IMG/VR virus record: IMGVR_UViG_3300050821_002957
Span: 248,001 to 312,000 of that record
Length of the DNA stretch: 64,000 nt
Strand: one strand, 5' to 3'
The notes beneath the pieces were generated by a model. That model had not been told where the DNA came from. It did no database searches and saw only the letters and a program-made list of their open reading frames with translations. This document shows positions 1 to 64,000 of the stretch, piece after piece. The position numbers were made by a program, and so were the translations under genes. Each line of letters begins with the position of its first letter. Positions within the stretch are counted from its first letter, which is position 1.

Positions 1-438
1 TTGTCGTGGTTCTGTGAATATTGTAACACCCTGCGTCTCTTCGTTGCTGAATGTAAAGTCCACGGCGCTCTGCTGAATGTCCTCAGAAACGCCAAAAACG
101 GCCAAGAAGCCGTCGATGGACACGATGCTATGGAAAGTGACCTCTTTGATCACGACGCCCGTCTCTTCATACGTCTCACGAATTCCGGCCTCTTGCCATG
201 ACTCATGACGTTCGATGTAACCACCGGGCATACAAAACTCTCCCCGGCCCGGATCGATGTTGCGTTGAAGGCCAAGGATGCCGATGTCGCCGCCATTTTC
301 ATCGACGATGGGCACAGCAATTATGATGATGGGGAATGGATTCAACCAGACATTCCTACCGCAGTTCTCACAATGAAAAGGATAGGCGTTCGATGCGTAC
401 TTGGTTCCGCAGTAATGACAATGATCGTTTGCTTTCAC
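1..438 (-). CDS. Nudix hydrolase with N-terminal zinc ribbon (runs off window edge; not in ORF track)
   Basis: Manual translation from GTG at 438: CHYCG...CENCG zinc ribbon, then Nudix box GGYIERHESWQEAGIRETYEETG. Confidence 0.88.
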   Translation of the reverse strand, partial: MKANDHCHYCGTKYASNAYPFHCENCGRNVWLNPFPIIIIAVPIVDENGGDIGILGLQRNIDPGRGEFCMPGGYIERHESWQEAGIRETYEETGVVIKEVTFHSIVSIDGFLAVFGVSEDIQQSAVDFTFSNEETQGVTIFTEPRQ

Positions 439-454
439 ATTCCGAAGTGTACCA

Positions 455-488
455 CAAAAGAAAGGCCAGCCGAAACAACTGGCTGGCC
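455..488 (-). terminator. Intrinsic terminator
   Basis: GGCCAGCC/GGCTGGCC hairpin followed by a U-rich tract on the minus strand, downstream of 526..1293. Confidence 0.6.
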
Positions 489-525
489 GTAGAGAGGAGA
501 AGGAGGAAATTTAGGCGTTGACGAC

Positions 526-1293
526 CTAAACAGGCTCGACCGGATAATTCGGCAGACCGAGACCGGCGATATGCTTGCATGAGCCATGAACACGATGGGC
601 CATGCAAGAACACTGCCAGCGATGATTGGTCTTGTGCTGACCGATGGTGTACTCGCTCGTGCTGTCCGTGAATGATTTGACCGTGAAGCGATTGGTGTAG
701 AAGGCAGTGTCCTCCAAGCGAGTCGAGGTACGGGGTATCAGTACCTTCGGCAACACAGCGGGAAGCGGTTGGCGCTTCGGAGCACCAGGAATATGAACTT
801 CCTCGCACGAGATGTCATTGCCGTCATCGTCGATGCTGACCTTGAAGCAAAAGACCATCGGCAGACCATTGACCATTTTGCCGGTGTCCACGACGTAGCG
901 ATACTCGATGTCGCAGGGATCTTTCATCATGATGCCACATGAAATGAAATCGAGGCGTTCCTTTTTCGGAACAGAAGTGAACTCACGCTTTTCGTTCGGG
1001 TCCTTTGGATTGTGCGAATGCTCGTGCAGCTTGCCTGCGGCATCTTTGAATTTGTAATCGACGGCGAACATCTCACCGAGGAACACGACGTATCGGGCAG
1101 CGAGAAAAGCATCGTCATCCAGACGATTGTCCTTGAGCTTCTTGCAACGGCGAAGGAACTTGTACAGATCGACGCCAGCGCCCTTGGGATAGCCGTCGCT
1201 GTGACGATAAACGATGGCGCTAAGATAGGGCTTGTTCGTTACTGGATCGATGTATGTGCTGTCGATGAAGTGTGTCGTTGACCGTGTGCTCAT
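526..1293 (-). CDS. Phage protein (YRHSDGYP family) with C-terminal SWIM-type zinc finger
   Basis: YRHSDGYP...DIEYRY N-domain; WQCSC-x8-CKH; start moved to ATG 1293, which lies 6 nt after the -10 box. Confidence 0.65.
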   Translation of the reverse strand: MSTRSTTHFIDSTYIDPVTNKPYLSAIVYRHSDGYPKGAGVDLYKFLRRCKKLKDNRLDDDAFLAARYVVFLGEMFAVDYKFKDAAGKLHEHSHNPKDPNEKREFTSVPKKERLDFISCGIMMKDPCDIEYRYVVDTGKMVNGLPMVFCFKVSIDDDGNDISCEEVHIPGAPKRQPLPAVLPKVLIPRTSTRLEDTAFYTNRFTVKSFTDSTSEYTIGQHKTNHRWQCSCMAHRVHGSCKHIAGLGLPNYPVEPV

Positions 1294-1574
1294 GTATCTA
1301 AGATAGCAAAGATACATCTAAAAGTCAACCACAGAGAGGAACTTTATTCTCTTCCTTTTCAACAACTTGAATCCACTTTCTCAGGTAGTAACGAGCGTCG
1401 TATTTTGTGCTCGTTTCTGCTTGAACAAATGGCGTTGGTTTGCTTTCAAGAATGAGTGGCATCGGCGTGGCTTTCAACATTGCGAGTTTGAAACGAACGT
1501 CGGGCCGTCTATCGAATCGCACGATCATTTCAGGAGCGTATTGAATCGCTGTACCGCCCGGTGTGGATCGTTGT

Positions 1575-2183
1575 TTAAGAATTTCGATTTTGAGCGAGTC
1601 GTTCATTCTGCTCCAGCATGTACATTTCAAAATACACTGACGACGTGACATCGTTCTCCGCACACGCCAATGCGAGTTTGAAAAACTTTTCGTCAGTCTT
1701 CATGTACTCTTGAAGTTCTGTGATTGCTTGTGCTGCACTCTTAAAAAGAATGCCAATGCCGCCAGCTTCACGCCATGCTTTGATGTTCGCTTCAAAGTCG
1801 TCAATGAGGATGTCGCCGGTCTTTGCGTACTGAGCTTTTTCTTTTTTGTGTGCGACGATCTTTACGAGATCCGGTGTCCACATCAACTCTGGAAGTTCAT
1901 TGTCAAGCCAGATGCGTTTGTGCTCATCACTCTTTTCAATGTGCGAAGACGCAGCAGAAAGAATGCCGGGTGTTGCGACTCGGCTGTATCGCACAAAATT
2001 GAACAGTGCTCGTGCGCCATCGACCCACGGAAGATCCCGAAAGAAATATGGATGATCGTTCAACATCGCCCACTTTTCTTCATTGGACCACTTCATATTG
2101 TGATCCCAAGCCTTGCCGGTTCGACGAGTATAATCACCATCAAATTCGCACAACACGCCATCCATATCAAACCAGACTATCAT
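1575..2183 (-). CDS. HAD 5'(3')-deoxyribonucleotidase (NT5C-like)
   Basis: FDMDGVL motif I, FFRDLP, ILSA, DILIDD motif IV, W-x-x-AGG. Confidence 0.88.
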   Translation of the reverse strand: MIVWFDMDGVLCEFDGDYTRRTGKAWDHNMKWSNEEKWAMLNDHPYFFRDLPWVDGARALFNFVRYSRVATPGILSAASSHIEKSDEHKRIWLDNELPELMWTPDLVKIVAHKKEKAQYAKTGDILIDDFEANIKAWREAGGIGILFKSAAQAITELQEYMKTDEKFFKLALACAENDVTSSVYFEMYMLEQNERLAQNRNS

Positions 2184-2378
2184 TTTTTATCCCCTCGGAA
2201 AGAATCTATCGACGACCCACGCCAATAGACCTAAATAAATCGACCACAAACCCCACAAAAATTCCATACGTTTATTATAACCTGGGAATGTGGTTTTGAC
2301 AACTTTGGGGAGTTTTTTTGGGACTTAAGAGGCTGGAACGGAGAGTTTTTGGGAGTTAAGAGAGATAAGAAATTTCAC

Positions 2379-2516
2379 TGGAGGCGGCGTAAGTTTTTGT
2401 TTCGATGTGAATCATTTGCCGCAGATTATCGAATTCTAACTTAATGAATTCTCGCTGACATTCCAACGAATCCAGGCATAGCTGTTGCGGGGTGTTAGTG
2501 TCCACGGCGATCTCCA
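2379..2516 (-). other. Structured non-coding element next to a strand-skewed tract (candidate ncRNA or origin)
   Basis: Intergenic; terminal pairing TGGAG/CTCCA; short motifs shared with the 36.3 kb element. Confidence 0.3.
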
Positions 2517-2915
2517 TTAAAGAAAGTTCTCTTGGATATATATAGCGTCCCGCATAACTGTCTTAATAACTGGTTTGTCTATGGTAAGATGGAGCATGTC
2601 CAAAACCTTTGAAGTTCCAGATAGGCCAAATAGCAAGACACTGAAAAACATCCACAATGACATGCATGATTGGTTCGGTGTCGATTTGACGGACGATCAG
2701 ATTATTCATTATGGCAGGCAGAATCGTCACTTGTGGGCTGACATGCTTAATGGTGAATTTGATACAGTATGTCGAGAACAACTGGCAGATGAAATGGTTC
2801 GAGCAGTTCTCGGCTCTGGTAATGAATGGCCCAGGTATGGCGCTGGCTCACCTGTATTTGAGAAATTTATTGAACGGTTTCGGCCAGCAGCACGAGCGGC
2901 AGGCATCAAAACCGA

Positions 2916-3491
2916 CTAAGGATTTGGTGGGATGTCGAGAAATATTCCGCTGTTCCAAAGTTCACATGTGTTGTGGAAGATTGTCGTCGAAGGCACGATT
3001 GCAAAGAGACCATTCATCATTGTCACAGTTACTAACGGTTGCACCATAAAAGTTCCGTTTAATGACATTGCCCATCCGCCGCTGTTAAATGAAATGTTGC
3101 TGTACGCTGTGGTCGGATCTCCTATCAAATTTATGTTCGGTGTCCACATACCAAAACGTACTTCAAGAGTTCTCGCCATTAAAACATTTGTTGTTATCTT
3201 CCATGACAAATCCCAATTTTTAATTAGAATGAATGTCTGATCCTGAGAGACAGCAACACCATAGTTGCTGATCTGAGAATAGCGAAGGTAAGTAGACGGT
3301 ATCTTTGCGCTCGACGTTAAAGCGTGTCCTGGGTTAGCGAAGTATGCGTAAGCATGAGCATAGCTGCCGTCCGCATTGAAAATGCACTGACGAAAGAATG
3401 AATCGTCTGTCTGATTCCACGGCACCTGCGAGACCGCTACACGAGTCTGCGCCGAAGCGACAAGAGCAAAAAACAAAATTAGAAATTTCAT
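2916..3491 (-). CDS. Secreted hypothetical protein
   Basis: Signal peptide MKFLILFFALVASA. Confidence 0.6.
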   Translation of the reverse strand: MKFLILFFALVASAQTRVAVSQVPWNQTDDSFFRQCIFNADGSYAHAYAYFANPGHALTSSAKIPSTYLRYSQISNYGVAVSQDQTFILIKNWDLSWKITTNVLMARTLEVRFGMWTPNINLIGDPTTAYSNISFNSGGWAMSLNGTFMVQPLVTVTMMNGLFAIVPSTTIFHNTCELWNSGIFLDIPPNP

Positions 3492-3504
3492 GATGTCAGA
3501 TGTT

Positions 3505-3580
3505 TGGTAGACCCGGTAGGATTCGCACCTACGACCTCATCGATGTCAACGATGCGCTCTAACTACTGAGCTACGGGTCT
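3505..3580 (-). tRNA. tRNA-Val(GAC), atypical elbow (A18, G55)
   Basis: AGACCCG/CGGGTCT acceptor, CATCG-TTGACAT-CGATG anticodon arm, T-loop TGCGAAT, encoded CCA. Confidence 0.92.
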
Positions 3581-5364
3581 ATGTGGCTGGACAACTATTT
3601 ACAATTCTCGCAAAGCTCGGATTCGTTTGATTTGATCGGCTGCATACTCTTCTCGATTTTCATCCAAATAGATTGCAGCGAGCTTTCGTAATGCTTCCAT
3701 CAATACTTGCTTGGCTTCGCTAATTTCGTCTCGGCAATCACGTACCTTTTTGGAGTACTTGTCGTGAGCCGTCATTGGTGTGCTTGGTCTCATAATCCTC
3801 GTCTCCAATCCTTCACCCATTCTAACGCAATCCACTCATGCATTCTTCGATCCAGGTCGCCGTTTCCCACCATCGTGTTTCTGTACCAATGGTCTTCGGA
3901 AAAAATAAGAACTTGGTTACCTCTCGACGATCATTTGCCCTAGGCCAGGAACGTGTCGATGCTGTCCAACGCATTCCTATTCTTCTTTCTTTGCCGGGGT
4001 CAGTAACTTCATCGATGTGTTGGAACAGAGGATAGCCTTTTGTCCTTGGATCGGCTCATCAAGTAATACGATGTACGTCTTGATGATGTGATCGAGTGCT
4101 AGACCAAGTACGGTTCCGGTGCCCCTGATCTGATTCGTGATGTTGAACTGAATGTGATCATCAACATTGAACGTAACTCGAAACGCCGGGTTATCCAATG
4201 AATCTGATTTCACAGTTGGAACGACGAGCTTTTGGCCTTCTGGTGACTCGATAAAATCTTCGGCGGTGATGTTAATTATTTCCTGATTCTTCATTGTTTC
4301 CTGCTATGTACTGAATACCGTAATTCTGTCCTCGCTTTCCGAAGATCCAACGACCGGCGACCACACCCTTATAGATGTTCGCATTCATTATCATGTTGGT
4401 CATGTCTGTCATCATCATAACAGATTTCATACCTGTGGTCATCGACTCCAATTCCAAATAGGCAGCGGAACGACCTCGACCATATCCAAGAATCTTCATG
4501 GTATCATCAAACTCTGCTGGGACACGCCACTGATAGTCGTAATGTCTGATCTGCCAACCAATCCAATTGAGCCAATCCGCTTCGTCTTTCCACGTTGGTT
4601 TCCCGTCGTAACGCATCGGATTCTGAAAGCCTGCATCACGAACCGCTTTCCATTCTGCCAGTTTGGTGATACAAACTGATTGCCTATCTGCCCAATGAGG
4701 AACATCGCCCGTCTGATTGTGAAACGGAATTTGTATGGTGCTCTTCCTCTTTTTTGTCGGCATAGAACTTTCTCCAAGAATACCACAAAAATTTTGGTTG
4801 TCAAAAGAATCGGATGTGGTAGGATACGTAAAGAGGCTTCCCTTACAATATGAATTTGAGTTATGAAAATTTGATGGCAAGCTGTATCATGGCAGCAGTA
4901 GATATAGCTTTACAAGAAGCAAAGACAACCCCATTGACACCGGGCGCTCATGTCGGTCATGTGGATCTGGAGAAGTACGGCCCAAGGTGGGGAATACTTC
5001 AGACCATCACACCAACCGAAGCAACTGTCGAGATGAAAGACGGTGAAATCATGACTTGGGAAACTGAGGGAATGGTCGATATCGAACGTGTCGATTCACT
5101 CATCAAAGAAAACCAAGAAAAAGTGATGAAGGAAATCATGTTGCTTAATTCCCTGGACGAAAACAACAATGGTGTAGCATTAGAATCCAATCCAATGATG
5201 ATCGGTGGCGCTGACTTGCCGACTCCTGGTTGTGACTGTGATCACTGTGCTACGTTCACACCAGAACAACACGAACAAGCTCGGTTGGTGGCAGAACAGA
5301 TGGGGCTGGACATTGATCCGAAATCTTCGACCTATCTTCAATTGAAAGCCGCTGCTGATCTCAA

Positions 5365-5733
5365 CTAGTCGTTCCAATCTGGAAGTTCCACAGTTTGTCC
5401 TTTGAGACTGTGGAACGAGTCTGATAGGAATTGAATTTTGCCATCGGTTACATACGAATGGCAACGTTTTGTAGGATCATCACGCCAAACCATAATGCTT
5501 GGTGTGAAGGTCGGCCTGACGATATCGTTATTCCATCCCCAGACAGGCTCTTGGCCTTTCACTCGTACACCGTGCAGGTATTCGCAGCCGGGACAGTGAA
5601 AGGCCATTTGAATGTCATCTGCTTCTTTGCCGTCGATGGCATTGTCGAAGCGATAAATTTTGTCGCCCACTACTGAATGCTCCAACCACAAGAATTTTTT
5701 AATCCTGTTTTGGTAGGAGTATTCTTCGGCCAA
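5365..5733 (-). CDS. DUF6527-like zinc-binding phage protein
   Basis: FHCPGC..HGV, W.WN...RPTFTPSI, RCHSYVTDGKIQFLSD. Confidence 0.65.
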   Translation of the reverse strand: MAEEYSYQNRIKKFLWLEHSVVGDKIYRFDNAIDGKEADDIQMAFHCPGCEYLHGVRVKGQEPVWGWNNDIVRPTFTPSIMVWRDDPTKRCHSYVTDGKIQFLSDSFHSLKGQTVELPDWND

Positions 5734-6075
5734 ATGAAATAACTACCGTCCGGGGAGACGGCGGCTTTCAGATCGTAAAGATCATAATAGTGACCATTGA
5801 ATTCCTTATCACTGGAATAGGTAGTTGCATCAACATATGCCCACCATGTGTGGTTTGCGAACCTGACGTGTTTTAAGACCATCCCCATTGATATCGCTAC
5901 GTGTTCCTCGATGACCTCTATTGGTAGTCCCACTCCAGGTGACATGTTATGTCTCGTTACTGCGTTGCAAAGTTCTATAAACTTATCTTGTGTATGAGTC
6001 AGTTTCATTTTGTTGATGTCCTTGTGTAGCCATTTGCAAGTTCCCGGATTCGTATCCTCTTGTGTTGTAGACATC

Positions 6076-6453
6076 TTATTTCTTGTCTGCGTCAGCGACC
6101 ACTTTGAATTCACCTGAAGGATCACGACATACAAGGACTTCATGCTTCTTGCCTTCGGAGTCTTTCAATTTTTCTTTTTTGCAAGGACTGGTCGGCTCGA
6201 CATTATAGCCAGCATAGATCGGGAAGCCCCAATAGCTGTACGGATACCAACCATACCCTAAGCCGAAATTGAATCCATAATAACCACCATAGTAACCACG
6301 AACAACCACTGGAGGACGGTAGACTGGCCCATGATAAACCGGCGAAGAATGAAATGCAGGCGCAGGGTGTGAGTAACCACCGCCGCCACGATGTTGTGCA
6401 AATACAAATGACGAACAAAGTAGAAGTGTGAGTGAAAGAATAAAGGTCTTCAT
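6076..6453 (-). CDS. Secreted Gly/Tyr/Pro-rich protein (late)
   Basis: Signal peptide; low-complexity GYYG stretch; TAAATA 5 nt upstream of ATG. Confidence 0.6.
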   Translation of the reverse strand: MKTFILSLTLLLCSSFVFAQHRGGGGYSHPAPAFHSSPVYHGPVYRPPVVVRGYYGGYYGFNFGLGYGWYPYSYWGFPIYAGYNVEPTSPCKKEKLKDSEGKKHEVLVCRDPSGEFKVVADADKK

Positions 6454-6543
6454 ATGCCTATTTAGACGGATCTTCCAAGTAAATATTTGAGTGGTGCTAT
6501 TGAAGCAAGTGGTTGTTTTGAATCACTTTTCATTTACCATGAT

Positions 6544-7224
6544 TCATGATCCATTGCAATTTTCACAGTTGACCGCTGGAATAGGATACTCGCCGCAGAC
6601 GCACAAACGCTCTCTACGCTGTTCAAATGCTTCCTGAAGGTTCGGAGTGCCTGGAAGCGCCGCAAGCTCTTGGAACGCTTCTCTTACGTTTTTTATCACG
6701 TCCGAATTTTGTGTCCCTTCTTGAATGTGCTTGTGCAGCAGTTCGGTCGGCTGATAGTTGTGCAAAAAATGCCACAGTTCCATTGCACCCGACATCAGAG
6801 CCAGATCACGATAGAAATGTGGAGCCTGCTTGAAACGGTTCGCCTTCTTGCTTCCCTTTTCGTCGGGATCGCCACCAAGCGCACGATAAGCTGTGTCGTA
6901 GTCGGCCATGACACCATCAAGATCGACATAGACAACACCAGTCGTTTTGGACCAGTCGATTTCTTTTAATTTACGGATGCAGCTTTCGGCGTCTTTGTAG
7001 ATGATTGCGATTCCCCCGGCATTGATCCACTCAGAGCAATTCTTGGTGTTGTCGTCGATCAGCACATCACCCTTTTTGCAGAGCTTTTGTTTGTCCTGAG
7101 GATAGGCGACGACATGAACCTTCGGCCCTGTCATGTGCAGATGCAGGGCGACCCACTCGATTTTGTCATCGTAGCTGGTCTTTAGGTAATTCGATTTTGC
7201 GCTTAAGATTCTGATGTCTAGCAT
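6544..7224 (-). CDS. Circularly permuted HAD 5'(3')-deoxyribonucleotidase
   Basis: ILSA and GDVLIDD..W..AGG come before VYVDLDGVMADY..FYRDL; motif order is permuted relative to paralog 1575..2183. Confidence 0.8.
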   Translation of the reverse strand: MLDIRILSAKSNYLKTSYDDKIEWVALHLHMTGPKVHVVAYPQDKQKLCKKGDVLIDDNTKNCSEWINAGGIAIIYKDAESCIRKLKEIDWSKTTGVVYVDLDGVMADYDTAYRALGGDPDEKGSKKANRFKQAPHFYRDLALMSGAMELWHFLHNYQPTELLHKHIQEGTQNSDVIKNVREAFQELAALPGTPNLQEAFEQRRERLCVCGEYPIPAVNCENCNGS

Positions 7225-7452
7225 ACCAGTATCTATCGTAGCATACATAGCACTGTCAGCACAACATACACCAATGAAGAAACGTGATGCCATCCTCAAA
7301 CTCGATTCGCTAGAGTGGGCGTTCGAGTGTCATCTGAAATCAAAACTTCCAAGTGATCTGAATTTGACAGACGAGTTTATGACTCTGTTCTACGAGCGGA
7401 CGAAGGAATTGAAAGATGCAATCCAGGCTCTACCGGGCGACAAGAATCACGG

Positions 7453-7929
7453 CTAGTTGTTTTTGTAGCTGCGATTGAAGACGCTTACAATTTCTTCGGT
7501 GAATGAAAGCCTGAACGACGGCGGCTGGACGGCTGTATAATCCCATCCCATAGCAACGGCATAACTCAGTGAGATGTGCGGAACGAACCTATGATACACC
7601 ATGTCTACACCGTGCTCAACTGCAAAATTCCATTGCCGGTCCAGTTCGTTGCATTCAAAAAATAGAGCGAAGGCAGGTCCAATGGTTCCAAGAATGTAAG
7701 TTTCTGGGGCGATGTGAATTTGGCGACGGTCTGGAATGTATTCAGGAGGGAGTTGATTGCAGGCACAGACAACACTACAGTGGAGCTTTTCTTTTGCAAG
7801 AGGACTCGGAATGTGTTGATCCGAAAGCCATTCGTACAAAAGGTTGCGTGATTGAGTTTCTAGCGCCCGAAGTGAATAAACAGCCTCTTCGTGGTTTGCC
7901 TTTCGGTCTGATGCAACTTGGACCAGCAC
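7453..7929 (-). CDS. acb1: T4 57B/Acb1-like 2H phosphodiesterase (anti-CBASS)
   Basis: IPSPLAKEKLHCSV and FVPHISLSY resemble T4 57B VPNPVPREKIHSTI and YTPHITLSY (recalled); GTG start after TAAATA. Confidence 0.8.
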   Translation of the reverse strand: MLVQVASDRKANHEEAVYSLRALETQSRNLLYEWLSDQHIPSPLAKEKLHCSVVCACNQLPPEYIPDRRQIHIAPETYILGTIGPAFALFFECNELDRQWNFAVEHGVDMVYHRFVPHISLSYAVAMGWDYTAVQPPSFRLSFTEEIVSVFNRSYKNN

Positions 7930-9687
7930 TTGATTATTTAGCTTTCTGTGAAGAGAGTTGCAGGCGGTGGAATGAACTGGAAATGTGGGCCTTTGTAATG
8001 AAAGCCGTGGACGTAACTCATGGTTTGGCAGGAATTGTACCATTCGACAATTTGCCTTGCATCGTCGCCTTCTGCAATGTCTTGAGAGCCATCGTCATAA
8101 CGGATGTTGATGTAAATTGCTTTATTCTGTTCGGGCACATTTTGAGTATAGCACCGTCGCCACAGGCGTCAAATTTTCTTCTTTGCCCATCCTTCTGGTG
8201 ACGTTATTTCGGTGCCGAGAAAATACATGGGATCGAAGTCCAGATCACCGATACCTCGTTTCAACACCTTTTCGGGACTGACAATTTTTGAAGCCTGGAC
8301 ACCCTCTACAAAGCCGGGTTCCCGTTCGGCCTTATAGTCAAGGAATTCCAATGTGTGCGCCAGGGCTATGATCTCTTTGCTCTTGTCCATTGTGTGTCAG
8401 ACTTCCTTCAGAACGGTTTCAGCTTCATCTGCGGTGAAGTATCCGACTTTTCCTTTGCCGCACAACCATACTAGCGAATTGCAACAGTGACGGGCAACAT
8501 GGCTTCCATATCCGGCGTCCTTCAGGCGTTGGATCAGATCGTCGCTGATGTATTTGTTGCCATCGCTGTACGGTTCGGTGAAGGCTTCGAGTGCCTTGCG
8601 AATGGTGCTAAGTGCGGTGCGATACTTGTCGGTATGCTCGTCGATTTCTTTCCAGCCTTCATCGGTGAGATTAAACATCATCGAACGATAGCTGGCAAGC
8701 AAACCGTCTTCGAGTTCACTGAATGCTTCTTCAAGTTCGGGCGTCATAGTCCTCCGGTCAGCTTCTTGATTGCTTCGTCATCAAGGCCATACTTCTCGGC
8801 GACCAATGCGGCGTGGTCTGGCTTCAGTGGCAATGGTACGGCCCGGTAATAGCGCCAGAGGCCGTTATGACGCTCTTCGATACGCATGGTCTTCGGACAA
8901 ATCTTCATCCGCACGTCGGGCACAGTAAGATGCATGAACCACATTAGCGTTCAATCCCAGACTTGTTGTACCAGTCGTAAAAGTTCGGCCCATGGAACGC
9001 CGTAAACGAATCAAGAACACGCCTCCTCCGCAGCTTGCCAAACCGGATTTTTCGGAAGTGATCAAGATGATCCAGGATGGCTTGCAGGCTGCTCTGGATC
9101 ACACAAGAGACGACCGAATGCCGGTGACTCATGATGACTTCAGCCACTACCTTGAAGAGGAAGTTTTCAAGGCGATCTGGGACCATCGTCTATTTTCCGA
9201 CCGTCCAGTACATTGAAGAGGAAAACTAATATGCCAATGCCGAAACTTCATACTCTTTCCGATGCCGAACTCGAAGCGGAACTAAGACCTAATGAATCGC
9301 TGGCGACAGACTTTGGATATTTGACAATTTGATGATCGTCGGCATCCATGTTGTTTTCGGCTATGGTGCGACCGAGTTCGAGCATGAATTGAAGATCACT
9401 TATGCCTTCAGGCTTGACGGCGAGACAGGTTTTGCCATACATACCCCGACCCGAATAAGAACGGGTTTCATGCCCCATATCGTTAATCAATTCTTGAAGT
9501 GTCATTTTAATTCTCCTGGAGGCGACGGTAGTATTCTTTCTTGGTACATCTCATAAGTGGTTCCCGGCGACGTGCAGCCAATACCTCTGCTGCAATGCTG
9601 TTTCCGACATCGGCACAACGTTGTAATTCGGCGTCAGAAAATTCGCTGTAGTTGGTGACAGCGTTCGCCAAATGTTCGGGCGACAAT

Positions 9688-10026
9688 TTATCGTTCATGT
9701 TGTGCCTTGATTTCGCTGAGGGGCGTCGGTTTGAACCACAGATCACGCTCGATCTTGAGGCCCAGCGGGAGACGAACGCTTTCGAGTTCGTGAAGATTGA
9801 AATAGCCGAGTTCGTTATCGAAGCCGACGACATAACCAAAAAACAGCCACGTCTTGATTTCCTTGCCGTTTTCGTCTTCGATGACTTCTTCCTGGCCTTC
9901 GGTGGCGTACCAAGTCCAGCTACCGACCGGCGAGAAAAATTTGACGTGAACGGTGGGATTGGGGTTCTTTTCTTGAGAGTACAATTTCGGGAGCCGATTC
10001 TTGATCTCTGCTGTCATCATCTTCAT
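9688..10026 (-). CDS. DUF2958 family protein
   Basis: VKFFSP...WTWYATE...FFGYV.G..ELGYF.L.EL...IERDLWF. Confidence 0.8.
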   Translation of the reverse strand: MKMMTAEIKNRLPKLYSQEKNPNPTVHVKFFSPVGSWTWYATEGQEEVIEDENGKEIKTWLFFGYVVGFDNELGYFNLHELESVRLPLGLKIERDLWFKPTPLSEIKAQHER

Positions 10027-10985
10027 AATCTAATCCTAACAGGTTCGAGGGCGAATGTCAATAGACGTATCTACTTTTTATCACCAATCAGTTCGTCAAT
10101 AATGGCTTCTAGACCGACATGAATAATGGTGAATCCGTCCGCATCATTCATGGTTTTGGGGTAGCTGACATTAAGATCATGGCGGGAATGTTTGAAAATG
10201 TACGTCAACAGTGAGCCGTCCCGTTTGGCGTCCAAATACAGCACTAATCCCATCTCTCCGAAGTGCTTTAAAAACAAGCGCTTGAGATCCTCAGGAAACG
10301 CCAGATCATCGGCCAGCTTTAACTGCTCCAACGTGTAGGCTTTCATACTTCCAATCCTATCAGGTTCAAGGGTTAAAAGTCAACTAGATGTATCAGTTTT
10401 TTCGTACCAATTTGGCGGCATCGGGGTCCAGCTTTTCGTGTCCCGAATGTCGCAAGGCACGTCGGCGTCTTGTGGCCGTAGATGCTTGTGGTATGCGTGT
10501 AGGCGACGTTGAAATTTGGAAGTGCTCAGATAGTCCCCAAGCGTCATCGGTGCGTCTACGTGCGCCGGATTGAGTTCACCGCAGGTTGTACAACGACGCA
10601 GCAGAAAATCGTGATCGCATTCGGTAGTGGCAGACGATGCATTCACAGTAGTGATGTCGTACCGTGTGAATGTTTCATTCGAGTCCCAACAAAGCGTGAG
10701 CGGTTCGATTTCCCTTATTGTTGCGGTGACAAAACGTGTTCCCTTCTCCTTGGACTCGACAAAAATTTTGAAGGATTCTTGCGTCATTAACAGACGTTCA
10801 ATCACATCACGATAGGTCAAATCTTCATCATCTAAAATACGAATTTTCCACTCACCTTCGCCCGGAAGTTCCCATGCGCCAGCAAGACATTCTTTCAATC
10901 CAGGATGAAGCAGTCGTACCCGAAGATTTGGTCGTTCGATTGGATTGAATTTACCGAAGTTAACGATGCTGAATGCCATGACGCT

Positions 10986-11549
10986 TTATTTAGTGGCCTC
11001 TTCCAAATTTAAATGGGCCTTCACTTCGTACTTGTCGTAAAAATATGGAGTGTGGTAGATCGGTTTTCGTTCGTTGAATGCGGCTAGAATTTTTTTGCGT
11101 TCGATCTTGAAGATAGCATCTGGAACGAACGCATATTCTTTGCGAATCAGTTCGGTGTTCGCAGCAAAATGATCGACGGCCAGTGAAGTGAGATCAATGT
11201 CGCAAATCAATTTTTCGTCGTTGGTTTCTGGTTTGAATCTATCAATATGCTTGGTCACCAGGATATAACGTTTGACACGTTGTGCGAATGCTTCGTCGTA
11301 TCCTTCTCGCAAGGCAGCTTCATAAGCAGAATCCGCCGACCGTTCTTCGTTATCAGTGAATTCGCCTTCGTAGATGTAGTCATGAAACCACCATGCAAAT
11401 CGAAATGCTTCTTCGTCGTCAACATGCACCCCGGCCTGAAGTGCCTCACGGAGTTCTTTGAAACCGTCAGCAATGTGATCTAGATTGTGAAAAAAGCGAT
11501 TCGGACGCCTGTATCCGTAATACAGTTGAACAAGGGTTTGTTGATTCAT
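10986..11549 (-). CDS. HD-superfamily phosphohydrolase
   Basis: FHNLDHI, WFHDYIY, NEERSA, DIDL..L, IRKEY. Confidence 0.8.
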   Translation of the reverse strand: MNQQTLVQLYYGYRRPNRFFHNLDHIADGFKELREALQAGVHVDDEEAFRFAWWFHDYIYEGEFTDNEERSADSAYEAALREGYDEAFAQRVKRYILVTKHIDRFKPETNDEKLICDIDLTSLAVDHFAANTELIRKEYAFVPDAIFKIERKKILAAFNERKPIYHTPYFYDKYEVKAHLNLEEATK

Positions 11550-11772
11550 GAAACGTGGAAGGTGACCACTGGCTTAACTTTATGTACAGTCACCATCGTT
11601 TCCTTTCCGGTATAACCATACACCAATTCTATAGCACCGAATTTGAGGTCATAATGCCATCCAGCGAGCCAATAGCGTTCTAAGCTATAGGTGCCGCATT
11701 GCATCACAACCTCATGTCCGATTACTATGTGGTGGCCTTCAAAAGACATCATAACATGAATCGTATGGATGT

Positions 11773-13308
11773 CTACTTCAGAACGTGGAAAGGATTGTGG
11801 TGTGGTTGTTCGCCGCCCGGTTTCGGATGATTAATGCGAATGATACCGTCAGGATCTACCTTGTTTGCGAATTTACCAGCAGCATCGTTGGTTACGCCTT
11901 TGAGACGAAGACCCGAAACGACTCCGCTGTGTTCATCATGGCCGTGACCGTTGGTGTGCTTGATGCCCAATTGTTGATGACGGTCGAATGTATTATCGTC
12001 TTCGTCACCGTTTGCAATTGGATAACGATGGCCGCTCGATACATCTTCTACGTGTGTCGGATGAGGAGTATCCTTACCACGGTGGTGAACCATTGCGACG
12101 ACGTGACCATTCTTCAATGCATGAACAACGTCTTTATCGTTGCTTTCGGAGTGGCCTGTACCAGTATGAGACAAACTCAAATGGTAATTTTCTGGTTTGT
12201 TCGGATTGTGAAGACGGCCCGGAATTTTGGTATAATCATAAAATTGCGAACCATGATGACGCTCGAAAAATTTCTTCGGCATCAAGTGTTCGTAAGGGAT
12301 GTCAGACGTAACATTTAGACGCACACCGGATTGGTGAGGATTTGGCGTAACTTTGTCGATCTTTCCGCCATGCTCTTTAATGTGGGCTTGTGCTTCTTGT
12401 TTGGTGTTAAACTGGTGTTCGCCAACATGATGAGTCTTTACGTTCGCAGCTTCTTTTTCGTTGCGTGAAATTTCGTGGGACAACAAACGTGCGGCATGTT
12501 CAGGATGCTCATGGACGTAATGTGTACGCAGAACCTTTGCTCGTAATGCTGCTTCAGGATATTGACGATTTCCACCAGCAGTCAGGCCGAGACAATTCTT
12601 GCGGCATTCACCAGACGCCTTCGGGCATAGATCGTGCTTGTATCCAGAGTGTGTGCTTGGAGCCATTGCGAGACCAACTGTCTTTACGCCAGCACCGCTG
12701 CTCTTACGAGTCTTGCCATTTTCACCCATCAAATTTGCTTGACCGTTCTTTGCGTGACCACCACGTTCGTGCATGAATTGACGGAAATGCTTTTGTGCTT
12801 CTTTGGCCTTTTGTTCGGTGACCTTTGGGTGTTCGCCTTCTGGAAATGCAGCATGGAAGCCTGCCTTCATATGCTGGAATGGATTGCCGCCTTGCTTGTC
12901 CAGCGCTTCACGACCCTTTGCCTGAATGTCTTTGACCGGAAATGCATCTTCCGTCATAGAACTTTTCTGCGATTTTCCTGGTTTGCCGGAACGAGTCATG
13001 TTCATCCAGGGCGAAGACAGGTGATGCAAGAAGTTATGAACGATAGGATAGTCGAGGAGAGTCTTCTTGGTGCCTTTCTTTTCGATGAGTATTTGCGGCT
13101 GTTCGTACAGAAATTCGATCTCTGCTTTGTCAAGTTCAAGAGTTTCATCAAGCAGGAGGGCAGCTTGGGTATCGAAAGATTCTACAACTTCTTTGGTTTC
13201 GATCTTTGCTTTGTACTCTTCTGCAAGCTCTTTGTCCATTTTGATGATGTCGGTCAAAAGGTTCTTACCAAAGAACTTGGCGTAATTTTTTTCGGTTAGG
13301 TCGGCCAT
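11773..13308 (-). CDS. GP88-family protein with long N-terminal extension (late)
   Basis: LCPKASGECRKNCL, VRLNVTSDI, FYDYTK, NYHLSLS, NGDEDD, VVSGLRLKG; His-rich; TAAATA upstream. Confidence 0.72.
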   Translation of the reverse strand: MADLTEKNYAKFFGKNLLTDIIKMDKELAEEYKAKIETKEVVESFDTQAALLLDETLELDKAEIEFLYEQPQILIEKKGTKKTLLDYPIVHNFLHHLSSPWMNMTRSGKPGKSQKSSMTEDAFPVKDIQAKGREALDKQGGNPFQHMKAGFHAAFPEGEHPKVTEQKAKEAQKHFRQFMHERGGHAKNGQANLMGENGKTRKSSGAGVKTVGLAMAPSTHSGYKHDLCPKASGECRKNCLGLTAGGNRQYPEAALRAKVLRTHYVHEHPEHAARLLSHEISRNEKEAANVKTHHVGEHQFNTKQEAQAHIKEHGGKIDKVTPNPHQSGVRLNVTSDIPYEHLMPKKFFERHHGSQFYDYTKIPGRLHNPNKPENYHLSLSHTGTGHSESNDKDVVHALKNGHVVAMVHHRGKDTPHPTHVEDVSSGHRYPIANGDEDDNTFDRHQQLGIKHTNGHGHDEHSGVVSGLRLKGVTNDAAGKFANKVDPDGIIRINHPKPGGEQPHHNPFHVLK

Positions 13309-15792
13309 TATTATCCCTCGACCCATATTTAGCGTTATAGATACCCTTGTGGATTTGCTACCTTTTCATTCTATCTTTCACATAAACAACGAGAAGTTAC
13401 AGAATTTAGACCCGGCGACAAGGCAGAGATATCTCTTGCTTCTGGACGAAGTGCCGGAACCCAACTGGATCGAGACCGTAATCAGAGTTATTACGTTCTT
13501 GAAAAATGTACGAGAGGGTCTGTCTGAGAAGGACCCAGGCGATGCTGTAATGCTAGTCTCGAACGTAGTTGATCTAATAGATCAGGTGTTAGAAAGTCCA
13601 AATGTGGCTGGTCCAGCATTTGAGTTTGTCGAGCATAATCGACGTGCCATTGACATAATTGCTTTGGAACAGATGATGGCCGACTTGCCCGATACAACAG
13701 CGTGAGTGTCAGGTCGGGTGAATCCAAAAGAGTGTACTCGTCGCCTTCGTTCAAGTTAACTGTAAAATTCCAATCCAACCAGACATCACCAGAAGTGTTG
13801 GTTGTAATTGTCGTCGGATGGTTGTGTCCAAGGTCTGCTGAATAGATGTTTGAGACTAATAATGCTTCTTGAGTGATGCCATTCACACCAAACTCATTTT
13901 GAACATCTAATGGATGAGGAACGGCAAACTCATGGACCATGCTTTCGTTCACTCGGACCACCAGATGATCATTCGCCCATCGGATACGAATTTGATTGGT
14001 ATCTTTAGCTTCAAATACTGCTTCCATTTTTGTACCTCTCAATTGCCTCTTCGGGCGTCAACGATGTGGTGCGACACTCGACAAAGCGGTCGCAGTTTTT
14101 CATCATGACATCTTTTGGTAAGAGACGTAAATCAACATACTGCGGAGAGATGCCTTCAGGCAATACTTCGTACAATTCGTAATCGTCCATCCAACATCGA
14201 TCATCAAGACGCTGGTCACGATGTTTGCGAATTGCTTCACGCAGGCGAATAATCTCGTAGATGGCATCTTTACCCGAGAATCCTTCAAGGTCGTCATTAT
14301 CGTTCATTTTTTGAAGTCTCGAAATAAATCGATTCCTTTGCTGAATGGTGTATCAATGCCGAAAAAGGGTAGAACACAAAACCCTACCATCAAAATCCAG
14401 GCAAAGCAGAACAAAATAAAAATGATGTCTTGATTTTCGTTAAGGAATGATTTCGTTTCGTCTTCTTTGTCGGGCATGGAATTCCTCTTCCGTCTCGCAG
14501 ATGTAGTCCCGGCTGTCTATGAAACGATCCGGTCTACAGTGAACGCATCCGGCTCGACTTGAGATGTGTGTATGACAGACGCAGAAACCTTTAATATGGG
14601 AGTTCGGTGGCGGTGGGAGGGAAGTTGTTTCCGTTTTCGTAGAGCCACTCGTGGTCCACCCATACCTCTCGCACACTGATTCCCAAAGCTCTAAAAATTT
14701 CATCTTCAGTGAGGACATGGTTTTCGATTATCTTTCTACCATCAACATACATCGCAGTCCAGTCGTCCGCTTTAGCAATTATAACATCTCGTGGATCTGC
14801 TTTGGCGACTTCTTTAATGGCCTGTACTTGATGGAAAGCAGCAATGTTCTTTTGTGCTGTGCTCATGTTACCACTTTGGGCGAGGAATGTTGTCGAGGTC
14901 GATGTCGTCATCTTTCAATTCCTCTTCGGTTAACTGTAATGATTCACGTAGATTTTTGAAATAGTCTTCCATATGCTTTTCACGTTCCGGCGTCATGGCA
15001 ACATTTCCACCCCACTTGTTAATGACGCTGACCGGACGATCCCACTCAGAAGGACAGGGAATCAAACTCTTTGAGACTCGCTTGCCTTCAAAATTTGTAT
15101 AGGTAACTAGTTCGTCAGAGTGGCCGGTAAAGGCGATGCCCCACATCTTGCGAAGCTCTTGCCAATCTGGATGAACATCACAGTATTTGCATTCACCAGG
15201 AGCGTGCAACACTTTCGCATCGCAATGTGGATATTGTTCAATATGTTTCATTTAATACTATTGACCGCCATCTGAATATTGTCTCGCAATTCACGAAATA
15301 GAGACAAAGGCATTTCATCAGGCATTTCGTCACTTAATGCCCAACCACCAATGTGTTGCTCGACGATATTCATAATTTGTTCTTCGTGTTTACGACAACA
15401 TTCGTTCATTGTTCTTCGCTTTTCCAATACGCTGCCATGTGCATACGCTCTAGCAGGCGACCCAAGTCTTCGATGGTGCATTTTGCGTCATCAATCGTGT
15501 CGAGATCGATGTCCATTGGTCCAGGGATACCAAGCACATATACTGCTTCGTTTAGCCATTCAATTGACTTTAGAACTGCCTTGTATTGGCGCTTGGTAGC
15601 CTTGTAGCGCTGCTCAAAATCATGCTCATCGAGTGAGTCAAGATCCTGTTTCGCTATTTCAATTTCGTCTGTGTGTTCAATCATATTTTAGTGGTTGCAC
15701 ATGAAACAGTTACAACCATACGTATGGCCGGTCTTAGGATCGGTCGCCCTAGCGTAAATTTTTTCTTCCAAATCCTTGTGTAACATGTTTCC

Positions 15793-16836
15793 TTAGTCGT
15801 CAGACGGAGGAGGCCGAAGCTCCCCAGTCTGTTGTCCTGCACCTTCTTCTTCGGCGTCTGCTTCTTCGGTCATAAAACCAGAAGCCTTCTTGCCATATCC
15901 ACTTTCAAACGTCTTCGGTTTCTCGGACATCTTTCTGAGACGTTTAAGAACAATCGGATAGGACTGATCAAGACAGAAAGATGCAGCAACCAATTCACGC
16001 AAGTGGGCAATGCTGAAATCCTGTGTGTCCTTTGTCCAACGAGCCAAAGTTTCTTCGTTAAGACCTTCGGTCGTGCTGCCGTCTTCATTCTTTGTAGTCG
16101 TTGCAAATTTCAAGTAAGCCTTGCGAGCAACTGCCGAGGGCATTCCAACATAAATGCGTTCGTCAAAACGTGACGGTCTATTGACGATACGTGCGCCCAG
16201 TTTATCGGGGTAGTTTGTGGTAGCCAAGTATACTACATTGGCGATTTGGTTTTCACCGTCCAGCATCGAAAGGATGGCGTGCTCACCATGCTTGTCAATG
16301 ATTTCGTCGATATCTTCCAAAACCACAATGATCGGCCTGTCTGGTTCCATCCCACGTACTCTCTGGAGCATATGAGACAGTAAATCTGGATGACCGCACA
16401 GGAGAACAATACCATTCAAGCTGATCAATTCTTTCATGAGCAGGTTGATTGTTACGCTCTTTCCTGAACCCGGAGGACCCCACAGCAACACACCACGTTT
16501 ATAGACCAGACCAAATTGATTGTAACGTTCCTGACTCTGCCAAAATTTCTTCATACCAGCAAGAACTTTTACGTTAGCAGTTTCGGGAAGCTCAACAATG
16601 TTGTCTGAGATGACGGTCTGTAACTGAAGGTACGGACCCATGTCGTCTTGATCAATTTTGTAAACACCTGGATGAAGATGCGGAATGGTTTTTGCAGCCG
16701 CACGAAACTTGCCGTTCGTGCCGACTTGCCATTGCGAATAGTCCATATCAGTGTCGGTTTTCTGACTGATTTTTGACATTCTTTTTGCTATCGATGGTAC
16801 GGGACTTTCGTCCTCGTCTTCGTCGTGATCATACAT
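15793..16836 (-). CDS. AAA+ ATPase
   Basis: YKRGVLLWGPPGSGKS, VVLEDID, ATTNY, NRPSRFD. Confidence 0.9.
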   Translation of the reverse strand: MYDHDEDEDESPVPSIAKRMSKISQKTDTDMDYSQWQVGTNGKFRAAAKTIPHLHPGVYKIDQDDMGPYLQLQTVISDNIVELPETANVKVLAGMKKFWQSQERYNQFGLVYKRGVLLWGPPGSGKSVTINLLMKELISLNGIVLLCGHPDLLSHMLQRVRGMEPDRPIIVVLEDIDEIIDKHGEHAILSMLDGENQIANVVYLATTNYPDKLGARIVNRPSRFDERIYVGMPSAVARKAYLKFATTTKNEDGSTTEGLNEETLARWTKDTQDFSIAHLRELVAASFCLDQSYPIVLKRLRKMSEKPKTFESGYGKKASGFMTEEADAEEEGAGQQTGELRPPPSDD

Positions 16837-19116
16837 GCTTTATCAAGGTATCATGGATCGCCAATCTGTCAAATTTGGGATTGTCAATAGCCTGTGTTGT
16901 ATATAAACTCATGAAACAACGAGGCGTCATCAAGCCGATCATGCAGTCGAAGAAAGAAGAAGTTACAGAGTCGAAGACCACGAGCCTGCCACAACCACCT
17001 TATGCCATTTCGACCATGACCCGGCATTTTTTAGAGAACGAACTTGCATCGAACAAGATCGTCGAAGATGACCTAAACTTCATTTATGATCTGGGAAGAA
17101 GAGTGGCAGGATTTTTGAATCACGAACGACCATTGTTTTACGATCTGGCGGCTGCGGTACAGATGAAATCAGTCGAAGAGGTACGAGATGTTGCAGAAGG
17201 TAGGAAGGAGATTCTGATTGTGCTTCCAGAATTCGGGACTCGCAAGATGCAGACACACGAATTCCGAGTGGCTTTGTGGAAACGAATTGCTGAGGCTATG
17301 TTATAGCCGGTCAAAAACGGACAAACTAAGAAATTGGGGATCATTCATGTACGTCAGTCGTGGACCATAGATTTTTACGTCACCATGAACTGGACAATGG
17401 ATATGAATGTGCTGGCCCGGTGGAATACAAATCATCAGCGGCTTCCTACAAATGCACTTGTTTGGTTTAGGTCGTTGATATTCTTCACCACACTCTGGAC
17501 AGTGATCATTGTCACAATGATGCCGTTTTTGTGGCGTGATCAAATCCCACGGTTCTTCGTTTTTGAATGGTGTTACTCGCCTTCTTTTTTCAATCATAAT
17601 ACCTCGATAAAGTAGTCGTAAAGTTGACTACGTTTTTGATAGTCATGGTCATGGATCGCCGCTACAAGCTCGCCGATCTTTCCAATAAAAATTCGTTTGA
17701 ACGTCTTGTACTTTTTGAAGAAGTCATCGTCCGAAATGTTCATAATGTCGTGGAACAATACCAGGGCATCTTCTGTGTATGTAGCAAAGGCAACTCGTTT
17801 TTCAAACTGAGCATCCTTTCGGAGAGATTCTTGAATTTCTTCGTCTTCAGTGATCATTCGTGTCTTCTCTCCATCACATGTAACGGATTGCATCTTGTAA
17901 CGGCAGGCTCGGACTCTCAGCTATCGTTGCATTGTAGCTCTCTGCATTTTCATCGTACTGATGAAAGATTTCATGCAATCCACCGCCTACGTTCGCTTCT
18001 TCCGTGCCAGCCGGTGCCATTGCAAAGTAGCGTCTTCCTCGTTCGATGCAATAAGGTTTGTCTTCTGGCGAGGGATTGGCAATTAATATAAATTCTGGCA
18101 AATCCATACTGGAGCCGTCCAACATCGCCAAAATGCTGAAGACACACCCTTCCATTCGGTCGCTTTGTGGATCAGGGTGTGTCTTCCAGTAATGAATGAT
18201 CGCCCAAATTTTCTTCATCAAAGCGTGGCGTATTTCGTCCCGAGTGTACTCCCGAGGCTCCAGACGTTCAGTACCCAGTAGTTTTATGGATGGCACGTTC
18301 GAGTTCTCCTATGGCTTCACGTATTGTATCGTACCTATCTGCCGGAAGTGTCATGAGCCGATAATGAACAATTGGACGATGGAGTTCGACCAACAATGCA
18401 TTACCAGCTTTGATCAAATGATCTTTCATCAATCGAAGATTTTCTTCTTCGTCAAACGGCATCATGTTCCTCATTTGCGCTCGTGATTTCAGCATTCACA
18501 TCACGATTGATCTTTTCGACCTGGGTAATTTGTTCTCGCAAAATTCGTTCACGCAGCGTGTTCAGCTTGGCGCACAGTAGGGCCTCTTGACGTTCTTCTG
18601 TCCCTTTGGTCTTCCCACTGAGCGCTCTACCGATGACTTTAAATTCTCTGTCATCGATAGTGAGCATGAAATGCATTTGAACCCGCAAATCCGGCATACA
18701 ACTTATCCGTGAACGAGGAACGCCACGAAAAGATCGCTATTGACGCTATAAAGGGAATGGCAAATCGTGTAGCCTGAAATTGCATCTTCCCCGGCGTTGA
18801 CTTGAGCGTCAATCTGGTGAATTAAGGTTTGTCCGTCAGCCAGCGCAATTCCTACGCTCTCAATACTGACTGGATAGGCTGCTTCATCGCTGCGATAACC
18901 GATGCTTGCAATGAACTGGCCGCAGAAAAACAAAATCGAAAGGCTCTTTGCTGCTACCTTGTTCGTCACTACGTAGTCGGCTACAATTTTCGACAGTTCG
19001 GAAATCGATGCGCCCTGAAAAGACACGAAGTCTTCATGAATCTGATGTTTGACCATTTCTAGTCTCCTTAGGTGCATCTTCGCATATTCCCTAAAAGATG
19101 TCAACTAAATACCGAC

Positions 19117-19665
19117 ATGATCCCGTACTTTGAAAAATTTCCGACCATTGGCTACGACATCAACGGTTCGGGTGAAAAACAAATCGCTATTGATATCCTA
19201 GAGCGCATCAAGATTAGGGACGTTCTCAAACAGAATTGGCTCATCTTCTACAAATACGCAGTGAAGGACGGCGAGACTCCAGAAATGCTCGCCAGCAAAT
19301 TGTACGGTGATCCTCGTTACCATTGGATAATTTTGTTGGCAAATAACATCGTAGATCCGTATTATGATTGGCCGATGAGCAACGACAATCTGATTGCAAC
19401 CATCCGCAAAAAGTACGGGACGCCTCAGATGGATGGCCTAATCTACGCTTACCAAAACATCTACCATTACATTGATTCTTACGGAAATGTGATAGATTTA
19501 GAGACGTACACCAGTCTTCCGGCAAATCAAAGAACTGCCGTCACCGTATACGATTGGGAAGTTTCGCAAAATGAAGCAAAGCGGGAAATTACATTGCTCG
19601 ATCCTTCTTACGTCGAACAGATTGACACGGAAGCAGATAAGATCCTAGCACAGATACTCGTGTAA
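19117..19665 (+). CDS. Baseplate wedge subunit, T4 gp53-like
   Basis: YFEKFPTIGYD; LysM-like DGETPEMLASKLYGDPRYHWIILLANNIVDPYYDWP; NEAKREI.LL; TAAATA 5 nt upstream. Confidence 0.85.
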   Translation: MIPYFEKFPTIGYDINGSGEKQIAIDILERIKIRDVLKQNWLIFYKYAVKDGETPEMLASKLYGDPRYHWIILLANNIVDPYYDWPMSNDNLIATIRKKYGTPQMDGLIYAYQNIYHYIDSYGNVIDLETYTSLPANQRTAVTVYDWEVSQNEAKREITLLDPSYVEQIDTEADKILAQILV

Positions 19666-20266
19666 ATATATCTACCTTTATGACCCCTAGTGGTACTCGA
19701 ATGGTTCCGGCGCTTGTGGGCGAACCGGAAATAACCTTAACCCCAGCCCATCTTTCTCTTGACGATGTTTTGACCGTCGCCGGAAAGTATGAAACCGATC
19801 CTCTTTGCCTTAGCCTTGGACCACTGAAAGGTTCGACCAACAGACATGTCTTTGCTGCGCTTGTGGCGGCGCTGGACACGTCGGGAACCGTTCAGGCACT
19901 ATGGACATCCGAACCGATGTTCAGTAGCGCAGAAGCCGCCCAGGAACATGCAGAAGATGTCATTGGAACAGAACTGTGGCCGTTGCTGTTTTGTGGTGCC
20001 GAATCGAGCCTTTGACAAATCCTGATTTTCGGCTACCATGACCACATGAATCAAGACACATTCGATCAATTTGTAATTGAAATGGTCAATCTGGACGAGC
20101 CGACGTACAAAGAAATTTTAAACATCATTGAACAAGGGCGTCATAACATCGAAAAGGCACAAATCATTAGTGTGCAGAATCAATACATGGTCCGACGATT
20201 GAAAGAACTAGCTCAAGAAGAAGTTGCTGTCGAAGAGCTTTCGAGAATGTTTGACCTACCAACGTC

Positions 20267-20881
20267 TTAAGCGACCGCCGTAATCACACATTCAATACCC
20301 AACAATTTCAAAATTTTTTCTGGTGTCATCTTGGCTGCTCTGAAATATGCACCGACCCATTTAATTTGGGCATCCATCAGTTGCTTTTCTGAAAAATAGT
20401 CGCCCTTTGCAGCATTGATCCAGAATGGAACGACTCTGGTATTCTCTTCGGTATAGCTAAGGCGGGGTACACTTTGGTCGAGTGAAGGAGCATATGGATT
20501 CGTCTTGTTATGAATGTCACCATCGAGGCCCATTTGAATATCATGTTTTGCGTAATATTCAATGGCTTTTTGTACCTTGTCGATCACCCATTCTGGTGTC
20601 AATGTAACCTCAGGCAAATTCTTCTTTCGTGCTCTGGTCTTGGCATTATGAAGTAAATCTTTTGCCTTTCCCTCCAGAGTCAATCGAAGAAGGCGACGAG
20701 CTACTTTACCCTTCTCACTTTTTTCCTTCAATTCTTCAGGGGATAATTTTGCTATAGATTTGGCGTAATTGTCATTGGTACATTGGACACATTGCCTGCT
20801 TCGTTCAAAGCGCAGTGTAGTGTTGCATTTCTTACAAGGTGGTGCTTCAAATGTCTTTGTCGAGCGACGTAAACCCTTCAT
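20267..20881 (-). CDS. HNH-like endonuclease with N-terminal zinc finger (start uncertain)
   Basis: CKKC..CVQC; PSLDQ...YTEENTRVV...INAAK. Confidence 0.65.
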   Translation of the reverse strand: MKGLRRSTKTFEAPPCKKCNTTLRFERSRQCVQCTNDNYAKSIAKLSPEELKEKSEKGKVARRLLRLTLEGKAKDLLHNAKTRARKKNLPEVTLTPEWVIDKVQKAIEYYAKHDIQMGLDGDIHNKTNPYAPSLDQSVPRLSYTEENTRVVPFWINAAKGDYFSEKQLMDAQIKWVGAYFRAAKMTPEKILKLLGIECVITAVA

Positions 20882-21125
20882 GCGTACATTTAGCACGCTC
20901 GCATTTGTTGTCAACCGGATGGCCGATATGATAGAACGAACACCAAGGGCAATGGTACGGTTCTAATGTCTCTCCCGGCGACTTTACTTCCAAATTGTAC
21001 GCCGCTTTCGTTGCCTTTAAAGGCGTGTCGTATTTGATCTTCTGGCCACAAGAACGTTCTTCACCAGATGCCAAAGCAACAGCGTGGTCTTGCTCAAATT
21101 TTTCGACGATTTCCTTAGGCCACAT
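20847..21125 (-). CDS. Small zinc-binding phage protein (paralog of 38819..39055)
   Basis: C..KI.Y.T...A...Y.CPWCSFYHIGH. Confidence 0.65.
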   Translation of the reverse strand: MWPKEIVEKFEQDHAVALASGEERSCGQKIKYDTPLKATKAAYNLEVKSPGETLEPYHCPWCSFYHIGHPVDNKCERAKCTHEGFTSLDKDI

Positions 21126-24100
21126 TTCAACTAAATATTTCCACTATGACAGCTTCATTTCTCTCCATTTTGAAATCAGTCGGTAAAGATCTTGGTCACG
21201 TCGGCAGTTGGATTGACGATGGTTTAAAGATCGCACAACCAATCATCGGCGTAATTGATCCTCCGTTGGCACCAATCTTTTTGGCTGTCGAAGCTGCCCT
21301 TGGTGCAATCCCAGCAGGCACCCCGATTACTGCCGACACCGTTCAGAAGTTTGTCACAGCCTCAGCTACCACTCAGGGCGTCAAAAGTATCTGTTGCCCC
21401 GGCGCAGCTTGTCCGACTTGCGGCTGCTAATTATTTCAACGCAGTCATTGCTGCATTGATTTTGGAATTGATAGCGTCGGCTCCACAAGTACAAGAACTA
21501 TAGCCATCTTCTGCACCACACGCCATTTTGTGTGATACATAGGCACCTTCCAGGGCGACCTTTGCTCGAATGAATCAAAACTTTTGAGACCGGCGCTGGC
21601 AACAAACTATCAGCAGTAGGTTTTGTTTCTCTCATTGCCCAGAACTGTGTATCGTAGACACGAGCGAACAGCGGTAACGGCGGTGTTAGATTACGGAGAA
21701 CCACTTCGGTCGGCAGGATGATTTGCTCAAAGCGCATCCGAAGAAAATCCATCGGCGGTGCGGCGTAAATTTCGTAGAGCTTCATTTCTTGATCGCCGCT
21801 TTCTTCTTTTTCATCTTTGTTCCGGCCATGCACAAACCAACTGTGATTCCAAACCAGACGTTCATGATTGCAATCTGGCCCACTGTATAGGTGGTAGCAT
21901 TCAGCATTGGTTCGACCTTATCGTTGATCCGAGAGTCTTCCATTAAATTTAATCGTTCGAGAATGTCTTTTACTATGTCGGCTCCGGTCGGCTGCGCCAT
22001 GTACATGATCTTTGGTCCGAGAAATTCGTAAAGACGTTTGCGGTCTTCGGGCGGCAAAGAGTCGGCTCCGATCAAATCGTAAGCGTCTGCAAATTCTGGC
22101 TTCATGATGAAGTCAAGAACTTTTTTGAAGTATAATTGGCCTTCTTCAGGCGTTCCATCAAACATTGGCATTATGCAGCCTTCTTTCCGAGAATTGCAAT
22201 GATTGCCCACTTCTCAAGTTCTTTTTTCGGCCAACGAGCAGCAGGCCACGGATCACCAAGAGAAACCCATTCCCCGGCGTGCATCACAAAGGCCCAGGTG
22301 TAGCAAATGCCTTTACCATACCAGCGGCGGTCGAAAGAGAATTCCATGTTAGTTCTGTCCTTTCGTCTGGACTCGAACCCAGGCAGTTGCTTTCTCTGTG
22401 CGCCAATAGCAGCCGTAGGCCATGAAGCGAATACGATTTCCTGTCATGCTTGCAAGGCCCTCGATCTTGGCGGCGACCGGCTTGCGTGCGTGATTGTCGA
22501 ACATAATCACATCACCGACCTGAACGTCTGAGGCGGCTTTGTAATCGCTGTTGCTTTCGTTCAGAGGCAGGGTGCTCATTTAGTTGACTCCCAACCAGAG
22601 TAAAAATATATGATACAACCGAACAATCTTATCTTCACGTTCACGACGCCGAATCAGTATTGAACGTCGGTGACCAGCTTCAATGTGAGACTGTGTTATG
22701 CCCATGAATCAATAATAGCAAAACGGACACGCCAAGTCAAGTAGCTACATCTTTTTTCTTCGGGCCTTTTTTGCGGCTCTTTTGTCGGCTCGGATCTTCT
22801 CAACTTCAGCCATTACAGCACGTTCGTAGGCGGCGGCGATGTCAAGCTGAAAGACCTTGCGACGGCCCTTGAGACGAAGCGCCAGCCATGTAGGATGGAT
22901 CGTGACGGCAATTTGACGAGACTTGCTACCTTCTCGAAAAGTGCTGTACGTCAATCGAGTTGTAGGCTTGTTGGCCTTGGTCATTTTATGCGGTCGCTTC
23001 CTTCAGACTTTTTTCGGTCATGTTCATCTGTTGGATCAAATGATTTGTGATGGCGGCTTGATCGGGACCTTCACCAGTGAATTCAAACTGGACGTTCGGC
23101 TGTGAAGCAAAATATACAGAAACCTGATTCACCTTGACACTAGCAAACTTCTCGAATACTTTGAGGATCTTGCGGACCCCGGCTTCTTCATACGGAGCAG
23201 AGAAAACAACGGATTTAAGCATGGGTCCAGCGTAACATGAATCCCAAACTTGTCAATCATTTGGGATGTAGATCGTAAAAACTGGAATTGGACATTGCTT
23301 CATGCGTCTGTCGTATTCTTCACACGGCAATTCTTCTTTGCAGGTCGGACATGCTTGGACGTGCTCACGCATGAACATGTAAAAATCGTCAAGTTCCATT
23401 TTCTCCCTAAACAAACTTTGCGTAGCTGTCACACGATCTATCAATGTGCCACTTTAGAGCCTCAAGAACGGCAGCATCTTCAGAAGAAACTTCATTCGGA
23501 TCACCACCGGCATAGATGACATCGTGCTCTACGGCAATGTTGCGGTCGTACTTCATCAAAATTGTAAGACCGGCGATCACTCTCTCGATGGTGCTCATGT
23601 TTTCCAATTTTTCCATGTGTCTAGTCCTTTTTAAAAAATGAGTGCGAACGACGGACACCACTCTACCGTCCGCACCCTCGCATGTTACTGCGATGTCTTT
23701 GTAGTCATCACAATGATTTCCATTGCATCACTCATTGTGAAGGTGCCGGGAAGAAGCACGCCATTACTGATGATACGCCATGCCTGAAGACCTTCGTCGA
23801 AGACAATGTTATCGGGCAGGCGTTGATTGGAGCGACCAACAAAATCAAACATCATCGGTAACGTCCTGTCTTGCGGAGCCATTCGTCACGTTCTGCTTTG
23901 CGTTGGCGCTGAAGAACCGTAGTCGCCATCGGAGCGCAGCGACAGACAGCGAATGCCATGAGTGCGATGATGAACCACGCAGCCAAATGACCCCAGTGGG
24001 AATTGTACGCTGAGAGAATAATGGCAATGAAAGATACAAATACTACGGCAAGTGATCCGTAGTTGATGATGGTCAGAAACCAGAAATAAAAATCCTGGTC

Positions 24101-24198
24101 ACGAAGACGATTGCCGGGTAGGGTCGGTCCCATATAGTTGTCGATGTCCATTTCAAATTGGAAGGGTGAGGCGTTGTTGCGGCCCCACCCAATTTGAT

Positions 24199-25104
24199 TT
24201 ACGCTTCGACTTCGACTTCGTAGACAGCGAGGAACAGTTCGTTCAGTTCGTCGCTGTCGATGACTCCCGCACGATAATCCTTCAGGCCGAACAGGAACTT
24301 CTGAGCAGGACCCGCAGGCGTATTCTCGATGGTCTCGTCGATCCACTTCTTCACGTCGGCGTCGGTGCGCTTGATCGGCCCGGACACAGCAGCGCCAATT
24401 GCAGAAGCAGCCTTGGCGATACCTGAAGCGGTTGCACGACCATTCGGAGAATCGGCCTTCGCTTTGGCAATGACGGCCTTACGATCCTTGGTGGCGATCT
24501 TGGCGACAGTGTGAACAGCATCGAACTTCATGCCACCAGTAGCGAGTTCTTTCTGCGAATCCACGTCGAGTTCGAGTACCTTGCGACGGTTGCTGATGAA
24601 AGACGCAGGCTTGCCGAGTTTCTTGGCAATTTGAGCATCGGTCAGTCCGCACGGCTCGACCACCTGGAGGAACAGAACGTAATCGGTGTCGGTCAGATCC
24701 TTGCGAGTGGCGTTTTCGATGAAGCTGGCGAAGAGCGCTTCGGCTTCGTTCATCGGCTGGAACATCGCATCGAGCAAAAACGGATTGTCGGGACCGTAGG
24801 CAATCTCGGTCTCTGTGCCGGTTGCCAGATCCAGACGCCATCCCTTCAGCTTCTTCTTGTTGATGATGTCGGCGGCGAGAATACGAGTGTGGCCGGTGAC
24901 AGGGACGGCCTTCTCACCATCGCCACGACGCACGGTAATGGGCACCTTCTGTCCACCAGCGAGAAGACTCTGAACCATGTCTTCAATCTGTTCGTCGGTG
25001 CGAGTGACACGTCCGGTGTACTTGGCGAAGTTCTTCTTTAGATCGGCGGGTAAGAAGCGGGGAGCGTCCTTCTTTCCGTAAGTTTCGGTTGAGAATTTGA
25101 TCAT
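24199..25104 (-). CDS. ParB-like protein with HTH
   Basis: GQKVPITV, VTGHTR..A, IEN..RKDL, AQIAKKLGKPASFIS. Confidence 0.75.
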   Translation of the reverse strand: MIKFSTETYGKKDAPRFLPADLKKNFAKYTGRVTRTDEQIEDMVQSLLAGGQKVPITVRRGDGEKAVPVTGHTRILAADIINKKKLKGWRLDLATGTETEIAYGPDNPFLLDAMFQPMNEAEALFASFIENATRKDLTDTDYVLFLQVVEPCGLTDAQIAKKLGKPASFISNRRKVLELDVDSQKELATGGMKFDAVHTVAKIATKDRKAVIAKAKADSPNGRATASGIAKAASAIGAAVSGPIKRTDADVKKWIDETIENTPAGPAQKFLFGLKDYRAGVIDSDELNELFLAVYEVEVEA

Positions 25105-26007
25105 TTGTTTCGGTGTCCTTTTTTGTTTCGTTTTTACTACTCTGACTTTTCTACTCTAAACTAGGTGCATCTACTTTGTCAATAGCAAACGCAAAATTAT
25201 TTCACTAATTCCAACCAGCCCCATTGATTGTTGTCAGTCCACATGGTTTCCCATTCGTAGTCAATGGTGGCATCGAGCAGCACTTCGATACGTTGTGCGT
25301 CATGACCACCGTATTTCTTTGACGGCCCAGGCATTTCTACGACGGTTCCGATGCGGCCTTCGTTCATCGAATTGCCGCAAATCAGCACACGATCACCAAC
25401 TTTCACGATGGCCGGTGCAGGTACGGGCTTCGGTGTCGGGTTTGATTCTAGTCTTGCCAAAACCTCGTTGACAAAATCAATTTCCTGCCGATCACGTTCA
25501 GCCAGAACAGTCGGATCAATCAAGGCACGTTCGGCTTCATAAGCGGCCTTTGTAATGGCACACTTATCCAAAAATTCCCGGTGACAAGGCTTGCAGACAC
25601 ATTTGCGGACATGAGGACCAAAAGGCTTTTCCTCACTGAATGCACCAACATATTCGCCCTCCAGGTAATTCTCGTATTGGCTAGTGTTGATCATGAAACC
25701 ATCTTACCAGATAGATGTATCTAATGTCAACGAGTCACGGCAACTTTTTTTCAAGACGTTTCATCTCGATCAGTTGATGAAACAAGTCGGTACAGGTTTT
25801 CAACTGATCGAAAAATCGAGGATCGGCTGGCTTTTCTTCGGGATGGAGTGAAACCATTGTCGAAAGCAGCCCATTACAGGCTTCAATTTTGCGTTCCAAC
25901 AAAGTGATAGGACTGGGTTTCACAAATACCGGAGCCGGGGGAGGAACGCTCCGTGAAGGAACGTTCCCCAAAGTCGTCAAGAGAAGGATGGCGACTATCA
26001 TATCGTT

Positions 26008-26739
26008 TTACAGGGCGAACAGCGTGCCGAGTTTCTGCGTCGATTCCAAGGCTACGTGCGGATGCTTCACGATCTCATCCCGAAAAACTTCCGTGAAGGC
26101 GTTATGCAGAGACCACATGCTGCGTCCCTTGAATTCGTCGTGGCGAGGCTCAAAGTATTCGTGAGCGACAGGCAGCACTTGATTCTGATTGATAATGCCA
26201 CTTTCCAGCGCATCAAAAATCGTCGCTTTCGCTTCGATATCGGTGATCTTTGTTTCCTTCAGCAAATTCACCCGATTGCCCAGGACATCGAACTTGAGAA
26301 TCGCCTTGTCCACGCCGCCGAAGATGGCAGTGCGAGGATTTAAACCAGCAGTATGCTTCCGCCACAGAATTTCCTCATCTCCAGACAAAGCCATGTTGTC
26401 GCAGCAGAAGACACGGAACCCGGCGACCAGACCAACCGCCATCGACTTGTCATTGGCCGCACGCAGACCCATTGCAAAGGCGAAATCGTCTACTGCACGC
26501 TTCAATACCAGGGTGCCGAAGAGCTTCATTCCGTTGCTCATGACGGCCATTTCACAGCGGTCGATGGAAATTTTGTGGTCGGCCAAACGCTCTTCGATCA
26601 AGTTGATGAAATCGGCGTGAGCGACGGGACGATGGGTAAGGGTGCGTGGCGGGGTATTCAAATTCAGAAGTTCGCCACGAGAAATCCGTACTGCGCCCCG
26701 GTGGGTACAGAGAGTTGCGCTAACGTTCTTGGCTTCCAT
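26008..26739 (-). CDS. DUF932 family protein
   Basis: T.THRPV.H, GLR..NDKS, GFRVFCCDNMAL, RKHT, WSLHNAFTE. Confidence 0.75.
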   Translation of the reverse strand: MEAKNVSATLCTHRGAVRISRGELLNLNTPPRTLTHRPVAHADFINLIEERLADHKISIDRCEMAVMSNGMKLFGTLVLKRAVDDFAFAMGLRAANDKSMAVGLVAGFRVFCCDNMALSGDEEILWRKHTAGLNPRTAIFGGVDKAILKFDVLGNRVNLLKETKITDIEAKATIFDALESGIINQNQVLPVAHEYFEPRHDEFKGRSMWSLHNAFTEVFRDEIVKHPHVALESTQKLGTLFAL

Positions 26740-26863
26740 TTTGGAACCATCCATTTCTGCCGAGTTCGTCTCGACAAAACAATCATACGCCAATCTGAAT
26801 CGAGATGTCAATAGCCTGATAAGATTTTTTAGACGCCTATTCAGGTCGGTCTACATAATTGGT

Positions 26864-28111
26864 ATGGCTGCACCTTCTTATACTGGCGATTTTTCCATCA
26901 AAAGCCTCATCCTTACGAACACGACCGGCGAAACGGTTGATTTGCGCTTTGTGATGCTGGAAATCAACGTTTATGAATCGCTTTGGAACAACAACACCAC
27001 TTGCGATATTCTGATCAATGACGCAAACAACCTGATCATGAATATTCCGATGTTTGGATATGAGACGTTGCTGTTAGAATTTCAGACGCCGAATGGAGAA
27101 TTATGGTCGAAGACGTTCCGGCTCATGCGAATTACAGATAGAACGTTGACTAAGGAACGAGCCTTGGGATACATTCTCCATTTTGTAACGCTCGAAGCAA
27201 TCACAAATTTGAAGACCAGAGTGAGCAAGTCGTACAAAGGCATGTTGATCTCTGATATGGTGGACGATCTCTTCAATAACTGGTTAGATTCAGACTCCGA
27301 CATCAACATTGAGACTACAAAAAATCAATTCCATTTTATCATCCCAAACATTCCACCAATTCAGGCAATCAACTGGCTGTCTACGCACGCAAACTCGACG
27401 GGCTATAGTGGATCAAATTATCTTTTCTATGAGGACAAATACGGGTTCAACTTTGTCACGATGGAATCACGAATGGCACAGGATTCGAGTAAGACGTATT
27501 TGTTTCAAGTGGCAAACGTTCGTACCGATCCACCGGCTTTGCTTCCTGACTTCTCGACCAATGACGTGGCGGCACTTTCTTATACTCTCGACAGTCAAAG
27601 TGACATCGTAGAGAACATGCGAGCAGGAATGTACGGTAACCAACTTCTTACGCACAGCCACTCTCGTAAAATTTGGCGCAGCTATACGTTCGATTATCCT
27701 TCTTCATTCGATAACTATACTCACTTGTACGACAGCAACATGCTAGAATCTCAGGCGACACAGGACACAAACAAACCGGCCAGTCGTCTAAAACTCTATC
27801 CAACTGGAGCCGATCAAGATGGTTATCCCTTTGTGCCTGAGCAGTGGCTTCCGATTCGTATTTCACAGTTACAGCAGTTGCACAACATCAGATTCACAAT
27901 TGCGATTCCTGGCGACTCTCAAAGGACTGTCGGTGAAGTAGTGACATTCAATCTTCCGTCGCCGCAGCAGCCAGTCAATAATCAACAGGTAAACGACAAA
28001 TATTATGCTGGTGACTTTTTGGTCCAAAGTGTCCGACACATCATCGACATTGACAAGTATCGGACTGTCCTTGAACTAACCAAAGATTCTACGTTGTCGC
28101 AATATCCTTAA
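26864..28111 (+). CDS. Baseplate hub/tail protein (gp27-like fold) of T4-like phages
   Basis: EINVYESL, D.NNLI.NIP..GYE.L, RVSKSY.G, YLFYED..GFNF, IPGDS.R.VG, YAGDFLV.SVRH. Confidence 0.7.
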   Translation: MAAPSYTGDFSIKSLILTNTTGETVDLRFVMLEINVYESLWNNNTTCDILINDANNLIMNIPMFGYETLLLEFQTPNGELWSKTFRLMRITDRTLTKERALGYILHFVTLEAITNLKTRVSKSYKGMLISDMVDDLFNNWLDSDSDINIETTKNQFHFIIPNIPPIQAINWLSTHANSTGYSGSNYLFYEDKYGFNFVTMESRMAQDSSKTYLFQVANVRTDPPALLPDFSTNDVAALSYTLDSQSDIVENMRAGMYGNQLLTHSHSRKIWRSYTFDYPSSFDNYTHLYDSNMLESQATQDTNKPASRLKLYPTGADQDGYPFVPEQWLPIRISQLQQLHNIRFTIAIPGDSQRTVGEVVTFNLPSPQQPVNNQQVNDKYYAGDFLVQSVRHIIDIDKYRTVLELTKDSTLSQYP

Positions 28112-28175
28112 AGCCATAAATACTTTATTTTTCAATAGTTTATAAGTTTTGCTTGGAGACCTTATAAATAGATGC

Positions 28176-28916
28176 GTGACCTATTGTATCTACTCCATCA
28201 CAAACAATTTGAACAGAAAACGTTATATAGGATTTACTGGTAACTTTCGTGTTCGGAAGAATAAACACAAAGACTTGTCTCGACGAGGAAGCCTTCAGGC
28301 AATTCATCATGCTATCCGCAAATACGGTTGGGAAAATTTTTCATGGGAAATTCTCTTTGAATCTAGCGACCGTGAACAGACTCTTAATGTAAAAGAGCCG
28401 GAATTCATAAAGCTCTATCAGACACAAAATCCCAAATATGGATACAACCAAACTGCTGGTGGCGAACACTATGTTTTGTCAGAAGAAGCTCGTCACAAAA
28501 TTTCTCTCTCGAAACTAGGAAAGAAGAGACCGCCCCATGTTATTGAAGCTCTGCGACGTGCAAACTTCGGAACCAAACAAAGTGAAGAACGTAAAGCTAG
28601 ACAAAGTGAATTACTAAGACACCGTTATGACCACAAGCCAAATCCAATGAAGGGTCGCAAACTGACCGAGCCGCACAAACAAAAACTCAGGGCAGTACAT
28701 CCACACTTACCACACACCAAAACATCCAAAGCAAAAATTGCAGAAAAGAACAGCCGCCACTGGACCGTTGTCTTCCCGGATGGGCACCAAGAACAAATCG
28801 TGAACATGGCAAAGTTTTGTAGAGAGCACAATCTCCACCAGTCAAATATGTCAGAGACTCAATCGAATGGGAAGACTTACAAAGGATTTAAATGTTGCCG
28901 ATCCGAAATAACTTAA
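28176..28916 (+). mobile_element. Free-standing GIY-YIG homing endonuclease with NUMOD3-like repeats
   Basis: CIYSITN..NRKRYIG, AIRKYG.ENF, GYN.T.GG, SEE.R.KIS; TATAAATA promoter. Confidence 0.88.
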
Positions 28917-30010
28917 GCCTGCTTGCGTCTCGTGCGCTTAACCACTGGAGCCGTCTCTTCGACTTGAGTTCCATCATGATCAGGTAGAAGAATCTCGTCA
29001 CCTTCTTCAGGCGCTTCGATTTCCCATTCAATTTTTCCTTCGACCGCTTTGCAATAGACATACGATCCAGGAGAAATTTTGCCGTCAATAAAGTCGTCTG
29101 CGAGAGGATTGAGAAGGAATCGGTTGATTACTCGCTTTAACTCTCGTGCGCCATACTGAATGCTCGTGCCGGTTTTAGTGAGCAACTCAAGAGATGGTTC
29201 ATCATAGTTCATGAAGAAGCCTTTGTTTCCGAGGCGTTCCATAATCTGCGTCTGAATCTTGTTGAGTTCTAGAGTTGTAATCTTTTTTAACATGTCAGGA
29301 CTTAGCGGTTTGTATGTGACCACTTCATCGACACGATTTGGAAACTCAGGTGGAAATTTGCGTGCTAATGCTCCAAGACCAATTCTCTGAATAGCAGCAA
29401 AATTATGATCGCTGAATGCATCAGTAGTAATCGGACCTTGAAGTTTGTTGAAACCGAAGCCGCCTGTGAACATTTCCGACATTTCTTTTGCGCCAAGGTT
29501 AGAAGACATGAAAATAACTGTCTTCTGAAAATCTGCGCTGGTATTGTCTCCCAGGCGAAGGGTTGCTTTATCGAGAATACCGAGTAATACTCTCCAGAGA
29601 GACGCACTACCCTTTTCAATTTCGTCGAAGAGAATAATTGAAATAGGAGATTTTTCAGTAGCTACAGCATTGATCTTGGCCTGCGAAAACACCGGATGTG
29701 TTTCACGATGTCCCAAGTAACCAGGAGGAGCACCGATCAGCTTCGCAACTTCATGTTCCATCTGAAATTCGCCACAATCGATTCTTAGTACATTTTTGTC
29801 TGTACCGTGAAGAACTTCTGAAAGTGTCTCAGCAGTTCTGGTCTTACCTGTTCCCGTAGGTCCCATCAAGAAGAAGACACCGACCGGGCGACCTGGAGCA
29901 TTCAATCCAGCCATCGCACGCACAATGTACGGGATGATCTTGTCGATTGCATGATCCTGTCCAACGATCAACTTCTTCCACGCTTCGGCCAGTTCTTGTG
30001 ATTTCATCAT
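28913..30010 (-). CDS. ClpA/B-like ATPase containing only the second (D2) AAA module
   Basis: IVGQDHAI, GPTGTGKT, KLIGAPPGYLG, LFDEIEK, MSSNLG, GARELKR; FGF loop. Confidence 0.88.
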   Translation of the reverse strand: MMKSQELAEAWKKLIVGQDHAIDKIIPYIVRAMAGLNAPGRPVGVFFLMGPTGTGKTRTAETLSEVLHGTDKNVLRIDCGEFQMEHEVAKLIGAPPGYLGHRETHPVFSQAKINAVATEKSPISIILFDEIEKGSASLWRVLLGILDKATLRLGDNTSADFQKTVIFMSSNLGAKEMSEMFTGGFGFNKLQGPITTDAFSDHNFAAIQRIGLGALARKFPPEFPNRVDEVVTYKPLSPDMLKKITTLELNKIQTQIMERLGNKGFFMNYDEPSLELLTKTGTSIQYGARELKRVINRFLLNPLADDFIDGKISPGSYVYCKAVEGKIEWEIEAPEEGDEILLPDHDGTQVEETAPVVKRTRRKQA

Positions 30011-30351
30011 TCCCTAATTGCCTCGCTTGGATACTGCTGCTACTACTTACAAATTCAACTTGTTCAACATATGTTTGAGTCGATCTGCATCTTTAGCTTG
30101 CATGATGAAACAATCGAAGTGACCATAACGACACTTGTACCCAAACACATATTTCACAGCCACCCACATCCGTTGGAAAAAGTTACGATAATGTTGCAGG
30201 AACACTTCCGTGTATATGCTATTATCTTCGTCATCCCAAGCAAACCGCAGCGTGTGTTCTGACGAGTGACAAGCACAGTCAAAATATTGCGGCTCAAATG
30301 GCTCAATCATTGGTATCATCTTCATCGGTATTTAGGGAATCCTTGTATGCC

Positions 30352-30384
30352 AAAAGAAAAGCCGGAACCTTTCGGCCCCGGCTC
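30352..30384 (-). terminator. Intrinsic terminator after hsp20
   Basis: GC-rich hairpin with GAAA loop followed by UUUUCUUUU. Confidence 0.7.
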
Positions 30385-30408
30385 TCTTGTTTGTGAACTA
30401 TATGACAA

Positions 30409-30906
30409 CTACTTAATCTCGAAAGTGGTTCGAGTTTTTTCTTCTGTTGGTTTTGGCTTTGAAACCACAACCGTCAGAACGCCGTTTTCAGACGACACTG
30501 ATTCGACAATCGCATTTGGTTGAAGGTCAAACGTGCGAACCCAAGCAGCCTTTGAAATTCCTTGGTGGCGATGAACTTCACCTACACCAGGAGCATTCGT
30601 AGACTTGGATGGATGAACGGCATCAGGTGCTTTCAATCCACGAACGATAAGAACATTGCCTTCTTTTTCGACTACAAGTTGACTCTTACTGTATCCGGCA
30701 GCAGCGAGTTCAAGACGAACTTTGCCATCAGCTTGCTCAATAATGTCATAAGGAGGGAAATTTCTTGCGCCGTTGGTAGTGGATGTTAACGTCACAAAGG
30801 GGAAATCGGGGTGCTCGATCAAACTCCAAAAGTCTGACACAACGCCTCGTCCTGACTCAAAAAGACCGAATAGGTCGTCTTTGGATGTACCAATTGAATA
30901 CTTCAT
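30409..30906 (-). CDS. Small heat shock protein Hsp20 (IbpA-like)
   Basis: NFPPYDI, LELAAAGY, HQGIS, ENGVLTV. Confidence 0.9.
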   Translation of the reverse strand: MKYSIGTSKDDLFGLFESGRGVVSDFWSLIEHPDFPFVTLTSTTNGARNFPPYDIIEQADGKVRLELAAAGYSKSQLVVEKEGNVLIVRGLKAPDAVHPSKSTNAPGVGEVHRHQGISKAAWVRTFDLQPNAIVESVSSENGVLTVVVSKPKPTEEKTRTTFEIK

Positions 30907-30980
30907 TTTATTCTCCTGTCTCCTCAATGTAGAGCGAGACACTGTTTGTTATAAAGAACCTCAGTTGAGAGCGTTCCTAC
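30907..30980 (-). promoter_or_regulatory. ROSE-like hsp20 leader (two bulged hairpins)
   Basis: GUCUCGCUC...GAGGAGAC hairpin containing UCGCU opposite GAGGAG; TATAAATA upstream. Confidence 0.45.
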
Positions 30981-30998
30981 TCAAGGCTATTTATACAG

Positions 30999-31601
30999 CT
31001 AATTTGTCCCAGTCGAACCAAATCCACCAATACGATCTGTCTTCTGTGTCGGTTTCGTAGCGGTCTCTTCGACAACATAAGCCATGTCTGGGATCATCTC
31101 TGCTTGTGCAATGCGGTCACCATGAACAACGATAGCAATTTCAGTCGAATCATTCCTGAGTACAACAAAAGTAGGATCGACGTAATCTGCATCGACAACA
31201 CCTTCGTGATTCGCCAGGACCAAACCTTGCTTCAAAGCCAAGCCAGAACGACTGTGAAGACGGACGCTGTAGCCAACTGGAATATCAAAGATCAAATTAG
31301 TCGGAACCATTACACGAGATCCCGGCTTGATAAAAATACAATTTTGTTCTGTGACTGCTGTCTGAGTTACTTCGACCAAAGTCTTCTTATTGTCAACATT
31401 GTAAGACCAGACTTGTACTCCCAGATCCAGGCAAGCTCGAAGATCAAAGCAGGCTGCATGTTGTGTTCCCCATTGTGGATCAAATGCTGTCGGAGTGAGC
31501 TTATAAAACTTGAGAGGAGGAGCGTCGGGTTGTGTTAATTCCTGATTAAACGGATCAGTAAGTGTAAGTGGTTGCGGTACGAATTTCATATTCAATTCCA
31601 T
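30999..31601 (-). CDS. dut: Trimeric dUTPase
   Basis: ACFDL, SRSGLA, GVVDADY, GDRIAQ, R.GGFGSTG. Confidence 0.95.
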   Translation of the reverse strand: MELNMKFVPQPLTLTDPFNQELTQPDAPPLKFYKLTPTAFDPQWGTQHAACFDLRACLDLGVQVWSYNVDNKKTLVEVTQTAVTEQNCIFIKPGSRVMVPTNLIFDIPVGYSVRLHSRSGLALKQGLVLANHEGVVDADYVDPTFVVLRNDSTEIAIVVHGDRIAQAEMIPDMAYVVEETATKPTQKTDRIGGFGSTGTN

Positions 31602-31629
31602 TTCATCATGGAATCAAATTCTGTCAAGT

Positions 31630-32406
31630 TTAGTGGGCGCTGTTGATCAGAACACCAATAGGATTGAGGCTTCGGTAAATCGTAGCGCCAGTCACAGCAT
31701 AAGTCAGGATTCGGTCGTACCATTTTGGTTTTGTCAGCCGGTCAATGTTCATAGTGATAGAATCGATGTTTGCAGTGATAGGAGGAATAGATGTAGCTAA
31801 AGTTCCTGAAACCATTGCAACATTCGTCGAGACGGTTCCAATATTTGCTTCGATCTTGGGAAGAGTTTCTGATAGACCGGCCATTGTGGTGCTGGTTGAG
31901 CGGCTCGCATCACGAATTGCAAACATGGTGTCACTAGCTTGGCCTTGAAGACATAGAGAGTTCTGTTTGCAGTTAAAATATAGATCAAAATTCTTGTTGT
32001 ACTGAGCAGCTACATCGGTCGGCACATTGGCATAAGCTGTAACCAAAGTGTTGATCGATTTGTTGGTCTCGCTTAGTTGAGTATTCAAATTTTTGTTAGC
32101 TTCGGCAAGTTGTGTGTTCACTGCCGAGACAAGACCTGACTGAACCAATGCAAGGCGATTATCACTCTTGTCGGCGACTGTATTGACTTCGGCGGTCAGC
32201 TTATCTTGGACTGTATCTATTTTGGCAAGCAATTTATCCTGGACAGTATCGATCTTAGTGAGTACTTTGTCAGGAAGGTTTTTGGCTGTAGTCTGGACTT
32301 CGAGCGTGGTCACAGTGAGTTGATGAAGAAAGAGACAAAGAAAAGCTGCGACGGGAACAACAGAAAGAAGAGCCAAGAGTTTTGCAAGTTTGATTAGACG
32401 ATCCAT
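31630..32406 (-). CDS. Membrane-anchored coiled-coil protein
   Basis: N-terminal hydrophobic helix, heptad-like repeats (KIDTVQDKL x2). Confidence 0.55.
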   Translation of the reverse strand: MDRLIKLAKLLALLSVVPVAAFLCLFLHQLTVTTLEVQTTAKNLPDKVLTKIDTVQDKLLAKIDTVQDKLTAEVNTVADKSDNRLALVQSGLVSAVNTQLAEANKNLNTQLSETNKSINTLVTAYANVPTDVAAQYNKNFDLYFNCKQNSLCLQGQASDTMFAIRDASRSTSTTMAGLSETLPKIEANIGTVSTNVAMVSGTLATSIPPITANIDSITMNIDRLTKPKWYDRILTYAVTGATIYRSLNPIGVLINSAH

Positions 32407-32720
32407 TGTTTGATACCCGAAAGAAAGGCTTCCTGTGTAACTTCAGATACCACTACTTGACCTTTGACAAATAACATGATTGTCGGGACGGCTCTGATAG
32501 AATACTTCATCGCAAGGTCTGCATTAGTATCTACGTCAACCCTAAGAAATGTTAACTCTGGGTCTTTAGAAAGCGCAGTGATGCCGGGAGCGTACAAACT
32601 AAAATTGAGAGCAATTGCACTGGAAGCTACATTGCTCTTTTGACTCCACAGGACAATGACACTCGTTTTATTTTGAAGGATCGCATCAAAGACGGCGGCA
32701 ATAGTGATATCTGTCATCAT
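32394..32720 (-). CDS. Thioredoxin-fold protein lacking CxxC (late)
   Basis: RVDVD.N.DLA.KYSIRAVPTIMLF.KG; no Cys in the translation from 32720. Confidence 0.7.
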   Translation of the reverse strand: MMTDITIAAVFDAILQNKTSVIVLWSQKSNVASSAIALNFSLYAPGITALSKDPELTFLRVDVDTNADLAMKYSIRAVPTIMLFVKGQVVVSEVTQEAFLSGIKQWIV

Positions 32721-32771
32721 GTCCCTATTTAGCTTGACTTTACAGTCATCCTTAAGTATACTGTTTGCACT

Positions 32772-33032
32772 ATGGCTACCAGTAAAGATAACACTTTTGT
32801 CTGTAGTTTCTGCGATCCCCCAAGAAAATGTGTCAACGCTCAAGGTCTCGCAGCCCATCAACGGTCGGCACACCCAGATCAAGTCAAATCAAAATCAACA
32901 CCTAAAAAGACGCATCACAAAACATATCACAAAAAATCATCAGAGATCTCATTGGCCGATGCGATCAATGCGTTGGAAATCAAACGAGACGCTTTGGATG
33001 AAGTCATTAAAAATTTGAAGGAGATGTTATGA
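32772..33032 (+). CDS. C2H2 zinc-finger protein
   Basis: CSFC...GLAAHQRSAH; own TTGACT-17-TATACT promoter. Confidence 0.65.
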   Translation: MATSKDNTFVCSFCDPPRKCVNAQGLAAHQRSAHPDQVKSKSTPKKTHHKTYHKKSSEISLADAINALEIKRDALDEVIKNLKEML

Positions 33033-33331
33033 AACCATTGAGCAGGCGACAAGTCAGTACACTACGCCATTTAAAGATTCATGGAAGCGTCAGCATAGAG
33101 AGCTTGCGGTCCTTCCACCAGGGAACAATCTGGAGCCTTATGTACAAAGGACTCGTAGTCAAATTTGGAGGATCAGATGTAGGATTATCTACGGCAGGCG
33201 AGGCAGTCCTTCGTGACTACAATTCGACGGCCCCGAGCTATCGCAAACATGATGCCGAATTGACCGACCGAGTTCAACGTCTTCTCGTGCGAGTGAAAAT
33301 TCTTCAGATGCGAAAATCTGCGGCAGCTTGA
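33029..33331 (+). CDS. Possible winged-helix DNA-binding protein
   Basis: LS.RQ..TL..L....TIWSL..KGLV...LS.AG pattern. Confidence 0.4.
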   Translation: MKPLSRRQVSTLRHLKIHGSVSIESLRSFHQGTIWSLMYKGLVVKFGGSDVGLSTAGEAVLRDYNSTAPSYRKHDAELTDRVQRLLVRVKILQMRKSAAA

Positions 33332-33363
33332 CATTTAGATGCATCTAGTGCTATGCTGGGTGC
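33328..33363 (+). promoter_or_regulatory. Sigma70-type promoter with perfect palindrome TAGATGCATCTA in the spacer; leaderless start
   Basis: TTGACA-18-TATGCT, ATG 6 nt later; palindrome at 33336..33347. Confidence 0.8.
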
Positions 33364-33662
33364 ATGTCTAATCCTCGTTACAGAATTAGTGGTGAACACA
33401 TCGTGGACAATACCACGAACCACATTGTCATGACCCTCTCGTTGCCAAAATGGGAGGCTACGCTTTCATTCGAGTGCAAGGTTCTCAATGGTGAACTGGT
33501 CCCGAAATGGGTGGACGACGTTCTCATTTGGTTACCGCCTGCCGTTTCTTGACAAGATCGCCAGACGTGGTACAGTTGAGAGGAATTGAAACCGTCTCTA
33601 CATTCTCCTGTGGAGGCTTCTTAGGTGCTGCGGAAGGAAATACCGCAGCACCATTTTTGTTT

Positions 33663-34913
33663 CTAGAGACGCCCGGAACGGATCAGTTCGAGGGCCTGTT
33701 CTTTCGATTTGATGTGACCGGCAAGCTGCCCATTCTCGGCGGCGTCCAGGATTCGTTTGAAATCTGGTCCTGGCTTCATTCCAAGTGCCTTCAGATCATC
33801 CCCATTGACAAATTTTGCCGGATTCAAGTCTTCGGCCTTCATGTTGGCAAACATTTTTGACAACATCTGGAAAGCAGCGATATGGACGTGCTTGTCCTGA
33901 GCCTCTGTACGGCATCCATAGAGCTTCAAGGCGTCGGGGAACAGCTTCTCACGCATCAGGCGTTTCAACACGTCCAGCGTCGTTCCAGCCGTCACAGAAC
34001 CGATTCTGGACTGAAGGTCGATGATGCCGGTAATCTGCTTGATCGTGTCGTTAAAAAACTTCAGACGTTTACCAATTTTTTCTGCGCTCCCTGAAGGCAA
34101 CATGTACAACGCACCAGCCAAACCCAATGCTGGATTGATGTTGGTGCCGATGAACGAAAGTGTTGCCATCATCTGAGCGTAATCATACGGAGTCATGTGG
34201 GCAACTTCCGGCAGAACATGCTCTAAGATGCCGGTGTTGTTCATTCCCTTGATTGTCTTGTGAGCGTCATGACCCATTGCCTTGGTCAATTCCTCTGTTA
34301 TGCGCTCTACGTCCATTTTCGCAATGTTCGGAGCGTGCGCCTGCATTGCCGCCAGTGTCTCTGGGTGGATCTCAAATCCGAGCTTCGCCTGAAAACGATG
34401 TGCCCGAAGCATCCGAAGATGATCCTGTGTAAAACGGTCGTTCGGATTGCCGACACATTTGATGAGGCCGTTTTTTGCATCGGCCTTGCCACCATGAAAA
34501 TCGATGATGTCACCAGTGAACGGGTCCATGTACATTGCATTGACGGTGAAGTCACGCCGGTTGGAATCTTGTTGTTGATCACGAGTGTATTCGACATCAT
34601 CTGGACGCCGACCATCAGTGTACTTTCCATCTTTGCGGAATGTGGCAATGTCGATACCGTGGCAGACAACGACACCAAATGATTTTCCTACGACACTTGT
34701 TCCTGGGAAAAGTTTGAGAACTTCTTCAGGTGTGGCGTCAGTTGCTACGTCAAAATCTTTTGGCTTGTGGCCGGTCAAAAAATCACGAACACAACCGCCA
34801 GCGAGATAGCCGACAAAGCCGTGTCTGCGAAGCGTAGTGATTACGTCTTTGGCGTCGTCAAGCGTGCCATAGGTGGACTCCCGAAGGAGGGCGAATTGTG
34901 TAAATGAGAGCAC
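33663..34913 (-). CDS. cca: CCA tRNA nucleotidyltransferase (class II, no HD domain) with capsid-targeting-like N-terminus
   Basis: GGCVRD..DFDVAT, RKD plus flexible loop Y.DGRRP, RRDFTVNA, QDHLRMLR; N-term MLSFTQFALLRE; TAAATA promoter. Confidence 0.88.
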   Translation of the reverse strand: MLSFTQFALLRESTYGTLDDAKDVITTLRRHGFVGYLAGGCVRDFLTGHKPKDFDVATDATPEEVLKLFPGTSVVGKSFGVVVCHGIDIATFRKDGKYTDGRRPDDVEYTRDQQQDSNRRDFTVNAMYMDPFTGDIIDFHGGKADAKNGLIKCVGNPNDRFTQDHLRMLRAHRFQAKLGFEIHPETLAAMQAHAPNIAKMDVERITEELTKAMGHDAHKTIKGMNNTGILEHVLPEVAHMTPYDYAQMMATLSFIGTNINPALGLAGALYMLPSGSAEKIGKRLKFFNDTIKQITGIIDLQSRIGSVTAGTTLDVLKRLMREKLFPDALKLYGCRTEAQDKHVHIAAFQMLSKMFANMKAEDLNPAKFVNGDDLKALGMKPGPDFKRILDAAENGQLAGHIKSKEQALELIRSGRL

Positions 34914-35452
34914 CGTATATTTAGTCCTTTAATATGAACATCCAGAGATTGTGATTTTGTTTTTCCTGTCGATCTCTTGACCATCGTTGAACCAGCTTAC
35001 CGACCAATCCGTAGACCACCAGGACAAAGCCGATGATCATTACGTTATTGATGCCGTACTGATTCAAAGCAAACATCACTTAGCCGATCCAATCATTTTT
35101 TGTGCTCCCAGTGAATCACTACGGTTGCGTACATTCCACCGCCATCGTGCGACTCCCGAACACCATATCCAAGCGGTGTCAGCATTGAAGCTACTTTTGC
35201 GACAAATTTTGATGCCGGGTAATAATCAACCCGAAACGAAGCAGCGCCGCTCGACGTGTACTTGACCGGATTGTCAATCATGTCCTCGATCTTTGGTGCA
35301 ACGACATTATTGATAAAATTGGTGACCTCGGTCTCAACTTCCTCAGCGTGCTTAATCTCGGCGGCGGCGACGTATTCAGCAGCAGTTTTGATGGTCAATC
35401 CGTTGTTCATGAATAAAGAATAGCATGAAGATGTATCTAATGTCAAGGCCCC

Positions 35453-35833
35453 TTAATCCGGCATCGTCATGATGTTCTTTTGATGCGGACGGGTCATGAA
35501 ATTTCCATTGCCATCGGGATTCATTTTTGGTTGTGCAGCGTAGCAATAATCAAACGTGACGACTCGACCCGGCTGTTCGTTTTCTGAAGAAGGATCGGCC
35601 CATTCGTCGCCAGCCCAATTGCCACTTGTAATGTGAATTTCGTGAGTGTGTCCGACAGCACCGGGCATTTTGCTGATCGCTTGTCCATAAACAGTGTCAG
35701 GAGTTCCACGACCACCTTCATGGCGACGACCCATCACAACGTTGTCGTAAGGATTGACATTGCCAGAAGGACCAGACATTGTACGGTTGTACATCTGGTT
35801 TTGCATAGCGGCAAATTGGGAGAAACTCAACAT
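35453..35833 (-). CDS. Late protein with capsid-targeting-like N-terminus
   Basis: MLSFSQF; TAAATA 5 nt upstream. Confidence 0.55.
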   Translation of the reverse strand: MLSFSQFAAMQNQMYNRTMSGPSGNVNPYDNVVMGRRHEGGRGTPDTVYGQAISKMPGAVGHTHEIHITSGNWAGDEWADPSSENEQPGRVVTFDYCYAAQPKMNPDGNGNFMTRPHQKNIMTMPD

Positions 35834-36190
35834 GCTTCTATTTAGATAGGATCACCACGATAAATAAGATCATGTATGCCTCACTCGTGCTTTACACCGA
35901 ACCACGGAGACCGCTGATCAATCCAAAGTTCGATTTGTTCGCTTGGTTAGACACTCGACAGGAACCAAATTTATTCCCGGCTCGTGTGGTAGATAAGGTT
36001 CAATTGATGCTTCCAGAGAAGGTAAAGACGATGGATGTTCTGTCGGCAGACATCTTTGACTTCATCTCTTGGCAAGCCGAAGAGAAGGGCTATGCCGTCG
36101 TCAGAAGCATCGATACGAATTGGATGTACTGGTCGATCCTAGCTGACAAGTACGTACTCCTGGACATGGTTCGAGTGTTGATCTGAAATG

Positions 36191-36555
36191 AAAAAGGCCG
36201 ACAGACACTCTCTTAAGTAGAGTATCCATCGGCCCAGTTCTCTGAACGAGTCGGTAGAGTCCTTGCAAGCGTCGATTGGGATGTTCGTAGGCGCAAGGCC
36301 ATACATCTGATATCGACGGTTTTTAAACCCTACAAGATTCAGCCCGGTTGCGGTGCCGTTAGCTGATCTCTGCATCACACACTATCTCGTTAGCAGGATG
36401 TACACGTCGCTCACCATTTTTCTAATGATACGAAATCTCTACACTGTCGTGCAAAGTGCGTGTCAACCCTGGCAAACTTGAGTTGGCTTTGAACCGTCCA
36501 GACTTAGACTGGGTTCGCTTTGTCCCGGTCGCATCGTCTGTAACCTCTTGCTCAC
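36191..36555 (-). ncRNA. Candidate ~365-nt standalone ncRNA
   Basis: TTGACT-17-TAGTAT promoter at 36562..36590; 16-bp terminator hairpin plus U5 at 36191..36234; no convincing ORF. Confidence 0.55.
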
Positions 36556-37294
36556 AAACCAATACTAACAAACCTCTTAGAAGGAGTCAAGAGAAATTTA
36601 AGGTTATTTTTCTATTGACTTCTCCCAAAAAATGTGCTATTCTGAAAGATTACTCTAAAGGAGCACCCCAAATCGCAGCCGCAGAAGGGCCACCAGCTTC
36701 CATGTAACATCCGTCTTCGCCACACTTCTCGCAAGTCATGTTATCGGCGGTGAATGCACTGGTCGCAGCTTCTCGGAGCCACTTCGCCTTGTTCAGCCCG
36801 GACATGTAGTCTTCATCTTCGGGCAACGTCTCGGCGATCAGCTTCTTGCTGTCAGTGGTGATTCTGAAGTTTACGCCTTCGAGTATTCTATCACCGAACT
36901 GGTATCCATCCAACAGACAAGCGTCCACCGGCCCACAATCTGGACATACGAGTTTCATTTCCACAGCCCTCCTATCGTTCCTATGATGTCTACAAACGTG
37001 CCCACTGCACAGACAGCGACGATCCAATACATCACCGTCTTGAACGTCTGATTGCGTCCAGGAGCCTTCCAAATGATGAGGGCCAAGAACAGCGCTACAG
37101 CAATCAAAAAGTGCTTGAACACAGATTGTAGTTCGGTCATGAAAAATATTGTAGCAGATTTTTGAGGAAAGTAAAATGAGCCGTTGTGGAGTCGAACTCA
37201 GCTTGGGTATATTTGGTCCCTGCGGTGCGGTTGGCAGTCAAAGAGGATGCCTTCGGCAATTGGGGTACAATTCCATATGCAAGGAAAAAAATTT

Positions 37295-37382
37295 TGGTGG
37301 GACGGGTGTGAGTCGAACACACAGGGTTCCAAGGAACATCCGCTTTACAGGCGGCTCTCGCTCCCTACGAGACTACCATCCC
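37295..37382 (-). tRNA. tRNA-Tyr(GTA), long variable arm, extended D stem
   Basis: GGGATGG/CCGTCCC acceptor, loop CTGTAAA, TTCGACT T-loop, ACCA end. Confidence 0.9.
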
Positions 37383-38818
37383 AAGTTTGAATGATAGGGC
37401 AGGAACGGTTATACTAAAGGCTTAACAGAGTGCTACTGAAGCACGCCGCCGTTCACGCCCAAAGTATAATAATAGAGAGTCATAAAATTTGATCTGTGAC
37501 TCGTCCGGGTAACAACTTCATTCCGGCACCCAGTCACTTCAATATGTATACTAGCACTATTCTTGAGTGCTGTCAAGCTGCTATAGTGCTGGCAATCTTC
37601 TCAAGCTCAACAATGTCTGCTTCGGTAAGAGAGAAACTAAGCACACTATCAAGTAACTGCCATTCTACATCATGCTCAAACAGTGTTGTATCGATGCCCT
37701 TGAACTTCGCCAAATGACAAAGCAACTTTCGACTCATTCGCATCAATACGGCACCTTGAAGACCAAGTAACCATAGATCCAGACATGCAGGATCATGATG
37801 TATTCCCAGACAGTCGCCCACGGTTCTGGTGTGAACGACTGCATCAACAGCGTGAACAAAAGAATTTTGAAGACAGAACTTCGTATCTTATCGACCGGAG
37901 TGTTCATTCGCCGCCGTCTCCTCCATCTCCACCGTCTCCTCCGTCACCACCATCGCCATCTCCGCTGTTGTTTGATGACACAGCCGGTGCAGGATCTTCA
38001 CGCTCGACCACAACAGTTGGCGTTGTTGCTACCTGAACAACATCTTCGACGATTTCTTCAAAAACCTGAGCAGCTACAAACGGGTCCACGTAATTGGTGG
38101 TGTCATCGGCGTTATAGACGGTTGTCGAATGAGTCCGAGGCACCAAATTGATTGAGCGAGGCGTGTTGCGAATTTGCCGGGGAATGTTGTTGCCAATCTG
38201 ATTAGGCGTATTGTTGATCGGGCGAGGCGTTGTTCGCACACTCGGCCACGGAGTTGGGTTTACAGAATCACGAGGCCACGGTGTAGTTGGCTGTACTTCA
38301 CGGTCACGATGAGGGAGCGTATCCTTCAACGATAAACTACCAGTCGGATATCGCTTCTCTTTCGGAGCGTCTTCGTACAACAAACTCTTGATCGTTTTCC
38401 ACAATGACATAAAGGGTCCTTCCTTTTCTGTTTTAATTAGGCAACCAAGTGCCCATCCAACTGCCATTCAACGACTGATCGATCTTCGGCAGCAGCTTGC
38501 TCAACTTGTGGCCTGGATACGCAGCCCGAAGATCGAGTTCCTGCGTCAATCCTTTCCAAACTTCCCATTCGGTGTATTGCATAGGATTATCTTACCACAT
38601 CAATTTGTCTGGTCGTTTTCGTCGTACTCAGAGTTGACAATGCTCTGTGTTACGTTATCTGTCACTCGAATGACAATGCTTCTCCATCCTTGCCAATCGA
38701 CCATGATTTGCAGAAGCTCAAGGCCGGTGAAGCCTGAGCGATTACACGCTATTTGAAAATCTTGAATGCGTTGTCGCTTCGTCTTGGTGGTTCGTCTTCC
38801 AGCAGGCATCGTAGTCTC

Positions 38819-39055
38819 CTATTTTCTGTGGCCGATATGATAGAACGAGCACCACCGGCACTTGTAAGCATCGAATGGGTCCTTCTGTTGGTCGGCGCAT
38901 TTCTGTGCTGCTTCCATCGTAAGAAAGTCAATCTTGTTCATGCAACTTCGTACTTTGTCGTACATTGGACCAACCGGCGCAGGCTTCGGAGGCGTCTCAC
39001 AAAAAGCAATGTACATGTCCTGAGTCGTAATTTTTGGTGGTTTGTTAGAAGGCAT
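38819..39055 (-). CDS. Small zinc-binding phage protein (paralog of 20847..21125)
   Basis: C.NKI.F.T...A....Y.CRWCSFYHIGH. Confidence 0.65.
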   Translation of the reverse strand: MPSNKPPKITTQDMYIAFCETPPKPAPVGPMYDKVRSCMNKIDFLTMEAAQKCADQQKDPFDAYKCRWCSFYHIGHRK

Positions 39056-40612
39056 TTCAGTTCTCGATACGCTCTTCCCAGATTTTCAGCACTTTCATGA
39101 ACTGTTCATCGAGTTCCGGCGACTCTCCAATGGTAATTTTCCGACCCATGAGCTTACTGACTTCGGCGATACTCTGGTCCATTTTTTTGGTCGCACGCAC
39201 AATGTCGAGTTCATGTAGATGATCGAAGTTCTTGGCAGTCTTCCAGATTTCTGCTTCAGCCTTCACGTCTACAATACTACGGTTGATCCAATCGAAGATG
39301 GCCTTGTACTGACGTTTGTTGCTTCGGCGTTGAACTAGCGCCAACAACTTTTCACGATTGGTCTGAAGTTTACACAAAAGGGAGTGGAGTTCGATACGTC
39401 GAGCAGCCTTGTAAATTTGAAATTGCAACCATGTGCTCATTTCACGTCCCATCCTTTCAGGAACAAAGACAAGACTACACGTTCGAGATTTCGTAAGGCT
39501 TCGTTGGAATCGGTAGCAGGCGCAGGATCGAGTTCAATTTTGTCACTGACCACCTGGGGCACATTTGTCGTCGGAACAAATGTTTTGCAACGATTAATTG
39601 GTTGATGCCAGACGTAGGTCTTTCCCGCAATCTCGACGACGAAACGGTAGCACAGGGTATCTGTCTCAAAGACAAGATTGGAGACGAACCCATTATCGTA
39701 CAGATACCAAATGAAATTGGTTTTTAGGTCGTAGGCTTTATTGTTCGTTGCCGCCGTGAATTTTTTCGCCTTGATGTGCTTGTTCAGATCGTAGCACGCC
39801 TCACACCCGGCAGCGACGACATCTTCAAAAAGCATCCCACCGAGCGCCTCAAGTTCTCGTTCCGCCACCTTACGAAGCTCGACAACAAACTCAGGAGATT
39901 GCTTTGCAGTAGCGATAGCACTCTGCGGAAAGAATACTATGCCCGAGGCATCATTACGTTTGACCGGCGCACCCAACAGAGCGATCATGCCTTTGGTCCA
40001 GTTTTTACCCCGAAACGTATTGATATCGAGTGGATCATTAGTGCCGAAGTGATTGACAGACACCAGATAATTCGGAAACCCTTTCATGCCTTTTTCTCCT
40101 CTAAGAATACAGTGTAACCGTATCGGTACATACCAAACAATTGCCCATCTTCATCCGTACCAGTAGAGATCATGTGAAATGCTCTGTCACCCATCACAAT
40201 GATCATCGGGATATGGTCTAGCTCGACGGTACGAACTTCGTCATGCAGCCCATCACGAAGATACAGGCGCATCTGTTTTGGTTTCATGCTTTCACTCCGA
40301 AAATCTTTTTCAAAATCCAGACAGGCGGATGATCCAACCATGCAAGATCATTGGCAAATGGACATTCATCCTGGCGCAAAGAGGACTCATAATACTTGGC
40401 AGCGGCAACCGAAATGCTTGTTGATTCCACCCAACCATCACACTTTGAATACGTCATGTGAATGTATTCTAGAGCTTCTTCAGCGGTGCGGCCTCTGGTG
40501 AGCACCGTGCCAATACGGGAATGTGAGAAGCTCCACAGCAAATACTTCTCACCATTCGGAACGTACCGGAATTCAAGTTCTCGGCACTCTTCTGTTGTAA
40601 GCCACTTCATCA

Positions 40613-41710
40613 TTATTTCACCCCTGCAAATTGTTCGATCATTGCTTGCTGGGAAGGCTGACCGGCCAGCGGATTCGCCGACGAAGGCTTCACACCCTTT
40701 ACCAGCCGCACATTGTGGAACGTCGTCGGATACTGATTGAAGCCTTTTCCGTGGACACTGTAGTTGCAGATCACTTTGTTGCGAACAGTGAAGCTCGATC
40801 CATCGGCGAAGTGAAACACAATCTCGCCCTGAAAGCCTGCGCCATTCACATGACCCTCGATGATTTCGGGAATGACACCGGAACCGAAACCGCTCATGAT
40901 CATCTGATTGTCTTTCGCTTCAAGAACGACGGCCAGCTTGGTGACGTTTTTGTAGAGGAACATACGCTGGGCATAATCGGCGTCCTTCTGAGCGATCTTG
41001 CGGAGCAGATCCTTGAAATTTGGAACGAGGCGAGTATAGTTGCCGGTGTGCGAATCCCATCCTTCGCCTACAGTCTGTAACAAGAAATCGGCAGAGGTCG
41101 GCGTATATCGTTCGTTGCGTGTGCGAGGATGGTCCATGCGATATTGAACCGAAGAGACGAAATTGTTGAACAGGATGTCTTCGTACTGGAGGGTCAGACC
41201 GTCTGTCATGTCCTTCAGAACTTTCGTGACGAGGATTGCCGCTTCGGTGGTCGGCATCGGCGGAACGTAATCGTCGGCCTTCTCTTCTTCGCTGCGCCCG
41301 ACACGCTTCACAATTTTGTCCTTCAGGAGCATCAGCGCATCATACAGGTCAACGATCTCAGCGCAGACGGCGAACCATTGAGCATTGTCAAACTTCTTCT
41401 TTTTGGCGAGCTTCACTTTTCCGGCGACTTGATTGCCGTACATGAAAGTCAGATCGAAGGTATAGTTCTCGACCTTGGGAAAATGATAGGCAGCGCTAAA
41501 GGCTTCGCTGTACAGTCCACGATGGCTGTCCTCTGCGATACTGACGACGGTATTGAGTGCTTCTTTGGCGCTCTTGAATTCAGGATTGGGGATCGAATCG
41601 GTGTAGGTGTTCAGAGCATTGACGACCGTCTGGAGGGCTTTCTTGCCCCAAGACGATTGATTCGCTTGGCAGGCGGCGTTCAACAGCGGGTATTGATCTA
41701 CGCTCTTCAT
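40613..41710 (-). CDS. Early hypothetical phage protein
   Basis: 365-aa ORF with its own leaderless promoter and palindrome; no function recognised. Confidence 0.6.
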   Translation of the reverse strand: MKSVDQYPLLNAACQANQSSWGKKALQTVVNALNTYTDSIPNPEFKSAKEALNTVVSIAEDSHRGLYSEAFSAAYHFPKVENYTFDLTFMYGNQVAGKVKLAKKKKFDNAQWFAVCAEIVDLYDALMLLKDKIVKRVGRSEEEKADDYVPPMPTTEAAILVTKVLKDMTDGLTLQYEDILFNNFVSSVQYRMDHPRTRNERYTPTSADFLLQTVGEGWDSHTGNYTRLVPNFKDLLRKIAQKDADYAQRMFLYKNVTKLAVVLEAKDNQMIMSGFGSGVIPEIIEGHVNGAGFQGEIVFHFADGSSFTVRNKVICNYSVHGKGFNQYPTTFHNVRLVKGVKPSSANPLAGQPSQQAMIEQFAGVK

Positions 41711-41876
41711 GAAACTAGAATAGCAAACCTACCCTACCATGTCAACAGTAGATGCATCTTTTTCTGGAAGGAATATTTTATCTACCTCTTGACATATTGA
41801 CGGCTGGTGCGCTATGCTGGTACTGTCAAAGAGAGTCCCATTTTCAACGACTTACGTCCGTTGATAAATACTCTCC

Positions 41877-42281
41877 ATGAAAACCTTCCTCGAATTTATC
41901 TTGACCGAGAATGCCATGTTACCGGGCGTTGCTGGCGTAATGAAACACCAACGGGACAATGGTTTAGCCAAGGTAGGTGTTCATCCCAATTTTGCTGCCA
42001 TTAAGAAGCAGCGTGAAGATAGCATCAACAAAGTTGGCACCCATCCAAATTTTGCTGAAATCTTACGTCGGCGTCAAGCAGGTCAAATGTCGGAAGAAGA
42101 AATGAACGAACTGCTTGGTCTATTCAAAAAGAAAAACGATGCAAAACCCTCGCCGTTTGCCAAACCAAAAAACGCAATTGGACATGGTGACAAGGCTTAT
42201 CGCACGAACCACCATTATGGGAACGGTGACATCGAACCATCCACCGTTCCTATTTTCAAACCAACTTGGCAGAATCGTTAG
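41877..42281 (+). CDS. Probable internal head protein
   Basis: N-term MKTFLEFILTE resembles the T4 capsid targeting sequence MKTYQEFIAE; TAAATA promoter; internal repeat KVG.HPNFA.I. Confidence 0.65.
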   Translation: MKTFLEFILTENAMLPGVAGVMKHQRDNGLAKVGVHPNFAAIKKQREDSINKVGTHPNFAEILRRRQAGQMSEEEMNELLGLFKKKNDAKPSPFAKPKNAIGHGDKAYRTNHHYGNGDIEPSTVPIFKPTWQNR

Positions 42282-42865
42282 AAACGTCTCGGACACGCTG
42301 GCGGCTTCGCACAATCACCGGGTCCACCATTGTCCTTGGTCACTTTTTTGTTGGGAACTTTCTTCGGCTTTTTGACCGGCGACAATTGATGTGCATCGAA
42401 GTATTGAACGTCAGTCAAAATGCCTTCATGCAGTTTTGATGATTGCAGACCGACTCGCTGTGACGACGTAAAAAATTTGGACAATGAAATCGCAACACCT
42501 TCAAAATCTGAAATGCTGTCTTTGTACGTGTCGCCGAGTACGATCATATCCGGCTCTTCTTCATATGAAATCACTGCGGCCCCAGGTTGTTCTTGGAGAA
42601 GCTGTTCGTCAATGTAGAATCCGTCCATCGGCCCACCGTCAGCCTTGAGACCCGGAGGCTGAATTGCCACTCGGACGCACGCATACAGGAAAGTTGTGCG
42701 AGAGACAGCGACACCTTTAAGTCCTGAAATGGGATCTTTGTATGTTCTGCCGAGCGTTGCTACTTCTGTCGCTGCGGTCTTCAAAACGTTTTCACGATCA
42801 ATTGGTTTGGAGTTTGCCATGTGTCGAGAGTAACATGATGGCTATAGGTGTGTCAATAATTTTAA

Positions 42866-42953
42866 TGGCTGGAGGAGCAGGACTCGAACCTGCATATGAG
42901 CTTTCGCTACGACACATTAACAGTGTGCTGCCTTACCGTTAGGCGACCCTCCA
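42866..42953 (-). tRNA. tRNA with GTT (Asn) anticodon on a class II long-variable-arm body
   Basis: TGGAGGG/TCCTCCA acceptor, G73-CCA, loop CTGTTAA, 18-nt variable region with AGC-GAAA-GCT hairpin. Confidence 0.88.
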
Positions 42954-42967
42954 ATATAAATGGATGT

Positions 42968-43408
42968 ATGGCAAATTCACAGAAAGTAAAAGAATGGCGC
43001 AAAAGAACCAAACAACGAATGATTGATGCAATGGGTGGATCGTGTGTAGTCTGTGGCTACACTCGTTGTTCAGCCTCATTAGGATTTCATCATCTCGATC
43101 CGAGCAAGAAACATTTTGGTTTCGGAGGTCTTCGTGCCAACCCAAAATCTTGGGAGAAGATCAGCGAAGAACTACGAAAATGCGTTCTGATTTGCAATCG
43201 TTGTCACGGAGAAGTACATGATGGTATAACCATCATTCCCATTAATGCAAAACGGTACGACGAAAGTTATGCTCAGAAATTTGGAAGAAGAAAAATGGCT
43301 CCGGGGACAGGACTCGAACCTGTAACATCCGCTTTAACAGAGCGGCGCTCTACCATTGAGCTACCCCGGAATGAGGTTGCTTCTTTGGTTAGGGTCACGC
43401 CGTTTTAA
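42968..43408 (+). mobile_element. HNH endonuclease between two tRNA-Asn genes
   Basis: CVVCGY..C..SLGFHHLDP..K...E..KCVLICNRCHGEVH. Confidence 0.85.
43296..43370 (-). tRNA. tRNA-Asn(GTT), canonical
   Basis: TCCGGGG/CCCCGGA, CCGCT-CTGTTAA-AGCGG, GCCA end. Confidence 0.95.
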
Positions 43409-43711
43409 AGCGTGACCTACGTATTGTAGGTTGTGTAAGTCATCACAATTCTATTTATACCACGGTGTTTTGAAACTGTCAACCTTTTATTTTACATTGA
43501 CTCCGATCATTCGTCATACCGATCCATGAATTCTCTAACGTCATCAATACGAATTACAAACAAAATGATGAACAGAGGACCGCCGATGCAAAATAACACT
43601 CTGGCAGTTTGCTCCATGTCCATTATCATCTCAAAGAACCCCGCAAGAAAAAGCAAAATGAATGCCAGCCGCCAGCAATTCTTCCAGTTGATCTTCACAT
43701 AATCGAACATG

Positions 43712-44647
43712 TTACACCACCAAATCTTTGGGCAAGCGTTCAGTCCGTGCAATCTCTTCTGCGGTCGGTTTGATCACATTGCCGACGATTCCACCGAAGA
43801 TTGCTCCGACCGTATCTGTGTCGCCACCGACCTCAATGAAGCTGTTGATGCAGGATGCGAACGAAAGACCTTTTTCCAAAGCCTGATGTGCCTGCCATAA
43901 TGCAAAAGGAACTGTATCGACTGCCGTTACTTCTTTGCCGTTTCCAACCTTGCCAATTATTCCCCAATTGGTTTCGTTAAATGCACCCTCACTGGCGACC
44001 CATTCGATGCGATCACGAAGTTCCCCTGATGGTGTGTATTTGATGATGTTTAACCAGAAGTCTTCCTCAGGTCTTCCATAAGTTACGTTTGCTGCGGCTA
44101 TGGCGACCGCTATCGAACCGGCAATAGCATCGACGTGATAATGGGTCACTTCGGCAGATAGACGTGCTTCTTGCGCTACAAGGCCATAGTCAGGTCCAAA
44201 GTGTGCGCCAATGACAGCATCACGCATTGCCGATCCGTTGCCTTTTGAGCCGATGCCCGGTCCCCACCAATTCTTGCTATGCTCAAGCCAATTGTCGGAG
44301 TCATAGCTATAGGTCGTCAACAAACCACGAGTGCCACGCCCATAACCACGCTGAGGATCAACATGAAAATTACGAGCTAATTCCTGAGCGAGTTCGAGTT
44401 GATTGATCGTATTGAATCGGTACAAAGTTCTAACGACACCAATACCGACATGTGTGTCGTCTGTCCAGGGATAGAGAATGTCAATTTTTGTGATCCCTCG
44501 TTCAGTGGCGACATTCCCAGCCTTGTAATATTCAGCCGGAAGAATCTTCATCTGATTTTCGCCTGCTGCATCGCCTACCGACAAGGCAAGAAGCGAAAGA
44601 TAAGTTTCTTTCTTTTTGTACTGCATCGGAGCAAGACAGGGTGTCAT
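43712..44647 (-). CDS. ADP-ribosylglycohydrolase family protein
   Basis: VGDAAG, WTDDT, RGYG, GNGSAMR, VTH, GGDTDT. Confidence 0.92.
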   Translation of the reverse strand: MTPCLAPMQYKKKETYLSLLALSVGDAAGENQMKILPAEYYKAGNVATERGITKIDILYPWTDDTHVGIGVVRTLYRFNTINQLELAQELARNFHVDPQRGYGRGTRGLLTTYSYDSDNWLEHSKNWWGPGIGSKGNGSAMRDAVIGAHFGPDYGLVAQEARLSAEVTHYHVDAIAGSIAVAIAAANVTYGRPEEDFWLNIIKYTPSGELRDRIEWVASEGAFNETNWGIIGKVGNGKEVTAVDTVPFALWQAHQALEKGLSFASCINSFIEVGGDTDTVGAIFGGIVGNVIKPTAEEIARTERLPKDLVV

Positions 44648-45292
44648 ATTTCACCTACTTGGTCGGTTTGTGCCAACCATATGCATGTTGAGCGGTCTTT
44701 GGCTCATATCCTAGAACGAGGTTACAGTTGGCAATACATTCGTCAAGATGACCGTCGCCTTTGTGAGTTGGATCTTGCAAAAATTGAAGTGCATGACGAA
44801 TTGCTTGGCGTGCAGATCGAGCTTCGTTTTGCAGACGTTGAATTTGTTCTTCTATAGTTTCTACCATGTCTTAGTGTTTGTCCTCCACCACCCAAACAGA
44901 TAGCATACCACGGCGTAGATAATTGTCCATTCACCAGCAGTGAGAAAGAATGTGCCGCATCCTATCGTAGGAGTATCGAATGACAAGTTTGCAAAGAAGG
45001 CTTTTCCAAGACAAACAGCGAGACCGCCAAAATAAACAGCGGCAAAGAAGAGTTCACTTGGTCGAGGTACGGTGATATTGGGCCACTTCATATCCACAAT
45101 GTTCGCACCGATCACCAGGGAAGTCAAGTTTTGCGCCTTGATGTAGATGAGCTTCTTGATTTGGATTGTCGGGCGTGCAGATAGTTTCAATGCCGGTAAA
45201 CTTTGTGTTTGGATCGAAACTGAAATTTGGATCTAATTTGTAAATCATAGCAAGAAGTATATAGCACTTCTAAGCCAATGAAATTAAGGTTT

Positions 45293-45366
45293 TGGCAGGA
45301 GTGGTAGGAGTTGAACCCACGCTAAAGGTTTTGGAGGCCCTTGTGCTACCGTTACACCACACTCCT
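45293..45366 (-). tRNA. tRNA-Trp(CCA)
   Basis: AGGAGTG/CACTCCT acceptor, loop CTCCAAA, GCCA end. Confidence 0.92.
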
Positions 45367-45382
45367 GTGATGAGGAAGATTA

Positions 45383-45458
45383 TGGCCGCTGGTTCCAGTT
45401 ACGCTCTGGACTCTTCTGTTCTTCAGACAGACGCTTTCACTAGATTAGCTTACCAGCG
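45383..45458 (-). tRNA. tRNA-Phe(GAA), atypical T-loop AGCGTAA and D-loop AG
   Basis: CGCTGGT/ACCAGCG acceptor, TCTGT-CTGAAGA-ACAGA anticodon arm, TCCAG/CTGGA T stem, GCCA end. Confidence 0.85.
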
Positions 45459-45476
45459 GTGTTGTGCTTTGAGAGA

Positions 45477-45515
45477 GGCGCAACGACTGCTGGTTTCAAC
45501 AGCAGTCGTTGCGCC
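45477..45515 (-). other. Perfect 16-bp hairpin with 7-nt UUGAAAC loop, 5' of tRNA-Phe
   Basis: GGCGCAACGACTGCTG inverted repeat. Confidence 0.8.
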
Positions 45516-45605
45516 CCGGTGGTAAATCGCCAATATGTAAAAGTGCGTGTCATCGTAATTCTATTTATACCACGATCATTGCTGTCTGTCAACAATGAAA
45601 TTCTG

Positions 45606-45684
45606 TGTCGTGAACAAATGGTTCCTCGGATGGGAGCGGTATCATAGGCAGTGATAATCCCACCTGATTCCCCGGCTCACGACA
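45606..45684 (-). ncRNA. Y-RNA-like RNA 1 (bulged-C terminal helix)
   Basis: UGUCGUGAGC-C-GGG...GGGAUUAUC...AUUUGUUCACGACA. Confidence 0.7.
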
Positions 45685-45990
45685 AAATAACAAGGCCACT
45701 CGGAAGTAGCCAAGATCCCTTGGTACACATGGTAACAGGGTCTACTATTCGTGAATGATTTCGCCTATCACTCGTTCTGGCATTAGCTTCTCAGGCGGGA
45801 CACTTCCATTCATAAGGTCAACCATGCGCTGTGCTTGAGCTAGAGTGTGAAAGGTTCCATACGGTGTGACATGTGCTCCACCGTCGCCAGAACCTACTTC
45901 AACCAAATCATACTTCGTTTCCGTCTTCGGCCAAATCTCGTACCTAATTTTCTGTTCGGTCGATGACTTGTTGACGAATTCCATAAATGT

Positions 45991-46521
45991 GTGTCGGTGT
46001 TAAGGCACACCGAGCAGGCCGCAAGATTTTGTTACTGATCAATACCTGCTAAGAACCAGGATGTTTAAGAACTTATCCTTGAGAAAGCTCCGTTGTAGGC
46101 GACACGGCTTCCCTGAGAGTCAGAGTTACTTCAGCTACTCCTGATGGTATGGTGACTCAGCTACCCCGACTTTTTAGTGATCGGCTCCATTCCGGTATTC
46201 GATTCGGCAACGACAGATTCCGACTCTGCAACGTTCTGCTTCTTTTCGATGAGAAGCAAAAATCATAAAAACTCAAAATGACCAGAGGACCCTCAGCAGT
46301 GAGCGCAGATCCCACGTTCGCATACAAGCGTCAATGACAAGTTTTATCCAACGAGCCATTGTCTTGTACGTTGGCTCACCGTCGAGTGCGCTATCCAGTT
46401 CGACACACTCACCTGCGGTTCTAATGACTTTCGTCTCCCGCTGGCCCTATCATCGCCTCACACTTCCGTGTGTTTCAACATCCTGGTCATCTCAAGGGCG
46501 ACAGCCTTGCGGCCACGACAC
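45991..46521 (-). ncRNA. Large pseudoknotted ncRNA, ROOL-like (~530 nt)
   Basis: Long-range pairs 45991-96:46516-21, 46017-25:46506-14, 46055-65:46477-87 and 46077-84:46490-97 (last two cross); lies in a tRNA cluster; family name is an inference. Confidence 0.65.
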
Positions 46522-46768
46522 CCCACCAGCTTTTTTACTGTGTACTGATCACAGGGAGAGCTAGAACGACTTTCGCCGCCCCACACCTACCGCCACTGGT
46601 CGAGACTTCTACATGCGACCAGCCATGTCGCTAAAAGGGGCACTACGAGTAGATGCCCTCCACCACGTTGTTCTTTTACGTCCAACAACGAAACGACTTA
46701 GACCCATAACTCTGACCGGAAATCAGAACTATGATCCACACTCCCCGGTGGAAGCCGGGAAGACTTTG

Positions 46769-46855
46769 AATGTGAACTAATAATTGACAAGGGATTATAG
46801 CCCCGAAGGACCATTTCACCATTTGAAAGATAACCCTCATCTTCCGGCTCACATC
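46769..46855 (-). ncRNA. Y-RNA-like RNA 2
   Basis: GAUGUGAGC-C-GGAAGAUGAGGGUUAUCUUUC...AUUAGUUCACAUU. Confidence 0.68.
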
Positions 46856-46864
46856 ACGAAATAC

Positions 46865-46963
46865 GGCTGCTTGTCCTACCATTAGACGACCGGATCTGCC
46901 GACGCTTTACGCCATGAGAGCAGATTGGACTCCGACCGGGACTCGAACCCGGATTTCTCAGCT
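46865..46963 (-). ncRNA. Circularly permuted tRNA-like module (YrlA-type T-acceptor-D order) 1
   Basis: CCGGG-UUCGAGU-CCCGG, then UCGGAGUCCA, linker hairpin, UCCGG-UC-GUCUAAUGGUAGGAC; closed by GCUG/CAGC. Confidence 0.8.
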
Positions 46964-46971
46964 AGACGAAT

Positions 46972-46996
46972 GACGGAGCATAGTGCGCTCTACGTC
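46972..46996 (-). repeat. Conserved bulged hairpin, copy 1 of 3 (others 58131..58157, 58628..58654)
   Basis: (GA)ACG-UM-GAGCG-CASUR-UGCUC-CGU. Confidence 0.8.
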
Positions 46997-47001
46997 GGAA
47001 T

Positions 47002-47078
47002 TGGTGGATACACATGGGAATTGAACCCATAACCTTCTCGGTGCAAGCGAGTTGCTCTCCCAATTGAGCTAGTGACCC
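47002..47078 (-). tRNA. tRNA-Ala(TGC) with a 1-nt bulge in the acceptor stem
   Basis: GGGTCAC / GTG-T-ATCC, G3.U70, loop CTTGCAC, ACCA. Confidence 0.9.
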
Positions 47079-47085
47079 ATAACTT

Positions 47086-47162
47086 TGTACCTCGAACAAA
47101 TAAGTATCAGAGGGCTTGTCATTAGGAAAGATAACCCTCTAAATCCGGCTCGAAGCACTACA
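47086..47162 (-). ncRNA. Y-RNA-like RNA 3
   Basis: GCUUCGAGC-C-GGAUUUAGAGGGUUAUCUUUC...AUUUGUUCGAGGU. Confidence 0.72.
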
Positions 47163-47169
47163 AAACTTT

Positions 47170-47248
47170 TGGTGGATCGCCAGGGATTTGAACCCTGCTG
47201 TTATCCTCGGTGCAAGCGAGGCAAACACCCCAAGCATTTCCGCAACCC
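47170..47248 (-). tRNA. tRNA-Ala(TGC), non-canonical 6-bp D stem
   Basis: GGGTTGC/GCGATCC with G3.U70; AAATGC-TTGGG-GTGTTT D arm; CCTCG-CTTGCAC-CGAGG. Confidence 0.85.
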
Positions 47249-47256
47249 ACATTTAA

Positions 47257-47466
47257 ATAGCACGAACAAATAGCGGTAGAAGACTGATAGGAGACTGCAT
47301 TTAACGCACCCTCGGATTGGATACCGATCAGATACGCTTCAAACTCCCCTCCTCAAAGTTACGGGCGTCTTTTACTACACGTACAACGAACTGCTTTGTG
47401 CCCACCAAATACTGCCGGTGAACTTTGTCATGGTTAGGTAACCTTCCAACCAGCGGCTCGTGCTAT
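47257..47466 (-). ncRNA. Y-RNA-like RNA 4 (long internal domain)
   Basis: AUAGCACGAGC-C-GC...GAAGGUUACC...AUUUGUUCGUGCUAU. Confidence 0.7.
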
Positions 47467-47468
47467 GT

Positions 47469-47530
47469 CGAAACAGAACGAAACAGAACGAAACAGAACG
47501 AAACAGTGCTCAACGATGCGAAACAGTGCG
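47469..47530. repeat. 10-bp tandem repeat CGAAACAGAA x3 plus two CGAAACAGTG variants
   Basis: Read directly from sequence. Confidence 0.9.
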
Positions 47531-48220
47531 TTAGGTCAAAGATCGTATTCTTTATCTATACACGCTACAGTTTGCTTTCAATAGCGCCTTTGACTCTTTC
47601 AGTCTAACATCCTTAGTATGGGATGTCAAGTGCCACGAACATAATAATTTCATCTTCGTCTTTTTTGCGACGAGCAGCAGCTTCTTTCTCAGTCAACACC
47701 AGAGGAGACGGATTGCCTTCGACTTTGATATTCACTGATAAACCTTGCTGGAGCCATCCAGATACTTCATCGGGCGGCGTCTCGACAAATGCCTGATCAC
47801 ACGCCTTCTGAATTTCGACATTGCGTATTGCAGCAAGCGGTTTGCCGGATGGCGTCATGATGTCTACGTTACAAAGAAGCATGTTTATCTACCAACTGCT
47901 ACGGCTGAAATTCCGATAACACTTTCAATATTGTACAACAGACGAGCGGCTTCTGACAATTCTGAGCCGGTGCGATCCAGTGTAGCATGGACGCCGGTCG
48001 GATCAGAATCAGCTTTTGAGTCATCGTCTTCTCCGGTGTATTGAAGAACATCTAACACCGTTTTTAAGCGACGAGCCAACATCCTAGCCAATTGCAAATT
48101 TGCATCCGAAGAAGATTGAATTGTCGTTGGTTCGTGGTTCTTTTCTGCTGGACCGTCAACAACTAATCCAAACTTCTCTAATAAAACTTTGTTTCCTTTC
48201 TTTCCTGTATTCATAATTTT

Positions 48221-48296
48221 TGGTTGGCCCAGATGGAATCGAACCATCAACCTCAGAATTATCAGTTCTGCGCTCTACCAATTGAGCTATGGGCCA
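48221..48296 (-). tRNA. tRNA-Ile(GAT)
   Basis: TGGCCCA/TGGGCCA, CAGAA-CTGATAA-TTCTG, ACCA. Confidence 0.95.
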
Positions 48297-48381
48297 ACAT
48301 ACTCAGAAGTAGTTATACTAGCGGCGAATCATTAGTGGAGGCCCAATAATCCGCCGCCAGTTTTACAGAATCAACCAAAAA

Positions 48382-50175
48382 CTACTCTTCGGTCTCTTCT
48401 GCGATCCCAGCACTTGAACCACGAATAAAATCCGTAACCAATGCTGGAACATTCGAGTCGAACCCAACGATGTCCAAAGAATACGGGTCCTTCGGATCTG
48501 CGATGGTAAATTGCGTAGAAACCATTCCCATCACGATCAGGCGCACATCATCCTGCCCACGATGCTTACGATACTGCTTGAGAGCCTGCGACGGTTGCAT
48601 TTGTCCAGCCCAAGTCTCATTATCCGTGATCACCATGAAAGCGTCTGCGTCGATGCCAGCCTTTTGAGCGTGAAGCATCGGTGCAGCACAATCGGTTCCA
48701 CCAGCCGACATGCGAGAGGTCTTTGCCAACGCAGTCTTCAGAGTGTCCTTTGCGGTGATGCCAATTTCCTGCATTCCCGTAGAAAATGCATAGATAGCGT
48801 AATTCGGTTCCGTGCGAGCCACAACCATCGCCATTGCTGCGCCTGCTTGTGCTGCCGTGATTCCGGTGCCTTGGATGATGCTGGACGCCCACGACATAGA
48901 ACCAGAAACGTCCATGCCAATGTACGTAGCCTTACCAGTCGGAATTGCGTTTGCGAATGCCAAGTAGAACGTGTTCTCTAAAGCGTCCACAATGGTCGGT
49001 ACAACGGTCCAGGTCGCATCGCTGCGCTGACCGTGGCCTTGGCCGTAGGTGCCTTGTGCCAACAATACCTGGAGCGGGTGAATCTTGCTCTTCTTGACGT
49101 AGGCTTCATCGTTCAAACGAGACACGACGAGCTTCGATGCTGCCGACAGCGGCTTCAAGAGACCAATCTTCGACATGGTTCCAAGATTACGAACCATTGC
49201 AGTTACCGGCATCTTCTGAAGCAGAGCTTCCCAGACTTCCGGTTGCGTCTTAAACTGCGTCGGAATCATTTCGTGAGTCAATCCACCGTCGATGATGCAC
49301 TTTACGATAGTGCTCGTATCCGTCGCCTTCTTTGCGGTTTCATAGGCGGTGATCAACTTCGGTGCGTTCGATCCGGTCAACAAATCATAAGCGTTCTGAT
49401 AGCGAGCACGCTGATTCTGAATTTCCGCAGAAGTCAGATCAGTCGTGCGATGGCTGTTGCCCTGCCACTTCTTGACAGAACGAGTCCAGTTCTGAGCAGC
49501 TTCGTTCAAGGCATCGAGACCACCGAAACGACCCCAAGCCAGCAAAGCACTCTTCATCGGATCAGTCGCCTTGACGTGTGCGAGGCTGACGAGATCACGA
49601 GTGGACCAGCCATCACGCTGTTGATACTTCGCCAACTGATAAGCCAGCGAATCTTCCGTGCGTTCGGTGTACCAGTTGCCGATTGCAGTCTTTACACCAC
49701 GACCGTATCCACGCATGGAATCGAGGTACTCGTTGAAGTGGAACATGTGAGTACCGATACGTGCAACCTTGCTCAATTGCGACAGAGCATAAGCAGCAGT
49801 TTCAGCCGAACCAAAATTCGGTGTTGCGGCAACTGCCAGGGCAAACAATGCCGGATCGTTCTTCGGAGCACGGCCTGCTTGCGAAATGTTGACGATCATA
49901 TCGACCGTGCGCTTTCCATCCAACTGCAAGCACGCACGAACGTTCGCTGCGTTGTCTACAGTCATCTTCTTGGCAGATGCATAGTACGTCGGCGCATCGC
50001 TACCGAGAATCAAAAATCGTTCGAGCATCTGGAAGGGAGTGATGGTGAAGGTGTATCCACCAGCGTTGTTCTGCTTCATCTCTGCTTCCCGGCCCGGAAT
50101 TGCCTGCGACTGTGATGTCTTCTTGCCGCTTAATACCGTTGCGTAATTGCTCTTTGCTGATCCTGCCTTTGCCAT
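48382..50175 (-). CDS. rsr: Ro60/Rsr TROVE-domain RNA-binding protein
   Basis: NNAGGY, RFLILGS, GRAPKNDPALFALA, KYQQRDGWS, RNLG.M, IHP, vWA DVSGSM, TDNETW, GFD; AGGAGA SD before ATG 50175. Confidence 0.95.
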   Translation of the reverse strand: MAKAGSAKSNYATVLSGKKTSQSQAIPGREAEMKQNNAGGYTFTITPFQMLERFLILGSDAPTYYASAKKMTVDNAANVRACLQLDGKRTVDMIVNISQAGRAPKNDPALFALAVAATPNFGSAETAAYALSQLSKVARIGTHMFHFNEYLDSMRGYGRGVKTAIGNWYTERTEDSLAYQLAKYQQRDGWSTRDLVSLAHVKATDPMKSALLAWGRFGGLDALNEAAQNWTRSVKKWQGNSHRTTDLTSAEIQNQRARYQNAYDLLTGSNAPKLITAYETAKKATDTSTIVKCIIDGGLTHEMIPTQFKTQPEVWEALLQKMPVTAMVRNLGTMSKIGLLKPLSAASKLVVSRLNDEAYVKKSKIHPLQVLLAQGTYGQGHGQRSDATWTVVPTIVDALENTFYLAFANAIPTGKATYIGMDVSGSMSWASSIIQGTGITAAQAGAAMAMVVARTEPNYAIYAFSTGMQEIGITAKDTLKTALAKTSRMSAGGTDCAAPMLHAQKAGIDADAFMVITDNETWAGQMQPSQALKQYRKHRGQDDVRLIVMGMVSTQFTIADPKDPYSLDIVGFDSNVPALVTDFIRGSSAGIAEETEE

Positions 50176-50250
50176 ATCATTATCTCCTATGATACCTAAT
50201 TTTTTCGACTTCACCAGAATAACACATGCCTGATTGTTGTCAAGCATGTA

Positions 50251-50589
50251 TTATCCAATATCACCTGCTCCATCTTTGTGACGTAAGATCACTTCTTCAG
50301 CGATCATGTACGCCAAGACTGCAAGCTGTTCGTAATACTTCATGGTCATATCGATGATTTCGTCGATCTGACTACGTGTTGCGATGATACGAACCGGAAT
50401 CATTCGTTCCTCAAACAGCGTCTCTTTAAAAATCCACTGTCCTTTCGCAACCGGCATGATCGTCAAACCACCAGAAATTGTACGCACCTTTTCATCCCAG
50501 ATTTTGTGGAATCTGGTTCTGATCGGACGACCGTCATTCCGCATTGTCGGAACGAGAATCTCCCACATCGATTTTTTGGTGCTATTCAC
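50251..50589 (-). CDS. Hypothetical phage protein upstream of rsr
   Basis: WEILVPT..GGLTI...KGQW..ERMIPVRI; leaderless promoter with palindrome. Confidence 0.6.
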   Translation of the reverse strand: MNSTKKSMWEILVPTMRNDGRPIRTRFHKIWDEKVRTISGGLTIMPVAKGQWIFKETLFEERMIPVRIIATRSQIDEIIDMTMKYYEQLAVLAYMIAEEVILRHKDGAGDIG

Positions 50590-51097
50590 ACACCCACCAT
50601 AACATGTAGATGTGTCTTTGTCAAACTACCAATTCAAATTGTTCGAGGTCCCCGGTCACATAGCTGCCCGTTTCAAGTTGAGCCGTCCAGTGATCAGGAT
50701 GAAGTACGTATGATTCGGAAGTTGGATTCCAAATTTTATACCGCTCAGTTACCACGCCTGCGATTATATAGGCACACTGAAAATTACAGCCAGGACAACG
50801 TTCGGTTTTGGTTCCATCCCAGCCGCCATGATAGAGGATCTTGACGCCGGGTTTCATTTGGTCGAGGATCATGAAATACTCACACTATCGGCTAACACCA
50901 TCAATTCTCATGAGTTTGCCTCTTAATGTCCGGTGCTATCAGTTCTATGAGCTTGTCCAGTTGAGGCCGAATGGTGTCTAGGTCAACTTTCGTGTAACCC
51001 TTTTGCATCATTGCGTCTACCATTTCATATGCCGTAGTTGTGATCTCGTACAATTCTTCTGTCAGATCGCTTTGGTAGACGTACTCGCCCCAATCTC

Positions 51098-52207
51098 TCA
51101 TCTGATTTCCCCACCAATCTCTGCAACCAGTTTACGAATTGCATCGCCCTCAGGACCGGCCCAACGGCGCTTCAGGTCTTCGTCAACATCTTTGGACTTA
51201 TTACGCCAGTCGTCAATCGCTAATTTTTGTTTTTTAAGAAACGGATTGCCCTTTTTGATTTGTTCCGAAAGACCATCCCAGTCAATCAGGCCACCGCCGT
51301 TGATGTCAAAACTTACTTCAATTGCAATTTTGAAGCGACCATCGGTGTCATCAAGGTATTCTGTGTCGATAGCATCTTTTAGAGATAAGTGTGTCGGAAG
51401 AGAAATGTATCCAAACCGTTCTTCACGAACAATGATGCCTTCGTCAATTCGACTAATATTGAAATACTGGATTTTCCAGCTTGTATCGTCGCCCCAATAA
51501 CAACCAGCGACAAATGCGTGCTTCGGAGGAAGAATTACACTCCCATAAGCATAGTCTTTTTTTGGTCCCCAGACCCATCGATATTCATCACGTTCGTATG
51601 AAGTTCCAGCGTCGTTTATTTTGCCGGTGTACGCCCGGACTCTGGTTCCGTCTTCGTAATAGATGATTTTCCGACCAGACATTTTTGAACTAATGTCACC
51701 GATACGAGCACCTGGAGGAAATTTTTCGAGTAAGTTCTTCCAATCATTCTCCGAATAATCGTCTTCGCTAACATGCTGCCGAATCGTAGGAATGTACAAC
51801 TCGACTGGACAAAACCCATCACTGTCTTTTTCTTCCCCGCCGATGTCTTTGATGCCGACACCAGGAGTGATTTCTAAGACACGAGTGCCGGTATAGTGTG
51901 GAGAGTAGAGAGCATAATACTTGTCGCCTTTCCGAGTGACCGCAAAGGTTTCAGAGAAAGCATGATAGTTGCGTATGTACTCACCGATCAGATAAGGATC
52001 TTGTCCTTGTGCGTCCTGTTGAAAGACCCCGATCTTCTGATAAGACCAACAGCCTTTACCTTTGTCGATTTGGTCGATTACTTTAGCCGTAAAGGATGGA
52101 TATTCTTTTAAATACCCATCCTCATCTTGCGGAGCCACAGGCGTAGGAATCTGAACGGTGACCGAAGGGATCACCGTGTTCGATTTTCTATTGAAAGACC
52201 AGAACAT
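51098..52207 (-). CDS. Hypothetical protein
   Basis: 369-aa ORF directly downstream of clpP. Confidence 0.6.
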   Translation of the reverse strand: MFWSFNRKSNTVIPSVTVQIPTPVAPQDEDGYLKEYPSFTAKVIDQIDKGKGCWSYQKIGVFQQDAQGQDPYLIGEYIRNYHAFSETFAVTRKGDKYYALYSPHYTGTRVLEITPGVGIKDIGGEEKDSDGFCPVELYIPTIRQHVSEDDYSENDWKNLLEKFPPGARIGDISSKMSGRKIIYYEDGTRVRAYTGKINDAGTSYERDEYRWVWGPKKDYAYGSVILPPKHAFVAGCYWGDDTSWKIQYFNISRIDEGIIVREERFGYISLPTHLSLKDAIDTEYLDDTDGRFKIAIEVSFDINGGGLIDWDGLSEQIKKGNPFLKKQKLAIDDWRNKSKDVDEDLKRRWAGPEGDAIRKLVAEIGGEIR

Positions 52208-52209
52208 TA

Positions 52210-52809
52210 CTACTCTTCTCTCGGACGAGGCTTGACGATCTTGTCGATGATGCCGTATGCCAGTGCTTCTTCGGCATCCATGATGTAGTCACGCTCAAGA
52301 TCCTTCTCGATGCGCTCAATCGGCTGACTTGTCAAATCAACCATCATGTTGACCAGACGCTTCTTGGTCTTTAAAATATGTTCGGCGTAGATCGCAATGT
52401 CTGTAGCCTGTCCACCAAGACCGTACATCGACGGCTGGTGAATCATGACCTCAGCACCAGGAAGAGCAAACCGCTTGCCCTTGGTGCCACACATCAAGAT
52501 TGATGCACCCATCGAAGCTGCACGACCGACACAGGTAGTCTTGATATCGACACCGACGAGGTTCATGGTATCAATGATTGCCATGCCTGCGGAGATCGAT
52601 CCACCCGGCGAATTGATGTAAATCTGAATGTCTTTCTCAGGATTTTCGGTCGAGAGATAAAGTAACTGTGCGACGACAGCGTTCGCAACATAGTCATCAA
52701 TCGGTGTTCCCAAGAAAATGATATTGTCTTTCAACAGACGTGAGTAAATATCATACGCACGTTCACCCTTGTGATCCGATTCGATTACGATTGGAGTAAG
52801 CATTGACAT
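52210..52809 (-). CDS. clpP: ATP-dependent Clp protease proteolytic subunit
   Basis: [23 protein letters not shown] (Ser), MIHQP (His), ERD (Asp). Confidence 0.97.
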
Positions 52810-53451
52810 GATGGTTTTTATTGTTCCTTTTTGAAGGGGCGACCGTCAAGCCGCCCGTATGAAGCCGAGCGTGACAAAAAACACGGCGAAGAGCGCAGAG
52901 GCCCATCCGTAATTCTCGCCTTCAGCTAAAGCAACAACGACACAGATGGCGACGAAAATTCCGAGCCATACACCGACGAAGGCTAGACTGCCAAAAGCAA
53001 CCACGCCTCCCAAAGTCAAAAGTTCTATCATTTTATTTTCCCTTTCTCTACTTCAAATTCAGATCCTTACGAATCTTGTCAATCTTGTTATTGGTAACTC
53101 GATTGTACTCGGACATGATGCGTTTCATAATCGTCCTGAACGATATCTGCACGATCAAAAAAAACATCGCTAACGGCCAGCAAATGACATCATAAGCAAT
53201 TTCCCCACGAAAATCAATTGCTTTCGGTGGTACAGCTTTTAGACGTATGTTGTTTTTTACATAATTCCGCCATTCATAGATGAGAAACTCTGGGATATTT
53301 TCACCCCGAATCCTATGAAACAACAAGAATCGTGCTCGTTCTGCCTCATAGAATCCAATCTCATCATCGACGTACAGCTTCCACCTGATGAACCCCCATA
53401 AAAAACCCACGGCTGCATAACCAAACACAGCCAGGACATAGTAAAAAATTT

Positions 53452-53988
53452 TCATTGCGGCTCGAAGAGAATGACGTGTATGTTATCAAGCTCCTGTAGT
53501 CTATCATAAACCAATGCCTTTACGTCAACAAAATTCAGACCACCATTCGCACAACCTAACGCAGGCATCGCAAGAGACTTGATGAGTAAACCTGACTTCA
53601 GCCGGTCCTTCAAATCATCGAGGCCAGCGGCGATCCATTCTAGTTTTGATCCATTTCTCCAATCGTCTTTCGTCGGAAAATTGATAATGAATTCGTTGAT
53701 CTGAGATGTTTGATAGTGTTCACATCCGCAGGCACACCACAACCCCTGATCATGGGCGTCAAAATCACATTCACAAAGACAGTCAGGGATTTCATGCCAA
53801 ACCCAAACCTTACCAGTCTGAATGTACTTGCGAGCGCACAATTTCCTGTATTCGACGTACATGTCAGGATAACGCTGCTTGAACTGGAGTGCGATACCTT
53901 TGCCCATCACGCCGACACAATTCACAGTGTTGACGATAGCTTGTGCGCCGCAGTCGAAGAGGTTACCAGTCGTTCGTGTTTCGATCAT
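53452..53988 (-). CDS. Macrodomain protein (DarG-like) with Cys-rich insertion
   Basis: GNLF, AIVNTVNCVGVMGKGIALQFK, IINFPTK, PALGC.NGGL. Confidence 0.9.
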   Translation of the reverse strand: MIETRTTGNLFDCGAQAIVNTVNCVGVMGKGIALQFKQRYPDMYVEYRKLCARKYIQTGKVWVWHEIPDCLCECDFDAHDQGLWCACGCEHYQTSQINEFIINFPTKDDWRNGSKLEWIAAGLDDLKDRLKSGLLIKSLAMPALGCANGGLNFVDVKALVYDRLQELDNIHVILFEPQ

Positions 53989-55111
53989 TTTCTTTTCAGT
54001 TTCTTTTCTAGCCTACGAATTTCTTTTCGGGTTTCCGTTTCTTTAGCTTGGTTTCTCAAGTCTTCGAGATACTCTTCGTCGGTCGTATAGGTGTTGTAGC
54101 CACAATCCAGACATGTTTCTGTGTACTGCTGAATTCGATTATGTGGACAATCAAGAAAACTGATCATTCACCTAACTCCACTAGATCGTAAAGAAGCTGG
54201 TTCAACTGATTGACCGGCATCGTCTGACCAAGAATATTATCAACATTCACACCAAAGCCTACGGCCCATTGCCAACGAGCACCGGATGGAGCTTTCGAGA
54301 CAATCACACGAAATTTCTTTTCGTCACGAACACTCTCAATAATGTGAAGGTCAATTTCAGAATTCATTTTTATCTCGATAGGTGACAACAGGCCGAATGC
54401 CGCCCAATTCGACATTCAACTTCACGCCTTCCGGTTGATCACGTGGCCGCTGACATAGCCGACCGAAATGATTTTATCAACATTGATGTTATTGCGCCGC
54501 AGGTATTCTTGGAGCGCATCAATCAATTGTTCTTGTGACAGACGAATTTCTGACTGGATTGTAATGGGGTTCTTTTGGGGATACATCATGCCTCCTCTTC
54601 AGTGAGCTTGCGAAAATTTTCTTCATGATAACCGAAGAGCACTCGACCATCTTTTAAAGCAATGGCTACGTGACCCGGCATCTGTTCGATCTCGCCAAGC
54701 ATGAGTACAGTGTCGCCATTCTTGAAAGGATAGTCAAAGCCTTCAGGAAGGGCGTTGACCTCGCAAAGATATGGACGTTTGAGTGGCTTGTGCCTATAAT
54801 ATTTTTCGTTCATTCTAAACTTCCTATGAGTTCGAGGAACAATGGCAAGCTGTCTTCACACTCGACAATGTATCCGTCATCGTCCAATTTTCCTTTGAGG
54901 ATACCAGCTTTGATCAGAGCCGCCTCAGGATCAGATTTCCATCCGCTGTTTCCGAACGGACGTTTCCCAGAGAAGCCTTCTTCTTTGATCATCAGTTGGA
55001 TCAACAATTCTTTCATCCATTCGAGGATCGTCACTTCTCGTTGCAGATCATCAGAATGAAAAAGAAGATACCCCGCTTGCTTCAGCACTTCCGATGTGTA
55101 CTTTACGGTCT

Positions 55112-55759
55112 TCATACTTTGGCATCGCTCTCGCCGGTCAGGATTGCAGAGATGAAATGAGTACGGGGTGGCAAATCCGCAATTTGAATGTCTTCCTTTT
55201 CCCGGCCACCTGTCTCTGGATTGGTAATGAAGTCCCGCTGTGAAATCGTGGTCCAGCGGTCTACAAAACATGTTTCGATATCCAACGTATTTTCGACGCA
55301 ATAATCACGGCACAAAATAACGATGGTATCAATAACACCTGGATGAATGTTTGCAGCGTAAAGAAATTGATCCGACAAACTTCCCAAATGTTTGCCAAGC
55401 AACAGAAGGATGAGTTCAGATTTTGATGGATTGCCTGGAACGTTAGTAGGAAGACGATACGCAGGGAGTGCTTTTAAATCCCGAAAAATTTCTGTGAATG
55501 TGGCGATCCGACCAACCCGAGCACAGAATTCTGCAAGACCGATGAGCACGTCACCAATTTCTTTTTTCTTTTCGGCCTGCCAGTACTCCCAGGTTCCCCG
55601 AATATTCCCGGATTGCTTCACTTCTACACGTTGAAGTTCGCCAAATTCTTCTCCGATGGCAAGAAGATCATGAGCATCGGTGCCGGTTGGATAATTACGA
55701 AGATGCCATTGATGCAATTCGTTTACGAGGTCGCTAATGACAATTTTGGTGATGTCCAT
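55112..55759 (-). CDS. MazG-like NTP pyrophosphohydrolase
   Basis: IGEEFGEL...KKEIGDVLI. Confidence 0.65.
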   Translation of the reverse strand: MDITKIVISDLVNELHQWHLRNYPTGTDAHDLLAIGEEFGELQRVEVKQSGNIRGTWEYWQAEKKKEIGDVLIGLAEFCARVGRIATFTEIFRDLKALPAYRLPTNVPGNPSKSELILLLLGKHLGSLSDQFLYAANIHPGVIDTIVILCRDYCVENTLDIETCFVDRWTTISQRDFITNPETGGREKEDIQIADLPPRTHFISAILTGESDAKV

Positions 55760-55785
55760 ACACCCTCATTCTACACCAAAAATAG

Positions 55786-56010
55786 AAAAGCGCAAGGTCT
55801 ATTAAACCCTGCGCTTCTGGTGCATTGCGTGTTCCGGTGGTATCGTCACATGCACGTTAGACGTTTCTACGTGTTCGGGTCTTTCTCCCGACTAGCCTTT
55901 TCCCTGCACCTAGTGACCGTCTCCTAATCCCAGAATATTCTCAAGCGATCAGTAATTAGCTGCGTAGCTCTACCTTTTTCCAGATACGTCCGTATGACGG
56001 CTGCTTGCTC
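55786..56010 (-). ncRNA. Candidate structured RNA ending in a terminator
   Basis: ~200-nt intergenic stretch with several hairpins; AAGCGCA/UGCGCUU terminator. Confidence 0.35.
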
Positions 56011-56761
56011 AACTACCGATTCAGTGTAGCAGGTTCTTCAGATTTCTTTTCAAATTTCCGCTTTACCTTGCTGGTAGAATCAACGTAGATGTTGAGATTC
56101 TTTACGTCCCCAACATATTTTGAAACCGCCTGAACCCATTCCCGAGTCGGCGTGGCTCTCAACGTATGAGTTCCCTTCTCGGTGCCCTTACGAATTTCTT
56201 CCCGAAGGGTCTCAGGAATCATCTGCCAATGCTTCGGGCACAATAATGCTTTGCCCCGAGTGTTTTCGTCGCAAATACGAACGATACATGCCATGCTAAA
56301 AATAGCTCCTATGTGATACTGCTACTGAAATTTGTCGAACTACTACATGTCGCCAAATTACTTACAAACGTCGAACCACCGTTCAAATTTTCATTGACGC
56401 TCAGACAACTGCCACCGATGGTATAACTACCGTTGTCAGTCGCCGTCGTCGTTCCTGTGTACGTAATCTGAGTTCCATACGGCCATGTGTTAGGTGACGT
56501 ATATGGATAATACGGATAGTAGTTTGGGTAATGATTCTTCGTGCAAGGGTTTTCGATGTAGCGAATCGTTTCCGGCCCAGGAATGAACCTGATGGTTTCC
56601 TTGTCCGATTCTACTTCGACAACTCGAATTGTTTCTTTTGGCTCCGGGACCGTGATCGTCACCTTTTTGCCGTCTTCTGATACTTTTACCTGCGCCTCGC
56701 CAGGGATTTCAATTTCTATTCCATTTAAGTTTAACGTCATGTTGATCTCCTGTCAAGTTCC

Positions 56762-57385
56762 TTACTTATTCAATTCTGCTTCATTGACATCACAGGCTAA
56801 GTTGCTGGTCATATAGTTTCCACTGAGAGCCGATGACGTATAGGTGCTACGGACAGCGCTCATTGCATTCATCGCCATTCCAGTGTTGGCTACGGTATAG
56901 TTGACGGCATTCGATACGCCAATATCCTTCGCCGCCGCCCATGCATCTTGATTGGCACCGAAGTAGACGAAGCCCCATTTGTTTTCATCCTGACGAATTT
57001 TGATCAACGTCTGGATTGCTGCACGCTTCCATTCTCTAGAAGCATTTTCACGTCCGTCTGTCATGATTGTAACCATGACATCAGTCTCACCCCTGGTAGC
57101 CGTAGAAATAGTTGCACCAATGGCATCGAACAATGCTGTCCCGCCGTCTGGGGAATATGTGTTTTTGTTAAGTTTTTGAACTTGTGCGAGTGGAACATCG
57201 GTGAATACCTTTTCCACTTTTTCTGAGAACTTGGTGAGAGATACAAGGTAGGTAACTTCACCTGCCTTCTCTTCTTTCGCCATCATTTGTAACTGTTCAT
57301 TGAATCCATCGATTACGACTTGTTGCTGATTGAGCATCGAGCCGGATTCGTCAAGGATAAACTTCTGCTTAATTGTCTTAGCCAT
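56762..57385 (-). CDS. vWA domain protein
   Basis: FILDESGSM MIDAS, GGTALFDAIG, TDGRENAS, W.F.Y.GAN. Confidence 0.9.
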   Translation of the reverse strand: MAKTIKQKFILDESGSMLNQQQVVIDGFNEQLQMMAKEEKAGEVTYLVSLTKFSEKVEKVFTDVPLAQVQKLNKNTYSPDGGTALFDAIGATISTATRGETDVMVTIMTDGRENASREWKRAAIQTLIKIRQDENKWGFVYFGANQDAWAAAKDIGVSNAVNYTVANTGMAMNAMSAVRSTYTSSALSGNYMTSNLACDVNEAELNK

Positions 57386-58164
57386 TCTGTAGTGGCCTCC
57401 TGTATTGAATTGCAAAGTGACGTACTGCATTACCCGCACTTCTGTTTTATATAGACAGGAGATTTTAGACAAAAAGGTGGGATGAAAAAGAAAAAGCGCA
57501 GGGTCCGGGAATGACCATTGCGCCTCTTCTCGACGTTTTCTCCTTGTGCTACCACAGACGCACCGATTAAAGTGCCGGGGCGACGATCCCCAAAGGAGTT
57601 TGGCTTGCGCCTTAAACACGTCCAGAGATTCCCGCTCCAAACGCTTCCACTTCGGTGTAGGTCCGCAGTGGTCAGTTACGCCCTCTCGTCAAGCGAGTGC
57701 GCTCTATTTTTATCGATGTCCGAGACAGGAATTTAACCTGCATACTCCGAAGTTGGATGCTATTCTACGGTGCGGACATGCCCACGATCCGTTTCAGCTA
57801 CTTTCGGACAAACTTTATACACGGTGGTGCATCTTATACTTCTTGGATCGAAACCCAAGCGGGGACGGAGTATGCCGCATCGAGAGCATTGAACGGTTGC
57901 AGGACGTTACTCCCTTGGCCTGTATTCTCGACTTCCTTCTGGTCCGTAAGCCCGACTACCAGAAACTCACCAAAACCTACTTGTCGGCGGGAGGGATTTT
58001 TCACTTGCTAAATCCAGTCCGCTTATCCGGTGGGACCTATCCTTTTCAGGGCCGACGAGAAATCCGGGGCGCTTTCGTTAAGCTATCGTTCATGACCGAC
58101 CTGGAGTGCCAGGATCTTCCCCGTATCGAAGAACGGAGCACACTGCGCTCGACGTTCAAACTAA

Positions 58165-58358
58165 TTGGAAGAGAGGACTTCACTTATAGTTGTTCCAACA
58201 CTCCGACGTTGCAACATCGAAGCCAAGCTGACTTTCCAGCTTCCGTAGTTGACTATCTAGAATTCGTCTAACTCTGCGGAGTCGAACCGCTCTCGCCCCT
58301 CAACGGGGCTGTGCTTCCGTTACACTAAGTGAGCAACTACGTGTCTTCTCTCTTCCAA
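58165..58358 (-). ncRNA. ~195-nt RNA with long terminal stem enclosing a tRNA-like domain
   Basis: UUGGAAGAGAG/CUCUCUUCCAA; inner GUGU-AACGGAA-GCAC D arm, GCCCC-GUUGA-GGGGC, GCGG-UUCGACU-CCGC T arm. Confidence 0.65.
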
Positions 58359-58661
58359 AAATCCACGGTCACTGCTTGCCTATGGAACCCTCATCACATT
58401 CGACATCTCTGCGATTTGAGGTAGCACTTTCCAGGTGCCCTTTATACCCTTACCGACATGCAGCGACCACTAAAAATTCCGGCTGGACTGCGCTGAACGA
58501 GGCCGGTTCGCTATTTCCTGTTCAACTAGATGATGGTAGCTTACCACCATCACGTCGGCTCTTACGCCGCAAGATTGTGCGCTATTACACTTCACATGGT
58601 GTTTAGTCACAATCCAGCCTAATCGACGAACGGAGCATACTGCGCTCTACGTTCAAAATCC

Positions 58662-58730
58662 GTAGTGTCCTGCCATTAGACGACCGGAACGTTACGTTCC
58701 GAGAGGGACTCGAACCCCCATTTCCACTAT
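58662..58730 (-). ncRNA. Circularly permuted tRNA-like module 2 (closed acceptor stem)
   Basis: GGGGG-UUCGAGU-CCCUC; UCGGAACG-UAA-CGUUCCGG; UC-GUCUAAUGGCAGGAC. Confidence 0.8.
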
Positions 58731-58731
58731 C

Positions 58732-58784
58732 GGTGCCGTCCTGCCATTAGACGATTTTCAGAGGAGTCGAACCCCATTTGCACC
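58732..58784 (-). ncRNA. Minimal permuted T-arm/D-arm module 3 (no acceptor stem)
   Basis: GGUGC..GGGG-UUCGACU-CCUC-UGAAAA-UCGUCUAAUGGCAGGAC-GGCACC. Confidence 0.7.
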
Positions 58785-59799
58785 TTCTCCGCATCTTGGA
58801 GGAAGCTACGTGAGTGCTTCACCTATGGGTTTACCAGTGCTCTTTCGAGTTGGTTTCCATGTCTGCCGTCGCACGTCGGTATCAGCCTTTCGGTCCTAAC
58901 ACTCCAAGAAAACTTAAATGTGATGGCCCTTCTACGCCAGTCCTTTTCACGTCTTCTCTAGATCGCAGGCTCTCTCGTCTCAAGGACCATCACAAAACAA
59001 ATTGGTAGCAGGTAACCCTTCGTGCCTTGAAGGATTTTACAGAGTGCTCGTCCAACCTTGCTACCAAAAAATCTACATTTGGCGAAAAACTGGACCATGC
59101 CATTTCCAGGCTTGGCGGCGACTCATCTTGTCTCGACTTCGGGATCGCCCTTCACCCTATCCCATGTTCTTCCGGTTTCTATCCCGGCCTGTTAAGCACC
59201 AAACAAAACTGCGACTTCCAGTCTTTGTAATCCTTTATGGTCGCTGTCCGCTCTGGCTGCTCTGCGCTGCCCTCTCAACAAACCCAGGATAACAAACCTA
59301 CGCTTCCATGTCAATAGCTACATCATCTTTTTTTGAATTATTTTCGACGATCCAGGGAACCTCGATTTTGACCTGTTTTTCTCGTTCCAACCAAAACCAC
59401 GCCATCTTGGTAAGACCGTAGACATGGTTCGTAGGATCGCCACCATTGAGCCTACAGAGCGCTATAGCGAATCGATTTGCATGGACCCAGGCCCAACCCC
59501 ATTTTTCGGCACCGGCAAGGTGGAGGGCATTGAGATCCTCAACAGGCCGATCCAAAATAACCAACATATTTTCGCATTGATCAGGTGGGAGAGAATGGAT
59601 GCGCTCGCCACAAATAAATTTTGCATGTTCTGAAACTTCAACCGTGGGATCGTTCAAGAATTTAACAGCGGCTTCATTGTCTTCAGCGACAAACCCCCAA
59701 ATACCGAAGCCATCGCAAACGGGACAAGTATCAGTTCCTCGAATGCGTCCCGAGCCTTTACATAAATCGCAGGGTCCATAGGTCATGAACCCATTTAGA

Positions 59800-60555
59800 T
59801 CACTTGATTGGAGCGTATCCCATTTCGACAGCGTTGTAGGTCACACCGTTGATAGAAATTTGAACAAAAGTGATCTTAGAAATTGCAGCCAAGGCAACTG
59901 CTGCTGGAATCGCATTCGGTGGAACAACGGCATTGATCTGATAGAGACCCACGAAATCCGGCGATAATCCTGAAAACAAAACTTTAGCAGGTTCGCCAGC
60001 AATCGTGACGGTCGGTATGTCCACTGTATAGGCCAACTGAGTAGCCGACGCAGGTACACCATCTGTCTGTGTGACTGTAACCGGCCCCAGACCTGTACAA
60101 TAAATTTGTATCACTTGCCCAAGAGTTACTGGGTTCGTATAATCAACCAATTTGTAATTCACATCAAGAATTGCGCCTTGCTGGGTCACTGTATTAGTTT
60201 CAAAAATCGAAGCTGCGGTAGATGCAATTGGAAAGAGAGCAGAATTGTTGCCTACGGTGATAAGTGCATTCGGAGAAGAAGTATTGGTCTCCCACGGAAT
60301 CTGAAGATTAATCTGAGTAGACGAGACGTAATAAAGAGGCGCTGCAAGGCCATTCACTAAAACTTGAATGCCACCAAGTGTCTTTGGAAGAGTTGCTGGT
60401 GCTACAGTGGTCGGCACACCAGGAAAGGTTCCGTAAATCGTTGCTGCCCCGCCAGGAGCCGCCAGACCATATCCAGTCCCACTTACGAGACCTGCAATCG
60501 AGTTCTGCGAGAAACTCATCACGGCCATAAAGACCAACATCAAAAACTGCTTCAT
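59800..60555 (-). CDS. Secreted TIGR03437-type (Solibacter/Acidobacteria C-terminal Ig-like domain) protein
   Basis: Signal peptide; APLYYVS..QINLQIPWE, IQIYCTGLG, TVTI.G..A.VLFSGL.P.FVGLYQINA.VP. Confidence 0.82.
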   Translation of the reverse strand: MKQFLMLVFMAVMSFSQNSIAGLVSGTGYGLAAPGGAATIYGTFPGVPTTVAPATLPKTLGGIQVLVNGLAAPLYYVSSTQINLQIPWETNTSSPNALITVGNNSALFPIASTAASIFETNTVTQQGAILDVNYKLVDYTNPVTLGQVIQIYCTGLGPVTVTQTDGVPASATQLAYTVDIPTVTIAGEPAKVLFSGLSPDFVGLYQINAVVPPNAIPAAVALAAISKITFVQISINGVTYNAVEMGYAPIK

Positions 60556-61015
60556 AATAATAACCTTCCTCACTACATCTTATAAATTTCTATGGCGTCA
60601 TCAAGGAGCGCCTGAAGTTGTTCTGCCTTATCATACAACAGAAAGGCTTGTTCAAAAAGTTCTGGGTTTGCTTTAGCTTGTTCTGCTTCTTGTCGAATAC
60701 TTGCAATCTGCTGTTCTAGATGCTGTCTAGCTGTCTGTGTTGCTGCTGCGGTAGCATTCATAATGATTAATCAATGTACATGGAAATTCTTGGAGGAACG
60801 CATCCCTCAGGGACATAACAAAAATCGCCGGGACCAAGTTCACCATTCAGTGCTTTGAATAGATCCTTGTCGCCAATGAGTCTTGTCATATTAGACCTAG
60901 AGTTTGATCCAATGAAAACAGTGTTATCGTAGGAAATCATAAAAAATTTGGCCGAATGAACTTTGCTCAGAAACATCCGGCCCTCTTTCACGCATTCATC
61001 ATTCGTAAAAGAAAT

Positions 61016-62089
61016 TTAGCGTTGCAAGTGACGTTGATTGACTATTGCACGGTACGGAAATTCTTTATTGATTCCCAACCAGTTGCACCATGCCTCGAAA
61101 GAACCAGCATTGTGGGTATCGAGTGCAATGAGTCCGTCTTGCGGTGCTCTCGGATCGAATAGAAGCTGACGCCCGACACGAGCCATATCCGGCACATTGT
61201 CAGAGTAAGCCTTCCAGTATTCAGGACACCAGTCGAGTGCATCACTTACAACAGATGGTACACCTTCGGCAATTCCATCAGCAGTGACCATATTGAACGA
61301 TTCGGTGTAACTGCCCTGAATCAACAGGTGCATCTTTCTGACGACATCCCTAAACTGCGGCCATGTTGCCCATCCAAGTTCTTTCAGTGTGAAACCAGGA
61401 ATGCCCTGAGTCATCGCACGAACAGAATTCAAAATTGTGTTTCCGCCGCCTTCGGTCCTTCCACCACTGACCCAAAATTCGGTATCAACTTTGAGTTCTT
61501 CGTGAAGTTCTAGTGCTGCACCGGCTGCGCTCATCAAGTTCTTTTGTGGACGAGTTGCACCAAATGCACCGATCTTCAGAACGCCACCGCCATAGACAGG
61601 CTTGTTCGGTGACACAGTATAGTCGAGATAGTACATGTTCGGTAGGTAGGTGCAGGGAGCTTGATACGCCTGACGGACCCACAGAATAAACTTGGAAGAA
61701 TTTCCTGCGATGTTAAAGTTCAACGAACCCAATTCCAGGTCGATGTACTCACGCATCAATTTTACGCCATTTGTGTCGGCCTGTAAGAATCCGACATTGC
61801 TGTGACAATTTACAGCAAACTGAACATTGTGATACTTATAGGTAATCGCCTGTAACTCTCTCGTAGGAATCCAGGGCGCAGCGATTTCGACGTGCGTCAC
61901 TGTAGGATTCTTGTCAAGAAATGCATCAAGGGCTGCGGAGTTCAAGATTGGGAGCACAGTGCATTTGATTCCGTGCTTGTTTAAAATCTTGGCGATGTTG
62001 AGGGCTGCTACACCAAGCCCTATGTGGGAAATTCCCGCAAAGGCCGCAAAGTTTTTGTAGCAGAGAACTAGATGAACATTAGGTTGCAT
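61016..62089 (-). CDS. Glycosyltransferase (GT-B, GT4-like)
   Basis: FGATRPQKN, SYTESFNMVTAD.IAEGVP.VVS. Confidence 0.72.
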   Translation of the reverse strand: MQPNVHLVLCYKNFAAFAGISHIGLGVAALNIAKILNKHGIKCTVLPILNSAALDAFLDKNPTVTHVEIAAPWIPTRELQAITYKYHNVQFAVNCHSNVGFLQADTNGVKLMREYIDLELGSLNFNIAGNSSKFILWVRQAYQAPCTYLPNMYYLDYTVSPNKPVYGGGVLKIGAFGATRPQKNLMSAAGAALELHEELKVDTEFWVSGGRTEGGGNTILNSVRAMTQGIPGFTLKELGWATWPQFRDVVRKMHLLIQGSYTESFNMVTADGIAEGVPSVVSDALDWCPEYWKAYSDNVPDMARVGRQLLFDPRAPQDGLIALDTHNAGSFEAWCNWLGINKEFPYRAIVNQRHLQR

Positions 62090-62445
62090 TGGATACCGTC
62101 AAAGGATGAATTTTTCTCTCTGTCAGTAGTTAGCGTAGCATCGATTTTGGATTTGACAAGTCCGCTTACCACTGGAGACTATTTACACCCATCAACAGCT
62201 TGATCATCCAATGTGAGCCGATACCACATTTCCGTTGACAACTTTAAAATTTATCCGAAAAGCGTTGTGGTCATTGTTGAGTGGTTGAAGCCCTGAATGT
62301 TCAACTTTTACGATGAAACCTGCCTGCTGTGCTTTGCTTTGTGCTTCGTCGATTCTCATCCCGACATATTGTGAAACGTCCATAATTTTATACCTATTGT
62401 GACTGACAGGCTTTCCGCCCCGAATTTTTGGTGTTAGGAAATCCA

Positions 62446-62748
62446 TTATTCCTCGTCGTTAATATCTAGCCAATCGGGAGCTTCCCAGGTTCGGTGAATA
62501 ACTCTGACGTAGATTACACCTTCTTCTTCGTCAAGATTCCATTCAAGATCATCGCCAACTTCTATGTTCAATTCACGAACTAATCCATCTGGCAGTGTCA
62601 TCATTCCGTTCGGTTGTATGACACAGGCATATGACCTATTACCAAATCCAGAGTTCACCCAGACACCTAAAATGGGTGGTTCATCATTATCTTCAGTCGG
62701 CTCTTCGTCAAAGTCTTCCGGTTCTAGCTCTGCGTAATCTTCAGCCAT
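62446..62748 (-). CDS. AbrB/MazE-like DNA-binding protein
   Basis: IQPNG.MTLP..LVRELNIEVGDDLEW. Confidence 0.7.
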   Translation of the reverse strand: MAEDYAELEPEDFDEEPTEDNDEPPILGVWVNSGFGNRSYACVIQPNGMMTLPDGLVRELNIEVGDDLEWNLDEEEGVIYVRVIHRTWEAPDWLDINDEE

Positions 62749-63872
62749 TTTCTTCCTACCCGAATCACTGACATTTCTGGCAACGGTTCTTTGAGTCTTG
62801 GATCGATAACTACACTACCATTTACATTTACGGCTCCGCTCTTCACCAGACGACTGCCCTCTGAGACCGAAGATGCCAAACCCATCAGCACCAAGACTCG
62901 ATCCAGGCGTGTATTGACCGAATGAAAAACCGGAATTCTTACAACTGGAATATCGACCGGCGCTTCACGATCTGAAAATCTCTTTGTCCATTCAATTTCA
63001 GCGGTGTCTGCTTTTGGTTCGTCATGTAACCAATGAACAATTCGCCATGCCAAATATTTCTTAGATTGAAATGGTTGAGGATGCCAGCCACATTTATTTG
63101 GAAACAGAACCTCTTGCCATTGGCGCATTACATCATCAGCAATCGACATAACTTTGCTGAACATTTCAAATGGTTCATCCAGCAAACCAATGTGATTACC
63201 GAACGACTTGGACATCTTTCGACCGTCCGTACCAAACAACAAAGGAACCGTCGCAATAACCTGAGGTTTCTCACCACGATCATGCATGTACATCCGGCCC
63301 ATCAGCATGTTGTAAAATTGATCGTTGCCGCCAAGTTCAATATCTACACCTTCTCTGAAAGAGTCATATGCCTGAAGCATGGGGTATAACATCTCATGCA
63401 TAAAGACCGGAGTGTTTGTTACCTTGCGTTCTTTAAAATCGTCACGGCCACCGATTTGACTGAGGGTGAAATGGGACATGAGACGAATTACATCTTGCAT
63501 CTTCATCTCGTCAAACCATTCGGCATTCTTTTTGACGACGGTTTTGGTTCGATCCAAAATTTTGAAAGCCTGTGTCATATAGCTCCAGGCGTTCGTATTG
63601 ATTTCATCGTCAGAAAGCGCAGGCCGAAGCTGATTGCGCCCGGTCGGATCACCAATCGATGCTGTGGTGTTGCCGACGATCATCACAATGGTGTGCCCAG
63701 CATCCTGAAATTCACGCATCTTTTTCAACAGCACAGCATGACCAAGATGTAGGTCTGGTGCTGTGGGATCGAATCCGGCTTTCACACGTAACGGATGACC
63801 TGACGCAATAAGAGCATCAAACTCCTTTTCGTCGAGGAGTTGCGTAAACCCGGATTTGAGTGATTGTTGCAC
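62724..63872 (-). CDS. tyrS: Tyrosyl-tRNA synthetase
   Basis: GFDPTAPDLHLGH, GDPTGR, YP.LQAYD, GG.DQ, KMSKS, C-terminal S4 domain. Confidence 0.97.
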   Translation of the reverse strand: MQQSLKSGFTQLLDEKEFDALIASGHPLRVKAGFDPTAPDLHLGHAVLLKKMREFQDAGHTIVMIVGNTTASIGDPTGRNQLRPALSDDEINTNAWSYMTQAFKILDRTKTVVKKNAEWFDEMKMQDVIRLMSHFTLSQIGGRDDFKERKVTNTPVFMHEMLYPMLQAYDSFREGVDIELGGNDQFYNMLMGRMYMHDRGEKPQVIATVPLLFGTDGRKMSKSFGNHIGLLDEPFEMFSKVMSIADDVMRQWQEVLFPNKCGWHPQPFQSKKYLAWRIVHWLHDEPKADTAEIEWTKRFSDREAPVDIPVVRIPVFHSVNTRLDRVLVLMGLASSVSEGSRLVKSGAVNVNGSVVIDPRLKEPLPEMSVIRVGRKWLKITQS

Positions 63873-64000
63873 CCAACTAGTTTAGCATATGAAAATTAAT
63901 CGTCAACCACTTTACCGCCTCGGATCACTTGTGCATTGAACGTGACTTTGGCAGTTCCGGCGAAAGGACTCATTGGTTGCGGTCGGCCTTCAGAATCGGT

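Follow-up and report, generated by a model that had tools for sequence, protein, structure and literature searches.

The stretch of DNA analysed here, called the window, covers 64,000 nucleotides of the 405-kb genome of an uncultivated phage, and it raises the question why one and the same bulged hairpin recurs in it beside tRNA-like RNAs. The hairpin is most likely a docking site for the protein Ro60 or a signal for RNA processing, and most likely an undescribed part of a system of a known kind, that of Ro60 and the Y RNAs. Ro60 and tRNA-like Y RNAs are known in bacteria and in some phages, and the targeting of phage Ro60 is barely explored. The element is compact (about 27–40 nt), strongly selected and readily synthesised, and with a full-length Ro60 gene alongside, the two constitute a testable protein-RNA pair.

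Sequence, fold and distribution of the hairpin

The motif ACG-U(A/C)-GAGCG-CA(G/C)U(A/G)-UGCUC-CGU is present in three copies in the window, all on the minus strand:

46972..46996, minus strand: hairpin copy 1, GACG-UA-GAGCG-CACUA-UGCUC-CGUC, followed by CAUUCGUCUAG and then by YrlA-like unit A
58131..58157, minus strand: hairpin copy 2, GAACG-UC-GAGCG-CAGUG-UGCUC-CGUUC, followed by UUCGAUACGG and a degenerate T-arm-like hairpin (58113-58100)
58628..58654, minus strand: hairpin copy 3, GAACG-UA-GAGCG-CAGUA-UGCUC-CGUUC, followed by GUCGAUUAGG

The pattern ACGTMGAGCGCASTRTGCTCCGT has exactly three matches (46973-46995, 58133-58155 and 58630-58652, all minus strand) and none in 100 dinucleotide-preserving shuffles, even at 3 mismatches, which bears out the three copies of the original prediction against a chance expectation of none. 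The slightly wider coordinates given there are right, since the outer stem extends past the core pattern: it is GACG/CGUC in copy 1, and the other two copies have GAACG/CGUUC. The bulged pentaloop shape holds as well: folded alone, each copy forms an outer stem of 4–5 bp, a 5' bulge of 2 nt, an inner stem of 5 bp closed by a G.U pair, and a pentaloop, with free energies of -9.4 to -12.7 kcal/mol and z about -2.

A search of the whole genome gave one further copy, outside the window in a distant tRNA cluster, where copy 4 is located between an HNH ORF and a tRNA(CAU) gene, 8 nt upstream of the latter, and not near Ro60. Outside the phage and its relatives the hairpin was not found in the viral, metagenomic, bacterial or GenBank phage sequences searched; a scan of 185,579 species genomes with the core pattern gave 46 matches, single and unrelated, and among the JGI metagenomes more than one copy per contig was seen solely in the phage itself. 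No Rfam family matched the hairpin. A CRISPR repeat mimic (a solitary repeat unit or RNA anti-CRISPR) was rejected as no regularly spaced host array was found, and an intrinsic terminator as no terminator-like site is predicted at the hairpins (0 in locus 2, none at copy 1).

Conservation and covariation in related giant phages

Homologous hairpins are found in seven related contigs, the Ro60 proteins of which are 64–77% identical. The 13 aligned instances are 91.7% paired, and four outer-stem pairs show compensatory double changes (14 cells); the covariation score and the percentage paired were reached by no shuffle, and slid registers collapse. The conservation in related phages on which the original prediction depended is thus present, with compensatory changes in the outer stem, which reads GGUG/CACC in the ortholog of copy 2 in contig L179 (the L123 version is decayed) and AAGCG/CGCUU in the ortholog of copy 3 in L123. 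The 5' bulge is 2 nt, rarely 3. Within the alignment GAGC/GCUC, G11 and the bulge U are constant, as is most of the loop, and in 12/12 full-length instances neither G11 nor the bulge U varies. A covarying outer stem combined with a near-fixed inner stem, bulge U and loop is the pattern that would be expected of a protein-recognition or processing element, and the alignment supports such a role; the fixed G11, bulge U, inner stem and loop fit recognition of a specific surface and not of a generic stem.

Hairpins without an adjacent tRNA mimic occur in L123, L082 and at L083:13208, and L087 has a tRNA mimic and no hairpin. The hairpin was not detected in the Ro60-bearing relatives L087, L088 and L178, the last of which has a different, longer stem-loop at the hairpin site.

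A conserved WUU precedes the hairpin, the upstream flank in the alignment being WUUYR, and NCGAW(U) usually follows it, resembling both the CGAA motif contacted by Ro60 and an RNase E site. In 7 of 14 instances CGAW is found no more than 12 nt past the 3' side of the hairpin, against about 7% expected; it is missing in L082, L083:13208 and L123 and degenerate in copy 1, L085 and L180. The 3' flank usually has GAUUU or GAAUU (copy 4, L086, L179 twice, L180, L085 and L178).

The Ro60 gene and the tRNA-like RNAs

The hairpins of the window belong to two RNA loci on the strand of a Ro60 gene, with the following features:

48382..50247, minus strand: Ro60/Rsr ortholog of 621 aa with TROVE and Ro60-type vWA domains (PF05731, 2.9e-40; PF25045, 2.2e-57)
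47601..47629, minus strand: sigma70-like promoter of RNA locus 1, TTGACA-17-TG-TAGACT, conserved in L083 and L085 and followed by GAAAGAG
47006..47078, minus strand: tRNA-Ala(UGC), CCA end 6 nt upstream of hairpin 1, an arrangement kept in synteny in L082, L083 and L084
46865..46952, minus strand: YrlA-like unit A, with T-arm 46952-46936 (CCGGG-UUCGAGU-CCCGG), a long closed acceptor-like stem-loop, D-arm 46890-46873 and the tail GCAGCCGUAUUU
59286..59314, minus strand: sigma70-like promoter of RNA locus 2, TTGACA-17-TG-TATCCT; L123 has TTGACA-17-TAGACT at the same place
57641..59285, minus strand: RNA locus 2, about 1.65 kb, no minus-strand ORF above 56 aa, blocks conserved with L083 and L123
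58738..58775, minus strand: partial tRNA-like module, T-arm then D-arm without acceptor hairpin, directly upstream of unit C
58660..58733, minus strand: YrlA-like unit C, with closing stem CCG(A)UAGU/ACUACGG, T-arm 58719-58703, acceptor hairpin 58700-58686 and D-arm 58684-58667
58268..58340, minus strand: tRNA-like gene of normal order with an 'anticodon' loop of 5 nt, between hairpins 3 and 2, conserved in L083, L123, L179 and L087

The Ro60 protein matches D. radiodurans Rsr (2nvo) at 4.7e-105, and its gene, which shares the strand of the hairpins, is located 1.39 kb upstream of copy 1 and 7.9–8.4 kb downstream of copies 2 and 3. In the study of Chen et al. 2014 (PMC4201824), Y RNAs were found on the strand of Ro60 and no more than about 4 kb from it, usually several per genome. 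Copy 1 and unit A are within this distance; locus 2 shares the strand and is farther away. Both loci are ORF-free on the gene strand with a predicted promoter at the start, and no terminator is predicted ahead of the hairpins in either locus, nor anywhere in locus 2. The original prediction placed the hairpins within transcripts, and they do lie inside predicted transcription units, the bounds of which are also predicted, from which we infer that they are transcribed. The hairpin is a real, selected RNA element on the predicted transcribed strand of promoter-headed, ORF-free operons.

Judged from their arms, the tRNA mimics are YrlA-type Y-RNA modules, in which a T-arm, a closed acceptor hairpin and a D-arm follow one another in permuted order; neither this identity nor the Ro60 gene beside them was noticed in the original prediction. 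Positions 30–81 of the Rfam YrlA model align to unit C (58667-58720) in the permuted T/AS/D order with 17.8 bits, and unit A has the same arm order; the T-loop UUCGAGU and a GG-containing D-loop are present in both units, and one and the same D-arm is found three times. The score of unit C does not reach the gathering score of RF02553 (69 bits), and neither the window nor 13 Ro60 loci of related and other phages gave a match at that level. This criterion is weak, since the YrlA-like match upstream of Ro in mycobacteriophage Rizal (model positions 23–87, 36.1 bits) is also below gathering, and Rizal belongs to a phage group with YrlA reported by Chen et al. (PMC4201824). A long stem of 5' and 3' ends holding the Ro60 site is absent around the tRNA-like domains, where the closing stems are 4–7 bp (in unit A a short GCUG/CAGC, drawn by eye), and minimum-free-energy folds have no long terminal stem.

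The claim that each hairpin abuts a tRNA-like RNA stands for copy 1, which is followed after 20 nt by the T-arm of the mimic and preceded by the true tRNA-Ala, and for copy 3, the core of which begins 14 nt 3' of the unit C D-arm and 7 nt past the closing stem. It applies loosely to copy 2, about 110 nt 3' of the tRNA-like gene and 17 nt 5' of the degenerate T-arm-like hairpin. The proposal that the hairpin links the two RNA loci is too narrow, because copy 4 is distant, the hairpins of relatives are often without a mimic, and some mimics are without a hairpin.

Possible functions of the hairpin

The order of a stem, a bulge on the 5' strand and a second stem is the feature recognised by Ro60 in the Y RNAs of animals, bacteria and Thermus phage phiLo. 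The phiLo Ro60, reported as highly divergent (16.6–17.7% identical to its counterparts from D. radiodurans and Xenopus), binds a minimal hairpin of stem-bulge-stem form at 16.6 nM (PMC12135203). The hairpin described here is likewise a helix with a 5'-strand bulge and conserved bases around the bulge. With the bacterial and phage Y RNAs YrlA and Yrn1 it shares a nearby Ro60 ortholog on the same strand, several copies per genome, an adjacent permuted T/acceptor/D domain, and a 5'-bulged helix that leads into a segment of CGA(A/U) type. The canonical site is an open stem joining the RNA's two ends, 5' and 3', with GNCGAAN0-1G on the 5' strand (PMC4201824), whereas the phage element closes into a hairpin of 10 bp, reads RNCGUNG along its 5' strand, has NCGAW past its 3' strand, and can also lack a tRNA-like partner or be distant from Ro60. 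The phiLo RNAs Yrl1 and Yrl2, compared by their published description, are also phage-encoded, near a phage Ro60 and of simple stem-bulge-stem form, but with CGAA within a large internal bulge and no tRNA-like domain (PMC12135203). The Rfam model RF02553 covers three parts of unit C, namely T-arm, closed acceptor stem and D-arm, but is narrow, and the hairpin itself is not part of it.

YrlA has the part order Ro60 site, V, T, AS, D. Unit A, L083:199 and L086 each show the hairpin and NCGAW first, then the closing-stem strand, the T-arm, the acceptor stem and the D-arm. The 10-bp terminal stem strand of Rizal runs directly into GCCGAGAG, and at the same place UACGAAGAG is found in L083:199 and GUCGAUUAG in copy 3. 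At unit C the hairpin is on the 3' side of the mimic, not the 5' side.

We tentatively favour, at somewhat less than even confidence, that the hairpin is a loop-closed Y-RNA terminal stem serving as a portable docking module for Ro60. It would then be a sequence-specifically recognised, transcribed module of the Ro60/Y-RNA system in a clade of phages of about 370–405 kb. Canonical Y RNAs would offer Ro60 a terminal stem of paired 5' and 3' ends, with a 5'-strand bulge, that runs into a CGAA-type contact motif. The Y-like RNAs of these phages would be embedded in long polycistronic tRNA/ncRNA transcripts, and the Ro60 surface would be supplied instead by the self-contained loop-closed stem-bulge-stem and the single-stranded NCGAW. 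As a portable 'Ro tag' it would dock Ro60 beside the preceding or following structured RNA, be it a YrlA-like mimic, a tRNA precursor or another conserved structured RNA. Co-transcription of Y RNAs with tRNAs is known from D. radiodurans (PMC4201824).

The same-strand Ro60 gene near the hairpins, the adjacent YrlA-like mimics, the stem-bulge-stem architecture, the tRNA-like units without a long Ro60-binding stem of their own, the YrlA-like order of parts, the excess of CGAW in the 3' flank and the pattern of selection all argue for Ro60 docking. Against it, the 5' strand RNCGU(A/C/U)G matches neither GGUCCGA nor GNCGAAN0-1G; no copy matches the latter exactly, and UACGAAG is found 3' of the L083:199 hairpin. 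CGAW is located 3' of the hairpin and is absent or degenerate in several instances, copy 4 is distant from Ro60, the hairpin is loosely tied to tRNA mimics (L123, L087, unit C), and three relatives with Ro60 have no detected hairpin. If Ro60 is bound, the docking surface of Y RNAs can exist as a stand-alone hairpin inside operons, and searches for Y RNAs, now based on the 5'/3' stem and a narrow Rfam model, would be widened.

A bolder and rather doubtful version is that the hairpin, with NCGAW, is a cis-acting 'Ro tag', a circularly permuted Y-RNA stem grafted by megaphages onto unrelated structured RNAs, which might recruit Ro60 and through it host exonucleases or chaperoning. Y-RNA function would then be a modular tagging system instead of a dedicated small RNA. 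The proposed targets are the tRNA mimics, the tRNA precursor and large unclassified ncRNAs.

The main rival, itself somewhat unlikely, is a role in processing or stability, in which the hairpin and its U-rich single-stranded flanks would direct RNase E-type separation of the polycistronic transcripts and might shield neighbours from exonucleases, with Ro60 not involved. RNase E prefers R-N-cut-W-U-U, a low-information motif from mapping of the Salmonella enzyme. The GAUUU/GAAUU 3' flank and the upstream WUU fit this preference, which may not be that of the host, but the motif is worth about 6 bits and coincides in part with the conserved CGAW. The hairpins do separate different structured RNAs (tRNA-Ala from mimic at copy 1, mimic from another RNA at copy 3, HNH ORF from tRNA(CAU) at copy 4) and precede a structured stretch of about 340 nt in L083 and L085, and the loose coupling to mimics and the Ro60 locus suits a general role. 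RNase E sites in bacterial tRNA operons are similarly U-rich single-stranded segments by a stem-loop in tRNA spacers, but have no conserved hairpin sequence. For a generic structural or processing stem there is no need of an inner stem, G.U closing pair, bulge U and loop that stay constant in relatives with 64–100% Ro60 identity, nor of identity among the four paralogous copies, the outer stems of which differ. Moreover, there are about four copies in a genome rich in tRNA genes, so that most tRNA spacers are without the hairpin. A processing signal would define the punctuation of tRNA/ncRNA operons in giant phages.

An operator for a different protein, either a phage RNA-binding regulator such as a small S1/IF1-like OB-fold protein or an N/boxB-like antitermination factor for the long untranslated operons, is improbable. 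The lambda/P22 boxB and MS2/PP7 operators have short stems and sequence-specific loops of 4–6 nt, with one base bulged on the 5' strand in MS2 and PP7, and lambda-type nut sites have a GNRNA pentaloop and a boxA a few nt upstream. The 5-bp stem, the pentaloop and the invariant loop and bulge recall these operators, and the freely covarying lower stem would be a further likeness. The operons are long and untranslated and therefore exposed to Rho, locus 2 has no predicted intrinsic terminator, a boxA-like GATCTTTGAC(AA) is conserved in the locus 1 leader, and a 70-aa PF01176 (eIF-1a/S1-like) gene recurs in all related loci. The loop CAGUA (also CACUA and CAGUG) is however not GNRNA, no boxA adjoins the hairpin, the context is not translational, the hairpins are about 600 and 1100 nt from the promoters, beyond typical nut sites, copy 4 is in the middle of a tRNA cluster, and no candidate partner could be tied to the hairpin.

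Very improbable is a structural piece of a degenerate tRNA-like cloverleaf or a duplicated tRNA-derived fossil without function of its own: bases just 5' of the hairpin can pair past the T-arm (AUUCCGA/UCGGAGU in unit A, UUUGA/UCAAA in L083:199), so that the hairpin would take the D-arm position, and its 5' half GUAGAGCGCAG equals 11 nt of the tRNA-Ile of the window (48268-48278, 0 expected), but no ARAGORN call or Rfam tRNA match (E up to 5) spans any hairpin, which also rejects a D-arm in a cloverleaf of normal order, copies 3 and 4 and those of L082, L083:13208, L123 and L085 lack a T-arm or acceptor partner, the proposed acceptor pairing competes with the covarying outer stem, and a fossil would not hold its pairing with compensatory changes.

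Whether the hairpin serves Ro60 docking or processing, the two loci contain several conserved, unclassified structured RNAs worth describing.

Copies, fold and conservation of the hairpin

The core pattern of the hairpin (ACGTMGAGCGCASTRTGCTCCGT) matched the window three times, on the minus strand only (46973–46995, 58133–58155 and 58630–58652), and was not found in 100 dinucleotide-preserving shuffles with up to three mismatches allowed. With an expected count of 0, a chance origin is ruled out, and the three copies of the original prediction are at the sites it named; its coordinates were wider (46972–46996, 58131–58157 and 58628–58654, copies 1 to 3) because the outer stem extends past the core, as GACG/CGUC for copy 1 and as GAACG/CGUUC for the other two. 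Folded alone, each copy forms the outer stem, a 2-nt bulge in the 5' strand, a 5-bp inner stem with a closing G.U pair, and a pentaloop, with free energies of -9.4 to -12.7 kcal/mol. Scanning the viral collection with the core pattern revealed a fourth copy in the same genome, beyond the window, in another tRNA cluster.

Hairpin copy 4
L172 3342–3364, minus strand, UACCG-UA-GAGCG-CAGUA-UGCUC-CGGU

Copy 4 is flanked by an HNH-type endonuclease ORF and, 8 nt downstream, by a tRNA(CAU) gene, which has a 1-72 mismatch, scores 39.6 bits in Rfam and is not called by ARAGORN.

Several other identities were rejected. The hairpin is not a known RNA family (no Rfam match at the gathering score or at E values up to 5) or a terminator (none predicted at the hairpins), and a CRISPR-repeat mimic is ruled out as arrays were found nowhere in the JGI metagenomes or in 185,579 species genomes. 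By inspection, the pairs after the bulge are Watson-Crick G-C and A-U and not the sheared G.A pairs of a K-turn, and a σ70 promoter inside the motif would have a spacer of only 11 nt (TTGAAC to TATGCT). No normal-order tRNA using the hairpin as its D-arm was called by ARAGORN or Rfam. Coding sequence at the hairpins is also ruled out, as the locus holding copies 2 and 3 contains no ORF longer than 56 aa on the minus strand; a 241-aa ORF on the plus strand covers copy 2 and has no Pfam match, and there are no gene calls in the orthologous gap of the related locus L083.

A protein search placed the phage in a closer clade with Ro60 proteins 57–77% identical, several members being on contigs of 370–400 kb. 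Ten loci of this clade, read 10 kb to each side of Ro60, were examined, and core-pattern scans added sites in L123 (metagenome collection) and L172 (viral collection, the stretch with copy 4).

Hairpins in related loci (locus:site)
L082:12793 and L083:13208, directly after the second tRNA-Ala, like copy 1
L083:199, with a truncated copy at the edge of the L083 locus
L123:11668, ortholog of copy 3
L179:119, ortholog of copy 2
L179:13187, L180:4275 and L085:13106, more divergent
L086:~14290, most divergent, found by eye

In L123 copy 2 has decayed to its 5' half, and L178 has a different, longer stem-loop at the site of copy 1. In an ungapped alignment of eight sequences 93.8% of the cells are paired, with two-sided changes in four outer-stem pairs, one position being AU in four sequences, GC in three and CG in one. 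The covariation score was reached by none of 500 shuffles, and sliding the registers by 1–3 columns lowered pairing to 32–55%. Fitted to a covariance model, 13 instances are 91.7% paired with double changes in 14 cells. Invariant parts are the G-C pair that ends the outer stem, the U at the first bulge position, GAGC/GCUC and most of the loop. The hairpin is therefore kept in related phages with compensatory changes in the outer stem. The four paralogs in one genome have differing outer stems and the same core, a pattern typical of a lower stem that need only pair and an upper part that is read sequence-specifically.

Outside the clade, a string search of 79 other IMG/VR Ro60 loci (Ro60 at most 46% identical) did not find the hairpin, and searching them with a covariance model gave nothing but one spurious match in high-GC coding DNA. 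There was no match in Sinorhizobium phage Phosso or mycobacteriophage Rizal, nor by blastn in 50,697 GenBank phages, and these results rule out a general feature of phage Ro60 loci. True matches in the JGI metagenomes are limited to the phage itself and L123; L146, a high-GC metagenome match with a pairing outer stem, was judged a chance match. The 46 matches in the 185,579 species genomes are all single and at unrelated sites. Judged from these searches, the hairpin is clade-specific. The closest Ro60 of a cultured phage, with 43% identity, is that of Phosso (469 kb; PV764938.1 290301–291965, L227), where tail genes surround it and neither a tRNA nor the hairpin is close by.

Untranslated RNA loci and their tRNA mimics

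Nearly all genes in the window and all eight tRNAs called by ARAGORN are on the minus strand, as are the hairpins. Each of the two RNA loci (locus 1 with copy 1, locus 2 with copies 2 and 3) is preceded by a σ70-like promoter with an extended -10 region, with counterparts in L083, L085 and L123.

Promoters
47629–47601, minus strand, locus 1, TTGACA-17-TG-TAGACT
59314–59286, minus strand, locus 2, TTGACA-17-TG-TATCCT

The hairpins follow at about 600 nt (copies 1 and 3) or 1100 nt (copy 2). In locus 2 (57641–59285) the minus-strand ORFs are at most 56 aa and no terminators are predicted. Both loci look like independent untranslated operons, their transcription being inferred.

The tRNA mimics of these loci, units A (46865–46952) and C (58660–58733), have a permuted order, T-arm, closed acceptor-like hairpin and D-arm, a layout shared with YrlA-type Y RNAs. 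The Rfam YrlA model aligns to 58667–58720 in this order with 17.8 bits, against a gathering score of 69. The model is narrow: the match upstream of Ro in Rizal also reaches just 36.1 bits, and Rizal belongs to a phage group with YrlA reported (Chen et al. 2014, PMC4201824). A scan of seven Ro60 loci for canonical YrlA, meant to yield the 5' consensus of the model, found none, and folding whole units by minimum free energy was uninformative (z near 0). The same D-arm, UCGUCUAAUGG(C/U)AGGAC, is present at 58754, 58683 and 46889, and is also the D-arm of tRNA-Gln of the same genome (L172 ~7974). The 5' half of the hairpin, GUAGAGCGCAG (58640–58650, minus strand), is identical to 11 nt of tRNA-Ile(GAU) (48268–48278, minus strand) running from the end of the D-loop through the 3' strand of the D-stem into the anticodon stem; this sequence has two matches in the window with none expected. 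On such identities the mimics look tRNA-derived, and perhaps the hairpin too.

Locus 2 also contains another kind of tRNA mimic, in normal order.

Normal-order tRNA-like gene
58268–58340, minus strand, 'anticodon' arm with a 5-bp stem and 5-nt loop
Counterparts: L083 545–615; L123 12040–12112; L179 1–20; L087 1760–1830

ARAGORN reports the L123 counterpart as tRNA-??? with a 4-base anticodon.

The proposed placing of the hairpins beside tRNA mimics is real but loose. The hairpin precedes a YrlA-like unit at unit A, at L083:199 and in L086 (there with a short cassette between), and lies 3' of unit C. On the other hand, L123 keeps the hairpin of copy 3 and lacks the two tRNA-like modules that precede it in the window, the hairpins of L082 and L083:13208 have no mimic and precede a different structured stretch of about 340 nt, copy 4 has no mimic, and L087 has a mimic without the hairpin.

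Ro60 and the possible role of the hairpin

The source contig is viral and 405,631 bp long (IMGVR_UViG_3300050821_002957), and a JGI metagenome contig carries the same sequence with 100% identity. Between the two hairpin loci is a 621-aa ORF which, by its similarity to Rsr of D. radiodurans (2nvo, 4.7e-105), is a clear Ro60/Rsr ortholog.

Protein genes near the RNA loci
48382–50247, minus strand, Ro60/Rsr ortholog, 621 aa (Pfam TROVE 2.9e-40, vWA_Ro60 2.2e-57)
43712–44647, minus strand, ADP-ribosylglycohydrolase
53452–53988, minus strand, Macro-domain protein
52210–52809, minus strand, ClpP
62724–63872, minus strand, TyrRS

As a whole the region resembles an island of RNA repair and counter-defence; the loci of relatives additionally encode NADAR and an OB-fold protein of the IF1/S1-like type. 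The pairing of a phage Ro60 with tRNA-like Y RNAs is a known setting: tRNA-like partner RNAs of Ro60 are on record for bacteria and mycobacteriophages (Chen et al. 2014, PMC4201824) and for some jumbo phages (Iyer et al. 2021, PMC7824862), and Thermus phage phiLo has a Ro60 with a partner RNA (PMC12135203). Neither Rfam nor the Ro60/Y-RNA literature examined describes the hairpin module or its modular use.

The Ro60 target is a helix with a bulge in the 5' strand and a CGAA-type segment (GGUCCGA in animals, GNCGAAN0-1G in bacteria), contacted mainly on one strand (PMC4201824). For phiLo Ro60 a minimal stem-bulge-stem hairpin is enough (KD 16.6 nM), each CGAA base giving 3–4-fold affinity (PMC12135203). 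Within a few bases 3' of the hairpin, we count an NCGAW(U) segment in 7 of the 14 instances and a near-miss in another three, examples of the segment being UUCGAU, GUCGAU, ACGAUUUU, AUCGAAUUU and UACGAAG. In Rizal, a strand of the 10-bp terminal stem leads directly into GCCGAGAG. The YrlA-like RNA of Rizal and the megaphage units have the same order of parts, in the latter stem, NCGAW, closing-stem strand, T-arm, acceptor stem and D-arm, but the megaphage stem is closed by a loop and the canonical Y-RNA stem by the 3' end of the RNA. Because the order is that of Y RNAs, with a loop replacing closure by the 3' end, we tentatively favour the hairpin as a loop-closed Ro60-docking module; closing the stem by a loop would be a natural solution for modules inside polycistronic transcripts. 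Counting against docking, no hairpin has the exact Ro60 motif, CGAW is not universal, one copy is far from Ro60 and the coupling to mimics is loose.

The main rival, possible though rather doubtful, is that the hairpin punctuates the operons. RNase E has a low-information cleavage preference, which the U-rich flanks fit, and the hairpin stands between unlike RNAs, but punctuation leaves unexplained both the invariant core and the rarity of the hairpin among the tRNA spacers of the genome. A partner protein other than Ro60, perhaps an antitermination factor or a regulator, is possible but improbable, and a D-arm substitute or tRNA-derived fossil very unlikely, even with the 11-nt identity to tRNA-Ile hinting at such an origin. 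The protein-binding or processing tag originally proposed is supported in outline, as a putative function, by a conserved, covarying hairpin with an invariant core.

Further elements of the RNA loci

About 60 nt past the locus-1 promoter, the leader contains GATCTTTGAC(C/A) (47544–47534, minus strand), conserved at L083 ~12465 and L085 ~12228. The L085 version, GATCTTTGACAACAAA, resembles the rrn boxA antitermination sequence, and such a segment would suit a long untranslated operon. In the leader, a 10-nt unit (minus strand CUGUUUCGUU) is also repeated in tandem three to four times (47469–47508), a repeat not seen in L083. A repeated cassette consists of GAGCCG-N-GG(G)TTAYC... and, 40–190 nt on, ATTTGTTCR, the latter immediately before tRNA genes or other RNAs.

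Cassette copies
47459–47437, 47151–47130, 46850–46829 and ~45690, minus strand; also in L083, L085, L086, L172, L178 and L179

Its first part has three minus-strand copies in locus 1 against none expected (outside the locus, a plus-strand match at 27807 makes a fourth), and the cassette is present in all related loci; it may serve as a leader or in processing.

Downstream of unit A is a large structured non-coding stretch (45985–46790, minus strand; L083 counterpart 13640–14360) with many GNRA-capped helices and a z of -4.06 for a 716-nt fold. Read side by side with L083, it has blocks of 77–87% identity and GAAA/GCAA loop swaps; Rfam gave no matches at E values up to 5, and the stretch is possibly a large, unclassified ncRNA of these phages.

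The 375-kb relative with L086 has an abiF RNA motif (RF03085, 16773–16814, plus strand, 45.2 bits, gathering score 37) just upstream of tRNA-Phe, with no counterpart detected in the window. The sequence GGTATAAATAG (45561–45571, minus strand, conserved at L083 ~14462), which resembles a T4-type late promoter (TATAAATA), lies upstream of a long inverted repeat and a tRNA (45386–45458, minus strand) that is missed by ARAGORN and found by Rfam only, with 39.7 bits. The tRNA-Asn(GUU) at 42866–42953 (minus strand) has an unusual length of 88 nt, which suggests an insert.
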